DNA from: an uncultured virus (IMG/VR IMGVR_UViG_3300032245_000303)
Taxonomy: Duplodnaviria; Heunggongvirae; Uroviricota; Caudoviricetes
Length of the DNA stretch: 64,000 bases
IMG/VR virus record: IMGVR_UViG_3300032245_000303
Strand: one strand, 5' to 3'
The notes beneath the pieces were generated by a model. That model did not search any database and was not told the DNA's origin. It was given only the letters and a program-made list of their open reading frames with translations. This document shows, piece by piece, positions 1 through 64,000 of this stretch; the stretch's first letter is position 1, and every line of letters starts with the position of its first letter. Both the position numbers and the translations under genes were made by a program.

Positions 1-1542
1 ACTATTGAAAAAGGTACTGGCACTATCTTAGCTATACGTAGAAATTGGCAGCCAGACGACAAATTAAAGACTAAACGCCAGCATTTTGTGCATTATGGCT
101 ACATTCCTGGCTTTGGATTCTATTGTTTTGGTCTTATTCACCTTATTGGCGCATATGCTAAGTCAGGTACATCGATTATTCGTCAACTTGTTGACGCAGG
201 TACACTAAGTAACTTACCAGGTGGCTTTAAAACACGTGGTTTACGAGTTAAAGGTGATGATACACCGATTGCCCCAGGCGAATGGCGTGATGTAGATGTA
301 CCAAGTGGTGCAATGCGTGACAATATTATGCCACTTCCATACAAAGAACCTAGCCAAGTACTTGCTATGTTGATGGATAAGATTATTGAAGAAGGCAGAC
401 GCTTTGCAAATACGGCCGATTTGAACCTTTCAGATATGTCAGCACAAGCACCTGTAGGTACGACGTTAGCAATATTAGAACGTACACTCAAAGTGATGTC
501 AGCGGTACAAGCACGTATCCATTACAGCTTAAAACAAGAATTAAAACTTCTTAAAAAGATTATTGCCGATTACACTCCAGAAGATTATAACTATGACCCA
601 GCTGAAGGTGACCGTCGTGCTAAGAAGTCAGACTACGATAACGTTGACGTTATTCCAGTATCTGACCCAAATGCATCAACCATGGCACAAAAAATTGTAC
701 AGTACCAAGCGGTATTACAGTTGGCACAATCTGCTCCACAGATGTATAACATGCCACTATTGCATCGTCAGATGTTGGATGTGTTAGGCGTTAAGAATGC
801 ACAGAAATTAATTCCTATGGTGGAAGATATGAAACCATGTGACCCTGTGACAGAGAATCAGAATATCTTAATGTCAAAACCTGTAAAAGCTTTTGCATAC
901 CAAGACCACCAAGCTCATATCACAGTACATATGGCAGCTATGCAAGACCCTAAAATTATGGCGTTACTACAAAATAATCCAATGGCACAAGCATTGCAAG
1001 CCGCAATGATGGCTCATATTAATGAACATTTAGGTTTCCAATATAGAGTTGAAATTGAAAGTCAATTAGGATTTAATTTACCAGCACAAGTAGATGCATC
1101 GGGTGAAGATGTACCTATGGACCCAGAAACAGAAGCAAGATTAGCTCCTATGTTGTCCATGGCTGCACAACGCTTATTACAACAAAGTCAACAGCAAACT
1201 CAACAAGCGCAAGCTCAACAGCAAGCTCAAGACCCAATCATTCAAATGCAAATGCAAGAACTTCAACTTAAAGCTCAAGAGCAACAACGTAAAGCAGCAA
1301 AAGATAAAGCTGATGTTGAACTAAAAAATAAAGGACTACAAATTGATGCAATGAAAGCTGCTGCTCAAATTGGAGATAGACAGAAGAATGAAAAAGCAAA
1401 TCGTAATCTTGATGCATTAAAAACAGTAGCTCAAATGAAGCAGGATAAAGAGTTAACTACAAAAAAACATGCTTTAGAAATATTAAAACATGAAGATATG
1501 CTTCAGAACCAAAAGGAACAAAACCCTAAACAAGGAGAATAA
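1..1542 (+). CDS. Portal protein, C-terminal part (5' truncated; frame open from base 1)
   Basis: Frame 1 is open from base 1 (TIEKGTGTILAIRRNW...) into the listed ORF. Q-rich coiled-coil C-terminus. The N-terminal part follows the terminase at 63350-64000. Confidence 0.85.
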   Translation, partial: TIEKGTGTILAIRRNWQPDDKLKTKRQHFVHYGYIPGFGFYCFGLIHLIGAYAKSGTSIIRQLVDAGTLSNLPGGFKTRGLRVKGDDTPIAPGEWRDVDVPSGAMRDNIMPLPYKEPSQVLAMLMDKIIEEGRRFANTADLNLSDMSAQAPVGTTLAILERTLKVMSAVQARIHYSLKQELKLLKKIIADYTPEDYNYDPAEGDRRAKKSDYDNVDVIPVSDPNASTMAQKIVQYQAVLQLAQSAPQMYNMPLLHRQMLDVLGVKNAQKLIPMVEDMKPCDPVTENQNILMSKPVKAFAYQDHQAHITVHMAAMQDPKIMALLQNNPMAQALQAAMMAHINEHLGFQYRVEIESQLGFNLPAQVDASGEDVPMDPETEARLAPMLSMAAQRLLQQSQQQTQQAQAQQQAQDPIIQMQMQELQLKAQEQQRKAAKDKADVELKNKGLQIDAMKAAAQIGDRQKNEKANRNLDALKTVAQMKQDKELTTKKHALEILKHEDMLQNQKEQNPKQGE

Positions 1543-1548
1543 TAAATA

Positions 1549-1740
1549 ATGGATACCCTCGATTACCTTCAAAAGGAAATCACTGAACGCATGACAATGC
1601 TAAGTGATGCTGCCTCCCGTGGACAATGCGCATCTTTTGAGGAATATAAATACACATGTGGTCAGTTACGCGGTCTTGAAGCTGCATGTGCCATTATCAA
1701 AGACCTGAAAAACAGAATGGAGAACTCGGACGATGAGTAA
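1549..1740 (+). CDS. Small conserved phage protein
   Basis: GGAG RBS upstream. YKYTCGQLRGL motif typical of the small gene between portal and GroES in such phages. Confidence 0.6.
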   Translation: MDTLDYLQKEITERMTMLSDAASRGQCASFEEYKYTCGQLRGLEAACAIIKDLKNRMENSDDE

Positions 1741-2191
1741 CCTTAACTTTGACAGAGCGTTAGATTTGTCAGATATGGCGGAACGCGCTAAAAAAGAAGG
1801 TCAAGAAGAAGCAGAAATACGAGCAATTGTAGGCGATGCAACAGATGTTGAAAAAGCAAAGCAGCTTCCTAAACCTTCTGGATACCGCATTCTATGCGCA
1901 ATACCAGAAGTAGATAAAGAAACCGATAGTGGTTTAGCTCTCCCAGACGAATATATTAGACGGGAAGAACTTTTATCTACAGTACTATATGTAGTAGCTC
2001 TAGGTCCAGATTGCTTTAAGGACCCAACTAGATTCCCAAATGGCCCATGGTGTAAAGAAAAAGACTTTGTATTGGTTAGACCCAATGCAGGTACTCGACT
2101 TGTCATACATGGTAAGGAATTTAGAATCATCAATGACGATTCTGTCGAGGCAGTAGTAGAAGACCCTCGTGGAATTAAACGTAAATTTTAA
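1733..2191 (+). CDS. groES: GroES-like co-chaperonin (Cpn10)
   Basis: PSGYRIL...SGLALP...VVALGPD...GKEFRIINDDSVEAVV matches the Cpn10 pattern. Confidence 0.85.
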   Translation: MSNLNFDRALDLSDMAERAKKEGQEEAEIRAIVGDATDVEKAKQLPKPSGYRILCAIPEVDKETDSGLALPDEYIRREELLSTVLYVVALGPDCFKDPTRFPNGPWCKEKDFVLVRPNAGTRLVIHGKEFRIINDDSVEAVVEDPRGIKRKF

Positions 2192-2203
2192 TAGGAGGCG
2201 GAC

Positions 2204-3193
2204 ATGGCCGAAGTAGAAAAAGAGGAATATCAATTTCCTGACGAAGCACCAGAAAAAAAGACTGAAGAAAAAATAGAGATTCATGATGAAGTTAATAATG
2301 AACTTCAAATTGACATTGAAGACGATACACCTCCCGAGGACCGTAATCGTACACCTTCAGACCCAAACAAAGTCAAAGAACTTGAAGTAGAAGTTGATGA
2401 CCTAGATAAGTATAGTAAAGACGCTAAGGACAAACTTATTCGCATGAAGCGAGTATGGAATGACGAACGTCGTCGTGCAGAATCTGCAGAACGTCAAAGT
2501 CAAGCAGCAATTGAAGCCGCACAACGTTTAATGGAAGAAAATAGACGTATCAAAGGTATGCTTTCTCAAGGTGAGGAAGAATACAAAGAAGCGGTGAAGG
2601 GCGCAGCAGAAGCCAAAGTTAAAGAAGCCAAACGTGCATACAAAGAAGCATATGATGCAGGTGATGGTGACAAAATGGTTGAAGCTCAAGAAGAAATGAC
2701 TAATGCCCAGCTTGAACTAGAAAAAGTAAAAAGATTTAAGCTACCCCCTTTACAACAGGAAGAAAATCCTGTACAAAGTGAGTATGCAACTCCACAAGTG
2801 CCTCGCCCAGATGATAGGGTGATGCGTTGGCAAGCAGACAATGAGTGGTTCGGACAGAACAAAGCTATGACTGCATTTGCACTTGGGCTCCATGAAGAGC
2901 TTAAAGATAACGGCATTGTAGTGGGTTCAGATAGATATTACGCAGAGTTGGACAAAACGATGCATAAACGTTTTTCAGAATACTTCAATCCTGAAGATGC
3001 TGAAGAACCAAAAGAAGGGGCAAAGTCTAAAGAGGACACTTCTAAAACTAAGCCGATAACGAATGTAGCTCCGGCTACACGGTCGACGGCACCGAAGCGA
3101 GTCAGGCTTTCGCAATCGCAAGTTGCAATTGCTAAGAAACTTGGCTTAACACCAGAGCAGTACGTTCGTGAACTTTTGAAAATGGAGGCCTAA
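2204..3193 (+). CDS. Putative capsid scaffolding protein
   Basis: Acidic coiled-coil protein upstream of the capsid genes, ending LSQSQVAIAKKLGLTPEQY. GGAGG RBS. Confidence 0.65.
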   Translation: MAEVEKEEYQFPDEAPEKKTEEKIEIHDEVNNELQIDIEDDTPPEDRNRTPSDPNKVKELEVEVDDLDKYSKDAKDKLIRMKRVWNDERRRAESAERQSQAAIEAAQRLMEENRRIKGMLSQGEEEYKEAVKGAAEAKVKEAKRAYKEAYDAGDGDKMVEAQEEMTNAQLELEKVKRFKLPPLQQEENPVQSEYATPQVPRPDDRVMRWQADNEWFGQNKAMTAFALGLHEELKDNGIVVGSDRYYAELDKTMHKRFSEYFNPEDAEEPKEGAKSKEDTSKTKPITNVAPATRSTAPKRVRLSQSQVAIAKKLGLTPEQYVRELLKMEA

Positions 3194-3194
3194 G

Positions 3195-3641
3195 ATGGCT
3201 GAGAATAAAATAAGTAGAGATATAGATAATCGTGAATTTAATGAGCGCCCTAAACAGTGGACGCAACCTGAACTTCTCCCTGAGCCTGATAAACAGGCTG
3301 GTTATGCATATCGATGGATTCGTGTTTCAACACTAAATAACGCAGACCCACGTAACCTTTCCGCTAAATTGCGTGAAGGATGGGAACCCGTAAGTCTTGA
3401 AGAACAACCCAAATTTAAACTGTTAGCTGACCCCAACAGTCGATATAAAGACAATGTTGAGATTGGCGGTTTACTCCTCTGTAAGACTCCTGTCGAATTT
3501 GTCCAACAACGTAATGAACATTACGCTAAACAAAGCGATATGCAAACTCAAGCAGTGGACCAGACTTTAATGCGCCAAAGCGACCCTCGTATGCCTTTGT
3601 TCAATGAACGTAAGACTACGACTAGTTTTGGTAAAGGTTAA
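3195..3641 (+). CDS. Conserved head-module protein
   Basis: YRWIR...GWEPV...IGGLLLCK motif; lies between scaffold and capsid. Confidence 0.55.
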   Translation: MAENKISRDIDNREFNERPKQWTQPELLPEPDKQAGYAYRWIRVSTLNNADPRNLSAKLREGWEPVSLEEQPKFKLLADPNSRYKDNVEIGGLLLCKTPVEFVQQRNEHYAKQSDMQTQAVDQTLMRQSDPRMPLFNERKTTTSFGKG

Positions 3642-3665
3642 TAATTAATATAAAAGGAGTTATAA

Positions 3666-4274
3666 ATGGCTTATCCTGTCGTTAGTAATCCCTATGGCTT
3701 TCGCCCGTTAAACCGTATCGACGGTTTACCATATGCTGGTGCTTTCCGTCAAATACCTATTGCTAGTACTTATAATACTGCAATTTATTACGGTGACCCA
3801 GTTGCGATTGTTACAGGTGGAACTATTGCAAAATCTTCAACATCAGGCTCTGAAGTTACATCAGCAGTTATTGTTGGTATTTTTGTAGGTGTTCAATATG
3901 TAAATGCACAAGGTCAAACTGTGCAAGCTCAGTACTACCCTGGCACGTCAGTAACAAACGCAGTTGCGTACGTTGTTGATGACCCAATGGCTGCTTTCCA
4001 AGTAGCAGTTGGTTATGCTAATGGTGTAGTTACAACAGTGCAACAAAATGCAGTTGGTACAAACATGTCATACTACGCTGGTACTGGTTCAACCACTACT
4101 GGTGATTCAGGTGCATGGGTTACCGCAGCATCTGGTGCAAATACATCAACATTACCGTGGCGCGTTATTCGTGTTGTGCCTGATACAAACGTTACTTCAA
4201 CAACTTTCTGTGAAGTTCTCGTTAAAATCAATACACAACAATACAACGTTGCTCTCGCAAACAATTTAGCTTAA
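3666..4274 (+). CDS. Putative capsid decoration / minor head protein
   Basis: Beta-rich composition, strong RBS, directly upstream of the major capsid gene. Confidence 0.55.
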   Translation: MAYPVVSNPYGFRPLNRIDGLPYAGAFRQIPIASTYNTAIYYGDPVAIVTGGTIAKSSTSGSEVTSAVIVGIFVGVQYVNAQGQTVQAQYYPGTSVTNAVAYVVDDPMAAFQVAVGYANGVVTTVQQNAVGTNMSYYAGTGSTTTGDSGAWVTAASGANTSTLPWRVIRVVPDTNVTSTTFCEVLVKINTQQYNVALANNLA

Positions 4275-4290
4275 TTAAGGAGAAATAAAC

Positions 4291-5199
4291 ATGGCTATTT
4301 CACGTGCACAGCTCCTAAAAGAGCTATTACCAGGACTTAATGCGCTATTCGGTTTAGAGTACGCAAAATACGGCGAAGAACATAAAGAAATTTATGAAAC
4401 AGAAAATTCTGAACGTTCATTCGAAGAAGAAACAAAACTTTCAGGTTTCTCAGCTGCCCCAGTTAAAAACGAAGGCGCTGCAATTGCTTATGACAATGGT
4501 CAAGAAGCTTGGACAGCTCGCTATACACACGAAACTATTGCTCAAGGCTTCAGCTTAACTGAAGAAGCTATTGAAGATAACTTGTATGATTCATTATCAG
4601 CACGTTATACAAAAGCATTAGCTCGTTCTATGGCTTACACAAAACAAGTTAAGGCTGCTGCAGTTCTTAATAATGGCTTTACTGCTGGTTACAACGGCGG
4701 TGATGGTCAACCATTATTCTCTGCATCACATCCACTCGTTTCAGGCGGTACAAACAGTAACATTCCTACAACTCCAGCAGATTTGAATGAAACTTCTTTA
4801 GAAGCAGCAGTAATTCAAATTTCATTATGGACTGATGAACGTAGCTTACTTATCGCTGCTAAACCACGTAAACTTATCGTTCCACCAGCATTGCAATTCG
4901 TTGCAACACGCTTGTTAGAAACTGAGTTACGTGTTGGTACAAACGACAATGACATCAATGCGATAAAAAACAACGGTGCTATTCCAGAAGGTTACGCAAT
5001 TAACCACTTCTTGACTGACACAAATGGTTGGTATTTAACAACTGATGTACCTAACGGTATGAAACACTTTGTTCGTGTTCCACTACAACAATCTATGGAC
5101 GGCGACTTTGATACAGGTAATGTACGTTATAAATCACGTGAACGTTACTCATTCGGTTGGTCTGACCCATTAGGTATGTTTGGTTCAGCAGGTGCTTAA
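4291..5199 (+). CDS. Major capsid protein
   Basis: MAISRAQLLKELLPGLNALFG N-terminus and DFDTGNVRYKSRERYSFGWSDP C-terminus, typical of an aquatic phage capsid family. Strong RBS and followed by a terminator. Confidence 0.9.
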   Translation: MAISRAQLLKELLPGLNALFGLEYAKYGEEHKEIYETENSERSFEEETKLSGFSAAPVKNEGAAIAYDNGQEAWTARYTHETIAQGFSLTEEAIEDNLYDSLSARYTKALARSMAYTKQVKAAAVLNNGFTAGYNGGDGQPLFSASHPLVSGGTNSNIPTTPADLNETSLEAAVIQISLWTDERSLLIAAKPRKLIVPPALQFVATRLLETELRVGTNDNDINAIKNNGAIPEGYAINHFLTDTNGWYLTTDVPNGMKHFVRVPLQQSMDGDFDTGNVRYKSRERYSFGWSDPLGMFGSAGA

Positions 5200-5222
5200 T
5201 TAAGCATTTGATATGTACTACT

Positions 5223-5250
5223 AAAAAGGGGCTTAATTGCCCCTTTTTTT
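5223..5250 (+). terminator. Rho-independent terminator after the capsid gene
   Basis: AAAAAGGGGC-TTAATT-GCCCCTTTTTTT hairpin with U-tract. Confidence 0.85.
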
Positions 5251-5296
5251 ATTTATAATTACTTGCTTTATGATAAAAATGTAGTAATATAGTTAT

Positions 5297-5377
5297 ATCC
5301 GGGTAATCCGGTTTATTAGACTGTCCCGGCAGATACATACATAACTAATAAACTTAACTTTGTATGAAGGATAAATT
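5297..5377 (+). promoter_or_regulatory. Candidate structured (pseudoknotted) 5' leader of ORF 5378
   Basis: GTTTATTAG/CTAATAAAC stem. Loop segments CCCGG and CATACA are complementary to flanking CCGGG and TGTATG. Promoter-like TTGCTT(5263)-16-TAATAT(5285) upstream. Confidence 0.5.
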
Positions 5378-5872
5378 ATGGCTCGTTCTACCACACTAGC
5401 TGTTTGGCGCTCTAACGGTGGGGACCAAACACGCACTACTACCGCCGGTTCAATGTTAATGACTGTTCCGTTTTATATTGCAAACGTTGCAGCAACAGCA
5501 AACGTTGTTGTTTCATCAAGCTTAACTACTACTCCAGTTGTTTTACCAGCTAACGCAGTTGTTACAAATGTTACTGTAACAGCAACAGGTACAGGTAAAA
5601 TTGATTTAGGCTTTACACCACTATCAAATATTGGTCCAGGACAAACACCTGCAACAGGTACAGCAGTTCCAACAGGTTTATTATCTAATGCATCTACAGC
5701 ATCTCGTGCAGTATTTGCAGTTGGTGGTGCTAATACAGGCGCTTCATTAGGTAATGTTGCTAATGCTACTAATGTAGTTGTTATTACATCAGCTGCTAAT
5801 GGCGCAGCTTCAGGTACATCAAGCGGTTATATTAGCTTCTATGTATCTGATAACGGTCAACAACAAAACTAA
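5378..5872 (+). CDS. Putative virion structural protein
   Basis: A/T/G/V-rich beta-type protein in the head module. Confidence 0.5.
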   Translation: MARSTTLAVWRSNGGDQTRTTTAGSMLMTVPFYIANVAATANVVVSSSLTTTPVVLPANAVVTNVTVTATGTGKIDLGFTPLSNIGPGQTPATGTAVPTGLLSNASTASRAVFAVGGANTGASLGNVANATNVVVITSAANGAASGTSSGYISFYVSDNGQQQN

Positions 5873-5919
5873 TTAATCTAGGGGGCTTTTGCCCCCATTA
5901 AAATTTAAGGAGATTAATT

Positions 5920-6432
5920 ATGACAATGCAATATGATGTAAAACAGGCACATCTTAATGGTAGTGGTATTTTAGTACCATTTACTACTCGCATTAAAGGG
6001 TTGTCAATTACTGGCACTGCAACTGCAGGAACACTAACTTTATTTGATACAGTAACAGCACCTGTAACTACAGCTACATATGGTCGTTCAGGAACTACGG
6101 TAACAATTACTCAATCAGCTCACGGTTTAACAACTGGACAAGTTATTGGTATTGACTTTGCTGCAGGTACAGGCGGAACTGCTACTAATGGTAACTATGC
6201 TGTTACAGTTACTAATTCTAGTACCTTTACTGTTACAGATATTAATAGTGGCACAATTACTGCTAGTCCATCCCTTGTATATTCAACAGGTAAATGGTTA
6301 GCTTCATATGATATAGCAGCAGGAGATAGTTATAATAATGCACCATTTATTCCAGGAGAAGGCGTAAAAGCTGTTACTGGAGTATATGCTTATATGACTA
6401 ATTTAACTGCAGTAAATATTTACTATGGCTAA
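5920..6432 (+). CDS. Putative virion structural protein with an inserted beta domain
   Basis: AGGAG RBS. TVTITQSAHGLTTGQ...NGNYAVT...TFTV segment typical of phage structural decoration domains. Confidence 0.5.
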   Translation: MTMQYDVKQAHLNGSGILVPFTTRIKGLSITGTATAGTLTLFDTVTAPVTTATYGRSGTTVTITQSAHGLTTGQVIGIDFAAGTGGTATNGNYAVTVTNSSTFTVTDINSGTITASPSLVYSTGKWLASYDIAAGDSYNNAPFIPGEGVKAVTGVYAYMTNLTAVNIYYG

Positions 6433-6679
6433 AAAAGGTGTATCTCTAGCAATCGGACGTGGTGAGAAGCTCCCTGTATCAAAAGGTGCAGGTCTTACCG
6501 CTAAAGGTCGTGCTAAATATAATGCAGCTACTGGGTCAAACCTCAAGGCTCCTCAACCTCAAGGTGGTCCTCGCAAAAAGTCATTCTGTGCAAGAATGTC
6601 TGGTATGCCTGGTCCTATGAAAGATGAAAAAGGTAGACCAACTAGAAAGGCAGCGTCATTAAAACGCTGGAAATGTTAA
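6425..6679 (+). CDS. Small basic conserved phage protein
   Basis: GLTAKGRAKYN...RKKSFCARM...SLKRWKC; K/R-rich. Confidence 0.6.
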   Translation: MAKKGVSLAIGRGEKLPVSKGAGLTAKGRAKYNAATGSNLKAPQPQGGPRKKSFCARMSGMPGPMKDEKGRPTRKAASLKRWKC

Positions 6680-6879
6680 TGGTTAAACATATTGTTGAAA
6701 TAAATGAACACACGAAACATGTAATTGATGGAGCCTCTATTGCTACAGTATTGGGAACATTGGCAAATATTCTTCCAGCTATGGCAGCTTTATTTACTAT
6801 CGTATGGACAGCCATACGTATATATGAAACTAAAACTGTACAATCTTGGATAAAAAAGAAAAATGCCGAGCAAGAGTAA
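6673..6879 (+). CDS. Small membrane protein (holin-like)
   Basis: Hydrophobic segment followed by IRIYETKTV and a basic tail. Confidence 0.45.
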   Translation: MLMVKHIVEINEHTKHVIDGASIATVLGTLANILPAMAALFTIVWTAIRIYETKTVQSWIKKKNAEQE

Positions 6880-7264
6880 AAAGCAACACAATTTAATGGC
6901 AGCGGTGGCAAACAATCCAGCGTTTGCTAAAAAAGTAGGAATTCCTGTCTCTGTTGGTAAAGATTTTACAGCTGCTGACAAAGGCAAGAAGTTTGGGTCT
7001 GGAGGTCGTGCAGACTTACAGAAAATTAACGCGTCTAAGACTAAACATGGTCAACAGGCAATTTTAAGTAAAGGTGAAAATATTATGGCTACAAAAATGT
7101 GTGGTGGTGGTAAAGCTAAAAAAATGGCTTCAGGTGGTATTGCTGCTTCAGGTATGGGTAAAGTAGTTGCTGGTGGTAAACGTCCTCATGGCGAACATAC
7201 AGTTCAACAAAAAGGTCATACAAAAGGTAAAAATATTACAATGAAAAAAGGCGGTAAGTGCTAA
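6863..7264 (+). CDS. Small basic protein with repeated hydrophobic-x-x-GG motifs
   Basis: MPSKSKKQHNLMAAVA N-terminus; FGSGG, MCGGG, MASGG, MKKGG. Confidence 0.6.
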   Translation: MPSKSKKQHNLMAAVANNPAFAKKVGIPVSVGKDFTAADKGKKFGSGGRADLQKINASKTKHGQQAILSKGENIMATKMCGGGKAKKMASGGIAASGMGKVVAGGKRPHGEHTVQQKGHTKGKNITMKKGGKC

Positions 7265-7273
7265 GGAGCTATT

Positions 7274-7516
7274 ATGGCAGACCCAAATCAACAAGCAGCA
7301 GATAAGTTAAATAAAGAAATTAAAAAAGTTCAAGCAGAACAAGCGGCTAGCTTTGATAAAGCTTCTGAAGCTGTAAGAACAGGTAAGATTCCAGCTCCTA
7401 CAGAAAATGATATGGGGCCATTACCTACTAAACCAGCACCTAAAAAATACTCTAAAGGTGGCTCTGCTTCTGCTCGTGCTGATGGTATTGCTATTAGAGG
7501 AAAGACTAGAGCATGA
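7274..7516 (+). CDS. Small protein ending YSKGG...ADGIAIRGKTRA
   Basis: AGGAG RBS; coupled to neighbouring genes. Confidence 0.55.
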   Translation: MADPNQQAADKLNKEIKKVQAEQAASFDKASEAVRTGKIPAPTENDMGPLPTKPAPKKYSKGGSASARADGIAIRGKTRA

Positions 7517-7785
7517 GACCCTCTCGTGGTATGGGTGATGTTAATCCATCTAAAATGCCGAAAGCAGTTAAAAAAGCTCGTCGGGATAATACTGATTTTA
7601 CTCAGTATAAAAAAGGTGGTAGCGTAAATGCTGCAGGTAACTACACAAAACCTAGTTTAAGAAAAAGAATTGTATCTCAAGTTAAATCTGCAGCTACACA
7701 TGGCACAGGCGCTGGTCAATGGTCAGCTCGTAAGGCGCAACTCGTTGCTAAAAAGTATAAAGCTGCAGGTGGCGGATATAAATGA
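7513..7785 (+). CDS. Small basic protein
   Basis: GQWSARKAQLVAKKYKAAGGGYK motif; ATGA overlaps at both ends. Confidence 0.6.
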   Translation: MRPSRGMGDVNPSKMPKAVKKARRDNTDFTQYKKGGSVNAAGNYTKPSLRKRIVSQVKSAATHGTGAGQWSARKAQLVAKKYKAAGGGYK

Positions 7786-8033
7786 GTGCATTAGCTAAAC
7801 CACAACGTTCACTTAAATCATGGGGCGAACAAAAGTGGAGAACTAAGTCAGGTAAAAAGTCTAGTGAAACAGGTGAAAGATATTTACCTGAAAAAGCAAT
7901 AAAAGCATTAAGCCCTCAAGAGTACGCTGCTACAACGAAGGCTAAAAGAGCAGGTAAAGCTAAAGGTAAGCAGTTTGTAGCTCAACCTAAATCTATTAAA
8001 CAAAAAGTAAAACCTTATAGAAAGGTATCATAA
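7782..8033 (+). CDS. Small basic protein
   Basis: QRSLKSWGEQKWRTKSGK...ERYLPEKAI motif, common in phage head modules. Confidence 0.6.
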   Translation: MSALAKPQRSLKSWGEQKWRTKSGKKSSETGERYLPEKAIKALSPQEYAATTKAKRAGKAKGKQFVAQPKSIKQKVKPYRKVS

Positions 8034-8034
8034 C

Positions 8035-8211
8035 ATGGCAGAAAAATGGATTCAAAAAGCTATTAAAAAACCTGGTGCATTACGTGCACAACTAGGTGCT
8101 AAACCTGGTAAGCCGATTCCAGCGGGTAAGCTAGCAAAAGCTGCTAAAGCTCCAGGTAAAACTGGACAACGTGCAAGATTAGCACAAACACTTAAAAAAC
8201 TAGGAAAATAA
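8035..8211 (+). CDS. Small basic protein, 58 aa (not in ORF track)
   Basis: Manual translation MAEKWIQKAIKKPGALRAQLG...RARLAQTLKKLGK*. TAATG overlap with the next gene. Confidence 0.75.
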   Translation: MAEKWIQKAIKKPGALRAQLGAKPGKPIPAGKLAKAAKAPGKTGQRARLAQTLKKLGK

Positions 8212-9149
8212 TGGCAACTACAGGTCTAAGTACATTTAATTTAGACATGAACGAAATAGTTGAGGAAGCATTTGAAAGATGCGGAAAACAACTACGTTCA
8301 GGTTATGACTTTCGCACAGCTAGACGGTCCATCAATTTATTAACAATTGAATGGGCTAACAAAGGTATTAATCTTTGGACAGTTGAGCAAGGTCAAATTG
8401 TAATGAATACTGGCCAAGCCATATATCCACTTCCTGTAGATACTATTGATATACTTGATGCTGTAACGCGTCAATATAATGGTATGCAAACAAATCAAAT
8501 TGATATTAATATCAATCGCATTAGTGAATCAACCTACTCTACGATTCCTAATAAAAATGCTACAGGTCGTCCAATTCAAATGTATGTAAATCGTCAATCT
8601 GGTAATGTGGCAGATATAGCGCAAACAACAGTGGCTACAGGATATCCAATCTCTGCAAGTGATACAACCATTACGTTAACATCAGTTACAGGACTTCCTA
8701 CAGTAGGATTTATTAATATTGATAACGAAACGATTGGTTATCAAAATATTGTAGGTAATCAAATTTTAAATGCATGGCGTGGTCAAAATGGTACAACAGC
8801 TGCAAGTCATGCTGCAGGTGCTAGTGTATATGTAAATTATTTACCAAGCCTTAATGTTTGGCCTACACCGAACCCACCGGGTAATCAGTACACACTTGTA
8901 TATTATCGTATGCGTAGATTACAAGATGCAGGTAATGGAGTTAATACAGAAGATATTCCATTCCGTATGATTCCTGCTATGGCTGCAGGTTTAGCTTATC
9001 ATTTAAGTGTAAAACTTGAAGGCGTTGATATGCAACGTATTATGGGACTAAAAGCAGCCTATGAAGAAACATGGGACCAAGCTTCCTCAGAAGACCGAGA
9101 GAAAGCTCCATTACGTTGGGTACCAAGAAATACATTTTATTATAGATAA
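8211..9149 (+). CDS. Putative head-tail adaptor / tail tubular protein
   Basis: IVEEAFERCG...ARRSINLL N-terminus and helical C-terminus, with an inserted beta domain (RGQNGTTAASH). Confidence 0.55.
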   Translation: MATTGLSTFNLDMNEIVEEAFERCGKQLRSGYDFRTARRSINLLTIEWANKGINLWTVEQGQIVMNTGQAIYPLPVDTIDILDAVTRQYNGMQTNQIDININRISESTYSTIPNKNATGRPIQMYVNRQSGNVADIAQTTVATGYPISASDTTITLTSVTGLPTVGFINIDNETIGYQNIVGNQILNAWRGQNGTTAASHAAGASVYVNYLPSLNVWPTPNPPGNQYTLVYYRMRRLQDAGNGVNTEDIPFRMIPAMAAGLAYHLSVKLEGVDMQRIMGLKAAYEETWDQASSEDREKAPLRWVPRNTFYYR

Positions 9150-9151
9150 AA

Positions 9152-9586
9152 ATGTCAACTAAATACTCTAGTGGAAAAAATGCTATTGCCGAATGCGATA
9201 GATGTGCATTTAGATACAAGTTGCATGAATTACGTACTGAAATTGTTAAGACTAAACCTTATAGAATTAAAGTATGTAGAACTTGTTTTAATCCTGACCA
9301 GCCACAGTTATTACTTGGAACTTTTCCCGTGTATGACCCACAAGCTGTACAGGAACCACGTCCAGACGTGTCGTACTATGTATCAGGACAAAGTGGTGTA
9401 TTAACAAATTTATATGCAGCTAACGTAAATAGTGCAGATGAGTATGGATATCCAGAAGCAGGTAGTAGAATATTCCAATGGGGTTGGGGTCCGGTTGGCG
9501 GTGCAAGAAGTAATGATACAGGATTAACCCCAAATGACTTGATATGTAACACACAAGTCGGTACAGTAACAATATCTACAACATAA
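9152..9586 (+). CDS. Conserved phage protein with two CxxC motifs
   Basis: CDRC...CRTC followed by DPQAVQEPRPD. Confidence 0.55.
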   Translation: MSTKYSSGKNAIAECDRCAFRYKLHELRTEIVKTKPYRIKVCRTCFNPDQPQLLLGTFPVYDPQAVQEPRPDVSYYVSGQSGVLTNLYAANVNSADEYGYPEAGSRIFQWGWGPVGGARSNDTGLTPNDLICNTQVGTVTISTT

Positions 9587-9597
9587 GGAGTAATAAA

Positions 9598-9807
9598 ATG
9601 GCAGAAAAAGATAAATCAGATTTATCGCAAGATAAAAAGCTAATTAAAAAAGCTTTTAAAATGCATGATGCACAAGAACATAAAGGCAGTAAAGGTACTA
9701 GTTTAGCTAGTCTTAAAAAAGGTGGTCCAACTTCAGCAGATATGAAGAGAATGGGTCGTAATTTAGCTCGTGTAGCTAACCAAAAAGGTTCATCAAGAGG
9801 AAAATAA
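9598..9807 (+). CDS. Small basic protein
   Basis: AGGAG RBS; LKKGG motif. Confidence 0.55.
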   Translation: MAEKDKSDLSQDKKLIKKAFKMHDAQEHKGSKGTSLASLKKGGPTSADMKRMGRNLARVANQKGSSRGK

Positions 9808-9808
9808 T

Positions 9809-10147
9809 ATGGCTAAGAATGACTTTCCAAAACCAACACCAGCAGAAGCTTATCCATTAGGTAATGCCCAAGAAAATAAAGCAGCTAGCGCATACACAGG
9901 ATTTGAATATCCATCAGGTGGTGGTAATGATATTGGTATATATAAACAACCTATGCCGATTCCAGAAAAACATGCAATTAAAAAAGACATGGTAGATAAA
10001 GATGGTAATCCATTAACAGAGTTTAATATTGCTGTTGGTGGCACTAATAAAGGCAACTATAAAGTTATTAATCCACACGGTGTAGGTGAAATGCGTGGTT
10101 ATGGTGCAGCTACTAAAGGTCGTAAAATTAGCGGAAAAATGGGCTAA
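9809..10147 (+). CDS. Small protein ending MRGYGAATKGRK
   Basis: Packed in the operon; TAATG overlap with the next gene. Confidence 0.55.
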   Translation: MAKNDFPKPTPAEAYPLGNAQENKAASAYTGFEYPSGGGNDIGIYKQPMPIPEKHAIKKDMVDKDGNPLTEFNIAVGGTNKGNYKVINPHGVGEMRGYGAATKGRKISGKMG

Positions 10148-11073
10148 TGAACTACGAAGTTTTATATAACAGTATTCAAGCATATGCCGAGAACACCGAA
10201 GCGTTGTTCGTGGCTAATATTCCTGTCTTTGTGCAAGAAGCTGAAGACCGTATATATAACTCAGTTCAAATTCCAGCTTTACGTAAAAACGTAACAGGTA
10301 CATTAACCTCAAGTAATAAATATGTATCACTACCTAATGATTGGTTATCCAATTATTCTATTGCAGTGATTGATGCATCTGGTAATTACACATATTTATT
10401 AAATAAAGATGTTAACTTTATTCGTGAAGCATATCCAAACCCTACTAAAACAGGGTTACCTAAACACTATGCACTTTTTGGGTCTCAATATACAGACATT
10501 AATGAGATGTCACTTATCTTAGGGCCTACGCCGGATTCTAGTTATAGTGTAGAAATGCACTACTATTATTATCCACCCACTATTGTACAAGGTCAGATTA
10601 CGACATTAAATACAGCATCGTTCAGCGGTGGTTCGTTATATACCAACGGGGTATATCAAAATATTCCTCTTACAGGGGGTTCAGGTTCTGGCGCATATGC
10701 AGATATTGTAGTAAGTGGTGGTCGTGTTACATCAGTATCATTAAGATTTGGTGGAAACTTCTATGTGGTAGGAGATTCACTATCTGCAGCTACAACTACA
10801 ATCGGTAGCTCAGGTTCAGGATTTAGTATTGCAGTAACTGCAATCACTAATACAAACGGTACATCATGGTTAGGTGATAATTATGACCCAGTCCTTCTTT
10901 ATGGTGCTATGCGTGAAGCCATGATATTTATGAAAGCAGAAGCTGATATGGTTACTTATTACGAAGCTAAATATCAAGAAGCATTAGCCCAACTTAAACG
11001 TCTTGGCGATGGATTAGAAAGAAATGACGCGTATCGTTCAGGACAAACAAGTTTACCTTATAATCAACTATGA
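10147..11073 (+). CDS. Putative head-tail connector / tail protein
   Basis: IPVFVQEAEDRI...PKHYA...GPTPD...WLGDNYDPVLLYGAM pattern of adaptor proteins, with a G/S-rich insert. Confidence 0.55.
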   Translation: MNYEVLYNSIQAYAENTEALFVANIPVFVQEAEDRIYNSVQIPALRKNVTGTLTSSNKYVSLPNDWLSNYSIAVIDASGNYTYLLNKDVNFIREAYPNPTKTGLPKHYALFGSQYTDINEMSLILGPTPDSSYSVEMHYYYYPPTIVQGQITTLNTASFSGGSLYTNGVYQNIPLTGGSGSGAYADIVVSGGRVTSVSLRFGGNFYVVGDSLSAATTTIGSSGSGFSIAVTAITNTNGTSWLGDNYDPVLLYGAMREAMIFMKAEADMVTYYEAKYQEALAQLKRLGDGLERNDAYRSGQTSLPYNQL

Positions 11074-11600
11074 AAACTTGTAAACGTTGTTTACAAAGTA
11101 AAGAATTAAATACTTTTAAAAAAGAAAAAAACAACTATAGGAATATTTGCAAAAAATGTGAATATACTATAATGATGAGTAATCCAAAAGCGCATAAAGC
11201 TAGATTAATTAGGATGAAACGATATAGAGATTCAGAACAAGGAAAAGCAAAAGCAAAAGAATATGCGCAATCAATAGCGGGAAAAGCTTCTAGGCACGCT
11301 GCAATTAAACGATATGAAGCTACAAAAGCTGGATATATAAATAAATATAATGCAACCGCAAAACGTAGAGCTGCTAGAATTAAAAGAACACCTAAATGGC
11401 TCACAAAAGATGATTTATGGTTTATAAAAGAAGCTTATGAATTAGCAGCTTTAAGGACTAAAATGTTTGGATTTAAATGGCACGTTGACCATATAATTCC
11501 ATTACAAGGTAAATTAGTTTCAGGACTACATGTAATTGAAAATTTACAAGTAATACCAGGTACAGAAAATATTAAAAAGTATAACAAGGTAATAGTATAA
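11070..11600 (+). CDS. HNH endonuclease (probable free-standing homing endonuclease)
   Basis: CxxC...CxxC N-terminus; WHVDHIIPL...GLHVIENLQVI...EN..K HNH motif; very AT-rich. Confidence 0.85.
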   Translation: MKTCKRCLQSKELNTFKKEKNNYRNICKKCEYTIMMSNPKAHKARLIRMKRYRDSEQGKAKAKEYAQSIAGKASRHAAIKRYEATKAGYINKYNATAKRRAARIKRTPKWLTKDDLWFIKEAYELAALRTKMFGFKWHVDHIIPLQGKLVSGLHVIENLQVIPGTENIKKYNKVIV

Positions 11601-12028
11601 TGGCTATAGCTCAAGGACTTACTACAATATTCAAGCAAAACTGCTTAAATGCATTGGAGAACTTTTCCAATACATCACCCTATACATATAAAGTTGCGTT
11701 ATACAACGGCAATGCTAATTTAGATAATGCAACAACAGCATATACAACAACAAACGAAATAACAGGTACAGGATATACAGCAGGTGGTTATACATTAGTT
11801 CCTATTGCGCCTTTATCAAACACAACTGCAAACACGGCTTATGTGTCTTTTAATAATGTAACTTGGAGCCCTGCCGCATTTACTTGTAGAGGTGCTTTGA
11901 TATACAATAGTACAACCGGTTCAGCTGTTTGTGTGCTAAACTTTGGGTCTGATAAGACCTGCACTAATTCATTTACAATAACTTTTCCAGCGGACACTGC
12001 CACGGACGCTGTAATTAGATTTTCATAG
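11600..12028 (+). CDS. Virion structural protein (tail-associated)
   Basis: YKVALY...TTAYTTTNEITGTGYTAGG...RGALIYN...LNFGSDK motif. Confidence 0.6.
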   Translation: MAIAQGLTTIFKQNCLNALENFSNTSPYTYKVALYNGNANLDNATTAYTTTNEITGTGYTAGGYTLVPIAPLSNTTANTAYVSFNNVTWSPAAFTCRGALIYNSTTGSAVCVLNFGSDKTCTNSFTITFPADTATDAVIRFS

Positions 12029-12037
12029 GAGTATATT

Positions 12038-12649
12038 ATGCATAAAGAAAAACAAGGTTTTGGAGACCAAGCTACCATCACGTTAAATGCGGGTGCAAAT
12101 TCCAACGAAGTATTAGGCGTACATGGTCAATACCACGTAGTTTGCCACGATAAAGACGGTAACCTAAAATGGGAAGAAAGTTTTCCTAACTTAGTTGTTG
12201 CAGCAGGTAAAGAGTTACTACTTAATACTTTACTCCGTACATCAGGTACATATACCACAGTAGGCCCATTTTTAGGTCTTACTAAAGTATCATTAACACC
12301 CGTAGCTACAGATACGATGACTACATTGGTTACGACTAATGCAGCTGAATTTATTAACTACACAGTAGGTGGCTCAGCAGTACGAGGTACAGCAGTGTTT
12401 GCAGCGGCATCTTCAACAGGTACAACACCATCTAACGTAACAACTTCAGCAGCTACTGCTATTACTTACACTATTACAGGTGCAGGTGGTACAGTTTATG
12501 GTTGTTTCTTGGTAACAGGTTCTGGCGCTGTTAATACACAAAGTTCAACAGCAGGTACTTTATATAGTGAAGGTAATTTTGCAACAGCTAAGGTCACAAC
12601 AGCTGGCGATACAGTTTCAGTAACATACTCTACAACTGCAACTAGCTAA
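12038..12649 (+). CDS. Virion structural protein
   Basis: KWEESFPNLVV...G; T-rich beta protein in the tail module. Confidence 0.5.
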   Translation: MHKEKQGFGDQATITLNAGANSNEVLGVHGQYHVVCHDKDGNLKWEESFPNLVVAAGKELLLNTLLRTSGTYTTVGPFLGLTKVSLTPVATDTMTTLVTTNAAEFINYTVGGSAVRGTAVFAAASSTGTTPSNVTTSAATAITYTITGAGGTVYGCFLVTGSGAVNTQSSTAGTLYSEGNFATAKVTTAGDTVSVTYSTTATS

Positions 12650-12658
12650 GGAGCTTAA

Positions 12659-14518
12659 ATGGCTCTTGCATTAAATGACCGTGTCCAGCAACAGGGTACG
12701 GCTAACACCACAGTCAGCTTTACCCTAACTACCTCAGTTACTGGGTTTCAATCCTTTGCTGTTATTGGCAATGGAAATACAACCTATTATGCTGCTACAG
12801 ACGCATCAGGTAATTGGGAAGTAGGTGTTGGTACTTATTCAACTACTGGCCCTACATTAACGCGTACAACAATCCTAGCTTCAAGTAATTCTGGTAGCGC
12901 TGTTACCTTTTCTGGCACAGTCAATGTCTTTGTTACATACCCTGCTTCAAAATCTATTAATTACGATGGTAGTGGTGTTGCTACTATTGGTTCTGTATTA
13001 GGCTATTCAGACACAGGTATTATTGGTTCATTTGCATCTACTGTTGCAGGTTACAATCAAGTTATTGTTCAAAATAAAAGCACATCATCTAGTGCATCAT
13101 CTAACTTTAATGTATCTAACGATGCTGCAACATCTACTACAGGGTATGCCGAATTAGGTATTAACTCTTCTACATTCTCAGGTACAGGCTCCTTTAATAT
13201 TGCAGGCGCTTCTTATTTAGCTTCTGCGTCTACAGATTTAACAATTGGTACATACGGTGCATATAACGTTCACTTTGTAACTAATAGTAATACTACTGAT
13301 GCTATGACTATCTTTAATTCAGGTGGCGTTTCATTAGGCGGATATGGCGACCCTGGTATTGGTACTTTATATGCCAATAATGTATACGTAGGTTTTAATA
13401 CAATTACAGCCGCTGCTGGTACTACTATATTAACCAATGCTTCTGCAGGATGGCAACAAGTTGTAGGTACTACGACTCAAACCATTCAATTACCTGTTGC
13501 TACCACACTATACAAAGGTCTAGCCTTTACTGTTGCAAATAACTCAACAGGCTCAGTTACTATTAAAGATAGTGCATCTACTACAATTGATACTGTAATT
13601 ACTGGCGGTACAGCGGTTATAGTTTTAACCAATAATACGACTTCAGCAGGCTCTTGGACTGCGTATAGTTATATACCCGCTAGTTATGATTTTAATAATA
13701 CCTCGGCTTCATTTAATAATGCATCTATTAGTAGTGCAGTATGGAATGGGACTACTATTGGAACTGCGTATGGTGGCACAGGATTAACATCTTTTGGTGC
13801 GGCTAACTATGCTCTCTATTCAACATCAAGTTCAGCTCTAGCAGCGGGTACACTTCCTGTTGCAGCAGGTGGTACAGGGGCTACTACTTTAACAGGTTAT
13901 GTCTATGGTAATGGTACAGGGGCTTTTACAGCATCTACAACAATTCCAACTTCTGCTTTATCAGGTAACTATGTAAGTACATTTAGTGCAGGTACAACAG
14001 GATTTACACCAAGTACAGCAACCACGGGCGTAGTAACTTTAGCAGGCACATTAAACGTAGCCAACGGTGGTACAGGACAAACAACATATACAGATGGCCA
14101 ACTTTTAATTGGTAATTCAACAGGTAATACGCTTACTAAAGCATCTTTAACACCCGGTACTGGCATATCTATTACTGCTGGTTCAGGTTCAATTACAATT
14201 GCAAACACAGCAGCAGCTGCTTCAATATCTAACGATACATCAACAACATCTAATTTATATCCCTTATTTGCCGCAGCAACATCAGGTACACCTACTACAA
14301 TTTATACTTCAAATGCGAAGTATTTATACAAGCCATCTACAGGTGATTTACAAGCATCTCAAGTAATAGCAAGTAACGGATTAATGGTAAATAATGCTAC
14401 AATAGCAACAAGTTATACAATCGCAACGGGATATAATGCATCATCAGTAGGCCCAGTTACATTATCAACTGGCGTAAGTGTGACGGTTCCATCAGGTAGC
14501 CGTTGGGTAGTTTTATAG
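12659..14518 (+). CDS. Tail fibre protein
   Basis: MALALNDRV...WEVGVGTY...LTRTTILASSN N-terminus, repeated GGTG fibre motifs, and C-terminal GPVTLSTGVSVTVPSGSRWVVL. Confidence 0.75.
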   Translation: MALALNDRVQQQGTANTTVSFTLTTSVTGFQSFAVIGNGNTTYYAATDASGNWEVGVGTYSTTGPTLTRTTILASSNSGSAVTFSGTVNVFVTYPASKSINYDGSGVATIGSVLGYSDTGIIGSFASTVAGYNQVIVQNKSTSSSASSNFNVSNDAATSTTGYAELGINSSTFSGTGSFNIAGASYLASASTDLTIGTYGAYNVHFVTNSNTTDAMTIFNSGGVSLGGYGDPGIGTLYANNVYVGFNTITAAAGTTILTNASAGWQQVVGTTTQTIQLPVATTLYKGLAFTVANNSTGSVTIKDSASTTIDTVITGGTAVIVLTNNTTSAGSWTAYSYIPASYDFNNTSASFNNASISSAVWNGTTIGTAYGGTGLTSFGAANYALYSTSSSALAAGTLPVAAGGTGATTLTGYVYGNGTGAFTASTTIPTSALSGNYVSTFSAGTTGFTPSTATTGVVTLAGTLNVANGGTGQTTYTDGQLLIGNSTGNTLTKASLTPGTGISITAGSGSITIANTAAAASISNDTSTTSNLYPLFAAATSGTPTTIYTSNAKYLYKPSTGDLQASQVIASNGLMVNNATIATSYTIATGYNASSVGPVTLSTGVSVTVPSGSRWVVL

Positions 14519-14526
14519 GATAAATT

Positions 14527-15399
14527 ATGGCATCAATTATTTCAGCAGGAACGACATCAGGCACAGCATTAAACATGACTGCGGATACTAGCGGTCAATT
14601 ACAATTAGCTACAGGCGCATCAGCTACCACAGCAATTACTATAGATACATCACAAAATGTAGGGATTGGAACTACGAGTCCTGCAACAAAATTACAAATT
14701 TCTGGTACAAGTGGCTCATTAAATACTCGTATAAATGCAGGAAATACTGGTTTAGATGTTACAAATAATGATGCTACTGGTGTTACAGATTTAGCTACAT
14801 CTCCATTAGGTTCTGGCGGTAAAGCAATGACATTTACTACATATACTGGGTCTGCATCAGCAGAACGTATGCGTATAGACTCTAGTGGTAGTTTATCCAT
14901 TGGAACTTCAAGTGCTCTTGGTAAAATGTCACTTTATTGGAATAATACAACACAACAAGGCTTTACATTACAAGCATCAACCACAACATTTAATGGTAGT
15001 CCAATAGTATTTTATAATAGTTCTGGTGCTTTATCTGGATTTATTGGTCAAACATCAACAACAATTTCATATAATACTTCTTCTGACTATCGTTTAAAAG
15101 ATAACATTGCACCTATAACAGGCGCTTTAGATAAAATAACTCAACTTAAACCTGTTACTTATACTTGGAAAGCTGATGGTTCAGATGGACAAGGTTTTAT
15201 TGCTCACGAATTAGCAGAAGTTGTGCCTGATTGTGTAACAGGTGAAAAAGATGCAGTAAATGAAGATGGCTCAATTAAACCACAAGGCATAGACACATCA
15301 TTCCTAGTAGCTACTCTAACAGCAGCAATCCAAGAACAACAAACCATCATTAACGACCTAAAAGCTCGTATAGAAACATTGGAAGGAGCTAAATCTTGA
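14527..15399 (+). CDS. Tail fibre with C-terminal intramolecular chaperone (peptidase S74-like)
   Basis: NVGIGTTSP and ERMRIDSSG repeats; SSDYRLKDNI...GFIAHEL...coiled coil. Confidence 0.85.
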   Translation: MASIISAGTTSGTALNMTADTSGQLQLATGASATTAITIDTSQNVGIGTTSPATKLQISGTSGSLNTRINAGNTGLDVTNNDATGVTDLATSPLGSGGKAMTFTTYTGSASAERMRIDSSGSLSIGTSSALGKMSLYWNNTTQQGFTLQASTTTFNGSPIVFYNSSGALSGFIGQTSTTISYNTSSDYRLKDNIAPITGALDKITQLKPVTYTWKADGSDGQGFIAHELAEVVPDCVTGEKDAVNEDGSIKPQGIDTSFLVATLTAAIQEQQTIINDLKARIETLEGAKS

Positions 15400-15944
15400 G
15401 TAGCGTAGTTTTATCAGGAGATACATCAGGTTCAATTACAATACAAGCTCCAAGCGTTGCAGGAACTAATACGCTAACATTGCCTGCAAGTACTGGAACG
15501 GTATTAACAAGTGCAAGTAATACTAATTTTCCTGCAGGAAGTGTGTTGCAAGTAGTAAATGCTACATATTCTACTGCTGTTACAAATAATACAAATACTT
15601 ATGCTGACACAGGATTAACAGCTACAATTACTCCAAAATCAGCAACAAGTAAAATACTGATTATTATTAATCATGCTGACATTTACAAAGCAACAAGTGA
15701 TACTTCAGCAAGAATACAATTATTAAGAAATTCAACTTCTTTACTTGTATTTTCTGCCTATGCTTCAGGCACTGGAAATACATCAATAGTTGTAACTGCA
15801 ACAGGAACAAATTATCTTGATTCACCAGCAACTACATCTTCTATAACTTATAAAACTCAATTTTTATCAAATAGTGGAGCTGGAGTAACACTTCAATTTG
15901 GAAATTCAACATCAACAATTACTTTAATGGAAATAGCTGGATGA
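15396..15944 (+). CDS. Tail fibre-like protein
   Basis: TLTLPASTGT...GSVLQVV...ITPKSATSKILI...STITLMEIAG; TTG start after GGAG. Confidence 0.65.
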   Translation: MSSVVLSGDTSGSITIQAPSVAGTNTLTLPASTGTVLTSASNTNFPAGSVLQVVNATYSTAVTNNTNTYADTGLTATITPKSATSKILIIINHADIYKATSDTSARIQLLRNSTSLLVFSAYASGTGNTSIVVTATGTNYLDSPATTSSITYKTQFLSNSGAGVTLQFGNSTSTITLMEIAG

Positions 15945-16213
15945 TAAATAAACACGAATATATCATTAAATTATATCCATCTGTAGCCATTGTGCGTGAT
16001 GATGTTGCTTACGACAAAGAAGAAAATATTGTTGAATATGATAACGCAGCGGTAGATGCTTTAATTGCATCTGAAGCATATAAAGAATTAAGAGTAGCAG
16101 AATATCCATCCATTGCTGACCAACTAGACTATATTTACCATAACGGTATAGACGCATGGAAAACAGACATGATTGACCCTGTAAAAACTAAATATCCTAA
16201 AGGTGTAGCATGA
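15941..16213 (+). CDS. Tail fibre assembly / chaperone-like protein
   Basis: RVAEYPSIADQLDYIYH...VKTKYPK motif, commonly found after fibre genes. Confidence 0.6.
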   Translation: MINKHEYIIKLYPSVAIVRDDVAYDKEENIVEYDNAAVDALIASEAYKELRVAEYPSIADQLDYIYHNGIDAWKTDMIDPVKTKYPKGVA

Positions 16214-17244
16214 GCCTAATTATAGACGGCACAAATGGAGTAACCTTTAACGACTCATCTCTACAAGGAGCTGCAGCGTCACCTTATGTGTTAAAGAACC
16301 GTATTATTAATGGTGCTATGCAAATATGGCAAAGAGGTACTTCAGTTTCAGGAACTTATGTATATGGTACTGACAGATGGGCAACATTACCTTTTGCTAC
16401 TTGTAATATAGCTCAATCTACAAGTGTTCCAACTACAACTGGAAGTTCGTTTCAATATAGTGCAAAAGTAGGTAGAACTGCATCATCTACAGCAACTACA
16501 GCTATAGGTATCATGCAAACTATCGAAAGTGTTAATTGCTATGACTTATCAGGTCAAACAGTCACAATATCTTTTTGGGCTAAAGCTGGTGCAAATTTTT
16601 CAGCAGCTAGTGGTACTTTAACAGGTCAATTATATTCAGGAACGGTAGCCGACCAAGGTGGTTCAACTTATTATAGTTGGACAGGAGGTGCTAATGTACC
16701 ATTTACTGGTTTTCCTTTTCCTACATTAACAACTTCATGGCAAAAATTTACTCTTACTGGAACATTTGGTGCAGGTGTATTAGAAGCAGCATTATTATTT
16801 TATTTTACACCAGTAGGTACAGCAGGTGCAGATGATAACTTCTACATCACAGGTGTCCAACTAGAATTAGGCTCAACAGCAACACCGTTTGAACGCAGAC
16901 TTTATAATCAGGAATTGGCTAATTGTCAGAGGTATTATGCAAAGATAGGTGCAAGCAGTGCATATACTGGATATGGAGCAGGTGAAGCAAGAGCTGCAGC
17001 AGCAGCAAATATTTATATGACGTATCCTGTGCCTATGAGAGCAGCTCCAACTTTTTCTCAAAGTGGAACTGTATTAAGTTCAGGAGGTGCTGATAGAACA
17101 GTATCTTCAATAGGTGCTTTTTATGCAGGAAATACTAGTGGTTTAATTCAAATAGCTACTTCAGGTTTAACTGCAGGATGGGGTGTAGGATTATATTCAA
17201 ATAACAATACATCAGCTTATATAGATTTTACTGCGGAGTTATAA
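16210..17244 (+). CDS. Tail fibre / receptor-binding protein with carbohydrate-binding-like domain
   Basis: [15 protein letters not shown]...[18 protein letters not shown]...ELANCQRYY. Confidence 0.75.
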
Positions 17245-17245
17245 T

Positions 17246-17410
17246 ATGTATAAACAATGTAAAGATTTTAATGAAAATATTGCAAACTGTATAATTCGTT
17301 TAAGTGATGGTGCAGCTATCCCATTTGACCCAGCAAATTCAGACTACCAAGCCTACCTAAAATGGCTTGATGAAGGCAACGAGCCCTTACCTGCAGACGA
17401 GGTAATATAA
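17246..17410 (+). CDS. Small fibre-associated protein, 54 aa (not in ORF track)
   Basis: Manual translation MYKQCKDF...[37 protein letters not shown]. Confidence 0.75.
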
Positions 17411-17411
17411 C

Positions 17412-18419
17412 TTGTTTGGATACGCTGCCTTTGCTCAACCTACATTTGCTGGACTTGGTAGCACAGGGCAAGCGTTTTATCTAGCGCTTACTGAGAACTT
17501 TGGTATAGCTGATTTAAATAGCCAAGTTTTTGCCTTTCTACAAAGTATTACTGAGCCAATTACGCTTAATGACTTTAATTCTCAAGCAGGGTTATTTAAT
17601 GGTTCCGTTACGGAAAACTTTGGGCTTAATGATTCAAGTACACAAGCAAGTACATTTGGTCAAAGCATATCAGAGAACTTAAACTTAGATAACAACCAAA
17701 CGATTACAGCTCAGTTTGCAGCAGCAAGAGCCGAGAACATCAATATGGCTGATTCATCAGTACAGTATTTTGCAGCATTAGAAACTCGTGATGAGCCATT
17801 TACTATGGCAGATGTAAGAAGTATAGCTGCTCAGTTCATAGCTTCACAAACAGAGAATGTTAACTTAAACGACACACCAAGTATCACAGCGCAATTTGCA
17901 CAGAGTGTGGCAGAAAACATAACGATGGCAGATGCGGCTAGTATATTAGCTAACTTTGCAGTTTCAAGAACTGAAAATATGACGATGGCTGAAGTTATAT
18001 CTATTATATCGGTGTTCTTTTTATCTATTACAGAGAACTTTAGTAGTAATGATGCAAGAACTATTATTGCAGGATTTGTAGCTTCTTTGGATGAAAACAT
18101 TAATTTAGCAGATACGCCATCTATAGCGGCCCAATTTCAGTCTAGTATTGTAGAAACATTTGCATTATTAGATGAGCAATTCCCACGTGGCTGGTTTAGA
18201 ATAAACGATTCTGATACAATAACTTGGAATAAGATTAATAATACTGTAGGCACAAACTGGACTACTATTAATAATACACAAGATACAGGTATTACAATTT
18301 CAACTTGGCAAAATAATAGCTTAGCTTTAGTATCATGGGTAAATAATAGTAGTATTATAGTCCCATGGACAGGGCTTATTTCAAGTAGTACTTGGCAATC
18401 AATAAATAATATACAATAA
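17412..18419 (+). CDS. Repeat-rich virion protein
   Basis: About 19-aa repeats of the type ITAQFAQSVAENITMAD; W-containing C-terminal repeats; TTG start. Confidence 0.55.
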   Translation: MFGYAAFAQPTFAGLGSTGQAFYLALTENFGIADLNSQVFAFLQSITEPITLNDFNSQAGLFNGSVTENFGLNDSSTQASTFGQSISENLNLDNNQTITAQFAAARAENINMADSSVQYFAALETRDEPFTMADVRSIAAQFIASQTENVNLNDTPSITAQFAQSVAENITMADAASILANFAVSRTENMTMAEVISIISVFFLSITENFSSNDARTIIAGFVASLDENINLADTPSIAAQFQSSIVETFALLDEQFPRGWFRINDSDTITWNKINNTVGTNWTTINNTQDTGITISTWQNNSLALVSWVNNSSIIVPWTGLISSSTWQSINNIQ

Positions 18420-18423
18420 AACT

Positions 18424-20157
18424 ATGACAACATTAAATATTTTTGCTACCCAATCAGGCCCGATACCTTTAAGTCAATTAGATTCTAATTTTACAGTACC
18501 TATTAGATTAGGGTCTACTGATACTGCATTAGGTGGAACATATACTACATTAGCAGGGTTAACATTAACATCCCCCATATTAACTGGCCCTATATTGGGT
18601 ACCCCTGTTTCTGGAAATTTCTCATCCGGTACATTTACTTGGCCAACGTTTAATCAAAATACAACAGGCACCGCATCTAATATTACAGGGATTTATACAG
18701 GGACAATATCATCAAGCCAAATTACAACCGGTCTTGGTTTTACGCCATATAATGCTTCTAATCCAAGTGGATATATATCTTCAGCAGTTACTAGTATAGC
18801 AACATCAAGCCCACTTACTGGAGGAACAATTACCAGTACAGGAACTATTGGTATAACTCAAGCTACTACAAGTACAAACGGATATTTGTCTAGCACAGAC
18901 TGGAATACATTTAACAATAAAGGTTCTGGCACTGTTACAAGTGTGTCAGGTACATCACCAGTAGTATCATCAGGTGGTACAACTCCAGCTATATCTATGG
19001 CTGCAGCAACTACATCTGTAAATGGATACTTAACATCTACCGATTGGAATACTTTTAACGGTAAACAATCATATGTACCTTATATTGATGTAAGAAATTA
19101 CGGATATGTAGCTGATGGTTCTACTAATAATGCTACGGCTATTAATAATGCTATTGCTGCTTTAGGTTCTAAAGGCGGGGCTATTTACTTCCCTCCAGGT
19201 ATTGGTGTAGTTACTTCTGCTATTACAGTTACCTATCCTGCCTCAGGCGACTATGCTGTAACCTTTATTGGAGCTGGGTCTAATGTAACTACTATTCAAT
19301 TTAACGGATGTAATGGATTTATAATTAATGCTAAACAAGCTAATCAATATATTCATTTTATGGATATGGCTATTACTACAAATGTAGCAGGTACATACTC
19401 TGGTATTACTATTAATAATGCGGTTCAAGGCGGATATACTGGTCAAAATGATATTACAAGAGTAACGCTTGCTGGGAATACCCCATTTACTAACTATTGG
19501 AACGTGGGCATTAGTGTTGTAGGCATGTGTAATGTAAACTTTAATGGTGTTAATGTTTACGGAAATGCTGCCGGTACTGGAGGAACAGGAATTTCAGTTG
19601 CTGGCGATGCTACTGGCTCATTTAAATATGGCATAGTGTATAATATAGATAAATGTGGTCTATATAATTTAAACATTGGTATTAATTATGGAACATATGT
19701 ACAGGGCGTAACAGTTAATCAAACTAATATTGTAAATGGAACTACAGGAATTTATTTAGCATCTGGTTCTGTTGGTGCAACTCAAATGTCATGTACTCTA
19801 TGTAACTTTAATACAACAGCAAATCAAATTTATTTAAATGCAGCTATAGCTACAGTAAATTTAACAGGTAATTCTTTTTATGTTCCATCATCACAATATG
19901 GTTTATATACTGCTGGTGGAGATGGATATACTGTTACTGGAAATTCATTTTATGGTGTAAGTTCTGGAGTAGGAACTGGTGTTTATATAGCAGGAACTTC
20001 TACTGGAGTTGTAACTGGTAATGCTTTTGTTAGACTTGCTACTGGAGTAAATTTAACAGGAACTTCTACATTTAATGTACAGGCAAATACATATCCTAGT
20101 ACAACTACACAAGTAGCTAATATTGGCAGTAACAGTGTTGGCGTAGCAACTAAATAA
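18424..20157 (+). CDS. Tailspike-like protein with beta-helix (pectate-lyase-like) domain
   Basis: DVRNYGYVADGSTNNATAINNAI...IYFPPG, then parallel beta-helix repeats (VTGNSF). Duplicated NGYL(S/T)STDWNTFN. Confidence 0.75.
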   Translation: MTTLNIFATQSGPIPLSQLDSNFTVPIRLGSTDTALGGTYTTLAGLTLTSPILTGPILGTPVSGNFSSGTFTWPTFNQNTTGTASNITGIYTGTISSSQITTGLGFTPYNASNPSGYISSAVTSIATSSPLTGGTITSTGTIGITQATTSTNGYLSSTDWNTFNNKGSGTVTSVSGTSPVVSSGGTTPAISMAAATTSVNGYLTSTDWNTFNGKQSYVPYIDVRNYGYVADGSTNNATAINNAIAALGSKGGAIYFPPGIGVVTSAITVTYPASGDYAVTFIGAGSNVTTIQFNGCNGFIINAKQANQYIHFMDMAITTNVAGTYSGITINNAVQGGYTGQNDITRVTLAGNTPFTNYWNVGISVVGMCNVNFNGVNVYGNAAGTGGTGISVAGDATGSFKYGIVYNIDKCGLYNLNIGINYGTYVQGVTVNQTNIVNGTTGIYLASGSVGATQMSCTLCNFNTTANQIYLNAAIATVNLTGNSFYVPSSQYGLYTAGGDGYTVTGNSFYGVSSGVGTGVYIAGTSTGVVTGNAFVRLATGVNLTGTSTFNVQANTYPSTTTQVANIGSNSVGVATK

Positions 20158-20174
20158 TTTTATAAGGATTTATT

Positions 20175-20942
20175 ATGGCAAGTACCTATTCAACAAGTCT
20201 TCAAATACAGCTTATAGCTTCAGGCGAACAGTCTGGTGTTTGGGGTACCACGACTAATACTAACTGGAACTTAATAGAACAAGCCGTAGCAGGTGTGCAG
20301 TCTATTACCATGATTAACGCCAATTACACTTTAAGTGTGCTTAATGGTGTTTCAGACGAAGCGCGTAACATGGTGTTATTTGTAGGTGGAACAAATTCGG
20401 CAATACGTCAAATTGTAGCCCCATTAGTGTCGAAAGTATATGTGGTATACAACAATACGTCAGGGGGATATGCTATTACAATTGGCGGAAGTTCTGGTAC
20501 GTTAGCTACAATTCCTGCAAGTTCGTCAACTTTAGTATTCTGTGACGGAAGTAATTTTTATGCAGGTATATCAGGAGCCCCTGGTAATTTCAGCGTTGCC
20601 GGAAACGCCACGGTAGCAGGAACATTAAGTGTAACAGGCGCTGCAACATTCTCAAGTACTATAGCAGGTACACTTGCATCTACCGTTACAGGTACAACAC
20701 AAACAGCAGGAGATAACTCAACTAAAATTGCTACTACTGCCTATGTAGCTACAGCCGTCACAGCTGCAACAGGTTCACTAGGTACGATGTCCTCACAAAA
20801 TGCTAATGCAGTAGCTATTACAGGCGGAACTATTAATTCAGTTACAGTAACAACAATTGGCACTAACGCTTCTGGCGCAAAAACAATATCTGCATCTGCG
20901 CCAGCTGGTGGAGCTAGTGGAGATATTTGGTATCAAATATAA
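20175..20942 (+). CDS. Tail / fibre structural protein
   Basis: GEQSGVWGTTTNTN N-terminus; DNSTKIATTAYV motif; ends GDIWYQI. Confidence 0.6.
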   Translation: MASTYSTSLQIQLIASGEQSGVWGTTTNTNWNLIEQAVAGVQSITMINANYTLSVLNGVSDEARNMVLFVGGTNSAIRQIVAPLVSKVYVVYNNTSGGYAITIGGSSGTLATIPASSSTLVFCDGSNFYAGISGAPGNFSVAGNATVAGTLSVTGAATFSSTIAGTLASTVTGTTQTAGDNSTKIATTAYVATAVTAATGSLGTMSSQNANAVAITGGTINSVTVTTIGTNASGAKTISASAPAGGASGDIWYQI

Positions 20943-21847
20943 TGCCTAATTTATATGTAAATAATGGCGGCACTTGGACTGCAGTAAACCAGCCATATGT
21001 AAATAATGCAGGAACATGGACACCTGCAAGAGCTGTTTATGTAAATAACAGTGGGACATGGGTTGTTGTTTATCCACAATATACCACGCAATATTTAGTT
21101 GTTGCAGGTGGCGGTGGCGGAGTTGGAACAAGAGGTGGTGAATATGAAGGTGGCGGTGGTGGTGCTGGTGGTATGCTTACTAGCTCATTTACTGCTACAA
21201 AAGGCGTAACATATACAGTTACTGTTGGAAATGGTGGAGCAGGTGGTACAAATAGTCCTGGATTAAATGGTCAAAATTCTGTTTTATCAGGTTCTGGATT
21301 GTCTACAATTACAGCTATCGGTGGCGGTGGAGGTGGTGGTGCTGGGAATGGTAATTCAGGGGGTTCAGGTGGTGGAGGTGGCGGTAGTATTAGAACTACT
21401 ACATCTGGTGGAGCAGGAACTTCTGGTCAAGGAAATAGAGGCGGCAATAATACCGTAGCTACTGGTAGAATTGGTTATGGAGGTGGCGGTGGTGGAGCAG
21501 GGGCTGCTGGTCAAGACAGTGCAAATGGTGTTAGAGGTGCTGGTGGTATAGGTCTACAAAGCTCTATTACTGGTACAGCAATATATTATGCAGGTGGTGG
21601 TGGTGCAACTGGAGCAGCAGGCGGTTTAGGTGGTGGTGGTGGATATAATTCTGATGGAGCAGCTAATACAGGTGGCGGTGGTTCAGGCGGCGATTTCGGT
21701 ATAGGATACAATGGTGGTTCAGGTGTAGTTATTATTTCAGTTCCTACTGTACTATATACAGCTAATTTATCAGGGTCTTACGTAGTTTCTACTAATGGTA
21801 ATAACACTGTTATTAAATTTACAGGAAATGGAACTTATACAGCATGA
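20942..21847 (+). CDS. Glycine-rich tail fibre protein
   Basis: YLVVAGGGGG...GGSGVVII glycine-rich domain. Likely start is the ATG at 20942 (TAATG overlap). Confidence 0.7.
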   Translation: MPNLYVNNGGTWTAVNQPYVNNAGTWTPARAVYVNNSGTWVVVYPQYTTQYLVVAGGGGGVGTRGGEYEGGGGGAGGMLTSSFTATKGVTYTVTVGNGGAGGTNSPGLNGQNSVLSGSGLSTITAIGGGGGGGAGNGNSGGSGGGGGGSIRTTTSGGAGTSGQGNRGGNNTVATGRIGYGGGGGGAGAAGQDSANGVRGAGGIGLQSSITGTAIYYAGGGGATGAAGGLGGGGGYNSDGAANTGGGGSGGDFGIGYNGGSGVVIISVPTVLYTANLSGSYVVSTNGNNTVIKFTGNGTYTA

Positions 21848-22314
21848 TGAAAAAATTAATTTTAGTTTTAGTAGCGATGTTTTTGATGGGTTGCACCATG
21901 TACACTTGGGCTGACACAACGGTCATCCAAAATAAGGGCATGCCAGTAGGTTCTGCTATGGCACCTAGTATGTCAGCTTTTTCACAAGATGTTTGTGCAG
22001 TACCTGTATCAGGAGCTGGTAATTTCGGTGTAGTATCGGTATCAGGTGGTACAGTTATGTTAGACCAAAACTGTGTAAAAATTAAATTAGCCAAAACATT
22101 AAATGATTTAGGTCTTAAAGTAGCAGCAGTGTCAGTATTATGTCAAGACCCAACTGTATGGGATGCGATGGAAATGAGTGGTTCACCTTGTCCTATGGGT
22201 GGTGCAGTAGGTGCAGCTGCTAAGAAAGCTTGGTTTACTAAGTATCCTGAAAGGTTTAAAAAACTTTATGGCGAAGACTATAATATTCCTTCTTTGCCTC
22301 CTACTAAGGAGTAA
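21844..22314 (+). CDS. Exported protein with signal peptide and several Cys
   Basis: MMKKLILVLVAMFLMGC N-terminus; D..C...LGLKVAAVSVLCQD...G.PCP. Confidence 0.55.
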   Translation: MMKKLILVLVAMFLMGCTMYTWADTTVIQNKGMPVGSAMAPSMSAFSQDVCAVPVSGAGNFGVVSVSGGTVMLDQNCVKIKLAKTLNDLGLKVAAVSVLCQDPTVWDAMEMSGSPCPMGGAVGAAAKKAWFTKYPERFKKLYGEDYNIPSLPPTKE

Positions 22315-23251
22315 TGCGTATGCATATTGTTATGCAAGTTCTTGGACAAATTATGGCCCGGTTTATAACAGCTTATTCGTGGACCATGGCACAACTCTTG
22401 CTGCTTGTCAGCAAATTGCGTGTCAGTATTACCCAGGCATACCAGAATGTGCCGTCTATTCTCAACCTGTTTGCTCAAATCAAACAGAGTATCAAACATT
22501 GGCTTGTCCAATACACCAATCAGGTGCTATTAATCAAAGTAGGTCTTATAACTGCTCTGCACAAAGTTGGTCAGCTTGGACAACAACTTCTAACAATTGC
22601 ACGCAAGACCCTCCAACGTGTGTCTCAACTACTGAAACAAGGCAATTAGCATGTCAATCTGGATACAATGGAATCATTTCAGAAAGTCGGTCTTCGATAT
22701 GCTCAGACCCATATGGGTCGCCAACTTGGACATCATGGTTGACAACGTCAGATACTTGCACGATGACAGCAACGAACATCAACAACCCTACTTCGCCGAT
22801 TTCCCCGATAAGCCCAACCAATCCCAATTCGGTGATAAGTCAGCAAATGAATGCGGTGACAACTACACCAATACCAATTGCAGAACCTGTAACGGTACAA
22901 AACCTAACTGCTACTGCAACTACCCCGTCAACAACAGAAACTACGGTAAGTACTACGACGACGTCGGCTACCGTGACAGCACCAGAAGCACCGAAGGGAA
23001 AAGAAATAGTACCTGGGTTTGGGATTGTTATGAGTATGCAGCTACTGAATCAAGGTTACAACATGCAGCAACAACAGATAGAAGAATCGATTAAACTTAT
23101 ACAGGAACAAGATTATGAGCGACAACAAAATATACTCCTTGAATTTATCAGCGCAAATGATACTGGGGATTATCTTATCCGTACTAGTGCCAATAGGTGG
23201 CGCAGTATACTACGGGATAACCCTCTTCAACGATTTGACCTCGACGATTGA
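22268..23251 (+). CDS. Cys/Thr-rich exported protein
   Basis: Likely start MAKTIIFLLCLLLRSNAYA (signal peptide). Two repeats of QxLAC...G.I..SR...C...W..W.TTS..C, then a T/P-rich linker. Confidence 0.55.
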   Translation: MAKTIIFLLCLLLRSNAYAYCYASSWTNYGPVYNSLFVDHGTTLAACQQIACQYYPGIPECAVYSQPVCSNQTEYQTLACPIHQSGAINQSRSYNCSAQSWSAWTTTSNNCTQDPPTCVSTTETRQLACQSGYNGIISESRSSICSDPYGSPTWTSWLTTSDTCTMTATNINNPTSPISPISPTNPNSVISQQMNAVTTTPIPIAEPVTVQNLTATATTPSTTETTVSTTTTSATVTAPEAPKGKEIVPGFGIVMSMQLLNQGYNMQQQQIEESIKLIQEQDYERQQNILLEFISANDTGDYLIRTSANRWRSILRDNPLQRFDLDD

Positions 23252-23510
23252 GGAAGTAAAAAAGATGAGTACTGTTGAAACAAGAATCACAGTGCTTGAA
23301 GATAGAAGTAAATCAGTAGAGCATCAGTTAGTTGATGTGATGATGTCTAACAATCGTGCATTAGAAAAATCTAATGAAGCATATGGTAAAGCTATTGAAG
23401 CTAATAGTATTGCTAAAAGTTCACAAGACAAAATTACAGATACTGTAGCTAATGTAAAAGACGAAATGAAGCAACTACGTAAAGCAATGGTCAATCCATT
23501 AAATAACTAA
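23115..23510 (+). CDS. Membrane-anchored coiled-coil protein
   Basis: One N-terminal TM segment followed by a coiled coil; upstream of the lysis genes. Confidence 0.5.
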   Translation: MSDNKIYSLNLSAQMILGIILSVLVPIGGAVYYGITLFNDLTSTIEEVKKMSTVETRITVLEDRSKSVEHQLVDVMMSNNRALEKSNEAYGKAIEANSIAKSSQDKITDTVANVKDEMKQLRKAMVNPLNN

Positions 23511-23521
23511 GGGGTAAAAGT

Positions 23522-23662
23522 ATGGAAAAAATTAAACAAGTATTAAGTTTTATTGTTCACGTTGCATTACTAGGTTTTAAAGTAGCTAAACGTGTTTTAA
23601 AAATTGTAATTCAAGAACTTATTGTATTATTACAGAAGTTAGATGCAGTTTTAGGAGAATAG
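23522..23662 (+). CDS. Small amphipathic protein, 46 aa (not in ORF track)
   Basis: Manual translation MEKIKQVLSFIVHVALLGFKVAKRVLKIVIQELIVLLQKLDAVLGE*; AAGGGG RBS. Confidence 0.6.
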   Translation: MEKIKQVLSFIVHVALLGFKVAKRVLKIVIQELIVLLQKLDAVLGE

Positions 23663-23663
23663 T

Positions 23664-24149
23664 ATGCTTAGTATTCTATCTTCTATATTAGGTTTTGCTA
23701 CTGCAGGATTACCTAGCATACTAGGTTTCTTCCAACAAAAGGGAGACCAAAAGCATGAACGCGAAATGGCACAACTTCAAATGCAACAACAAATGGCTAT
23801 GGCTGAAAAAGGCTATGCTGCTCAAGAACGCCAAGCCGAAATTAATTTGGAGGGTACTTATGCTGAAACTTATGCACAAGAAAGACAAGCACTTTATGAG
23901 CACGATGCAAAACTTGTTGAACAAGCAGCTCCTTGGGTTAAAACTCTTAATGCTTCGGTTAGACCTATTGTTGCTTTCTCTTTTGTGGGCTTGCTCTTAT
24001 TTGTTGATATTGCCGGATTCTGGTGGGCTGTTCATACAGGTCAAGACTTTGGTAAATCAATGGATATCATTTTTTCAACAGATGAAATGCAAATTGTAGC
24101 TTCTATTATTGGTTTCTACTTTGGCTCAAGAACTTGGGAAAAGAAATAA
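23664..24149 (+). CDS. Putative holin
   Basis: Hydrophobic segments, ASVRP and IIGFYFGSR motifs; directly upstream of the lysozyme. Confidence 0.65.
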   Translation: MLSILSSILGFATAGLPSILGFFQQKGDQKHEREMAQLQMQQQMAMAEKGYAAQERQAEINLEGTYAETYAQERQALYEHDAKLVEQAAPWVKTLNASVRPIVAFSFVGLLLFVDIAGFWWAVHTGQDFGKSMDIIFSTDEMQIVASIIGFYFGSRTWEKK

Positions 24150-24599
24150 GTGAATGTATCAAAAGCTGGCATCGCTCTTATTAAACATTTTGAAGGTGTG
24201 CGTAATCGCGCCTACCGTGACTGTATTGGCCTTTGGACAATTGGTGTTGGTCACCTTATCGGCGATGGCAAATCTTTGCCTGATTCTTGGAACAGAACTT
24301 TTTCGGAGGAGGAAATAGATGCACTTCTTAGAACCGATTTACGTCGCTTCGAGCTTGGAATATCTAAGATGTTACCTAACGTGCCTCTTCGACAATGTGA
24401 GTTCGATTGCCTTGTATCTTTTGCCTTTAACGTTGGCTTGGGTACATTTCAGCGGTCAACACTCCGTCAAGCGCTTCTTCGCGGGGATAAAAAGGCGGCT
24501 ATGGAATCGTTAGTGAAATATTGCCGTGCAGGTGGTAAAATAGTTAAAGGTCTACAAACCCGTAGATTAGATGAACGTGCACTCTTTGAAAGTAAATAA
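24150..24599 (+). CDS. Endolysin, phage lysozyme (GH24)
   Basis: IKHFEG...AYRD..GLWTIGVGH (E-8x-D-5x-T triad); FDCLVSFAFNVG; GLQTRR..E. Confidence 0.92.
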   Translation: MNVSKAGIALIKHFEGVRNRAYRDCIGLWTIGVGHLIGDGKSLPDSWNRTFSEEEIDALLRTDLRRFELGISKMLPNVPLRQCEFDCLVSFAFNVGLGTFQRSTLRQALLRGDKKAAMESLVKYCRAGGKIVKGLQTRRLDERALFESK

Positions 24600-26716
24600 T
24601 GCCATTACAAAAACTACAATTTAGACCAGGCTTAAACCGTGAAGGTACAGATTATTCTAACGAGGGTGGTTGGTATGATGGTGATAAGATTCGATTTCGT
24701 TCAGGTTTCCCTGAAAAAATTGGTGGGTGGACACAAGTATCGCCTAATCAATTTTTAGGTACTGCACGTTCTTTATGGATATGGGCTGATGCCGATGCAG
24801 GTACAGGTAATGTTTATACAGGTATAGGTACAAGTTCTAAATACTATATTTATTTTGGTGGTGTCTATAATGACATTACACCGATTGTGCACACAAGCAC
24901 ATTGACAGGCGTTGCAGGAACTATCTCTACTAATGGCACGACAACTGTTACTATTACTGATGCCGGATATAACCCGAGTGTAGGTGATTATGTACTTATT
25001 ACTTCAACTGTTGCTGTAAATGGGGTGTTATTTACGGGTGGTGATTATCAGGTTAAAACTGTGCCAAGTTCGACCACTTTCACAGTGACTTTTGCAACAG
25101 CAGCATCAGGTACGGGTACAGGTACAGGTGGTACCGTTACACTACAGTATGAATATCCGACAGGATTAAATGTATTTTCTACTGGTACAGGTTGGGGCGC
25201 AGGTCCGTGGTCTCGTGGTACATGGGATTCAGCATATTCGTCAGGTATTGGTCAGCAGTTACGTCTTTGGTCTAACGATAACTTTGGTGCTGACTTAGTC
25301 ATTGCACCTCGTGGTGGTCCGATATTTTATTGGAAAGATTCAACGGGTGTGTCTACACGTGCTCAATATGTAAGTACACTAGCTAATTCAACTACAGCAC
25401 TTACAGACGCATCTACGTTTGGTAGTGGGGTTACAAGTATTACAGTATCAGCAACAGCTGCAAATAATATATATCCTTATATGTATATTACTGGAACTAA
25501 CCTACCTGCTAATACGCAAGTAGCATCTACTTATTTAACTGGGTCAACTACAGTGCCGATTACAACCACTACAAGTGGTGTAAGTTCTGGTACTTATTCA
25601 TATTCTTACGCAGGTGCATTTGTACCTAGTTCTACCTATCAAGTAGTTACTTCAGTAATTCAAGAATTTGTGATTGCATTTGGTTCTAATCCATATTCGC
25701 CTAATAATAGTGCAACTACATTTAACCCAATGACAGTACGTTGGTCTGACCAAGCTAATCCATATCAATGGGTGCCCTCTATTACTAATCAATCAGGTGA
25801 GTTCTTACTTACTAATGGTTCTTACATTATGGGTGCACGTGCTACACGACAAGAAATTCTTGTATGGACAGATTCATGTCTTTATTCTATGCAATATCTT
25901 GGTGCACCTTATGTATGGGGCTTCCAAATATTAATGGATAACATCTCTGTGATGTCTCCAAACTCAATGATTACAATTAACAACGTGACTTACTGGATGG
26001 GTCGAGACCGATTCTATATGTACTCTGGTCGTGTTGAAGTTTTACCTTGTGCATTACGTCAATATATCTTTGCCGATATTAACCAAGACCAAGCCTATCA
26101 AGTATTTGCAGGTGCTAATGAAGCGTTCAACGAAGTATGGTGGTTCTATGTAAGTCAATCTAGTAGTGGTACTTCTGTTGATAAATATATTATTTATAAT
26201 TACCTAGACCGTGTTTGGTATTATGGCTCAATGGCTCGTACAGCGTGGTTTCAAACTGGTTCAGTACAATATCCTGTTGCTGCTGATTACAATGGAAGGC
26301 TTTTATATCATGAAAATGGATGTGATGATTTATCTACAAGTGCTGCGGCACCAATTGATTCCTATGTACAATCTTCTGATTTCGATATTGGTGATGGGCA
26401 CAATTTTGGTTTTGTATGGCGTATCTTGCCTGATGTCAATTTTAATGGTTCAGTCACTAATAATCCAAGCGTTACAATGACAGTTAAACCTCGTCAAAAC
26501 TCAGGTACTCCTTATGGTACCGCCGATAATCCACAAGTTATTAGTGCACAAAATTATACAACTACACCTCAATATACTGTTCAAGAATTTACAGGACAGG
26601 TGTATACTAGGTTGCGGGGGCGTCAAATGGCGTTTAGAATCGAGTCAACTGGGTTGGGGGTAGCCTGGCAGCTTGGTTCTCCCCGCATTGATATTAGACC
26701 TGATGGACGTAGATAA
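24599..26716 (+). CDS. Tail nozzle / DNA-stabilisation-type protein
   Basis: 705-aa beta-propeller-like protein; RFRSGFPEKIGGW, VRWSDQ and NEVWWFY motifs; precedes the ejection-type genes. Confidence 0.65.
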   Translation: MPLQKLQFRPGLNREGTDYSNEGGWYDGDKIRFRSGFPEKIGGWTQVSPNQFLGTARSLWIWADADAGTGNVYTGIGTSSKYYIYFGGVYNDITPIVHTSTLTGVAGTISTNGTTTVTITDAGYNPSVGDYVLITSTVAVNGVLFTGGDYQVKTVPSSTTFTVTFATAASGTGTGTGGTVTLQYEYPTGLNVFSTGTGWGAGPWSRGTWDSAYSSGIGQQLRLWSNDNFGADLVIAPRGGPIFYWKDSTGVSTRAQYVSTLANSTTALTDASTFGSGVTSITVSATAANNIYPYMYITGTNLPANTQVASTYLTGSTTVPITTTTSGVSSGTYSYSYAGAFVPSSTYQVVTSVIQEFVIAFGSNPYSPNNSATTFNPMTVRWSDQANPYQWVPSITNQSGEFLLTNGSYIMGARATRQEILVWTDSCLYSMQYLGAPYVWGFQILMDNISVMSPNSMITINNVTYWMGRDRFYMYSGRVEVLPCALRQYIFADINQDQAYQVFAGANEAFNEVWWFYVSQSSSGTSVDKYIIYNYLDRVWYYGSMARTAWFQTGSVQYPVAADYNGRLLYHENGCDDLSTSAAAPIDSYVQSSDFDIGDGHNFGFVWRILPDVNFNGSVTNNPSVTMTVKPRQNSGTPYGTADNPQVISAQNYTTTPQYTVQEFTGQVYTRLRGRQMAFRIESTGLGVAWQLGSPRIDIRPDGRR

Positions 26717-27012
26717 TGGCAAACACAGAATTAAAAACATCTATATTACGTCCGCCTAAGTCACCCAACTTACTGATTGCACCTGTTGAATATACACAAC
26801 AGTATCAAGACCAGTTTAGTAATGCCCTACGTCTTTATTTTGCACAAATAGATAACTTTACACAAGGTATTAATTTACCTAATTCAGGGGCAACAACAGG
26901 ACGTCCAATAGATAATGTAAGTGTAGGACAATTTTATTTTGATACTACATTAGGAATACCAATTTGGTGGAATGGTAAGAACTGGGTAAATGCAAGCGGA
27001 ACAACTGTTTAG
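26716..27012 (+). CDS. Small tail-associated protein
   Basis: LRLYF and GQFYFDTTLGIPIWWNG motifs. Confidence 0.5.
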   Translation: MANTELKTSILRPPKSPNLLIAPVEYTQQYQDQFSNALRLYFAQIDNFTQGINLPNSGATTGRPIDNVSVGQFYFDTTLGIPIWWNGKNWVNASGTTV

Positions 27013-27070
27013 TAATTGTATCTGCGTTATATTAATGGTATTATTGGATAATATGTTATAGGAGTAAGAT

Positions 27071-28765
27071 ATGGCAGATTTTGGTATAGGCGAAACCCTA
27101 CTGGCGAATGTAGCAACGGGTGCTCTCGTTGGTGGTGGTATATCCGCACTTACTGGTGGTGACTTTTTAACGGGTGCTCTCACAGGTGGTATCGGTGGCG
27201 CTGCCAAAGGATTCATGCCAGATTTTGGTAAACTATTTAGTGGTACTGGGTTAGCTCCTGCATCCGATGCAGGTATATCGTCAACACTTTCGGCGGGGGC
27301 GCAAGCATATAATCCTGCACAATCTATTGCTACGTCTCCATTTGGTACTACTGAAGCTATATCTGCCACATCACCTGCATTTGGTGGCGTTGGTACTGGA
27401 ACGGTTGGTACGTCTGGTATAGCAAATTTAGCTACCTCTGGAATAGACCCTAGTATGCTTCAAGCAGCACAAAATCAAGCTGCAGTAAATGCTGGGCAAT
27501 CACTTGCAAAAGACGTAGTACAAAAAGAATTATCTCCCGAAGATTTAATTAAACAAGGTAAAGCTACACCGTATGGTTTTTCTAATGCAGCTAATGGACC
27601 TGTAGGAAATGCAACAGGAGATTATGTATATAACGGTAAAATATATAAAGGTACAGACCTTATTAAAGCTGGACAACCACAATCGTTCTTTGATAAATAT
27701 AAAACACCTCTTATGCTTGGTGGCTTAGGTCTTGGCTATAAAATGCTTACAGCAAAACCAACTATGGCTTCTGTGCCAGCACCAGCTACCGGTGCATTAA
27801 CAGGTAAATATAACTTAGCTTCTAACTATCAACCATTAAATAATCCAGTGCCTGTATACCCAAGGTTTGCTGAAGGCGGTATAGCTCAATTAGCTGATGG
27901 CGGTAAAATGATATCAGATAAAGTTAATGTAGATTTTATGCATGGTGATATGTATCCTATGAGCCAACAATCACGTTCATTCTATGCATCACCAACTCAA
28001 ATGCCAACAAGTGCACAACAAACAATGGCAAGCTATGAACCAAAAACTAATCCATTAACAGGTCAAGCTACAGCACATATGGCATCAGGTGGTCCAGTTA
28101 GTTTTGCAAGTGGAGGTGATATAGGGGGTCAAGTTTATTATGATGCAGATAAAGGTCAGTATTACACAGTAGGGCGTGATTCAAATAATCCTTTTACCCC
28201 TTTTGCTGCTTTTGGTGGGCCGTTTGGATTACTTTCACCTGCTGATAAACGTAACTATATTGGTGCCTCTCCATCAAGCCCAGGTTCAAACATATCTCCT
28301 GACTATCAAGCATCATCAGTTACACCAAGAGTATACCAACCCACTTATGTGGATGTACCACAAGCCCCTACACAAGCATCAACTGTAGGCGTACCTACTT
28401 ATTCACTACAAGATTCTGCAAACCTTTTAGCAATGTCTAATCCGGATTTAGCAGCACCATACAAAAAAATGTCATCAGGTGGTATTTCTGATTTAGGTAC
28501 ATATTCTGATGGTGGTCGTATGTTGCGTGGTCCAGGTGATGGTATGTCAGATTCTATTCCCGGCATGATTGCTAATAAACGTCCAGCACGATTAGCCGAA
28601 GGTGAATTTGTTGTACCTGCTGATGTGGTATCTCATTTAGGTAATGGTTCAACAGATGCTGGCGCTAAACAATTATATGCTATGATGAATAAAGTTCGTC
28701 AAGCACGCACAGGTACTAAAAAACAAGGTAAACAAATTAATCCAAGACAATTTATGCCGGCATAA
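27071..28765 (+). CDS. Putative internal virion / ejection protein
   Basis: G/A-rich, six hydrophobic-x-x-GG motifs, and C-terminal GPGDGMSDSIP...ARLAEGEFVVPADVV domain. Confidence 0.6.
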   Translation: MADFGIGETLLANVATGALVGGGISALTGGDFLTGALTGGIGGAAKGFMPDFGKLFSGTGLAPASDAGISSTLSAGAQAYNPAQSIATSPFGTTEAISATSPAFGGVGTGTVGTSGIANLATSGIDPSMLQAAQNQAAVNAGQSLAKDVVQKELSPEDLIKQGKATPYGFSNAANGPVGNATGDYVYNGKIYKGTDLIKAGQPQSFFDKYKTPLMLGGLGLGYKMLTAKPTMASVPAPATGALTGKYNLASNYQPLNNPVPVYPRFAEGGIAQLADGGKMISDKVNVDFMHGDMYPMSQQSRSFYASPTQMPTSAQQTMASYEPKTNPLTGQATAHMASGGPVSFASGGDIGGQVYYDADKGQYYTVGRDSNNPFTPFAAFGGPFGLLSPADKRNYIGASPSSPGSNISPDYQASSVTPRVYQPTYVDVPQAPTQASTVGVPTYSLQDSANLLAMSNPDLAAPYKKMSSGGISDLGTYSDGGRMLRGPGDGMSDSIPGMIANKRPARLAEGEFVVPADVVSHLGNGSTDAGAKQLYAMMNKVRQARTGTKKQGKQINPRQFMPA

Positions 28766-28768
28766 AAT

Positions 28769-29179
28769 ATGAAAGCACAATACGTACCCCTCGAATACGC
28801 TACTCAAACATGGCCGAGAGTAGAAAAATTCGTAGCTTCAGCACTAGCACACGGTCATGGTGATTATACGATTGAACAAGCTAAGTTATTAGTTTGTATG
28901 GGGCAGTGGCTCTTGATAGTAATGGTAGATGATAATAATGAGATTCATGGTTCAGCAACAGCAACATTTATTAACTATCCAAATTCAAGAGTAGGTTTTA
29001 TTACAACAGTAGGTGGACGATTGATTGCAAATCAACAAGTATTTAAAGAACTCTGTGACATACTTAAAAGCAGGGGTGCTACAAAAATACAAGGCATGGG
29101 TAGACCAGCTATTGTTAGATTATGGAATAGTAAATTTGGCGCTAAAGCAATATCAACCTTAATGGAACTCGAGATATGA
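28769..29179 (+). CDS. Possible GNAT-fold virion assembly protein
   Basis: Alpha/beta pattern and position among ejection genes; weak resemblance only. Confidence 0.35.
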   Translation: MKAQYVPLEYATQTWPRVEKFVASALAHGHGDYTIEQAKLLVCMGQWLLIVMVDDNNEIHGSATATFINYPNSRVGFITTVGGRLIANQQVFKELCDILKSRGATKIQGMGRPAIVRLWNSKFGAKAISTLMELEI

Positions 29180-30372
29180 AATACTTATTACTTATACTAC
29201 CAACCGAATTTAAAATTTGGTTATTAAACTTACTCTATAAAGACATCGCTGCTATGGGTGATGATGGTGATACGGAGCTTGCGCATGTTAATGCAGAAGA
29301 AGCAAAAGTATTATTATCTATGGGTGGTTCCGGCACTATTAATAAAAAAACAGGCTTAAAAGAATTTAAAGGTGGCGGTGGCGGTAGTTCAGGTCCTACA
29401 CAATCTACTGTTTATCAAAATAGTATTCCACCAGAGTTAATGCCTATTACCCAATCAACATTGGGCGCTGCAGCGCAACAAGTATATAACACAGATGCTT
29501 CTGGAAACATCACTGGCATCAAACCATATCAACCCTATAGTACTAATCCTTCAGATTATGTAGCCGGATTTAGTCCATTACAATCATCTTCATTTACAGG
29601 TGCTAGTGGATTAACAACACCAGGACAATTTGAAGCAGGTTCTAGGCTTGCGGGTGCTAGCGGTTTAGGTTCACTAGGTATGGTAGGTAGTCTTGCTGAT
29701 ACAGGCGCTAAATATAATGCGATGGCTACAAGTCCTGCGGCTATGAGTGCATATATGAACCCTTATATTAGTTCATCATTAGCACCACAGTTGGCTGAAA
29801 TTCAACGTCAAGGTGATATAGCGTCTACTCAAGCAGCATCACAAGCTACAGGTTCAGGTGCATTTGGTGGTACTCGTGGTGCGTTAGCTCAAAATGAAGC
29901 TCAACGTAATGCTATGATGGCTCAGCAACAAGCAATTGGTCAAGGTTACAACACTGCATTTAATCAGGCTCAACAAGCTCAACAATACGGCGCAGGTCTT
30001 GGTTTACAAGGACAACAAGCAGCACTTGGTGCATTAGGTCAAGCAGGACAAGCTGGTGCTACATTAGGTCAGTTAGGTACACAACAACTTGGTGCTCAAC
30101 AAGGTATCTTAGGATTACAAAACCAATTTGGTGCTCAACAACAGCAACAACAACAAAACATTATGAACCAAGCTATCCAAGACTATGCAACAGGACAACA
30201 ATTCCCAATGCAACAACTTGCATCTATGATGGCTTTAATTCGTGGTACCCCAATTCAAACGACTTCTACACAAAGTTATCAGGCTGCACCAAGTCCAATT
30301 TCACAATTAGCTGGTCTCGGCACAGCAGGTATTGCCGGATTAGGTTTATATAATGCAATGGGTAAAGGTTAA
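29176..30372 (+). CDS. Putative DNA ejection / pilot protein
   Basis: Q/A/G-rich; YMNPY and GAFGGTR motifs; hydrophobic C-terminus. Confidence 0.6.
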   Translation: MKYLLLILPTEFKIWLLNLLYKDIAAMGDDGDTELAHVNAEEAKVLLSMGGSGTINKKTGLKEFKGGGGGSSGPTQSTVYQNSIPPELMPITQSTLGAAAQQVYNTDASGNITGIKPYQPYSTNPSDYVAGFSPLQSSSFTGASGLTTPGQFEAGSRLAGASGLGSLGMVGSLADTGAKYNAMATSPAAMSAYMNPYISSSLAPQLAEIQRQGDIASTQAASQATGSGAFGGTRGALAQNEAQRNAMMAQQQAIGQGYNTAFNQAQQAQQYGAGLGLQGQQAALGALGQAGQAGATLGQLGTQQLGAQQGILGLQNQFGAQQQQQQQNIMNQAIQDYATGQQFPMQQLASMMALIRGTPIQTTSTQSYQAAPSPISQLAGLGTAGIAGLGLYNAMGKG

Positions 30373-30374
30373 TT

Positions 30375-31877
30375 ATGAGTATTCAAAAAAATATTGATTA
30401 TCATGCACAATCATTAGCTGATACAGCGCTAAGTGCTAAAGACCCTAGTGTAATTCAAAGCATTTTAAGTAATTTAACTAAGTCTATTCAAGATGGCGCA
30501 GTTAAACCTTATGTAGGTATTCCGTTAGTTCAAAGTATTAATGACCATTTACAATCTGTAAGCCAACAAGCTAATATGATGGCAGCATTAAGTAAAGCAC
30601 CTCAAGTTGCACCTGAGCAATCACTTGGTGCACAAACATTAGCTAGTGCCGAACCTAGTCAAGGTATAGATGCAGCACAAAGTAATCTACCTACACAAAT
30701 GGCAGGTGGGGGTATTATTGCATTTGCTGATGGCGGTGATGTAGAACACTATGCCAAAGGTGATTATATTGCACCTACAGATTATGACCCTATAGAAGAA
30801 TATAGAAAAACACGTCAATTAGGTCAAGAAAATGTTTTAGCTAGAGCTTATGGTAAGCCAACGCAATCTGTAACTGCAGCAGGAATTAAAACGCCATATG
30901 ACCCAGCACTTGAATATTATAGAAGCCAAAGACAGTCAGTCCCAGTAACAGCGCCTGCTTATGGTGAATTTAATAAAGGGATTGATGCATTAGAAAATCG
31001 TAGAGCTGCATGGCTTGCAGGTAGTACTGACCCATATTCACAAACAAGCCCAGTAGGTTCTAAACTTAATATGTTAGGTACACAAGAGCCTGCTGTAGCT
31101 ACAACTGAAACCGCTAAAAAACCACCTATTACTATTCATGACGATAAAAAAGGTTCTGATACAACGCCACAAGTAGATGTTGCTGCAACTAAAACAGACT
31201 ACTTAGATGAACTTATGACAAATGCTAAAACTGACCGTGAAGGGTTAAAACAACTTATTCTTGGTGATGATACAGAAAGAGCTAAAGATAAAAAAATAGA
31301 CCTTTATACTCAAGCATTAAAAGCAGGATTTAAAATGATGGGTGGCACCTCTCCTTATGCTGCAGCTAATATTGGACCTGCGGGTGAAGAATTTGCTACA
31401 GGTATTACAGGAGTTCTATCTAAAGAAAGAGATGAGAAAAATAAACGTATTGGTCAACTTGTAGCCCTTGGTCTTAAAGGTTCTGAACTTGATATGGAGC
31501 TTGCTAAACTTGGTGTCACTCGTGACTACTATGATGCACATAAAAAATTATTTGAATCACAAGCTAAATATTATGACCGTCGTACATCTGGTTCTGGTTC
31601 AGCTGGTATGGGTAGTGTTCCAGGCAATGTGGTTCAATCTGAACTTGATAGATTAGAAGGTTATAAAACTAATCCTAAATCAGCGCCTTTCTTTACTAGC
31701 TTACCTCTTGATGTGCAAACAGCACTTGTTAAGACTGACCCTAATTCAGGTTCATATCAAAGAGCTATGGAAAAATTTAATGAAAAAGCAACGCAGTATG
31801 CAAGTAGTAGATTAGGTACAATGAGAGCTTATGGCGCTAAACAATACCCTACTGCAAGCTCAAACGAATTACCTTAA
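30375..31877 (+). CDS. Putative internal virion / ejection protein
   Basis: MAGGGIIAFADGG motif; helical; lies between the pilot-like and giant proteins. Confidence 0.55.
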   Translation: MSIQKNIDYHAQSLADTALSAKDPSVIQSILSNLTKSIQDGAVKPYVGIPLVQSINDHLQSVSQQANMMAALSKAPQVAPEQSLGAQTLASAEPSQGIDAAQSNLPTQMAGGGIIAFADGGDVEHYAKGDYIAPTDYDPIEEYRKTRQLGQENVLARAYGKPTQSVTAAGIKTPYDPALEYYRSQRQSVPVTAPAYGEFNKGIDALENRRAAWLAGSTDPYSQTSPVGSKLNMLGTQEPAVATTETAKKPPITIHDDKKGSDTTPQVDVAATKTDYLDELMTNAKTDREGLKQLILGDDTERAKDKKIDLYTQALKAGFKMMGGTSPYAAANIGPAGEEFATGITGVLSKERDEKNKRIGQLVALGLKGSELDMELAKLGVTRDYYDAHKKLFESQAKYYDRRTSGSGSAGMGSVPGNVVQSELDRLEGYKTNPKSAPFFTSLPLDVQTALVKTDPNSGSYQRAMEKFNEKATQYASSRLGTMRAYGAKQYPTASSNELP

Positions 31878-31886
31878 GGAGTAACA

Positions 31887-34800
31887 ATGCCTCGTGTGAC
31901 CATACCGGGTGTTGGAGATGTCCAATTTCCCAATAACTTATCTCGTGATGAAATCATGCGTCAAGCTGAAGAGATGCAGGCTAAAGCATCTCAACCTATA
32001 CTTGACCCAAAAGATTTACCTATGGGAGAACTTATTAAGGGTGGGTTTGCAAGAAGTACTGAAAGTCTTAAAGGTACTGCACTTGATTTAATACCAGCAT
32101 TAGCTGCTTCTACTTTCGGCAATGATGAATATGCCAAAGGTCAAATGGAAGAATATAAACAACGTATGGCAGACGTTGAACAACAATATCCTACTGCTTA
32201 TCAATCGTATAAAGATATTAATAGCGTCGGTCAAGCATTTGACTATGGCGCAGAAAACTTTGGTCAATTAGCACCTGATATGATTTCATTTGCACTTGGT
32301 GCAGGTGTTGGTTCTACAGCAGGTAAATATACAGCTAAAAAAGGTTTAGAAAGAGCGTTAGAAGAACATGCCGCTGAGTATGCTACAAAACAAGGATTAA
32401 CTAAAGAGGCAGAAGCTGCATATGTTTCTCGATTAAAAAACCGTGCTACTGAAGGAGCATTACAAAAACAAGCATTAGAACATGGTGCTGATATAGGTCT
32501 AAAGACAGGACTATGGGGTTCTTCTTTATCTATGAACGTACCTGATACGTTTAATCAAATCTATCAAGAGACAGGTTCACTAGAGCCGGGACTAGCGCTT
32601 ACTGTAGGTCCACTTGTTGCAGCACTTGATGTTATTACACCTGAAAGATTCCTCAGACAAATTAGTCCTGCAGGTAAACAACTTGTAGCTAATGAATTAC
32701 TACAAAAATCTGAATTAGTTCCTCTTGCATGGAAAAGAGAATTCGGCAAAGAAGTTCTTAAAAATGCTGGAGCAGAAGGTTTAACTGAAGGCGCACAACA
32801 AGCATTACAAAATTATGGGTCTCAATTAGCAGGTGCTAAAGACACAGTATTCTCACAACATAGTATTGATAGTATTCTTGATGCGTCATTAAGAGGTGCA
32901 TTAGGTGGTTCTTTATTTGGTGCACCTGGCGCTGCATTTGAAGCTAATCGTAGTAAACAAGCTAGACAAACTGCTATTGATACACAACAACGTCAACAAC
33001 AAATACAATCAAATCAACAATTATTATATCCTACACAACTTGCTGAACAACAAGGTGGTGCAGAACCCTCAGCTACAGTAGGAGAACCTCCTATACAAGG
33101 TGGACCACAAACTCAATTTGAGTTACCTATCCCTACAGCAACAGTTGGTGAAGCACCTATTCAAGCTGGTGAAAAATTTACTTTTGCTATAAATACTCCT
33201 GAGGGTATAAAAACTCCAGAACAAATACTTCTTGAAACTATACAAGAACATCAGCAACAACAAGATATACAAGTAAAAAATAAACAAGCTACCGTTGAGA
33301 ATATTCGTAAGGGAGATTTAAATTCAACACCAGTACAAAATGCAACTGTAGAAAATATAAAGGTAGCAGCTGCACCTGAAGTAACTACGCCGGAAACAAC
33401 ACATATACTAGATGCAGATAAATTAAAAGCATTAGGATTAAAAGAAAATGCTGGGATATTTAAACGACTTGTTGATAAAGATTTATCAAAATCAACAGAT
33501 ATAGTTGCAGCTAAGGAAGTTTTACAGGAAGCTCTTAAAAATAAAAACTTTACCCCAGAACTAAAAACTGCATTAAATAATATAATAAATGAAGGGGTTG
33601 AATATGGAAAAGGACTTAATACTATCGGAACAACAGATAGAACAAGGGATGAAGTTTCTAACGGACCCGCAGAATCTGGAGATACCGAAGGACTTGGAGA
33701 ATCTCAAGGAATATCAGTGGATAATACTGGAAGACCTGTTACTTCACCTACAACAAGAAAAAAATTACAACCAGGTGCATTAAAAGAAAAACGTGCAACA
33801 CTACAAGAACAAATAGATAACATAAAAAAAGATTCTATATGGGTTAATAATAACATAATAGGTATGTCAGAAGATTATGTCGAAGAAAGATATGGTCGAC
33901 CAATAAAATATTTTACAGACGTACTTAAATCTAATGAAGAAGAAATAGCTCATAGACAAGATGCTATTAATCGTGGTGAAGTTTATGACGATGCTTTAAT
34001 TGAACGTAGATTTGGTAAAAAACAAACACCTGAAGTACCTGTAGAAGTTAATGAAGCTGATAGAGTTGCAATTGAAAATCAAAAGAAAGGTAAACCATCT
34101 AAAGAAGCTACTGAAGGTACTAATATATGGCAGGATTATTGGACTATACCCGTAAAAAGTTTTGCTCCAGTGCTTACTTATGATGGCTTTTTTAAACAAG
34201 ATATTAGTAATGTAGATGACCAACTAACAGTTCGTTTTGATTTATTACAAAACCAAAAAGAAGACCCTTCACAACTTAAGAATCTTAGCCAATCTGAAAT
34301 AAAAGATTTTTATGAACAAAGAAATGCTGCAAAAATATACTTTGGTAAAATGAAACGAATTGTTGACAATCTAGTTAATATTGGATTTGACCTAGCATAT
34401 AAAACCCCTGTATTTAAACCTACTACTGAAACAACAGAAGAAGCACGATTTTTTGAAGGACTTAATGGTAAGAATGCTGCGCTTGCTACTGCTTGGGTAC
34501 GTAAAAATTTAAGTAAAGAAACTAATATTATACTTGACGATATATTTAGAATATATAGAAGAGCTTCATCAGAGCAGTCACAAAAGAATTTTATTAATAA
34601 TTTACAAGATGCCTTTAGTGGAAAAAAAGACCCTAGACCAAGAGATTCAACCATGCAAGGTTATTATGATGCACAAGCTGCAGATGTTAAACGTGCAGCG
34701 GAAGTAAAAGAAAAGCAAAGACCTTTCCATTATGAACAACATATGGGTCAAAGAATAAAAGTATATGACATTATTAAAGATGCTATATCTAACCTATCAC

Positions 34801-37800
34801 AAGTACTACATCCTCGTATTGTTCAAGCGTTACAACAAGGTGATTTAAAAACAGCACTTAGTTATTTAACTGCTAATGAAAATGCATTTATTGCGAAAAC
34901 TGCAAATCGTTTTTCTCAAATTGCGTCAAACACAAAAGTTAGAGTTGAGCCGAATCTAGTTAGTATCGAAGGTAAAAAGGTTCCAGGTTATTATGACCCA
35001 CGTAATAACACTATTTATTTAGATGCAGACCAAGGTATGAATACTCATGTGCTATTACATGAAGTAGGTCACTCTGTTATTTCTCATGAACTAGATAATC
35101 CTGATAGTCAATTAGCTAGACAATTAAAACAAATATTTGATGATGTTAAAGATACATTAGATACTGCATACGGTGCAGAAAATGTACAAGAGTTTGCAGC
35201 TGAAGCATTAGCAAATTCAGAATTTAGAGCAAAGTTACAAGGTATTAATCCTCAAGGTAAAGCAATCAGTGCATGGGATAAATTTAGCCGTGCAATTACT
35301 AATTTTTTACGCAGATTAGTTGGTATGCCTTCTAAACCGCTACAATCGGCCTTAGATGAAGTTGACCGTATTATTGATGCCCTCATATCACCAGCACCAA
35401 ATTATCGCAATAGTGGCGCATTACACGCGCCGGCAAACGCAAAGAGCCCTGAAATTTTTACAGGTATAAATAAATTTGTAAACGCTACACCACTTTTAGG
35501 TACTGAACAAAAAGTTGCAATAGCTTCTGGATTAGAAACTTCATCACAATTAACTAAGAGTATAGTTCTATCTATATTACCTACATACGCAGTGGGGGAA
35601 TTGTCAAAAGATATATTACCGGAAAGTATGAATTTTGATAAAGCTATTCTTGCACGGGATGAATTTAGAGCTACACTATATGAAGGATTAGAAGCAGTTA
35701 TAGATGAAGCTAAAGAAGCTATTAAAACAAGACCAGAACAACGTACAGCATTTAATAATGTAGTTAATCAAAGTACAATACATGAAGTAGACCCTACTAA
35801 AAATGAATCCGAGTATACAGATGCAGATAGTATTACTAAATATAAAGAAATAAAAGCTGAATATAATAAGTTATCTTCTCAATGGAAAAAATTATATACG
35901 TCTATGCGAGATGCATATAAACAAATATTTGAAGAATTAAAAGAGTCTATTCGTTCACGTATTGATGCTACTGATTTAGATAATCCGACTAAAGAAAGAC
36001 TTAAAAAAGATATTCTATCTGAGCTTTCTAAAAAAGGACTTATTGACCCTTATTTTGCATTAGGTCGTGAAGGAGATAAATGGTTAGCATTTAATTATAT
36101 TACTAAAGACGGTACACCTGACCGCGCACAAGAAGCGTTTAAGACTGATTACGAACGTAAACTTCGTATGGAACAACTACAAAAACTTGGTGTAACTGAA
36201 ATAGAACCTTATTCTCAAGTATCAGATATTAATTATAGACGTGCGCCATCAGGTTCTTTTGCTAACCAAGTACTAAGACTTTTAGAAGCTAACAGACCAC
36301 AAGAGAGTGAATCAGCTAAAAAATTTGATTCGGCTATTGATGAAATGATGCGACTATTTGTATCCACATTGCCGGAAACAGCTGCAGCTAAAGCATTCCT
36401 AAAACGTAAAAATACAACTGGATATATGGAAGATACCATTGGAGTATTTGAACGTAAGGGACGTAACATGATTCGTCAAATTTCTAATATGAAATATAAT
36501 CCACAAATTACTGCTGTTGTAGATAAAATGCAAGAACATGTTATTAAAGTAGGTAAAGGTGCAGTCCCTGAATTAAACGCAGATGGTACTCAAAAAATAG
36601 GGCTTGATGGAAACCCCGTATTTAAACCTGCACGAGATAACTCATTAGAATTATCTTACTTACAAGAGTATGAAAAACGTCTACCTTATACTCTTAATCC
36701 TAAAACAAATGATTTAGGAGCTACGCTATCTTCCGGTGCATTCATATATACATTAGGATGGAACATTTCTTCAGCTATTGTCAACGCTGCTAACATTCCT
36801 ATGATTGTAATTCCTACTTTAAAAGGGGAATACCCTAATGCTGATGTAGCTAAAGAAGTTTTTAATGTTACCAAAATTTATGCACAATCTGGTAGAACTA
36901 AAGATATAGAAGTTCTTGGAGGTGGTGGCCGTAAACGAAAAATGACTGTTGGATTATCACTAGATAATTATGACCCTAACTCAGAAATAGGTAGACATTA
37001 TGCTCCATTACTAAAAGCTATGCATGAGCAAGGACAAATAAGAAGGTCTCAGTTATATGAAATGCTACAAGGAGATACTCGTACTGGGCTTATTCAAAGA
37101 GTTGCTGCATCTGCTGGATGGTTTATGCATGAAGGTGAACGTATGAATCGCGAAGTTACTGCAGGTACTGTTTATAATTTAGAGCTAAAAAAACTTATGC
37201 CAGATGTTAAATCCGGCAAAATAACATTTGAAGAAGCAGGAGACCTAGCAGGTAATAAAGCAGTATATCTTACTCAACTTACTAATGGTGGTATATCTTC
37301 AGCTCAAACACCACGTATAGCACAAAGTGCTTTAGGTAAAATATTTTTTATGTATAAGAAATATGGTGCTTCTATGTATTTCTTATTACTTAATACTGCT
37401 AGAAAAGCATTTAATGAAAATTTATCTACTACTGAACGTAAAGCTGCATGGCAACAACTAGGTGGTATTATGGGTATGTCTGCTCTTATGGCAGGTGTAG
37501 GTGGTGTTCCAATGTTTGGTATGTTGTCGCTAATTTATTCAATGTTTAGTGACGATGACGACGATGACTTAGATACTGTTACACGTAAATATATGGGAGA
37601 CTTCTTATATAAAGGCCCTGCTGAATACATGACAAACTTGTCTCTTGCAAGTCGTATATCATTAAGTGATTTAATTATACGTGATACTAAAGGTGGTACC
37701 CATGCATCTACGTTTGCGGAACAAATGATGGAAGCTGTTGGTGGCCCTGTTTATGGAGTCTATGGAAGAATATCTCGTGGATATAGCAAGATGCAAGAAG

Positions 37801-38288
37801 GTAACTTTGAACGTGGATTAGAAGATATGATGCCTTCAGCTATAAGTAACTTATTAAAAGCTGGTCGATATGGTATGGATGGTACAAGTAGTTTACGTGG
37901 TGACCCAATTACAGGTGATGTAAATGCATGGAACATTGGTGCTCAAGCATTTGGTTTTGCTCCAGCCGATTATACTAAACAAATTGAAATTAATGCTCAT
38001 CTAAAAGGTATTGACAAAACGGTTAATCAAAAAGCAAGTAAGTTACGTAGTAAATGGAATATGGCTCGTACCGTTGGAGATGCAGACGCTATGGAAGAAG
38101 CAAAAGACGACCTTATTAAATTAGGTGAGAAGCACCCTGGGCTTGGTGTTAATGCTGGCACTATTACATCTGACTTAGAAAAATCTAAGAAACAATTTGA
38201 CCGTGCTACTAAAGAGATGGTTAATGGTGTACGTTATTCTAAAAAGATGTTAAAAGAACTTAAAGCAGACGCAGCTGAGTACCAATAA
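31887..38288 (+). CDS. Giant (2133 aa) internal virion protein with zincin-like HExxH domain
   Basis: GYYDP..NTIYL...HVLLHEVGH...EFAAEA; last gene of the late arm, as for large podovirus ejection proteins. Confidence 0.65.
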   Translation: MPRVTIPGVGDVQFPNNLSRDEIMRQAEEMQAKASQPILDPKDLPMGELIKGGFARSTESLKGTALDLIPALAASTFGNDEYAKGQMEEYKQRMADVEQQYPTAYQSYKDINSVGQAFDYGAENFGQLAPDMISFALGAGVGSTAGKYTAKKGLERALEEHAAEYATKQGLTKEAEAAYVSRLKNRATEGALQKQALEHGADIGLKTGLWGSSLSMNVPDTFNQIYQETGSLEPGLALTVGPLVAALDVITPERFLRQISPAGKQLVANELLQKSELVPLAWKREFGKEVLKNAGAEGLTEGAQQALQNYGSQLAGAKDTVFSQHSIDSILDASLRGALGGSLFGAPGAAFEANRSKQARQTAIDTQQRQQQIQSNQQLLYPTQLAEQQGGAEPSATVGEPPIQGGPQTQFELPIPTATVGEAPIQAGEKFTFAINTPEGIKTPEQILLETIQEHQQQQDIQVKNKQATVENIRKGDLNSTPVQNATVENIKVAAAPEVTTPETTHILDADKLKALGLKENAGIFKRLVDKDLSKSTDIVAAKEVLQEALKNKNFTPELKTALNNIINEGVEYGKGLNTIGTTDRTRDEVSNGPAESGDTEGLGESQGISVDNTGRPVTSPTTRKKLQPGALKEKRATLQEQIDNIKKDSIWVNNNIIGMSEDYVEERYGRPIKYFTDVLKSNEEEIAHRQDAINRGEVYDDALIERRFGKKQTPEVPVEVNEADRVAIENQKKGKPSKEATEGTNIWQDYWTIPVKSFAPVLTYDGFFKQDISNVDDQLTVRFDLLQNQKEDPSQLKNLSQSEIKDFYEQRNAAKIYFGKMKRIVDNLVNIGFDLAYKTPVFKPTTETTEEARFFEGLNGKNAALATAWVRKNLSKETNIILDDIFRIYRRASSEQSQKNFINNLQDAFSGKKDPRPRDSTMQGYYDAQAADVKRAAEVKEKQRPFHYEQHMGQRIKVYDIIKDAISNLSQVLHPRIVQALQQGDLKTALSYLTANENAFIAKTANRFSQIASNTKVRVEPNLVSIEGKKVPGYYDPRNNTIYLDADQGMNTHVLLHEVGHSVISHELDNPDSQLARQLKQIFDDVKDTLDTAYGAENVQEFAAEALANSEFRAKLQGINPQGKAISAWDKFSRAITNFLRRLVGMPSKPLQSALDEVDRIIDALISPAPNYRNSGALHAPANAKSPEIFTGINKFVNATPLLGTEQKVAIASGLETSSQLTKSIVLSILPTYAVGELSKDILPESMNFDKAILARDEFRATLYEGLEAVIDEAKEAIKTRPEQRTAFNNVVNQSTIHEVDPTKNESEYTDADSITKYKEIKAEYNKLSSQWKKLYTSMRDAYKQIFEELKESIRSRIDATDLDNPTKERLKKDILSELSKKGLIDPYFALGREGDKWLAFNYITKDGTPDRAQEAFKTDYERKLRMEQLQKLGVTEIEPYSQVSDINYRRAPSGSFANQVLRLLEANRPQESESAKKFDSAIDEMMRLFVSTLPETAAAKAFLKRKNTTGYMEDTIGVFERKGRNMIRQISNMKYNPQITAVVDKMQEHVIKVGKGAVPELNADGTQKIGLDGNPVFKPARDNSLELSYLQEYEKRLPYTLNPKTNDLGATLSSGAFIYTLGWNISSAIVNAANIPMIVIPTLKGEYPNADVAKEVFNVTKIYAQSGRTKDIEVLGGGGRKRKMTVGLSLDNYDPNSEIGRHYAPLLKAMHEQGQIRRSQLYEMLQGDTRTGLIQRVAASAGWFMHEGERMNREVTAGTVYNLELKKLMPDVKSGKITFEEAGDLAGNKAVYLTQLTNGGISSAQTPRIAQSALGKIFFMYKKYGASMYFLLLNTARKAFNENLSTTERKAAWQQLGGIMGMSALMAGVGGVPMFGMLSLIYSMFSDDDDDDLDTVTRKYMGDFLYKGPAEYMTNLSLASRISLSDLIIRDTKGGTHASTFAEQMMEAVGGPVYGVYGRISRGYSKMQEGNFERGLEDMMPSAISNLLKAGRYGMDGTSSLRGDPITGDVNAWNIGAQAFGFAPADYTKQIEINAHLKGIDKTVNQKASKLRSKWNMARTVGDADAMEEAKDDLIKLGEKHPGLGVNAGTITSDLEKSKKQFDRATKEMVNGVRYSKKMLKELKADAAEYQ

Positions 38289-38364
38289 AAAAGGGGCCTC
38301 TTTTTATAGAAACCCCTAGGAGATTGCAACGCATTGGAGAATGGAATGTTGCCCTCATAATATA

Positions 38365-38628
38365 TCACAAAATCCTCCAAAAGCGCATACCTAATTTACT
38401 ATTTTCTATTCTTTCTGCACTTTTTATATCAAAATTCATCTTAATTGCCACATTTTTGACCTGTTTTTCAAGTTCGGCAATGTTGATGGCAGGGATAAAT
38501 ACTGAAGAACCTATTTCAAACTTATCCCAATTGACATTTATAACTACTCCATCAGGGCACAATTGTCCCAGCCTCATCACCTTCGAGCGCGGCTTTGTGT
38601 TCTGCTGTGGCAACGATTTCTTCTTCAT
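38365..38628 (-). CDS. Hypothetical protein
   Basis: WDKFEIGSSVFIP...GMRFWR; last gene of the - arm; start uncertain. Confidence 0.5.
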   Translation of the reverse strand: MKKKSLPQQNTKPRSKVMRLGQLCPDGVVINVNWDKFEIGSSVFIPAINIAELEKQVKNVAIKMNFDIKSAERIENSKLGMRFWRIL

Positions 38629-41419
38629 TTAACCAATCCTTACAATTAATCCATAGTACATCAACAGAAGGTAGACTCATGCGAGTACCTTTACCCATGC
38701 GTTTCTTATCTACTATAGCTTTAGTTCGACCACGTTTTAAAGAATCAACTAATCCTTCATAGTTAATTTGATGCTTGACACACCAATCTTTTAAAGGTGC
38801 TTGATAAATATACATCATCTGTTCATCGTATTCATACCGCACCATAAAGGACATGCGAGGTGTAGCATCTGGGATAATCAAATGGTCTAAGTCAATCTTA
38901 TTACCACTACTACGTGCATCATCTGTACTCTTAATACGTAAAATATTATTATAGTTTTCAGCTAAGAACCTAGATAAAATTGATTCGGCATCAACATCCA
39001 TAGCTTCGGATTTTTCTTTTACATCTGCCGTTACTGCTACAATCCACTTGACAACTGCAGCAATGTCGAAATCAATTAATTTCGCACGTTTAGCAATCAT
39101 CAAACCCATAATACCATCTGCTACTATAACGGAATGAAATCGGTCTGATGGAGTAAACCCACACATTTTATCCAACTTCAATTGAGTTGTTTTGTAAAGA
39201 GATTTAATAGACTCTAAGTTATTCATTACAAATTGTAGGTATGGTATAGACGCATGACCATAGTTACCTATAATCTTTTCACTTAATACATCAGTAAATT
39301 CTTTTTCTAATCCTAATACTGGATGTGCACGTACTTCTAAAATACGCATAGATTCACCTTTAGGAAGAGCTTTTAATATACTAATCTTTTCCATAATAGA
39401 AGTATTACCTGTAGTCACGCAAGTTAAATTCCATGGTTCGCCACGAGTACGTTCTTGATTAGATGAGCCTGTCATACGATTTCTTTGACTACCTGAGGGT
39501 ACTTGGTATAAGAAGTTACTTAATTCAGTTGGAGATGAGTTAGTTACTTCATCAATAAATAAAGGTACATTGTGGTAGATTTCGGCACGATTCATTTTAG
39601 TTGCCATTGTATCTACTTCTTTAAGCACTAACTGCATAGGGTTACCCCATATACTAGCTCCTGCTAACATAGCCGTTGTTTTACCAATACCAGAATCTTT
39701 ACTAAATACATGAAGTACCGCACCATTCACAGGAGTAAACTTAGTAAAGATAGAGCCAAAACTTAACCCTATAATAAATTGATGTAATTCCATACCCGAT
39801 TTTTTATAGAAGTTCATACATTCATGCCAACCTGCTAAAGTACCTTTTGTATTAAAAGCATTCATGAGTTGTGTTGTTGCTGCTGATGGAGGATTATGGT
39901 CTACTCTATCTGCACGTATTTCTTTATTACCCAAGATAAATGATTCAAACTTATCATCAGCCCAACCAAACTGTCTGTGTGCCGTGTCTGTCTTATGTGT
40001 ATATTGCATTTTATTTATCCATGTTGTTATGTACTGCATAATTTCTTCTGTTTTAGTTACGGCAACTCCGTAAAATGCCATATGCTTTCTTATCTCATCT
40101 TTAGACGTTACCGCAGTTAAAGGTATTGTAAATTCTCGTACACCATCTTTAGGTAAATGTAGTCTTATAACTACTGCTTCACCTACATCGGTATCACTTA
40201 ATCGACGTGTTACATATAAATCATTGTGATAAACAAGTACTTCTATTTCATCTTCTTGTTTGATAACTCGTTTAAATACACCACCATTCTTGCCTCTAAA
40301 GTAAGGCTCTGGATATTTAGGTATTACATAAGTTTGTGTATGCCCTTGGTCTACATTCTCTGGTACATCTTCTACAATATTATCGGCTTCGTTTGCTTCT
40401 TGTACTTCACGGCCGAGAACAATCGGGGATTTGATAGAACCCTTGTGCGTGCATCCATCACAACCTTTAGGATTAAACTCTTCAAATTTTAAGCATGTAT
40501 AAGGACCACCTTTAATACCTCGTACCTTTTTATCGGCAAACTCTGGGCTATATCCGGGGTGTCCACTAGAAATTTTATGTATAGCTTTATCTGCATCAAT
40601 ACAAAATTTAGCTACAGATAGTCCTGCTCTCCACATCGGTTCCGACATAGTAGCTTGATGTTCAATAATATATTTTAGTTGTTGACAGCCATCACCTTTT
40701 ACTGTCTTTAACATAATAGTTTTAAACCTATTAATGTAATTACCTAAGATAGCTCTAGTTGCTTCATCCATTTCACCGCGTGGTATATACGCAGGTTTAG
40801 TAAGGATAGGTTCACCAATAATACCTTTAATTGTTTCATATACGTTGATGATGCCTGGGGGCCCTACGATTTCAACAGGTCTTGGAGTAAGTTCTTTATA
40901 GTTAAAAGTACCGGGTACTCTCAATATGCGAACAGAGTCCGCAGTCACTACAGGGTCTGCATGTAAATCAAAGTCATCACACATACTCTTTAGCTTCTCA
41001 GCTAAAGGTAACCACTTATCTTTGGTAATAGGTTTTTCTAAAGGCCAGTATACATGCACCCCACCACCAGAATTAACAAGTGTTGGTTTTGGCATCCCAC
41101 TTACCTTACAGAAATTCTTTAAAGCTTCAATCGCTTCTTGTTGCGTGTCATACGCTTTTCCCGTACCGCAATCTAAATCTAAAAACAATGACCTTAATTG
41201 TTTAACATTATTTGTTTTACGAGATTTACCATCTTCGAAAGTAGCTAGTGCATAGTATGCATCATAGCCGTCTTTCTTTATATTCTCAGCAACAACAAGA
41301 GCATCTTCTAATGTAGGAAAGAACTTCTGAATAGGTTTATCAGAATCTTTTTTTAATCCCACAATACAATAGAAACCCTCATCGCCAAGAACTTGACGTA
41401 AAAAGTCTAAGTTATTCAT
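38552..41419 (-). CDS. Primase-helicase (RepB-like primase plus DUF927-type P-loop domain)
   Basis: LFLDLDC, VNSGGGVHVYW and RILRVPGT primase motifs; C..F...C..C zinc motif; Walker A SGIGKTT; FIDE. Start set at MNNLDF. Confidence 0.8.
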   Translation of the reverse strand: MNNLDFLRQVLGDEGFYCIVGLKKDSDKPIQKFFPTLEDALVVAENIKKDGYDAYYALATFEDGKSRKTNNVKQLRSLFLDLDCGTGKAYDTQQEAIEALKNFCKVSGMPKPTLVNSGGGVHVYWPLEKPITKDKWLPLAEKLKSMCDDFDLHADPVVTADSVRILRVPGTFNYKELTPRPVEIVGPPGIINVYETIKGIIGEPILTKPAYIPRGEMDEATRAILGNYINRFKTIMLKTVKGDGCQQLKYIIEHQATMSEPMWRAGLSVAKFCIDADKAIHKISSGHPGYSPEFADKKVRGIKGGPYTCLKFEEFNPKGCDGCTHKGSIKSPIVLGREVQEANEADNIVEDVPENVDQGHTQTYVIPKYPEPYFRGKNGGVFKRVIKQEDEIEVLVYHNDLYVTRRLSDTDVGEAVVIRLHLPKDGVREFTIPLTAVTSKDEIRKHMAFYGVAVTKTEEIMQYITTWINKMQYTHKTDTAHRQFGWADDKFESFILGNKEIRADRVDHNPPSAATTQLMNAFNTKGTLAGWHECMNFYKKSGMELHQFIIGLSFGSIFTKFTPVNGAVLHVFSKDSGIGKTTAMLAGASIWGNPMQLVLKEVDTMATKMNRAEIYHNVPLFIDEVTNSSPTELSNFLYQVPSGSQRNRMTGSSNQERTRGEPWNLTCVTTGNTSIMEKISILKALPKGESMRILEVRAHPVLGLEKEFTDVLSEKIIGNYGHASIPYLQFVMNNLESIKSLYKTTQLKLDKMCGFTPSDRFHSVIVADGIMGLMIAKRAKLIDFDIAAVVKWIVAVTADVKEKSEAMDVDAESILSRFLAENYNNILRIKSTDDARSSGNKIDLDHLIIPDATPRMSFMVRYEYDEQMMYIYQAPLKDWCVKHQINYEGLVDSLKRGRTKAIVDKKRMGKGTRMSLPSVDVLWINCKDWLNEEEIVATAEHKAALEGDEAGTIVP

Positions 41420-41435
41420 AGCCACCCTAAGAAAG

Positions 41436-41457
41436 ATGGGGTGAGTTAACACCCCAT
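41436..41457 (-). terminator. Hairpin / weak terminator between the SSB-like gene and the primase
   Basis: ATGGGGTG-N6-CACCCCAT followed by CTTTCTT on the - strand. Confidence 0.5.
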
Positions 41458-41465
41458 ACTGTTAA

Positions 41466-42338
41466 TCAAATATCATCCCATTCACCAACTAAGTCCTCTA
41501 ATTTAGGCTCGTTGGCTACTGGTGCTTTCTTTGGTTCAGCTTTCTTGGGTTCATCAATAACTTCTTCTGACGCAGCTGGTGCAGTAAGTACCGGTTGTTT
41601 GGTTTCTTTTACATTGTCAGTTTGTGCCACTGTTAATGTAATTGCACTGATAGCTTCTGAAGAATCTTTGAGATGTTGCACTGTATTATATTCTTCTTCA
41701 GTTAAAGCTCTAAGTGGTTTAAATATTAACTTAGGTGTAGGGCTTGCTGTATCAAACCTCATCTCAGTGACAACACCTGTGATAGGCACACCATTATTTT
41801 TCAAATGACGAGCATATGCTTGTAGAGGTAGTTTACCTTTTTCGCCATCACCAAAAACAGAAGTAGGGGGTAGTACAAGTTGGTATACTTCTTGTTTATG
41901 AATCTCTCCGTCTACCACTACGGCAAGACGTTGTTGGTAACGACAAGCACGACTATCACCTTGTCCAGAGCCTTTGATGTTTTTAGTACAAACTAAGCAG
42001 GTGGCTGCTTGCTTATCTTTGACCTTTTCATCTGGGCGTTGACTATCGGATGACCAGCAAGTTGGGGACACAGTTTCTCCTTCCGAATAACTTCCGGCAT
42101 AGTAGATACGTGAAACTTTTGGTGCTGCTTTCACAATGACAACATTCATAGAACGTTCTTCTGATACACGGTATTCTTTACCGCCAATCATTTCACGGAA
42201 AACACCACCTTTAATACTGATTCGGCGTGAGCCTAATGATTCACCAGCTAGTGCGCTAGTTACATCGTCTAAAGCTGCATTTTTTAAATATGCAGGTAAT
42301 TCATTATTTGAAAATAAAGCTAAATCACTCATATCCAT
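41466..42338 (-). CDS. Putative ssDNA-binding / annealing protein
   Basis: RISIKGGVFR...PTCWS...C..C..N..GSG...RAC; acidic C-terminus EWDDI; replication module. Confidence 0.5.
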   Translation of the reverse strand: MDMSDLALFSNNELPAYLKNAALDDVTSALAGESLGSRRISIKGGVFREMIGGKEYRVSEERSMNVVIVKAAPKVSRIYYAGSYSEGETVSPTCWSSDSQRPDEKVKDKQAATCLVCTKNIKGSGQGDSRACRYQQRLAVVVDGEIHKQEVYQLVLPPTSVFGDGEKGKLPLQAYARHLKNNGVPITGVVTEMRFDTASPTPKLIFKPLRALTEEEYNTVQHLKDSSEAISAITLTVAQTDNVKETKQPVLTAPAASEEVIDEPKKAEPKKAPVANEPKLEDLVGEWDDI

Positions 42339-42343
42339 TCTCC

Positions 42344-42604
42344 TTATAAATCTTCATTTGGGTTATATACTTCTACATCGGGTGTATTTTCTACACCTTC
42401 TGAAGTGCTACTAATTTCTTCAAGTAATCCACTGTTGCTTAGTTTACGTAAAGCTGCTTCCACTTCACTAATCTTAAATCGATATACACCGCCAAGTTTT
42501 AGTGCAGGGATTAAGTCTGAACGAATCCATGTGCGAACTGTAGATATAGATACTGAAAAATGTTTAGCTACATCTTCAATTGGTACAAATAGTTCTTCAG
42601 CCAT
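42344..42604 (-). CDS. Excisionase/MerR-like HTH DNA-binding protein
   Basis: IEDVAKHFSVSISTVRTWIRSDLIPALKLGGVYRF. Confidence 0.8.
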   Translation of the reverse strand: MAEELFVPIEDVAKHFSVSISTVRTWIRSDLIPALKLGGVYRFKISEVEAALRKLSNSGLLEEISSTSEGVENTPDVEVYNPNEDL

Positions 42605-43007
42605 TTTTGCTCCTTTTAATTGTCACAGAATACTCCATGTTTGCATTAAGCCCCGGCGGAAGCACATCAGGGTGTTCTTCTAAAAATGCCTTCATATTAG
42701 TTTGATGAATACGCTTCTCTAATATTTCCGGCACGCTATGCTCAAGAATAAACTTGTTCATAGAATCCCAATCATTTGTTGAATATGTTGTACGAACTGT
42801 ACGATATACAGTGCCTGCTTCAGTTTTTAAACTTTCCGCACCAATTTCTTTCATATGGTCTAGGATTCCTGTCTTGACTTTTTTCATCTTATCGTCAAGT
42901 TCAGATAACCTTGCTTCTAATTCTTGGCTGAGTTCGGCTTTTTTGTCTCGCATTTTTATATAAACACGAGTAAGTTGTTCCAAAGATACATCATTCTCCA
43001 TTACCAT
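42597..43007 (-). CDS. Conserved coiled-coil replication-module protein
   Basis: YIKMRD...SLKTEAGTV...PPGLN motif. Confidence 0.5.
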   Translation of the reverse strand: MVMENDVSLEQLTRVYIKMRDKKAELSQELEARLSELDDKMKKVKTGILDHMKEIGAESLKTEAGTVYRTVRTTYSTNDWDSMNKFILEHSVPEILEKRIHQTNMKAFLEEHPDVLPPGLNANMEYSVTIKRSKNG

Positions 43008-43028
43008 TCTCCTTATAGTTATGTCTAA

Positions 43029-43057
43029 ACTATACTATCAAACTTTATCTTAGTCAA
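43029..43057 (-). promoter_or_regulatory. Sigma70-type promoter
   Basis: TTGACT-17 bp-TATAGT on the - strand, upstream of ORF 43007. Confidence 0.7.
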
Positions 43058-44594
43058 GCAAATTCTTGTAAAGGTCAACTAACTTTGTATGGTCAGTAAT
43101 ACGTGTGTCAAGCATTTTATATAAATGCCTCTCCGCATTTGAACCTTGTAATCTTACGATTGTCACAGGATGCCTTTGCCCTGCACGATGCACACGAGCA
43201 TTAGCTTGTGCATAAGTTTCTAAACTTGGGGTCGGTCCCCACCAAACAACTGTATCTGCAGCAGTTAAAGTAACTCCGTGTGATGCTGCTTGAGGTTGAA
43301 TAATTAATATACGTGGGTTAGGTGTTTCTTGAAATTGTTTAAATATTTCTGCACGTTTATTTGCCGAAACTTCTCCATTAATAATCTCGGTTGTAAATCC
43401 ATCTTGTTGTAGTTGCTGGGATAATATTTGGATAGTATGTTTAAATGGAACAAATATTAATATCTTTTGCTGTGTCTCATCGATGACTTCTCTTAACACC
43501 TTATAGCGGTTATTGATGTCAAATTCTAATGTTTCTCCCGTATCGGAATAAACAGCACCACAAGAAATCTGTAGTAATTTACTAAGACCCACCGCTGCAT
43601 TAACGGCTGTAATCTGTTCTCCCGATGCTTGTATTACAAGCTTGCTACGTAATGCATTATAATATTTCTTTTGTTGTGGAGTAAGTTCGACTTCACGGGT
43701 CACATAGGTCATTTCGGGTAAGTCAAGGCATTCTTCTTTAGTAAATCTAATAGCAGGTTGAAGTGACTGGTATACAATTTTGTCTGCGTTAGGGCGTATT
43801 GTCCATTTAAATTGAGTTACTTTATACATCACCATATCTTTAAAGGTGGTATAAAACTTAGGTACATTTTTAGGGTTGACTAATTTAGCTAGTCCATACG
43901 CATCTACAGGCGATTGTGCGGCAGGTGTACCTGTCAACATCCAAAGCCATGTGTCTGGGGTTAAAATTTTATTAAGTGTTTTCCATCTTGTAGTCTGTGT
44001 ATTCTTATAAGCATTAGCTTCGTCAATTACTATAAGGTCAAATTTATTTTCGGCAATAATGTCTTTAACTATTTCAACACCATCATAGTTAATGATAATA
44101 AACTCAGCATCAGAGTTAATAATACGTGTACGTTTTTCTCTCGTGCCATAAGCAATATCTACAGTACGATGCATGGCAAATTTAAATAGGTCTGCTCGCC
44201 ATGCCGAATCCATAATAGATAGAGGGCATATCACAAGCACACGCTTAACCTTACCTAAAGTCATAAGATAATCGGCAGCCCATATAACTGAACCCGTTTT
44301 ACCTGTGCCTTGTTCATTTAAACAGAAAGCTCTACGATGAAGTGTTAGAAATGATGAAGTTGTTTTTTGATGCTCGAAAGGCTTATGCATTCCTGGCCAA
44401 TCATACTTCGATATAATAGGTGATGGGATGTTTTTTATTTGGAGGTTCTTGAGGACTTGCATTTCATCAAGCCCCCAATTGACTAAAACTTGGTTATTAC
44501 CCATGTCTTTACTTTTAGGTATAACAGTCGTGACTTTATTAGGGTCGCGAAGTTTAAGCAATATTGCTTTGTTGTCAATTATCTCCAAATCCAT
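43050..44594 (-). CDS. SNF2-family (SF2) helicase
   Basis: EQGTGKT, VIDEA, LTGTP, HGVTLT and QANARVHRAGQ motifs. True start may be the TTG at 44588 given RBS spacing. Confidence 0.9.
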   Translation of the reverse strand: MDLEIIDNKAILLKLRDPNKVTTVIPKSKDMGNNQVLVNWGLDEMQVLKNLQIKNIPSPIISKYDWPGMHKPFEHQKTTSSFLTLHRRAFCLNEQGTGKTGSVIWAADYLMTLGKVKRVLVICPLSIMDSAWRADLFKFAMHRTVDIAYGTREKRTRIINSDAEFIIINYDGVEIVKDIIAENKFDLIVIDEANAYKNTQTTRWKTLNKILTPDTWLWMLTGTPAAQSPVDAYGLAKLVNPKNVPKFYTTFKDMVMYKVTQFKWTIRPNADKIVYQSLQPAIRFTKEECLDLPEMTYVTREVELTPQQKKYYNALRSKLVIQASGEQITAVNAAVGLSKLLQISCGAVYSDTGETLEFDINNRYKVLREVIDETQQKILIFVPFKHTIQILSQQLQQDGFTTEIINGEVSANKRAEIFKQFQETPNPRILIIQPQAASHGVTLTAADTVVWWGPTPSLETYAQANARVHRAGQRHPVTIVRLQGSNAERHLYKMLDTRITDHTKLVDLYKNLLD

Positions 44595-44716
44595 TCTCCA
44601 ATAGATGTCGGCTCCCCGCAGGAAACAAGCAGTACCGACTGGTAAGGTTTATTATGAACCCTTTTTATCGGGCTAGTGTCTACCACTCCTACCTTACGTA
44701 GACACCTATCACATCA

Positions 44717-45052
44717 TTATTTTAATTTAACTACTTTTGATAATTTTTTATCGCCACGTTTAGTCTTTTCAGAAACTAAGTTTGATTTTTTATCTCGTTT
44801 AAATGACCTATTCTGACCAGACTTTTCAATATAAATACCATCCTTATTAGAACCACCCTTGTCAAGTGCTTTTACATGGGCTACATCTTTACCTTTTCTA
44901 ATATCGGCTTCACCATCTTTATTCTTATCGGGATACATCTTATCCACTGCACGTCTTGCACGTTGACGTTCCATACGGCGTTCAAGTTCGCCTCTAGCTT
45001 TTTGTTGCTGATATTCTTTTTTATAGGGTCTTGGCTTATTTACATAAGGCAT
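44717..45052 (-). CDS. HNH-like small endonuclease
   Basis: GKDVAHVKALDKGGSN...NRS motif; basic. Confidence 0.6.
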   Translation of the reverse strand: MPYVNKPRPYKKEYQQQKARGELERRMERQRARRAVDKMYPDKNKDGEADIRKGKDVAHVKALDKGGSNKDGIYIEKSGQNRSFKRDKKSNLVSEKTKRGDKKLSKVVKLK

Positions 45053-45053
45053 A

Positions 45054-45737
45054 TTAGTTCCTTCCGTTATGGGCGCACTCTAGTACATAACAATGTTTTT
45101 TACACAGGCCACTTGGTCTTGGATTCCATACATTGTTTTCATATGAATATTTCATACGATTAATTTCACTAAACCACTTCATCCACATTTTATCTTGATT
45201 TTCGATAGAATACGAGTCTTTAACAAAGTTTTTTGATACAACAAAAAGTAGTCCTGCCTTTACTTTTTTAATCTGTGGAAAATGTTTAAACACAGCTAAA
45301 GCCATTAGTTCTAGTTGGTCAGTATCGGCATACTTGGCAGATTTACCTGTCTTATAATCAATACATCGGGCTTCATCACCATTTATAATAAGTAAGTCAG
45401 CAATACCACGCCACCATACATTTTCATCTTTAAACTTACAAGGTTCTAAATTAGAAGTTAATCCCATTTCATACTCGCAAAGTTTTTCACCTTCGAGTTG
45501 TTTAAGATTATCTAACGCACTCTTTACAAAATCAAACTGAGATGGTAGTGGTACGTTATCACGTACGTATTTTTCTGCTGCTAAATGAAAATTCTTGCCG
45601 TATGTAATTGCATCAGTAAATGGTTCAACCACATCTTTTAATACTTTAATATGATAATACTTTTTAGGGCATTGGTCATACATTTTTATAGAAGAGTACG
45701 ACCAAGCGGGCATTTTAGTCATTTGTGCATCTTTCAA
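45054..45737 (-). CDS. PD-(D/E)XK exonuclease (Cas4/RecB-like)
   Basis: WSYSSI..YDQCP, GIADL, IDYKTGK, QLELMA and C-terminal Cys cluster. Confidence 0.85.
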   Translation of the reverse strand: MKDAQMTKMPAWSYSSIKMYDQCPKKYYHIKVLKDVVEPFTDAITYGKNFHLAAEKYVRDNVPLPSQFDFVKSALDNLKQLEGEKLCEYEMGLTSNLEPCKFKDENVWWRGIADLLIINGDEARCIDYKTGKSAKYADTDQLELMALAVFKHFPQIKKVKAGLLFVVSKNFVKDSYSIENQDKMWMKWFSEINRMKYSYENNVWNPRPSGLCKKHCYVLECAHNGRN

Positions 45738-46014
45738 TTAACGCTGCATAACCACAAATATCTACAATAGAATCTCTATTGTTTGGGTCATTGGCTAATC
45801 TAGCTGTTTTTAATAGTATCATTAGTATAGCAACATCTTTAGCATTTAATTCACGTTCTCCAACTGCGGTAATGTAAGCATTCCACATTTTAGAAATTGT
45901 CTTTAAGTTTTTATCGGGGTGTCCATAGGTTTGTTCTCTGTCACCATAAATAATTTTATGTGCTTCTTGTAGTACAGATAGTGTCTTTTCGTTCATATCA
46001 TTCTCCATTAACAT
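45715..46014 (-). CDS. DUF6378-like protein
   Basis: GDREQTYGHP...LKTARL...DSIVDICGYA. Confidence 0.7.
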   Translation of the reverse strand: MLMENDMNEKTLSVLQEAHKIIYGDREQTYGHPDKNLKTISKMWNAYITAVGERELNAKDVAILMILLKTARLANDPNNRDSIVDICGYAALIERCTND

Positions 46015-47840
46015 TCTCCATAATTTTTGCCATAGCCCGACTCACAATTTACGGGTAATCCTGTAGCCCATTCGGGTGTCCATCTCATACATTTTTCTAC
46101 GTACTTCTGTGCTGTTTCTGCTTCTTCTTCTTTAGCAATACACGCTACTGCATCATGTACTGTAAGTACTACATCATATTTTTTTGCAATCTCAATCATT
46201 TGTTCACCAATAATACAACGAGCTAGGGCTTGACAAACATTTTCAATTACCTTACCACCATATATTTTATTCCAACCATATCTTGTTTTATATTGGAACT
46301 GTAATTTGTCATCTTCATCTCGCATGTGAACAAGTTGGTCATATCTCATCAATAACCCACTAGGGAGTCTTACGCCCTTTTCATCTGGGGCCAGAGCTAA
46401 TACACCATATTTACCTAAAGATGTTGTCATACCTTTTGATAATGCCTCTAATGACTTTTGTCCTTCACGCCATAGGTTTACTATATATGGATATGTTTGA
46501 CGATACACTTCAATAATATGTTTAGCGTCATCTTCAGTCACGTCAGTACCAAATGTTTTTAATTGAGATTTAAATTTAACTGCACCCATGCCATAGCCTG
46601 CACCAAGAATTGTAGTCTTACCTACAAATCTTTCTTCTTTAGTAATTTCTTCTCTAGGTTTGCCATAAATTTTAGATGCCATAATTTTATAAACATCTTC
46701 ATTTTTAGCAAACGCTTCAACTAAGTCGTTCTGTCCTGCTAACCACGCTAATACTCGTGCTTCTATCTGACTAGAATCGGCATCAATAATGACATAACCT
46801 TCGGGGGCTACAATAGATTTCTTTAATTTACCTGCATTGTCGCCACGTGATGGTAAGTTTTGTAAGTTCAAACTATCTGAACCACCCCACCTTCCTGTGT
46901 GCGCTGCATAATATTTCAAGGGGACTGGCATCAATCCTCGTTTAGCAATCCCAATAAATCTTTCAGTTCGAGTTTCTTCAAGTGTAGACTTAGTTCCAAG
47001 TCTTGCCGCAACTAACGTCTGTACTCTGACATCGGGATGTTCTGCTAAGGCTTTAAATTCTTCATCATTCTTAGCTAGTGCAAAGGTTTCTTTCCCTGTT
47101 GCTGGTGAAATCTTTACTGGGGGTTCTACACCTAAACTTCTTAATAGTTCTGCAAACTTAGGATTGCTTGCTAGTTCTTCTTTCTCTACATTAGCCTCAG
47201 CTAATAGTTTAGCTTTCTTTTCTTTAATATCTGTTAAGTGCATTTCTAACAAATTTAAATCTAAATCTAGTTTCGGCTGAATAAACATACGTAATGTCAA
47301 ATCAATTAACTTCATTTCCTGTTTAGGAAATCCTTTACCTAACATGGCATAAAATAATTTGTGCGTAAGTTCTACGTCATTAATACAGTAATCACCATAC
47401 CTACTAAGTTCTTCTGATGTAAAGTCCTCACGTCTTTTACCCGACGCTGCAATAACCTCATCACCCTTAACACCTAGTTTGTATCTTTCAGCCAATGCGG
47501 CTAGGCTGCCGCCTACTTCGACACCATGAATTGCACGACCCATACATAAAGTATCTGCGTACACTTTAGGATAAATACCAAACTTTTCACTTAATATAAA
47601 CCCATCAAACATGCAGTTATGTGCCACCATCATGGCATCTTTCCATGGGAATGTTTGTAGCCAACTTTTAAGTTCTTCATGTGAGCCACTTGCCCATTGG
47701 GTTTCTTTGTTGTCTACTTTGACAGATACGCCTATGACTTCAAATCTATCATCACGCACGTATTCTTCTGTTGTCATTTTAGATAAACTAAATATTACCT
47801 TGTCATAGTATGTTTCAAAGTCAATTGTTATTAATTTCAT
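46008..47840 (-). CDS. polA: Family A DNA polymerase with 3'-5' exonuclease
   Basis: IDFET exonuclease motif; HTGRW, NLQNLP; DSSQIEAR (motif A); RFVGKTTILGAGYG (motif B); TVHDA (motif C). Confidence 0.92.
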   Translation of the reverse strand: MKLITIDFETYYDKVIFSLSKMTTEEYVRDDRFEVIGVSVKVDNKETQWASGSHEELKSWLQTFPWKDAMMVAHNCMFDGFILSEKFGIYPKVYADTLCMGRAIHGVEVGGSLAALAERYKLGVKGDEVIAASGKRREDFTSEELSRYGDYCINDVELTHKLFYAMLGKGFPKQEMKLIDLTLRMFIQPKLDLDLNLLEMHLTDIKEKKAKLLAEANVEKEELASNPKFAELLRSLGVEPPVKISPATGKETFALAKNDEEFKALAEHPDVRVQTLVAARLGTKSTLEETRTERFIGIAKRGLMPVPLKYYAAHTGRWGGSDSLNLQNLPSRGDNAGKLKKSIVAPEGYVIIDADSSQIEARVLAWLAGQNDLVEAFAKNEDVYKIMASKIYGKPREEITKEERFVGKTTILGAGYGMGAVKFKSQLKTFGTDVTEDDAKHIIEVYRQTYPYIVNLWREGQKSLEALSKGMTTSLGKYGVLALAPDEKGVRLPSGLLMRYDQLVHMRDEDDKLQFQYKTRYGWNKIYGGKVIENVCQALARCIIGEQMIEIAKKYDVVLTVHDAVACIAKEEEAETAQKYVEKCMRWTPEWATGLPVNCESGYGKNYGEC

Positions 47841-48013
47841 CAGAAGGGGGCTTCCTCATAATCGTTTGTGTTAAATGGTTTTACTATTTCTTTTGGTAAT
47901 GCAACTACATTCTTGCCTTGTTCTTTATGCCACTTGGCTTCTTTAACATTCCATCTATACTTGCGTATGACTTCACCATCACTATCTAGTACTGCATGAG
48001 TGAAGTTACTCAT
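47840..48013 (-). CDS. Hypothetical protein, 57 aa (not in ORF track)
   Basis: Manual translation MSNFTHAVLDSDGEVIRKYRW...DYEEAPF*; TGATG overlap with polA. Confidence 0.65.
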   Translation of the reverse strand: MSNFTHAVLDSDGEVIRKYRWNVKEAKWHKEQGKNVVALPKEIVKPFNTNDYEEAPF

Positions 48014-48188
48014 TCCTTAACTTCCTATTAAGTTCTTGCACTATCTTGACACGTTTCTTACCTGCTTCTGCTTTCGTCAATGCTTCTTCTAATTGTTTAA
48101 TGGTAAACGCTTTGTATTTAGGTCTGCCGTTATGTGTAAGCATAGGGTTGTTGTGTCGTCTACTCTTGTGTACTTGGGGTTGTGCCAT
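48006..48188 (-). CDS. Small basic hypothetical protein
   Basis: GGAG RBS; packed in the operon. Confidence 0.5.
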   Translation of the reverse strand: MAQPQVHKSRRHNNPMLTHNGRPKYKAFTIKQLEEALTKAEAGKKRVKIVQELNRKLRNE

Positions 48189-48360
48189 GTTGTCTCCTCG
48201 TATGACTTATATTAATAAGGTGTTCTTCTTCTAATTGGTTTAATCTACGTTCATTTGTTCTAAACTGTTGACATATTTCTTTTTGTGTTGCATTTGGATT
48301 GTCTAATAAATATTGAATTATTTTAGTAGCTATTTCTTTATCATCTAATTTTGTATACAT
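48160..48360 (-). CDS. Possible winged-HTH protein
   Basis: KIIQYLLDNPNATQKEICQQF...LNQLEEEHLI. Confidence 0.5.
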   Translation of the reverse strand: MYTKLDDKEIATKIIQYLLDNPNATQKEICQQFRTNERRLNQLEEEHLINISHTRRQHGTTPSTQE

Positions 48361-48361
48361 T

Positions 48362-48721
48362 TCATTTATCTGCTATCTCAGCAAAAAATTTATAAATAAA
48401 CTTACGTAATGACTCACGCGATTTACCTAAAGATTTTTTAGTGCCATCACTTTTTAATAACCAAAACTCATCTATCTGCATTTCTGTATCTGTATTGCCT
48501 TGTATGATTAATACAATAGTCTTTGGTTGTTTTGCTAACTGCTTCAACAATATGGATTGCCCAATACTTATAGATTCGTTAGGGCGTTTCCATTCACCTA
48601 CTAAGAAATATCCATTACGTTCATACATCATATCGATATTTGAAGGTACATAGTTTTTATATACCCCATTCAATTCGGCAAAATCTATATGTGGTGCGTT
48701 GGGGTTTCGCATTAATCCCAT
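48362..48721 (-). CDS. Possible PD-(D/E)XK-fold protein
   Basis: SNIDMMYERNGYFLVGEWK. Confidence 0.45.
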   Translation of the reverse strand: MGLMRNPNAPHIDFAELNGVYKNYVPSNIDMMYERNGYFLVGEWKRPNESISIGQSILLKQLAKQPKTIVLIIQGNTDTEMQIDEFWLLKSDGTKKSLGKSRESLRKFIYKFFAEIADK

Positions 48722-48990
48722 TAATCAATGTCCGCGTTGTGTCTTGTAAATGAATCTATTTCTTCTGCAATATCCGCTTCATCTAAATTTTCATGCGGAT
48801 TGATTTCGGTTTCGTAAGGAACATCAATAATTTCTTTGTTATCTTTTTTATGAGTTGGTTTTGTTTCTTCTATTTTTTTAACTAATCTATCAATCATTAC
48901 AGATGCTTCATACATGCGTACTAAAACTTCTGCATTTGATTCAAAAGGTTGTTTTAAAAGATAAGATAATTTTCTTGCTTGTTCTAACAT
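48721..48990 (-). CDS. Hypothetical protein
   Basis: Start reassigned to MLEQARK (AAGGAG RBS); the longer listed ORF overlaps the neighbouring genes. Confidence 0.5.
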   Translation of the reverse strand: MLEQARKLSYLLKQPFESNAEVLVRMYEASVMIDRLVKKIEETKPTHKKDNKEIIDVPYETEINPHENLDEADIAEEIDSFTRHNADID

Positions 48991-49127
48991 GTTGAATAAC
49001 TCCTTAAATACATTAAATCTATTGCTAAATATAATCCATACATAATTCCTACTGTACCAAAGATAACAATGGTCATAATAATTTGTTCTACTATAAGTTC
49101 TTGTAGGGGTATCTTTTGTTTTCTCAT
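48984..49127 (-). CDS. Small membrane protein
   Basis: MRKQKIPLQEL followed by one TM segment; ATGA overlap with the upstream gene. Confidence 0.45.
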   Translation of the reverse strand: MRKQKIPLQELIVEQIIMTIVIFGTVGIMYGLYLAIDLMYLRSYSTC

Positions 49128-49885
49128 ACTCTTGGTAAGAATCCGCTGAATGTATATGAGCCTGTATGAGATAGTTGCGCCCAAGGTGCCGCCCATACTT
49201 TAAAGCCATTGTCCCTAGCTAATTTGCAGAAGTGATAATCCTCTGATAAAAGGCGATTACCCGAATCTTTATCAATACTTGTATCAAAGAACTGGTATAT
49301 TTTTCGTGGTTTACGTTCTGTATCTATGATGGTGTACATGTCACTATTATAAGTGGGTACAACATCTTTTAATTTTTCTAGTACTTCACGCTTAATAAGC
49401 ATAAACCCCGTACCACCATTAGCAATCTCAATAGGTTCACTAAGTTTTACTTGTATATGTGGTGCATGGTCTACGGCATTTACTACAAACACTCCCGTAT
49501 AATTTCCTAATGATTGTGGTGGTATGCCTTCTTTAACTGCGTCTGATACTTGATTCCAATTAATTTCTTTTTTAGGATATATACCACATATAACATCTTT
49601 ATCAGCAGTCACCATCGGGATAATATCTTGTGGATTAAATCCAATATCAGAATCTATAAATAGTAGGTGTGTACATTCTTTGGTATCTAAAAAATCATTT
49701 GCTAAACTATCACGTGCGCGAGTAATTAAAGACTCGTTCATCATATGAGAAAAGGTAAAACCCATTCCCGAATTGGTAAAGGTATTTACCATAGTAAGTA
49801 AACTTGTGGCAAACGCACCATGACACATTCCACCATACATTGGAGTTGCTACAAATAAAAACGGCACTTCTACTTTTTGTTCCAT
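49124..49885 (-). CDS. GT-A-fold glycosyltransferase-like protein
   Basis: FVATPMYGG, ESLITRAR, HLLFIDSDI (DxD), GTGFMLIKR, LSEDYHFC. Confidence 0.7.
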   Translation of the reverse strand: MEQKVEVPFLFVATPMYGGMCHGAFATSLLTMVNTFTNSGMGFTFSHMMNESLITRARDSLANDFLDTKECTHLLFIDSDIGFNPQDIIPMVTADKDVICGIYPKKEINWNQVSDAVKEGIPPQSLGNYTGVFVVNAVDHAPHIQVKLSEPIEIANGGTGFMLIKREVLEKLKDVVPTYNSDMYTIIDTERKPRKIYQFFDTSIDKDSGNRLLSEDYHFCKLARDNGFKVWAAPWAQLSHTGSYTFSGFLPRV

Positions 49886-49900
49886 AAGTATTCTCCTTGA

Positions 49901-50161
49901 TTAAACTTCGGTGGTGTCGGTAGTTTGTGCTTCTTGATTTTTTTGTTTCATATCATTCACCATGTCATAAACTTCTGACAGTCTATTAGTGAGTGCTTCT
50001 TTAGGAATGTTAAGGTTGTGTGCTACATCTGATAGTACAAAGAATATACTTGATACTGCAACTTCAATAGGTGGGTTGTGCTTACGAAATACGTCCATGA
50101 CTTCTTTAATTAAAATATTAAAGTCTTGTTCTGTTTTTAATTGTTGCTCGTCCATTCTCAT
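49901..50161 (-). CDS. Hypothetical protein
   Basis: AAGGAG RBS. Confidence 0.5.
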   Translation of the reverse strand: MRMDEQQLKTEQDFNILIKEVMDVFRKHNPPIEVAVSSIFFVLSDVAHNLNIPKEALTNRLSEVYDMVNDMKQKNQEAQTTDTTEV

Positions 50162-50166
50162 TCTCC

Positions 50167-50466
50167 TTATGATGTTAGTCGACCGACTAACTGATTTTCT
50201 AAATTTACTACGTCATCTTCATATACAACTAATGCAGTTCCACCTGCTTCGCGTATACGATTAAGATTCAATTCTTGTAATGCAGTCGTCTTACCTTTGC
50301 CTGCTTTAGTTTCTATACCAAAAAACTTTCCTTGATAACAAACTAAAAAATCGGGCGCACCTTGCTTACCAAATCCGTTAGTGACTGGCATCAAATAATA
50401 TGCGCCTAGCTTGTCTAACACTAGGCGCACTTGTTTCTTAACTTTCCCCTCGGGGGTTGTTGCCAT
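50167..50466 (-). CDS. VRR-NUC domain nuclease / resolvase
   Basis: TPEGKVK...GAPDFL...FFGIETKA...TALQ. Start reassigned to MATTPE. Confidence 0.85.
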   Translation of the reverse strand: MATTPEGKVKKQVRLVLDKLGAYYLMPVTNGFGKQGAPDFLVCYQGKFFGIETKAGKGKTTALQELNLNRIREAGGTALVVYEDDVVNLENQLVGRLTS

Positions 50467-50467
50467 T

Positions 50468-50857
50468 CTAATTCTCCTTGTATAGCCAATAGATATTACG
50501 GCTAATACGTCTCCCCACACCCTGTATATCGTTATTAATTTTCATAGGGTCAAGCACCATAAGTACGGCTAACTTCTCCTGCGCCCACTTCGGTAATTCA
50601 TTTATCGTATCATAACGCATTTTTAATTCGGGTGCAAAGTTTTCTAACAAATCATAACAATCTGTATTAACCTCTCCTGTTCTGTCATGTATAGTTATAC
50701 GATAGATAGGTTGTTCCTTTAACATATTAAGGAGTGAATCAATATGATGCTCTGATAAATGCTGATGTATTTTTTCTCCTCGACTTTGCACACTCTTAAA
50801 CAAGTCTGTAATGACTTGTGATTTTACATTATCTTCTCTCGTTATTTTATATTCCAT
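50468..50857 (-). CDS. Hypothetical early protein
   Basis: LPKWAQEKLAVL...GVGRRI motif, similar to the C-terminus of the adjacent 317-aa ORF (LPEEILNGVSVL...IGQKI). Confidence 0.5.
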   Translation of the reverse strand: MEYKITREDNVKSQVITDLFKSVQSRGEKIHQHLSEHHIDSLLNMLKEQPIYRITIHDRTGEVNTDCYDLLENFAPELKMRYDTINELPKWAQEKLAVLMVLDPMKINNDIQGVGRRISRNIYWLYKEN

Positions 50858-50858
50858 A

Positions 50859-51812
50859 CTATCCCCTCTCTAACCAAAATGTTTTGTCATCAATCTTTTG
50901 CCCGATACGTGCAACGTACTGTTCATCTTGTAATATGTTAAGGACTGATACGCCGTTGAGTATTTCTTCAGGTAGCGTATCCATAGAATAGGTAGTCGGC
51001 GGACTAACAAATTTTGGTATGCTAGTGCTACTCATCACATCTACTGTTTCCTGTACATCAACATATGTTTCATCACCTACTTGACGGAAGCGTACAAATA
51101 GTGCATTTATTTTACGGGCATCTTCTTCCTTAACTTTTTGTAGCGTCTCTACCATTTTACTTGCAACATCAATAAACGCTTGTGTTTTAAATTTAGTTCC
51201 CATGGTTATTAGATGTATCATCTCTTGTTCTATGGTCGCTTGGTTTGCATAAGTGATACCCCGTAATAAGTTGTTAAGGTCACTACGTGCAGTCTTACTA
51301 TTGTTATATATCTTATACGCTACATCACTAAAGTATTCTGACGCAAGTTCTCTATCTGTGTAGGGTACAACATACTTACTTATAATTTTAAATGCTTTGT
51401 CCATGTTAGATGTCATGAGCATATTATATTCAGTACGTCCATCACTATACTTAGCATTAGTTATCTTGCGACTGTACACTCCATAAGTTTCTGTTGGGTG
51501 TGCTTTATGCGATACAGTATAATCCTTGTACCCTACGCGTCCGAGTTCAAATGCACAATCGTCTGTGTATAAGAAAAATTCCCTTACTGTATGTACCGAA
51601 CCATTAGTGTGTATAGCTTTGGGGTGTATCTTTAGTGTTGGCATATACTGTAATATCTTATCCATTAAAGGTTTAAGTGGTTGTTCAACAGGATAGTCTT
51701 GCACCCATGTTTGCCAATTATTATCCTTAGCATGTTGTATTGCTCTTACTAATCCATCTTTATTACCTTGATGTTCTAATACTTCTTTCATTTTCTGAGC
51801 CGTCATTTCCAT
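50859..51812 (-). CDS. Hypothetical early protein
   Basis: Long ORF with AAGGAG RBS. Confidence 0.55.
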   Translation of the reverse strand: MEMTAQKMKEVLEHQGNKDGLVRAIQHAKDNNWQTWVQDYPVEQPLKPLMDKILQYMPTLKIHPKAIHTNGSVHTVREFFLYTDDCAFELGRVGYKDYTVSHKAHPTETYGVYSRKITNAKYSDGRTEYNMLMTSNMDKAFKIISKYVVPYTDRELASEYFSDVAYKIYNNSKTARSDLNNLLRGITYANQATIEQEMIHLITMGTKFKTQAFIDVASKMVETLQKVKEEDARKINALFVRFRQVGDETYVDVQETVDVMSSTSIPKFVSPPTTYSMDTLPEEILNGVSVLNILQDEQYVARIGQKIDDKTFWLERG

Positions 51813-51818
51813 TCTCCT

Positions 51819-52790
51819 TTATTTATAATCAACATCATACATATTGCCAACCTTACGCATCATCTCTATAAACTTTTGGCGTGATTTATCTCCTACTTGA
51901 TAGTGCCTACCCGTTCCAATAGACTCAGTTGCATAAGCAATACATACTGCGAGTGCCATTTTCTTTGGGTGTTCCTCATCATTAAGTATGTCCAATACTT
52001 CTTTAGAGTTAGTTGATTGATGCCAATACCATATACTAGTCTTGCCATTTGTCATCAAGTCTGAATAAACATCTAGTCCTTCATGTGTTAGACTGTCACC
52101 CAACACAGGCAACATGACGTTTGTCCATTCCCAAAACTTTAATATCTTGTCTTGATATTGATATGCAAGTTCACCCTTACGTTTAGTGGGTACAGGCAAT
52201 AAGTTATTAACACGTGTAAAATTATTTCCTTCACGTTTAAATATAATCTTATGGTCTTGTAATATCTCTATACTTCCACTCGAACCCCACTTCACATTAC
52301 TAACCATTTTCGGCAATGCATAATCTTTGTCCTCATAGTTAATAAAATGTTTGCCTGTGTTATACCAAAATGTTATTCCGACAGGCAAGTACCATGCTAG
52401 AAATTCAAACCTTGTATATGATGTTTGAAATTTATGATAGTGATTGCGTATTGTTAAATACTCACCATCGGCTCTACGTTCCCATAGGATAGGGCATGTT
52501 TGTTTTAATTCTTCTTTACCACCCCACCACCATTCATGTCCGTCACATAAGCCATAAGTATTATCATCAAACTTATATACACGTTCCCACCATTTCCAAC
52601 GACTATTGAGTGGTCGTCTGTCCTGCATACGTAAGCCTGTATCTTTAGTTCTTACAGGCGTAATGCTTTCATATGCCTTTACTACTTCATCAAACGTAGA
52701 CATACCACGATGAATTGATTTACCATATTCAGATGTTTTAAATTTATTTATTCTACCTATTTGTGCTACCTTAACTTCTATTGCACCCAT
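51819..52790 (-). CDS. Hypothetical early protein
   Basis: Long W-rich ORF with AAGGA RBS. Confidence 0.55.
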   Translation of the reverse strand: MGAIEVKVAQIGRINKFKTSEYGKSIHRGMSTFDEVVKAYESITPVRTKDTGLRMQDRRPLNSRWKWWERVYKFDDNTYGLCDGHEWWWGGKEELKQTCPILWERRADGEYLTIRNHYHKFQTSYTRFEFLAWYLPVGITFWYNTGKHFINYEDKDYALPKMVSNVKWGSSGSIEILQDHKIIFKREGNNFTRVNNLLPVPTKRKGELAYQYQDKILKFWEWTNVMLPVLGDSLTHEGLDVYSDLMTNGKTSIWYWHQSTNSKEVLDILNDEEHPKKMALAVCIAYATESIGTGRHYQVGDKSRQKFIEMMRKVGNMYDVDYK

Positions 52791-52829
52791 TTTAGTTTCC
52801 TTAGTTATGTTAGTCTGCCGACTAACGTG

Positions 52830-54020
52830 TTAATCAATATGTACTGCCACACCCACATTAGGTGTCGCACGTTTATTACCTTGTATGCACCATATTAATG
52901 GTACACTCCATGCACCCCATGAGTTGCCCAAGTGTCCGTCTGTCAATACCACTACACATTCGGGTTTGATGCCATGCTCATTCATATAGCTTGGTACACA
53001 CTCGACCATAGTTCCACCACCACCTTTCGGCTTAGTAGCTTTAGGTAAGTTGTCTAACTCATCTTGGTTATATACTTCGTGACCACATACTTCGGTATCC
53101 CAATAAAGTACACGTACCTTACTTGGCTTGACACTATCACATATACCCTTGACTTCTGAAAGAAATGCACGTAGTTCTCTCTCGCCGATTGAACCCGACG
53201 TGTCGATTGCTACGACTATCTCACCGATTGACTCACTGATACTACTTGGCATTAACATGTTATAACCTATGTATCGTCGATTAGGTTTGCGCCATGTCGA
53301 ATAGTCTTTGCCTGCACACGTGGTAGATACAAAGTCTCGTAAGAGTTCGCGCCAATCTTTCTTAGGCTCGAGTAAATCTTTTAAGTCACGTAGTCCACCC
53401 GTACCCATCTTGCCTGCCATGATTGCACCTTGACGTACTGCTTCATCAATCTCACGTGCTAGGGCTTCGGCTTCATCACTCGATAGTTCTTTAGCACCTG
53501 CCCAATCATGTTCATCGAAACCTTGCCCATCACCTTGCTTACCTTGACCTTGCCCTTGACCATCATCACCACTATCCTCTAGTAGTTTAAATACTTGGTC
53601 TGTGTTCATGTTGGTGTACTTACTATCCATGAGTCCACCTTGTGGCATCTTAATCCACTGACTCTTGTATGCGTCTGTGTCTGCAAGTTTAAGGTTAATC
53701 ACATAGTCACATGCTTGGTTAGTTCGCATAGAGTCTATCTGATTAAGATGTTGCCATGTACTAAGATGTCGGTACATCTTGTGATAGCACTCATGTAGCA
53801 TAACAAATCTGAATTCGGCATCACTTAACTTATCTACAAATGCTCTGCCATACATTTCATCTTTGCCATTAGTACATGCAGTAGGTACATCATCTACCAC
53901 CTTCTTACTACCAATCATCAATACACCTGCGAGTGCTACAAATTCATCTCGACCAATGATGTCGGTCGTTGCTTTATACAAGCGTTGTTCTGCCGTTAAA
54001 GTTTTACCTATGTTTAACAT
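52830..54020 (-). CDS. Metallopeptidase-VWA protein (DUF2201-like)
   Basis: PTACTNG, LHECYH (HExxH), N.ACDYVIN; VWA MIDAS motif IDTSGS, GGGGT, VLTDG. Confidence 0.85.
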   Translation of the reverse strand: MLNIGKTLTAEQRLYKATTDIIGRDEFVALAGVLMIGSKKVVDDVPTACTNGKDEMYGRAFVDKLSDAEFRFVMLHECYHKMYRHLSTWQHLNQIDSMRTNQACDYVINLKLADTDAYKSQWIKMPQGGLMDSKYTNMNTDQVFKLLEDSGDDGQGQGQGKQGDGQGFDEHDWAGAKELSSDEAEALAREIDEAVRQGAIMAGKMGTGGLRDLKDLLEPKKDWRELLRDFVSTTCAGKDYSTWRKPNRRYIGYNMLMPSSISESIGEIVVAIDTSGSIGERELRAFLSEVKGICDSVKPSKVRVLYWDTEVCGHEVYNQDELDNLPKATKPKGGGGTMVECVPSYMNEHGIKPECVVVLTDGHLGNSWGAWSVPLIWCIQGNKRATPNVGVAVHID

Positions 54021-54054
54021 ATCATTCTCCTAGTTGTTAGTCGGTCGACTAACA

Positions 54055-55167
54055 TTATTTTTTATCGGCACTAAACATAAAGTTATTAGCAATACACCAT
54101 TCGGTAAACTTCTTATTACTCATGACGATTGCTTGTTTCTGATACTTAGGGTTTCTCACTTGCATAGCAAACAAGGCTTGTGCTTCTTTATCAAGTCTGT
54201 TTAGATATACCATAAACGAGTCAATGAAGTCTTTGTTCATAGTTGCCAATGCTCGATACACAATCATGACGATTGCTGATGATGACTCTGGAACTTTAGC
54301 TTCGAGTGGTTTCGTCTTAATATCTTCCTGTGTTGGAAGTTGGTCAACCAATTCGATATATGCATCTAGGTCTGCGCCACCACGTGCGCCAATAGTACCA
54401 ATCAAGTTGGACTTCAAGGCATTGTGACTTAACTTATCCTTAGCCCATAACCAATGAGACGCTAACTCGGCTGAACGTGGCGTAAAGAACGCAGGACGTT
54501 GAGCCTGTGGGTGATAGATATACGGATTACCACCTACTTCGTCGTCGGGTTTATCGACTTCCTCATACGATTGAAATAGTTGTTCACCATTTTCTTTGAC
54601 CCACATAATAAGTGATGGGTGTATTCCTGCATTGAACGCATAATTTTCTATCCATTCAGTTGCAGTTGGTTTCTTCATACGTATAACTGTGATACGATTT
54701 CTATGGTGGGGCATAAGTAAGTCACCAACACCTTCTGTGCCAAGATTAGTCGTTGCAAATACGATAGACTCGGGGTGCAATTTCTTATTCCCCATTGTTC
54801 TCTCTAACATAATTCGCATCATGCCATTCTTAACTGATGGGTTCGCTTTACCAAACTCGTCAATCATTAAGATGATGGGCTTATCATGGTGCATACCCAT
54901 TTCTTCGTTCGGTACAAACTTTACAAAGTCTTGAGTGTCATCACTTACTATTTTCGGCAACATCAAATCACCTAAATCTTTAGTGGTACAATCAAAATAA
55001 CATGGGATATGGTCGGGCAATTTACTTGCCAATATCTTAAGGATTGATGACTTGCCTGTACCCATATGACCTTGTACCAATGTTGTCACCTTGTGTCCTG
55101 TTGCTAAGATACTGTCTGCACACTCGTCGATAGATTGTGCGAATAAACTTTCTGCTGATTGTTTCAT
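54055..55167 (-). CDS. AAA+ ATPase (MoxR-like)
   Basis: Walker A GHMGTGKS, Walker B LMIDE, ATTN, NR, TPRS. Start set at MKQSAE (GGAG RBS). Confidence 0.85.
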   Translation of the reverse strand: MKQSAESLFAQSIDECADSILATGHKVTTLVQGHMGTGKSSILKILASKLPDHIPCYFDCTTKDLGDLMLPKIVSDDTQDFVKFVPNEEMGMHHDKPIILMIDEFGKANPSVKNGMMRIMLERTMGNKKLHPESIVFATTNLGTEGVGDLLMPHHRNRITVIRMKKPTATEWIENYAFNAGIHPSLIMWVKENGEQLFQSYEEVDKPDDEVGGNPYIYHPQAQRPAFFTPRSAELASHWLWAKDKLSHNALKSNLIGTIGARGGADLDAYIELVDQLPTQEDIKTKPLEAKVPESSSAIVMIVYRALATMNKDFIDSFMVYLNRLDKEAQALFAMQVRNPKYQKQAIVMSNKKFTEWCIANNFMFSADKK

Positions 55168-55213
55168 GTATGTCTCCATTTTAAAATTAAGTTAGTCGTC
55201 GGACTAACACGTA

Positions 55214-56104
55214 CTACCATGCAAACTCTTTTAATAACTCATCAACCTTGCGCTTTGTGTCATGACGTAAATAGTCATCATCACGTAGTGCGTCGGGTGT
55301 AATACCTTTTAATGCGTCAGTAATTTTTAACTTAGCTTTACGCATAGCGTCATCATTCGTCACATTAAACTTGTCGAGTAATTCGACGATGCCAGTCACA
55401 TTTGTGACAAGTGTATCTCTGAATATCTGCTTGTTATCGCCTGCTAACTTCTCACTCATAGATTTCAGTGCGTCATAAGTTCTCTGCCATACATCTTTAT
55501 AAGCGTTATGCAGTTGTTCCTCATAGTAGTTGGCATAACTCTCGTTAAGTTGTTTGAGTGCGTCCTGTCCCACATCAACCCTAAAGTCCCCCACTTCGGG
55601 TACAGGGCTATACTTCAATCTAAATGCAAACTTCGCTGAGACTTCAGATATATCGGGATAGTCCTCGGGATTAAACAAGTTGCCTAGTTTCCCATGCGCA
55701 CGTGCAATCATGTTGTCGTAGTCATTGATAAACTCTGTCACTAGCCGATTGAATTCGGCGTCGGCTTCAGTCATCTTTTTGTTATACTCAAAGAATAAGG
55801 GAGTTGTAAGTAAACGTAAGCCACTGTCTGACCATGGCATAGTTTGGTAATAGTGTGCAGTTCTAGCTGAGCCTGCAAACTTATTGATAGCTTCAAACTT
55901 AGGTTCGTCGGCAAATAACTTCTTATGATAATTGCCTGCCCTTGTCGTTGTATGCTTTTGAGTGTCAATCTCTTGTGATACGCTTTTATCAAACTTGCGT
56001 CCTGTCCACAAAGATATGTTTAGTTCTACTAACATAGCTGATGATGCTATGCTTGGTGCATTGTTAGTCGGCTGACTAACAGTCGTTGATGTTTCCATTT
56101 CCAT
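55214..56104 (-). CDS. DUF3150-like protein
   Basis: SSAMLVELNISLWTGRK, TMPWSDSGLRLL, LFNPEDYP; usual neighbour of phage AAA/VWA pairs. Confidence 0.55.
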   Translation of the reverse strand: MEMETSTTVSQPTNNAPSIASSAMLVELNISLWTGRKFDKSVSQEIDTQKHTTTRAGNYHKKLFADEPKFEAINKFAGSARTAHYYQTMPWSDSGLRLLTTPLFFEYNKKMTEADAEFNRLVTEFINDYDNMIARAHGKLGNLFNPEDYPDISEVSAKFAFRLKYSPVPEVGDFRVDVGQDALKQLNESYANYYEEQLHNAYKDVWQRTYDALKSMSEKLAGDNKQIFRDTLVTNVTGIVELLDKFNVTNDDAMRKAKLKITDALKGITPDALRDDDYLRHDTKRKVDELLKEFAW

Positions 56105-56145
56105 TCTCCTTAGTTGATTTAATAAACTTTACCACCATATGATAC

Positions 56146-56174
56146 AGTATAACACACTTTAACATCTTAGTCAA
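56146..56174 (-). promoter_or_regulatory. Sigma70-type early promoter
   Basis: TTGACT-17 bp-TATACT on the - strand. Confidence 0.8.
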
Positions 56175-56327
56175 TGTTAGTGGGTGGGTCTACGAATACC
56201 ATAAACTTTACGCCGTGACTTCGTGATGATGTCGTTCGCGTCTAACACGTTCTGCATAATGACTTCATCTTTAGTCCATGCGAGTATCACATATTCCTTT
56301 CGGTTAATTCTTTTTGTGAGTCGCATA

Positions 56328-56618
56328 TCAATCCTCACACGTGCCACTACTGCACATTTTAGCCTCGAGTATTTCACGTTCTAGTTCCTCGACTGCTATA
56401 TGGTTGATGAGTGTATGCTGATATTCCTTAACGTCTTTGTATATATCACCTTCTAAAACATTGACGTTTATCAACATTCCTCGGTCTTGCACGTGGTCTT
56501 TAATGACTGACTCTATATAGGTCTCGGGTGTAATTTCGCTACCTAGCGAACCAATCATTCTTAACTTGTCCTCGTCCAATGTCACTTGGGCTACGATACT
56601 AAACTTAATTGTTTTCAT
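56328..56618 (-). CDS. Hypothetical early protein
   Basis: ORF with RBS in the packed early cluster. Confidence 0.5.
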   Translation of the reverse strand: MKTIKFSIVAQVTLDEDKLRMIGSLGSEITPETYIESVIKDHVQDRGMLINVNVLEGDIYKDVKEYQHTLINHIAVEELEREILEAKMCSSGTCED

Positions 56619-56844
56619 TTTCTATCCCTTCCATATAGTCTATAAAATCATCTCTATCCATATACGCTTTCAATACTGCTTTTATATGTGTAGCCATGGC
56701 TTGTCTATGTTCAACATCTTCACACTCGGGGTCTTTTAAAAACTCCAAGATAAGTTCATAGTATTCCTGCAAGTCTGTTATTACTATGTCGTTTATTTCA
56801 CTCTCATCTAGTTCATACCTAATATCAATGGTTTGATTACTCAT
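56605..56844 (-). CDS. Acidic hypothetical early protein
   Basis: D/E-rich, 79 aa. Confidence 0.5.
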   Translation of the reverse strand: MSNQTIDIRYELDESEINDIVITDLQEYYELILEFLKDPECEDVEHRQAMATHIKAVLKAYMDRDDFIDYMEGIENENN

Positions 56845-57020
56845 TTGTCATCTTCCTTTATTTCACGTACTCGACCATAGCCACGTTTTTTACTTTCGTG
56901 CATTTCGTCAAGCATTTCTTGATAACGTCTTTTGGTTTCTCGGTTAATCTTATCTCGCATTAACGTCGCACCACAAAAGAACCCACATACAAACCATACT
57001 AAAAAATGTATATATTCCAT
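56841..57020 (-). CDS. Small membrane-anchored protein, 59 aa (not in ORF track)
   Basis: Manual translation MEYIHFLVWFVCGFFCGATLMRDK...EDDK*; AAGGA RBS; ATGA overlap. Confidence 0.6.
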   Translation of the reverse strand: MEYIHFLVWFVCGFFCGATLMRDKINRETKRRYQEMLDEMHESKKRGYGRVREIKEDDK

Positions 57021-57021
57021 A

Positions 57022-57243
57022 CTATCCTTTCAAACTCATGATTGAAAAAATTAACACCATTGCTACTACATACGGCAAAACATAACATACAAAATCTTTT
57101 GCCACTTCCTTTACGCGTTCAATTCGGCATCGTCTTACATGCCGATTGTGTTCTGACATAGCTACGTGCCTGTCATAATTATATGCACGTTGTTTTGTTT
57201 CAGTTGTTAGTCTGTCGACTAACTTTTTATTTAGTGTTTCCAT
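57022..57243 (-). CDS. Small protein with C-terminal TM segment
   Basis: AAGGGGG RBS; hydrophobic C-terminus. Confidence 0.5.
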   Translation of the reverse strand: METLNKKLVDRLTTETKQRAYNYDRHVAMSEHNRHVRRCRIERVKEVAKDFVCYVLPYVVAMVLIFSIMSLKG

Positions 57244-57392
57244 ACTTTAGTCCCCCTTAAAATAATATCGATTGCTAAAAGTTTTGTTTCATTATCTACA
57301 TCTACTTCTTGTTTCAATTTCTTTTTAAGTTTCATTAACGTGTTAATAGGTAAGTCCCGATACTGCACGATATAGCTCTGAATTAAACTCAT
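57231..57392 (-). CDS. Hypothetical protein, 53 aa (not in ORF track)
   Basis: Manual translation MSLIQSYIVQYRDLP...RGTKVWKH*; AGGAG RBS. Confidence 0.55.
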   Translation of the reverse strand: MSLIQSYIVQYRDLPINTLMKLKKKLKQEVDVDNETKLLAIDIILRGTKVWKH

Positions 57393-57592
57393 TTTGTTTC
57401 TCCTATTCTTTTACCATTAACTTCAATGTCATCATAGTTTTCACCTGTCACTACAATGTCATCACCAAAATACTTCTTAAAGATAGGTTCGATTTCACCT
57501 ACTGATATTATCTCGTAGGCTTCTTCTTCCGTCTCGGCTTCAACATCAAACATTTCCCGTGACTGCATTATTATTCTGTATCGCTTTGTCAT
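57389..57592 (-). CDS. Hypothetical early protein
   Basis: FDVEAETEEEAYE motif, common in small phage early proteins. Confidence 0.55.
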   Translation of the reverse strand: MTKRYRIIMQSREMFDVEAETEEEAYEIISVGEIEPIFKKYFGDDIVVTGENYDDIEVNGKRIGETK

Positions 57593-57792
57593 TTTACTAA
57601 ACCCCCCTTGTTATTCAAACCTTTCAAATCGTCCATGTTTGTGATGAGCATGTAATTACTCTTGTGCATAGGTGCTATGGTGTGCTTTACTCGTCGTGCT
57701 ATTTCCTCACCACATTGTAGGCATACGGCATAACCTAACCTTGCACGTGCTTGGTGTATCTGATTACCACAATCTTTACAGTGATGCTTCAT
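57589..57792 (-). CDS. DksA/TraR-like C4 zinc-finger protein
   Basis: CKDCGNQIHQARARLGYAVCLQC. Confidence 0.55.
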   Translation of the reverse strand: MKHHCKDCGNQIHQARARLGYAVCLQCGEEIARRVKHTIAPMHKSNYMLITNMDDLKGLNNKGGLVK

Positions 57793-57826
57793 AATATTCT
57801 CCTTAAAATGTTAGTCGGCTGACTAA

Positions 57827-58258
57827 CTACCATGCACTTAATCGGTGCGCTAGTTTTGAGTTGGCTATGTTATGTATGGCTCGGTTAATTTCTTCCTCAG
57901 TCATACGCATTGATGAGTTGTTCTCGGGTTGTACTACGACACCGACTATGCCATAACGAGCTAGTCGTTTCATCTGTTCTGTATCCATAGGTATCGTGGG
58001 GCTACTTGGGCGTGTGTGACTCTGTTGTCTTGTGGTGCTTCGTGAATACTTATCGGTGTTCTCGTACCATGTGGGTGTGCCACCTTCAAACCATTCAGCT
58101 ACATACATGGGGAAGTGGTAGCCATATGAATAGACTACGTATAAATAAGTGGGGCGTGTTTCAGTTGGTGCGTTAGTTTCGGCAAAGGTATTGCTACCTT
58201 TGAAATCTGTTAGTCCGTTGACTAACACTCTTGCGTTCTTGTTTGATGTTGCTTTCAT
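57827..58258 (-). CDS. Hypothetical early protein
   Basis: YVVYSYGYHFP...KYSRSTTRQQS motif; GGAG RBS. Confidence 0.55.
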   Translation of the reverse strand: MKATSNKNARVLVNGLTDFKGSNTFAETNAPTETRPTYLYVVYSYGYHFPMYVAEWFEGGTPTWYENTDKYSRSTTRQQSHTRPSSPTIPMDTEQMKRLARYGIVGVVVQPENNSSMRMTEEEINRAIHNIANSKLAHRLSAW

Positions 58259-58399
58259 AATGTGTCTCCGTAAAAGTTATACAAAAGTAAAACATATTGT
58301 TCGTGAGCCTGATGAGCCTGTCATTAACATACAACGTATTAACATGTTATGACATAGTTAGTCGGTGGACTAACAGCAATACCTCGACCACTTAATAAT

Positions 58400-58428
58400 A
58401 GTATAACACGTATGTCGGTCTTAGTCAA
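58400..58428 (-). promoter_or_regulatory. Sigma70-type early promoter
   Basis: TTGACT-17 bp-TATACT on the - strand. Confidence 0.8.
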
Positions 58429-58459
58429 GTAAAGTGATATCAAAGTCTAGTAATTCGTT

Positions 58460-58745
58460 AGTTATATTATTAATATATATTATATTATATTATAAAGTAT
58501 TTGAACCTATTGAACCTTATTTGTTCTTTAATGCCCCTTGGTACGACTGCTTTGTACCTTTGTTCCTTTTGAACCCTGCTTTTTAGTGTGTCGGGCAAAA
58601 ATGGATTTAAGTTAAGAAATATTGAAAAGGTAAGGTCTGTTTGGCGAAACACTCAAAAACATGGGTTCAATAGGTTCAATACGAACAAAACTTAATAATC
58701 AATGACTTACGGGGTTCAATACAAGGTTCAATTGGGTTCAATACA
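58460..58745. repeat. Candidate replication origin: AT-rich tract plus opposed TTGAACC/GGTTCAA repeats
   Basis: A pure A/T run near 58462-58496. TTGAACC at 58501, 58510 and 58569; GGTTCAA at 58664, 58673, 58713, 58725 and 58735. IHF-like AATCAA-N4-TTA at 58697. Confidence 0.55.
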
Positions 58746-58760
58746 AAGTTAAAATAAGTC

Positions 58761-58789
58761 TTGCACATGAACAAAAAAAGTGATATGCT
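58761..58789 (+). promoter_or_regulatory. Sigma70-type promoter for the cell-wall hydrolase gene
   Basis: TTGCAC-17 bp-TATGCT. Confidence 0.55.
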
Positions 58790-58895
58790 GTGAAGCATAT
58801 CAGTTAGACAAGGCAACAACCCTATGCTTTACGCTTTATAAAGTCACTGGTATACATTGTTAGTCCACTGACTAACATATTAATAGGAGAACTAT

Positions 58896-59270
58896 ATGGT
58901 GAACTTATTACCACAAGTTGCTTGTATGGCTATCGCTTTAATTGGTGAAACATACGGGGCTAACAATATCGAACTCACTCATGGTGTAGGTTATGTCATT
59001 ATGAACCGAGCCAATCAAGATGTTAATAGGATATGTTCCGTGACCGAAGCACCTTATCAGTTTGATGGTGTTAGAAAAGTATTACAAGGTAAGATGTATA
59101 TAGATGAAAAGACTTTGTTATCTTATGAGTTAATATCTTTACAGATAATGAACAAGCAAGTCACTAATCCAGTTGGCAATGCTACACATTTTCATGATGA
59201 CCGAGTAAAACCTTTTTGGTCTGTAGGTAGAAAAAAAATAATACGTATTGATAACATGACATTCTACTGA
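58896..59270 (+). CDS. SleB-like cell wall hydrolase (Hydrolase_2)
   Basis: CMAIALIGE...VGYVIMNR...ICSV...YQF...GNATHFH...KPFW...IDNMTFY. Confidence 0.8.
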   Translation: MVNLLPQVACMAIALIGETYGANNIELTHGVGYVIMNRANQDVNRICSVTEAPYQFDGVRKVLQGKMYIDEKTLLSYELISLQIMNKQVTNPVGNATHFHDDRVKPFWSVGRKKIIRIDNMTFY

Positions 59271-59377
59271 GCCGAAACTAATTTACCCTGTGCTACACGC
59301 GTTAAATAGTCACTGGTATCTTTTCGCATAGCGAAATATTCAGTAAGATATTAATGTTAGTCTTGCGACTAACAGGC

Positions 59378-59405
59378 AAAAAAAAGCCACCAATTAAGGT
59401 GGCTT
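59378..59405 (-). terminator. Rho-independent terminator
   Basis: GCCACC-N6-GGTGGC hairpin plus eight U on the - strand. Confidence 0.8.
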
Positions 59406-59411
59406 AAGATA

Positions 59412-59621
59412 TTAATATTTAGCTGGGTTATTTTTAAGTTCATAATCATTCTCACAATTTAATTCAAATTCCAAATCTATCGTGTGAGTTAAAACTATAT
59501 GTCTGAGTTCCTCTAAAAATTCCAATTTATCGAAAGTAGAAAATTTAAAAAAATCTAATTCCATTAAATCAGCTTCAAGTTTAATTTTGTATTCATTCAA
59601 TAAAACTTTATCGTGAGTCAT
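59412..59621 (-). CDS. Hypothetical early protein
   Basis: AGGA RBS; flanked by terminators and palindromes; very AT-rich. Confidence 0.5.
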   Translation of the reverse strand: MTHDKVLLNEYKIKLEADLMELDFFKFSTFDKLEFLEELRHIVLTHTIDLEFELNCENDYELKNNPAKY

Positions 59622-59660
59622 AATTTAGTTTCCTATAAAAATGTTAGTCATAAGACTAAC

Positions 59661-59694
59661 AAAAAAAAGAAGGGTTAGCTTTCACTAACCCTTC
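59661..59694 (-). terminator. Rho-independent terminator
   Basis: GAAGGGTTAG-N6-CTAACCCTTC hairpin plus eight U on the - strand. Confidence 0.85.
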
Positions 59695-59701
59695 AACCTG
59701 T

Positions 59702-60208
59702 TTACTTAACCATTGCTTTCGCACTAGCTACGATTTTCTTGAAACCTGCTATATCAAAATTAGGTTCCTCAATCTTTTCTGCTACTTCTATCGCGTCATT
59801 GAGTGAGTCAATGATACGTTCTACTGCACTACGTGTGACGCGTGGCGCCGTTGATTTTGGCGTTTCAAAATCTATCAAAGCGCGTTTTACTTTTCCATAA
59901 TAAGAGCCGACTTGCATTTGCGCGTAGCGCTTTTCGGTCTTATCGCTTTCGCTAAGCGTCTTAGTATCCTTAGCTAACAATGACTGCCATGTCACAGGCA
60001 ACCCTTTTATAATTGCTTGAGTGATACCAAATTGCAACGTGGCGTTTGGGTTCGCGTCAGTCTTTTTGCTAGGCTTATCTAACATTGATGACTTCACACC
60101 ATCTGCGACTAGTAAATCAGTCATCTTTTTAGTTTTACCTTTTACATCTTGAGTAGCACTAACAACGTTAGTGATTGATACTTGAGTTAGTTCTTTTAAT
60201 GTAGCCAT
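59702..60208 (-). CDS. First gene of the early arm, basic hypothetical protein
   Basis: AGGA RBS, TATAAT upstream at 60269-60274 (- strand), and its own terminator. Confidence 0.6.
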   Translation of the reverse strand: MATLKELTQVSITNVVSATQDVKGKTKKMTDLLVADGVKSSMLDKPSKKTDANPNATLQFGITQAIIKGLPVTWQSLLAKDTKTLSESDKTEKRYAQMQVGSYYGKVKRALIDFETPKSTAPRVTRSAVERIIDSLNDAIEVAEKIEEPNFDIAGFKKIVASAKAMVK

Positions 60209-60592
60209 GATATAAGTTTCCTATATAGTTAATGTCTGCATTGCGTTATTGCCTTGCCGACAGTTCCTATTATACGGGTTCTTGCCATGCCATGCTGAAA
60301 AGCCTGTTAGTCCTGTGACTAACATTGACCCCTATACCCCATTTTGTAGATTTGGTTCCATACCAACCTATAGGTCTACTATTACGCACACTACTAATCC
60401 AATATTTACAAATCACCCCCCGTCATCATTTTTAAGTACCTAGCCTAAAAAATTTTTTATATAAAAATCAAGCACTTAAGTTCACATAAAATTCGGCCGT
60501 GTAATTCATGGTTTTACGTAGGACATACTATATATAGGGGTGCACAATGCAGTTATACACACGGTGTGTATAAAATTTTAAGGAGTATTACG

Positions 60593-60670
60593 ATGGCAAC
60601 TTGGACTAAACCAGCAGCTACAGAAATGCGTTTTGGCTTTGAAGTGACTATGTACGTAATGAACAAATAA
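60593..60670 (+). CDS. pqqA: Pyrroloquinoline quinone precursor peptide PqqA (25 aa; not in ORF track)
   Basis: Manual translation MATWTKPAATEMRFGFEVTMYVMNK*, with the W-x-K-P...R-x-G-F-E-V-T-x-Y PqqA signature (ExxxY). AAGGAG RBS at 60580-60585. Confidence 0.95.
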   Translation: MATWTKPAATEMRFGFEVTMYVMNK

Positions 60671-60728
60671 TGATTATTGTAACGGACTGCTACTAAGTCA
60701 CAAATAAGTAATAATTGCGTTATATACT

Positions 60729-60751
60729 AAGGGGCCTCGTGCCCCTTTTTT
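60729..60751 (+). terminator. Rho-independent terminator after pqqA
   Basis: AAGGGGC-CTCGT-GCCCCTT followed by a T-run. Confidence 0.8.
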
Positions 60752-60777
60752 ATTGCTTTTTATGTATACTATATAGT

Positions 60778-61122
60778 ATGGCCCCCAAAATACTTACTAG
60801 ACGAAATTTAAGAATACTATATGGTGCACTTATTAAAATGCCACCGTTTAATCAGTATCGTATGCCTGCATCCCACAAGATTCAATTTGCAGTAAAGAAG
60901 TTAGACGGAGCCCTAGGATACTTTTATACAGAGCCTTGCCGAATTGAACTCGATATATCGAATGATACGTGGCATAAAATGAGTGAGACGTTATTGCATG
61001 AGATGATTCACTTGTGTCGATACCACAACGGCAAGTGGGATTTTGATTCACATAACCACAACTTCATGGGTTTGGCTCAAAGAATATGTGACATATATAT
61101 GTTTGATATAGACACGTTCTAA
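60778..61122 (+). CDS. SprT-like zinc metalloprotease
   Basis: ETLLHEMIH...H...F. Start set at MAPKIL because the listed upstream extension crosses the terminator. Confidence 0.7.
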   Translation: MAPKILTRRNLRILYGALIKMPPFNQYRMPASHKIQFAVKKLDGALGYFYTEPCRIELDISNDTWHKMSETLLHEMIHLCRYHNGKWDFDSHNHNFMGLAQRICDIYMFDIDTF

Positions 61123-61170
61123 CAAATTAATATATAATGCGCAAACCCCATATCAATCTGGACATAAGAT

Positions 61171-61815
61171 TTGATGCAACTAAACATAGAACCCGACGTA
61201 GGTATTGAGTTACCTGAAAACAATATTCCACTAGCTGACTTTAAAGAGAAAGCGGATGCCGCATGCGCGACAGCTGAGTATCTCGAACTAAAGATAGAAC
61301 CCACCGAAGAAGATAAAGAGAAAGCTGAAGAAGTTATTCTCAAGCTTGCTGAAGACCCAGACAAGGGGAACCGGAAAGCCCTGACGCAATCTAAACATTT
61401 TTCAGCGCCCACATATATACAGACTAAACACATATTAGATTCTTATGCGTTGAAGGTGGTTGAGAACGCCACACAGATAAGACTGTTAGTAACAAATAAA
61501 CTCATCCTGGAGTCAGAGAATGAAGATGCGAAGATTAGACTTCGTGCACTCGAGCTACTTGGTAAGATTACAGACGTGGGACTTTTCACAGAAAAATCAG
61601 AAGTCACAGTGAATAACCGTTCATCACAAGAGTTAGTCAATACACTCAAAGATAAAATTAGAAAACTTATGTACCCACAAGAAAATGTTCAGGACGCTGA
61701 GACTGTGGAGTCAGTTGAACTTGATGGTGAGACTGTAGATATAGATAAAGAATTAGGAATAGAACCTGCCGAATCTAACGAACAGTATGATGATGACACA
61801 GACAAACCAGCTTGA
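61171..61815 (+). CDS. Putative terminase small subunit
   Basis: RLRALELLGK...VGLFTEKSEVTV; directly upstream of and overlapping the large subunit. Confidence 0.65.
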   Translation: MMQLNIEPDVGIELPENNIPLADFKEKADAACATAEYLELKIEPTEEDKEKAEEVILKLAEDPDKGNRKALTQSKHFSAPTYIQTKHILDSYALKVVENATQIRLLVTNKLILESENEDAKIRLRALELLGKITDVGLFTEKSEVTVNNRSSQELVNTLKDKIRKLMYPQENVQDAETVESVELDGETVDIDKELGIEPAESNEQYDDDTDKPA

Positions 61816-63340
61816 GTCTTTAGATGATGTGGAATTAAATTTTCTCCTCAATAATTTAGATGAGTTTGATTTAACTGACCAGGAAGAAATAGACTTAGTA
61901 TTAGTTGAGTTAGAAAGACGTCAGAGTGCTCAAGCGTGTCGTGAGGACTTGATTGAGTTTTGTAAAAAGATGCAGTCTGATTATAAAGTGGGTAAGCACC
62001 ACAGACGACTTGCAGACTTGCTAATGAATATTGCAGAAGGTACTGAGACAAGAATATGTGTGAACATGCCACCTCGTCATGGTAAATCTCAACTTGTATC
62101 TATATATTTTCCAGCATGGTTCTTAGGAAAGTATCCAGATAAAAAAGTTTTGATGGTATCACATACGACTGACTTAGCGGTTGACTTTGGTAGAAAGGTA
62201 AGGAACTTAATTGATAATCCTGCATATAAACAAATATTTCCTACAGTTACTTTGGCTGCAGATAATAAATCTGCTGGTCGGTGGAATACGAATGTTGGCG
62301 GTGAGTATTTTGCTTGTGGTGTGGGTTCCGCTCTTGCTGGTCGTGGCGCTGATTTACTCCTTGTTGATGACCCTCACAACGAGCAGGATATTATTAGCGG
62401 GAACTTCGAGATATTCGAGAAGGCATATGAATGGTTTACATATGGTGCGAGAACACGACTTATGCCAAAAGGACGTGTCGCGATTGTACAAACTCGATGG
62501 CACCAAGATGACTTAACTGGACGTGTTGTCCGTGACATGCTCAATAATGAGGAAGCAGACCAGTATGAAGTGGTTGAGTTCCCTGCAATATTTAATGAAG
62601 GCGCTAAGGATGAGAAAGCACTTTGGCCAGAACAATATACCTTACAAGCATTACGTCAAACAAAAGCGTCCATGCCCGTGTTCCAGTGGAACGCACAGTA
62701 TCAACAGAATCCTACGGCAGAAGAAGCATCTGTTATAAAAAGGGAATGGTGGAATATATGGAAAGAAGAAAGACCACCACAATGTGAATATATTATTATG
62801 AGTCTTGATGCCGCAGCCGAAACTAACAATCGAGCTGACTTTACTGCCCTCACTACATGGGGAGTATTTATGAATGAGGAAAAAGAAGCGTATAATATAA
62901 TACTATTAAATAGTATTAAGAAACGGTTAGAATTTCCAGACCTAAAAGATTTAGCTTTAAATGAGTATAAAGAATGGGAACCTGATAGTTTTATTGTAGA
63001 AAAGAAGTCAGCAGGTACAGCTTTATATCAAGAATTAAGAAGAATGGGTATGCCGGTGCAAGAATATACCCCACATCGTGGAAGTGGTGATAAACTAGCA
63101 AGATTAAATAGTGTAGCCGATATTGTAAAGTCTGGACTATGTTGGATACCAGAAGCAAGGTGGGGCGAAGAAGTTATAGAAGAAATTGCAGGATTTCCAT
63201 TTATGAGTCATGATGACTTGGTGGACTCAACCACAATGGCACTCATGCGATTCAGACAAGGTGGGTTTATTAGGTTACCTTCAGACGAACCTGATGAATT
63301 AAAAATGTTTAAGTCAAGAAGAACTAAAGGTTATTACTAA
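61787..63340 (+). CDS. Terminase large subunit
   Basis: NMPPRHGKS (Walker A), GRGADLLLVDDP, QTRWHQDDL, YQQNP, SLDAA, HDDLVDS. Confidence 0.95.
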   Translation: MMMTQTNQLESLDDVELNFLLNNLDEFDLTDQEEIDLVLVELERRQSAQACREDLIEFCKKMQSDYKVGKHHRRLADLLMNIAEGTETRICVNMPPRHGKSQLVSIYFPAWFLGKYPDKKVLMVSHTTDLAVDFGRKVRNLIDNPAYKQIFPTVTLAADNKSAGRWNTNVGGEYFACGVGSALAGRGADLLLVDDPHNEQDIISGNFEIFEKAYEWFTYGARTRLMPKGRVAIVQTRWHQDDLTGRVVRDMLNNEEADQYEVVEFPAIFNEGAKDEKALWPEQYTLQALRQTKASMPVFQWNAQYQQNPTAEEASVIKREWWNIWKEERPPQCEYIIMSLDAAAETNNRADFTALTTWGVFMNEEKEAYNIILLNSIKKRLEFPDLKDLALNEYKEWEPDSFIVEKKSAGTALYQELRRMGMPVQEYTPHRGSGDKLARLNSVADIVKSGLCWIPEARWGEEVIEEIAGFPFMSHDDLVDSTTMALMRFRQGGFIRLPSDEPDELKMFKSRRTKGYY

Positions 63341-63349
63341 GGAAAAACT

Positions 63350-64000
63350 ATGGCAACTAATATAGATAAAGGTTTATACGCAGCACCTCAAGGAATTGAA
63401 GAGGCAGCTCAACAAGAGGCTCCAATTGAAATACAAATTGAAGACCCTGAGTCTGTCAAAATTGGAATGGATGGCTTAGAAGTTATCCTTGACAATTCAG
63501 TAGAAAAAGGTGAAGACGAATTCAACGAAAATCTTGCAGAACTTTTATCTGATGGTGAGTTAGCTGAATTATCGGGTGATTTAATTGGTGATTTTGATGG
63601 CGATGTATCATCAAGAAAAGACTGGATACAAACTTATGTAGACGGTTTAGAGTTATTAGGTTTAAAAATTGAAGAAAGAGCTGAGCCATGGGAAGGCGCA
63701 TGTGGTGTATATCACCCGTTATTAGCTGAAGCTTTAGTTAAGTTCCAATCAGAAACTATGATGTCCATTTTCCCAGCAAAAGGACCCGTCAAAACTATCA
63801 TTGTTGGTAAAGAAACACCTGAAAAGAAAAAATCTGCTGAGCGTGTTGAAGATGATATGAACTATCAGCTCACAGAAGAGATGCCAGAATACCGTCCTGA
63901 GACCGAAAGAATGCTTTGGGGTCTAGGATTAGCAGGAAATGCGTTCAAAAAAGTCTATTATGACCCACAATTACAGCGTCAAGTGGCTATGTATGTACCT
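63350..64000 (+). CDS. Portal protein, N-terminal part (3' truncated; not in ORF track)
   Basis: Manual translation MATNIDKGLY...SRKDW...EPWEGACGVYHPLLAEA...GNAFKKVYYDP..., open to the window end. Confidence 0.85.
   Translation, partial: MATNIDKGLYAAPQGIEEAAQQEAPIEIQIEDPESVKIGMDGLEVILDNSVEKGEDEFNENLAELLSDGELAELSGDLIGDFDGDVSSRKDWIQTYVDGLELLGLKIEERAEPWEGACGVYHPLLAEALVKFQSETMMSIFPAKGPVKTIIVGKETPEKKKSAERVEDDMNYQLTEEMPEYRPETERMLWGLGLAGNAFKKVYYDPQLQRQVAMYVP

Follow-up and report, generated by a model that had tools for sequence, protein, structure and literature searches.

The Methylophilaceae, which include the LD28 and OM43 groups and relatives of these, are among the main methanol consumers of lakes and coastal seas, and their energy supply needs methanol dehydrogenases that depend on the cofactor PQQ. 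One PqqA peptide is consumed for every PQQ made, the enzymes PqqB-E being catalytic, and PqqA is a ribosomal peptide of about 20-40 aa, the N-terminal leader of which, of the W-T-K-P type, is the part to which PqqD binds. Phages are known to carry auxiliary metabolic genes for host components of fast turnover, as exemplified by cyanophage psbA, and also morons, which are self-contained transcription units inserted between phage genes. According to the accessible text of Beck et al. 2014 (PMC4109929), Methylophilaceae possess 3-12 pqqA copies as compared to a single pqqB-G, and the accessible part of a study on a PQQ-overproducing methylotroph (PMC9851590) places a stand-alone pqqA3 among the most expressed, its expression tracking the rate of PQQ synthesis. 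A single earlier report of a viral PqqA was found, that of Coutinho et al. 2020 (PMC7678222), which in its accessible text describes the gene in the Lake Baikal viral population VP_266. Viral PqqA as a kind is therefore already known, and the novelty claimed by the initial annotation of the locus studied here, made from the DNA letters by a model, was overstated.

We analyzed a stretch of 64,000 nucleotides from an uncultured member of the Caudoviricetes (IMG/VR record IMGVR_UViG_3300032245_000303), hereafter called the window, in which a phage-encoded, stand-alone pqqA had been proposed. Going by the accessible description of VP_266, both viruses carry pqqA, have a predicted freshwater methylotroph host and can be read as bearing an auxiliary metabolic gene for methanol oxidation; they are set apart by that same description, since VP_266 also encodes a methanol dehydrogenase and the window phage does not. 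Neither a cassette structure, nor mobility, nor presence in isolated Methylophilales phages is described for VP_266 in that text. As in the case of cyanophage psbA, the phage carries only the used-up part of an energy pathway and leaves the stable machinery to the host, with the difference that the product is a sacrificial precursor peptide of 25 aa rather than an enzyme or a reaction-centre protein, and that its benefit is putative. The resemblance to morons lies in a small insert between gene blocks, with expression signals of its own and missing from a near-identical relative; unlike in morons, the promoter is a predicted one. The terminator-like site is common to the relative devoid of pqqA. 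In the accessible text of the paper on phage Melnitz (PMC9004378), 'PQQ' or 'pyrroloquinoline' occurs at one place only, as a medium supplement, and a literature search covering few subscription journals found no paper combining MEP301 with PQQ beyond the Melnitz paper and its preprint. In main texts, again with few subscription journals, we found no prior report of this phage lineage, of the cassette structure or its two insertion sites, of the presence or absence of pqqA between near-identical phages, or of pqqA in every isolated Methylophilales phage.

A stand-alone pqqA in a near-complete phage genome

The window contains 84 ORFs of at least 90 aa, 60 of which were scanned against PHROGs, those nested in or antisense to longer ORFs being omitted. 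Matches were obtained for the terminase large subunit (61787-63340) and the major head protein (4291-5199), and further for tail fibres, an endolysin, a DNA polymerase, a helicase, a primase-helicase, an exonuclease and a virion protein of 2133 aa. The 60 ORFs scanned gave no match to an integrase or repressor family, and the window contains no tRNA. The nearest relative, a viral fragment of 21 kb termed G001, is 97-98% identical over most shared genes and extends from window position 50585 via 64000 into window positions 1-6546, with the two window ends 312 nt apart. The window thus represents all but about 0.3 kb of a genome of about 64.3 kb, which is circular or circularly permuted. An ORF open at its 3' end (63350-64000) and another open at its 5' end (1-1542) are in phase across the 312-nt gap given by G001 and probably form one portal-sized gene of about 834 aa; no Pfam or PHROG family was found for either half. 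When compared to 50,697 GenBank phage records, the window displayed DNA similarity beyond pqqA only over 181 nt of the terminase of Pelagibacter phage HTVC023P. Elsewhere in the genome, an AAA ATPase adjoins a DUF2201 protein (putative metallopeptidase with a VWA-like domain) at 52830-55179 on the minus strand, and the 2133-aa virion protein (31887-38288, plus strand) carries an LPD39 domain and a C-terminal region resembling DarB-type antirestriction helicases.

The pqqA ORF is located at 60593-60670 on the plus strand and consists of 25 codons and a stop, the translation of which is MATWTKPAATEMRFGFEVTMYVMNK. This peptide scored 42.1 bits (E 8e-11) against the Pfam profile PF08042, the cut-off of which is 21.1, and 40 bits against the NCBIfam equivalog TIGR02107, with a cut-off of 20, i.e. 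about twice the cut-off of both curated PqqA models. The gene had been proposed without any database search, with HMM scoring named as a check, and both the ORF and its identity are borne out; a PHROGs search with the peptide returned no family. The phage peptide has the length class, the W-x-x-P leader (W4-T-K-P7, as in host PqqA copies), the E-x-x-x-Y core (the cross-link pair reading Glu17-Val-Thr-Met-Tyr21) and the core sequence of bacterial PqqA; it differs in being phage-encoded and in having two extra N-terminal residues, MAT-W as compared to M-W in most hosts. Extended N-termini (MAW, MKW, MRW, MQW) are also present among bacterial copies, and most other phage copies among the matches listed begin with a plain MW. 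A longer reading from a GTG at 60566 was rejected, its start lying inside a hairpin and having no ribosome-binding site, and the ATG was taken as the start.

Bacterial copies were collected with a degenerate DNA pattern for MRFGFEVTMY, which yielded at least 126 bacterial loci and 130 distinct copies; since our pattern scans demanded this core intact, broken copies are invisible to them. The core of the phage peptide exactly matches that of the commonest Methylophilaceae PqqA: WTKPAATEMRFGFEVTMYVMNK is identical in 21 of the 130 bacterial copies and one residue off in 45 more (among the matches listed), and 21 of the 130, again among the matches listed, read MWTKPAATEMRFGFEVTMYVMNK, which is the phage peptide from W4 onward. 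At the DNA level, the phage coding sequence is 87-97% identical to bacterial copies, the best agreeing at 67 of 69 nt. Homologues of the other Pqq proteins were sought by tblastn with a Methylotenera PqqB/C/D/E set; none was found in the near-complete genome (best E 0.14), in agreement with the initial statement that the window holds no pqqB-E. The gene accordingly stands alone in a real phage genome, as had been proposed.

Anatomy and insertion sites of the cassette

In the window, pqqA is part of a cassette of about 195 nt (60502-60696, plus strand) that is missing from the 97-98% identical G001. The raw BLAST boundaries were 60479-60696 (218 nt), and were narrowed as the 26 replacement bases of G001 align to 60479-60501. 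The cassette contains an upstream box, a hairpin, a ribosome-binding site, the ORF and a 26-nt tail. The box, GGTTTTACGTA (60510-60520, plus strand), is situated 83 nt 5' of the ATG and could serve as a promoter, an UP element or an activator site. The hexamer CACAAT (60543-60548, plus strand) is a candidate -10 element by positional match to the CATAAT-, TATAAT- or CAGAAT-like hexamers found at the corresponding place in other cassettes, and would have transcription begin at about 60555, the base of the hairpin. A scan with the sigma-70 consensus flagged no promoter in the cassette, CACAAT included, and a cassette promoter is predicted from the conserved position among copies. The 5' stem-loop TTATACACA-CGG-TGTGTATAA (60553-60573, plus strand), with a perfect stem of 9 bp and a loop of 3 nt, lies just 5' of the Shine-Dalgarno sequence AAGGAG (60580-60585, plus strand), which had been noted initially and is found 7 nt before the ATG. 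The hairpin, also noted initially, is present and perfect; by itself it is not rare, as 5 distinct perfect 9-bp hairpins were observed in the window against about 2.9 expected, and we regard it as meaningful because hairpins recur at the same position in other copies. The 3' tail (60671-60696, plus strand) is kept in three other viral copies (L143, L160 and L178) and in no bacterial copy among the matches listed.

Downstream, a hairpin of the intrinsic-terminator type (GGGGCC-TCG-TGCCCC followed by a T-run, 60729-60751, plus strand) had been described as the gene's own terminator. Hairpin and T-run are indeed there, but outside the cassette, and they are common to the pqqA-less G001. The cassette sits exactly at the divergent junction of two gene blocks: the leftward block starts with a gene for which no family was found (59702-60208, minus strand; 77.5% identical to G001), and the rightward block starts with a gene for a SprT-like protein (60778-61122, plus strand) and leads to the terminase large subunit. 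The fold of the whole transcript (60535-60760) was not unusual overall (z = -0.58), and an Rfam search gave just two sub-threshold matches, to BjrC68 and MicX. Two candidate features were rejected: ATACTATATA as a recurrent phage promoter motif, with 12 matches against 15.2 expected and hence no enrichment, and the SprT-like neighbour with pqqA as a fixed module, the two occurring together in 6 viral loci at variable distances and on variable strands (among the matches listed).

The same order of elements was observed in several viral copies, namely a tcatGGTTTTAC(G/T)nA box, a spacer of about 20-25 nt, a CATAAT-like hexamer, a stem-loop, the ribosome-binding site and the ATG. Among the matches listed, many viral copies have the box at -80 to -93, and its occurrence in viral leaders shows a sharp maximum between -71 and -100 (26 of 44 loose matches); before some bacterial stand-alone copies it is located further upstream, at -102 to -124. 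The window leader, with its box at -83, is shorter than these host leaders and the phage unit resembles a host unit that has been shortened, to which the 26-nt 3' tail, known only from viral copies among the matches listed, comes as a further difference. Like many host copies, the phage gene stands alone with a leader hairpin and a terminator. A search for the box as CATGRTTTTAC in four Methylophilaceae genomes gave 2-5 matches in each against 1-2 for the reversed control, with no genome-wide enrichment; none of the matches in these four genomes precedes a placeable pqqA copy, and no regulon was demonstrated. Before some bacterial stand-alone copies (L121, L134 and L074), the box lies between two TTCATG(A) sequences that are about 23 nt from each other, and this pair may be the site of a regulator.

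Perfect hairpins of at least 6 bp at -55 to -9 were detected in 45 of 119 distinct viral leaders, as compared to 10.5 expected from shuffled sequences, and in 18 of 123 bacterial leaders, where 6.7 were expected; terminator-like hairpins within 130 nt downstream accompany 59 of the 119 viral and 104 of the 123 bacterial copies (all among the matches listed), with many viral loci being mutually related, so that these leader and terminator counts are not independent. The sequences of the leader stems vary between copies and their position is conserved, which favours an RNA structure at the 5' end of the transcript over a protein-binding site as the probable nature of the stem-loop. 5'-terminal structures of this kind protect mRNA from decay.

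G001 aligns to the window on both flanks of the cassette (97-98%) with the cassette missing; a gain in the window lineage or a loss in G001 would both fit this alignment. That the closest relative lacks pqqA indicates that the gene is dispensable. A second insertion site emerged from the IMG/VR loci: among the matches listed, 17 of 120 pqqA loci carry, upstream and on the same strand, a capsid protein 72-91% identical to that of the window phage, and in 13 of those 17 the capsid gene ends within 200 nt of pqqA. Alignment of these loci located the cassette between the terminator of the capsid gene and a conserved element preceding the next gene. In the window, the capsid terminator and the conserved element are both present (about 5200-5377), with no pqqA between them. 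Taken together, the capsid-site loci and the window locus indicate that one phage family holds the cassette at two sites; some members of the capsid family have it at neither site covered. We conclude from these alignments that the pqqA cassette is mobile. The synteny with terminase that had been envisaged for relatives was not supported, as homologues of TerL or the portal protein were found near only 1 of 120 viral loci (L150, among the matches listed), the closest relative is devoid of the gene and the capsid-family relatives have it after the capsid gene.

The conserved element at the capsid site is non-coding (about 5285-5377; CCGGGT-aat-CCGG, then tttattagactgtcccggcaga...), precedes a gene at 5378 and is retained in capsid-family relatives with or without a pqqA insertion before it; its function could be that of a promoter or of an RNA element. 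The window phage and G001 differ mainly by small-gene cassettes. G001 (L258, coordinates 12712-13644) has about 930 extra bases between its terminase and portal genes, missing at window 63324-63339, and other small differences are found at 56620-56841, at 57397-57589 and near 54018-54030. A homologue of the cell-wall hydrolase encoded at 58896-59270 in the window (Pfam Hydrolase_2) is located upstream of pqqA, on the opposite strand, in 12 viral loci among the matches listed (L138, L139, L151, L154, L156, L163, L167, L172, L173, L179, L200 and L215), where 518-820 nt separate the start of the match from the pqqA stop; in the window, the hydrolase gene and pqqA are 1.3 kb apart on the same strand.

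Hosts and viral carriers of pqqA

The initial annotation had proposed a methylotroph as the host, and the C-terminal tail of the peptide supports this. In a survey of the 80 loci with a printed title among the bacterial matches listed, all 44 copies with the tail ...YVMNK came from genomes labelled Methylophilaceae, its genera or broader taxa: 19 from Methylotenera, 14 from Methylophilaceae, 5 from Methylophilus, 2 each from Methylobacillus and Pseudomonadota, and 1 each from Ca. Methylopumilus and Nitrosomonadales. Methylophaga, Methylococcaceae and other groups have different PqqA tails among these matches. Contigs from runs of three further studies, labelled freshwater, lake-water and aquatic metagenome, contain the genes flanking the cassette at 88-99% identity, and a freshwater member of the Methylophilaceae is well supported as the host at the family level. 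pqqA was detected in each of the 61 Methylophilaceae genomes sampled and at more than one place in 59; the median was 4 matches per genome (range 1-12), matches not being strict copy numbers. Even a Ca. Methylopumilus genome of 1.3 Mb has 3 pqqA copies, all far from its single pqqE. Linkage to pqqBCDE, which the phage gene does not display, is therefore not a strict requirement, as host genomes also hold unlinked copies.

A tblastn of the 25-aa peptide against the GenBank phage collection matched 14 records, with the alignment spanning 80% or more of the peptide in 10 of them: Venkman, P19250A, MEP301, MEP401, MEP402, four Melnitz isolates and an uncultured phage from Manatee Spring. An intact pqqA is thus found in all 9 named Methylophilales or Methylophilaceae phage records and in one uncultured phage, with the T4-like Melnitz phages among the carriers. 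None of the 10 carrier records names pqqA; 5 have no feature under the match and 5 a 'hypothetical protein', encoded on the opposite strand in both records inspected. Two 'Acinetobacter phage MD-2021a' records were set aside, the inspected one (CAKLQF020000010.1) being a contig of bacterial type that contains pqqBCDE, and two matches to Rhizobium phages (E = 5) were discarded as noise. The former contig (L008), although filed as phage, carries ppk and a full pqqABCDE operon and resembles a bacterial chromosome. In the 7 distinct phages and the window, 8 out of 8 sequences have an ATG-started ORF of 23-25 codons, a Shine-Dalgarno-like sequence and an intact E-x-x-x-Y.

The pattern scan of IMG/VR detected at least 120 pqqA-bearing contigs belonging to several unrelated phage types. 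Among the matches listed, an ATG-started ORF with a Shine-Dalgarno-like motif is present in all 120 loci and no PqqB/C/D/E homologue was found near any of them, the flanks searched reaching up to 4 kb on each side for 80 loci and only about 300 nt for the other 40. Phage-family neighbours were recognized in 75 of 76 loci (two longest ORFs scanned; 134 of 150 proteins; among the matches listed). The contexts comprise exonuclease/Erf recombination modules, a T4-like clamp loader and polymerase, ribonucleotide reductase, terminases and the capsid module of the window phage; ten probe proteins left 55 of the 120 loci, among the matches listed, unclassified. Over the 12 codons free of the search pattern, pN/pS was 0.26 in 103 distinct viral sequences and 0.36 in 104 bacterial sequences (among the matches listed), which indicates purifying selection on the peptide at the sequence level. 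Some of the synonymous differences between viral copies may predate capture and stem from the hosts.

Proposed role of the phage gene

A host-derived metabolic gene is found here inside a bona fide phage genome, which is one mark of an auxiliary metabolic gene, and it forms a discrete insert between phage genes that is missing from close relatives, as morons do. Most likely, it is an auxiliary gene of host origin that would supply a consumable precursor to the PqqBCDE enzymes of the host. We consider it probable that the phage copy keeps precursor flowing to these enzymes in infection and thereby sustains methanol dehydrogenase activity. In the mechanism that we propose, pqqA would have been captured from a Methylophilaceae host as a self-contained expression cassette of about 200 bp, comprising a host-type upstream box, a -10-like element, a 5' stem-loop, a strong ribosome-binding site and the 25-codon ORF, with a terminator after it. 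The RNA polymerase of the host would probably transcribe this cassette into a tiny, stable, hairpin-capped mRNA, the peptide would be bound by host PqqD and cross-linked between Glu17 and Tyr21 by host PqqE, and the remaining host Pqq enzymes would finish PQQ, the cofactor of the periplasmic methanol dehydrogenases. As PqqA is consumed with each PQQ and PqqB-E are catalytic, the phage need carry only the consumable part. The benefit would consist in maintaining cofactor supply, and hence methanol-derived energy, once host transcription falters. Of this scheme, we infer the promoter, expression, conversion to PQQ and fitness benefit. Among the sequencing runs listed for this stretch, none is recorded as RNA, and one run presumed to be RNA contained 5% of the sampled words.

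It could be argued that pqqA is instead an attachment site or a passive host fragment, left by integration into, or past recombination with, a host pqqA, in which case the ORF would have no role in infection. Short, highly conserved, multi-copy host sequences such as pqqA are of the type targeted by temperate phages, the identity of the phage DNA to bacterial copies reaches 97%, and recombination modules adjoin pqqA in some carriers (P19250A/Venkman/MEP301 type). An attP with its integration module would consist of an integrase and a partial target gene; the near-complete genome has no integrase among the 60 ORFs scanned, and the whole ORF, start, Shine-Dalgarno sequence and leader are kept in all 8 phages examined, the window phage included, and in all 120 viral loci among the matches listed. 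Furthermore, carriers include the T4-like Melnitz phages, pN/pS of the viral copies is low (0.26, as given above for the matches listed), identity to the host is not above that expected for a conserved coding gene, and homology stops at the leader and the ORF. Altogether, we judge this explanation very unlikely.

A nucleic-acid element (a promoter or terminator insulator, an operator palindrome or a small RNA at an early/late junction), with the ORF as a mere passenger, was also considered. The position of the cassette exactly at the divergent junction fits such a function, a protein could just as well bind the hairpin sequence, which is perfectly palindromic, and the terminator exists without pqqA in G001. 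Nevertheless, it is the ORF that is constant across phages whereas leader hairpin sequences and insertion sites vary; the cassette has no Rfam match and the peptide is under purifying selection, and these observations together leave the nucleic-acid explanation little credit.

A decoy role for PqqD/PqqE had been raised in the initial annotation as the alternative to precursor supply: the phage peptide would tie up PqqD/PqqE or stop host PQQ synthesis, for instance redirecting resources. Its two extra N-terminal residues could be read in this sense. However, similar extensions exist in bacterial copies and most other phage copies among the matches listed have the plain MW start. Moreover, a loss of the cross-linking residues would be expected from a decoy, and from W4 to the C-terminus the peptide is identical to the host substrate, Glu and Tyr included; this identity of the core makes a decoy highly improbable.

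Finally, an assembly chimera, in which host pqqA reads were misjoined into a phage contig, might be suspected from the pqqA stretch being a high-depth repeat that breaks contigs, yet there is phage sequence on both sides, contigs of two other studies bridge each junction and related phages carry the cassette as well, so that this explanation is hardly credible. The coding bin 60605-60671 had a summed contig depth of 24-3445 in four runs, as compared to 0-20 in the flanking phage bins, and the repeat breaks short contigs to the extent that no listed contig piece spans the whole region. Chimerism was nonetheless checked on the junctions: a contig of run X8, from another study, connects 60634-60696 to 60757-61559 and has a variant terminator in between, run X5, from a third study, provides a contig linking 60337-60457 to 60602, and one of run X1, possibly from the source sample, extends from 60637 to 61600 with no difference. 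The two contigs from other studies bridge both junctions, and the locus is not chimeric. Several IMG/VR contigs end within about 100 nt of pqqA (e.g. L164, L186, L203 and L216), and assemblies probably under-report phage pqqA.

Supply of a consumable precursor by an auxiliary gene of host origin would have implications beyond this genome. Genes this small are skipped by gene callers, no GenBank carrier record names pqqA and PHROGs has no family for it; being both skipped by callers and, as a high-depth repeat, a breaking point of assemblies, pqqA is likely to be badly under-counted in viral surveys. The presence of a stand-alone pqqA in at least four unrelated phage types suggests that, in infection, methylotrophy is vulnerable at the supply of the precursor. 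Tentatively, since we give it somewhat less than an even chance, pqqA may be a signature auxiliary gene of methylotroph phages, a cassette of about 200 bp with the control box of host pqqA hopping between lineages (siphoviruses, T4-like myoviruses, Zobellviridae and the family of about 64 kb) and between sites within a lineage, PqqA supply being what fails first when host transcription is shut off. The existing isolated phage-host pairs (P19250A, Venkman, Melnitz and the MEP phages) could test the idea of precursor supply directly. If the signature-gene reading is true, lakes and coastal seas would have, in infected cells, a major source of PQQ that is under viral control.
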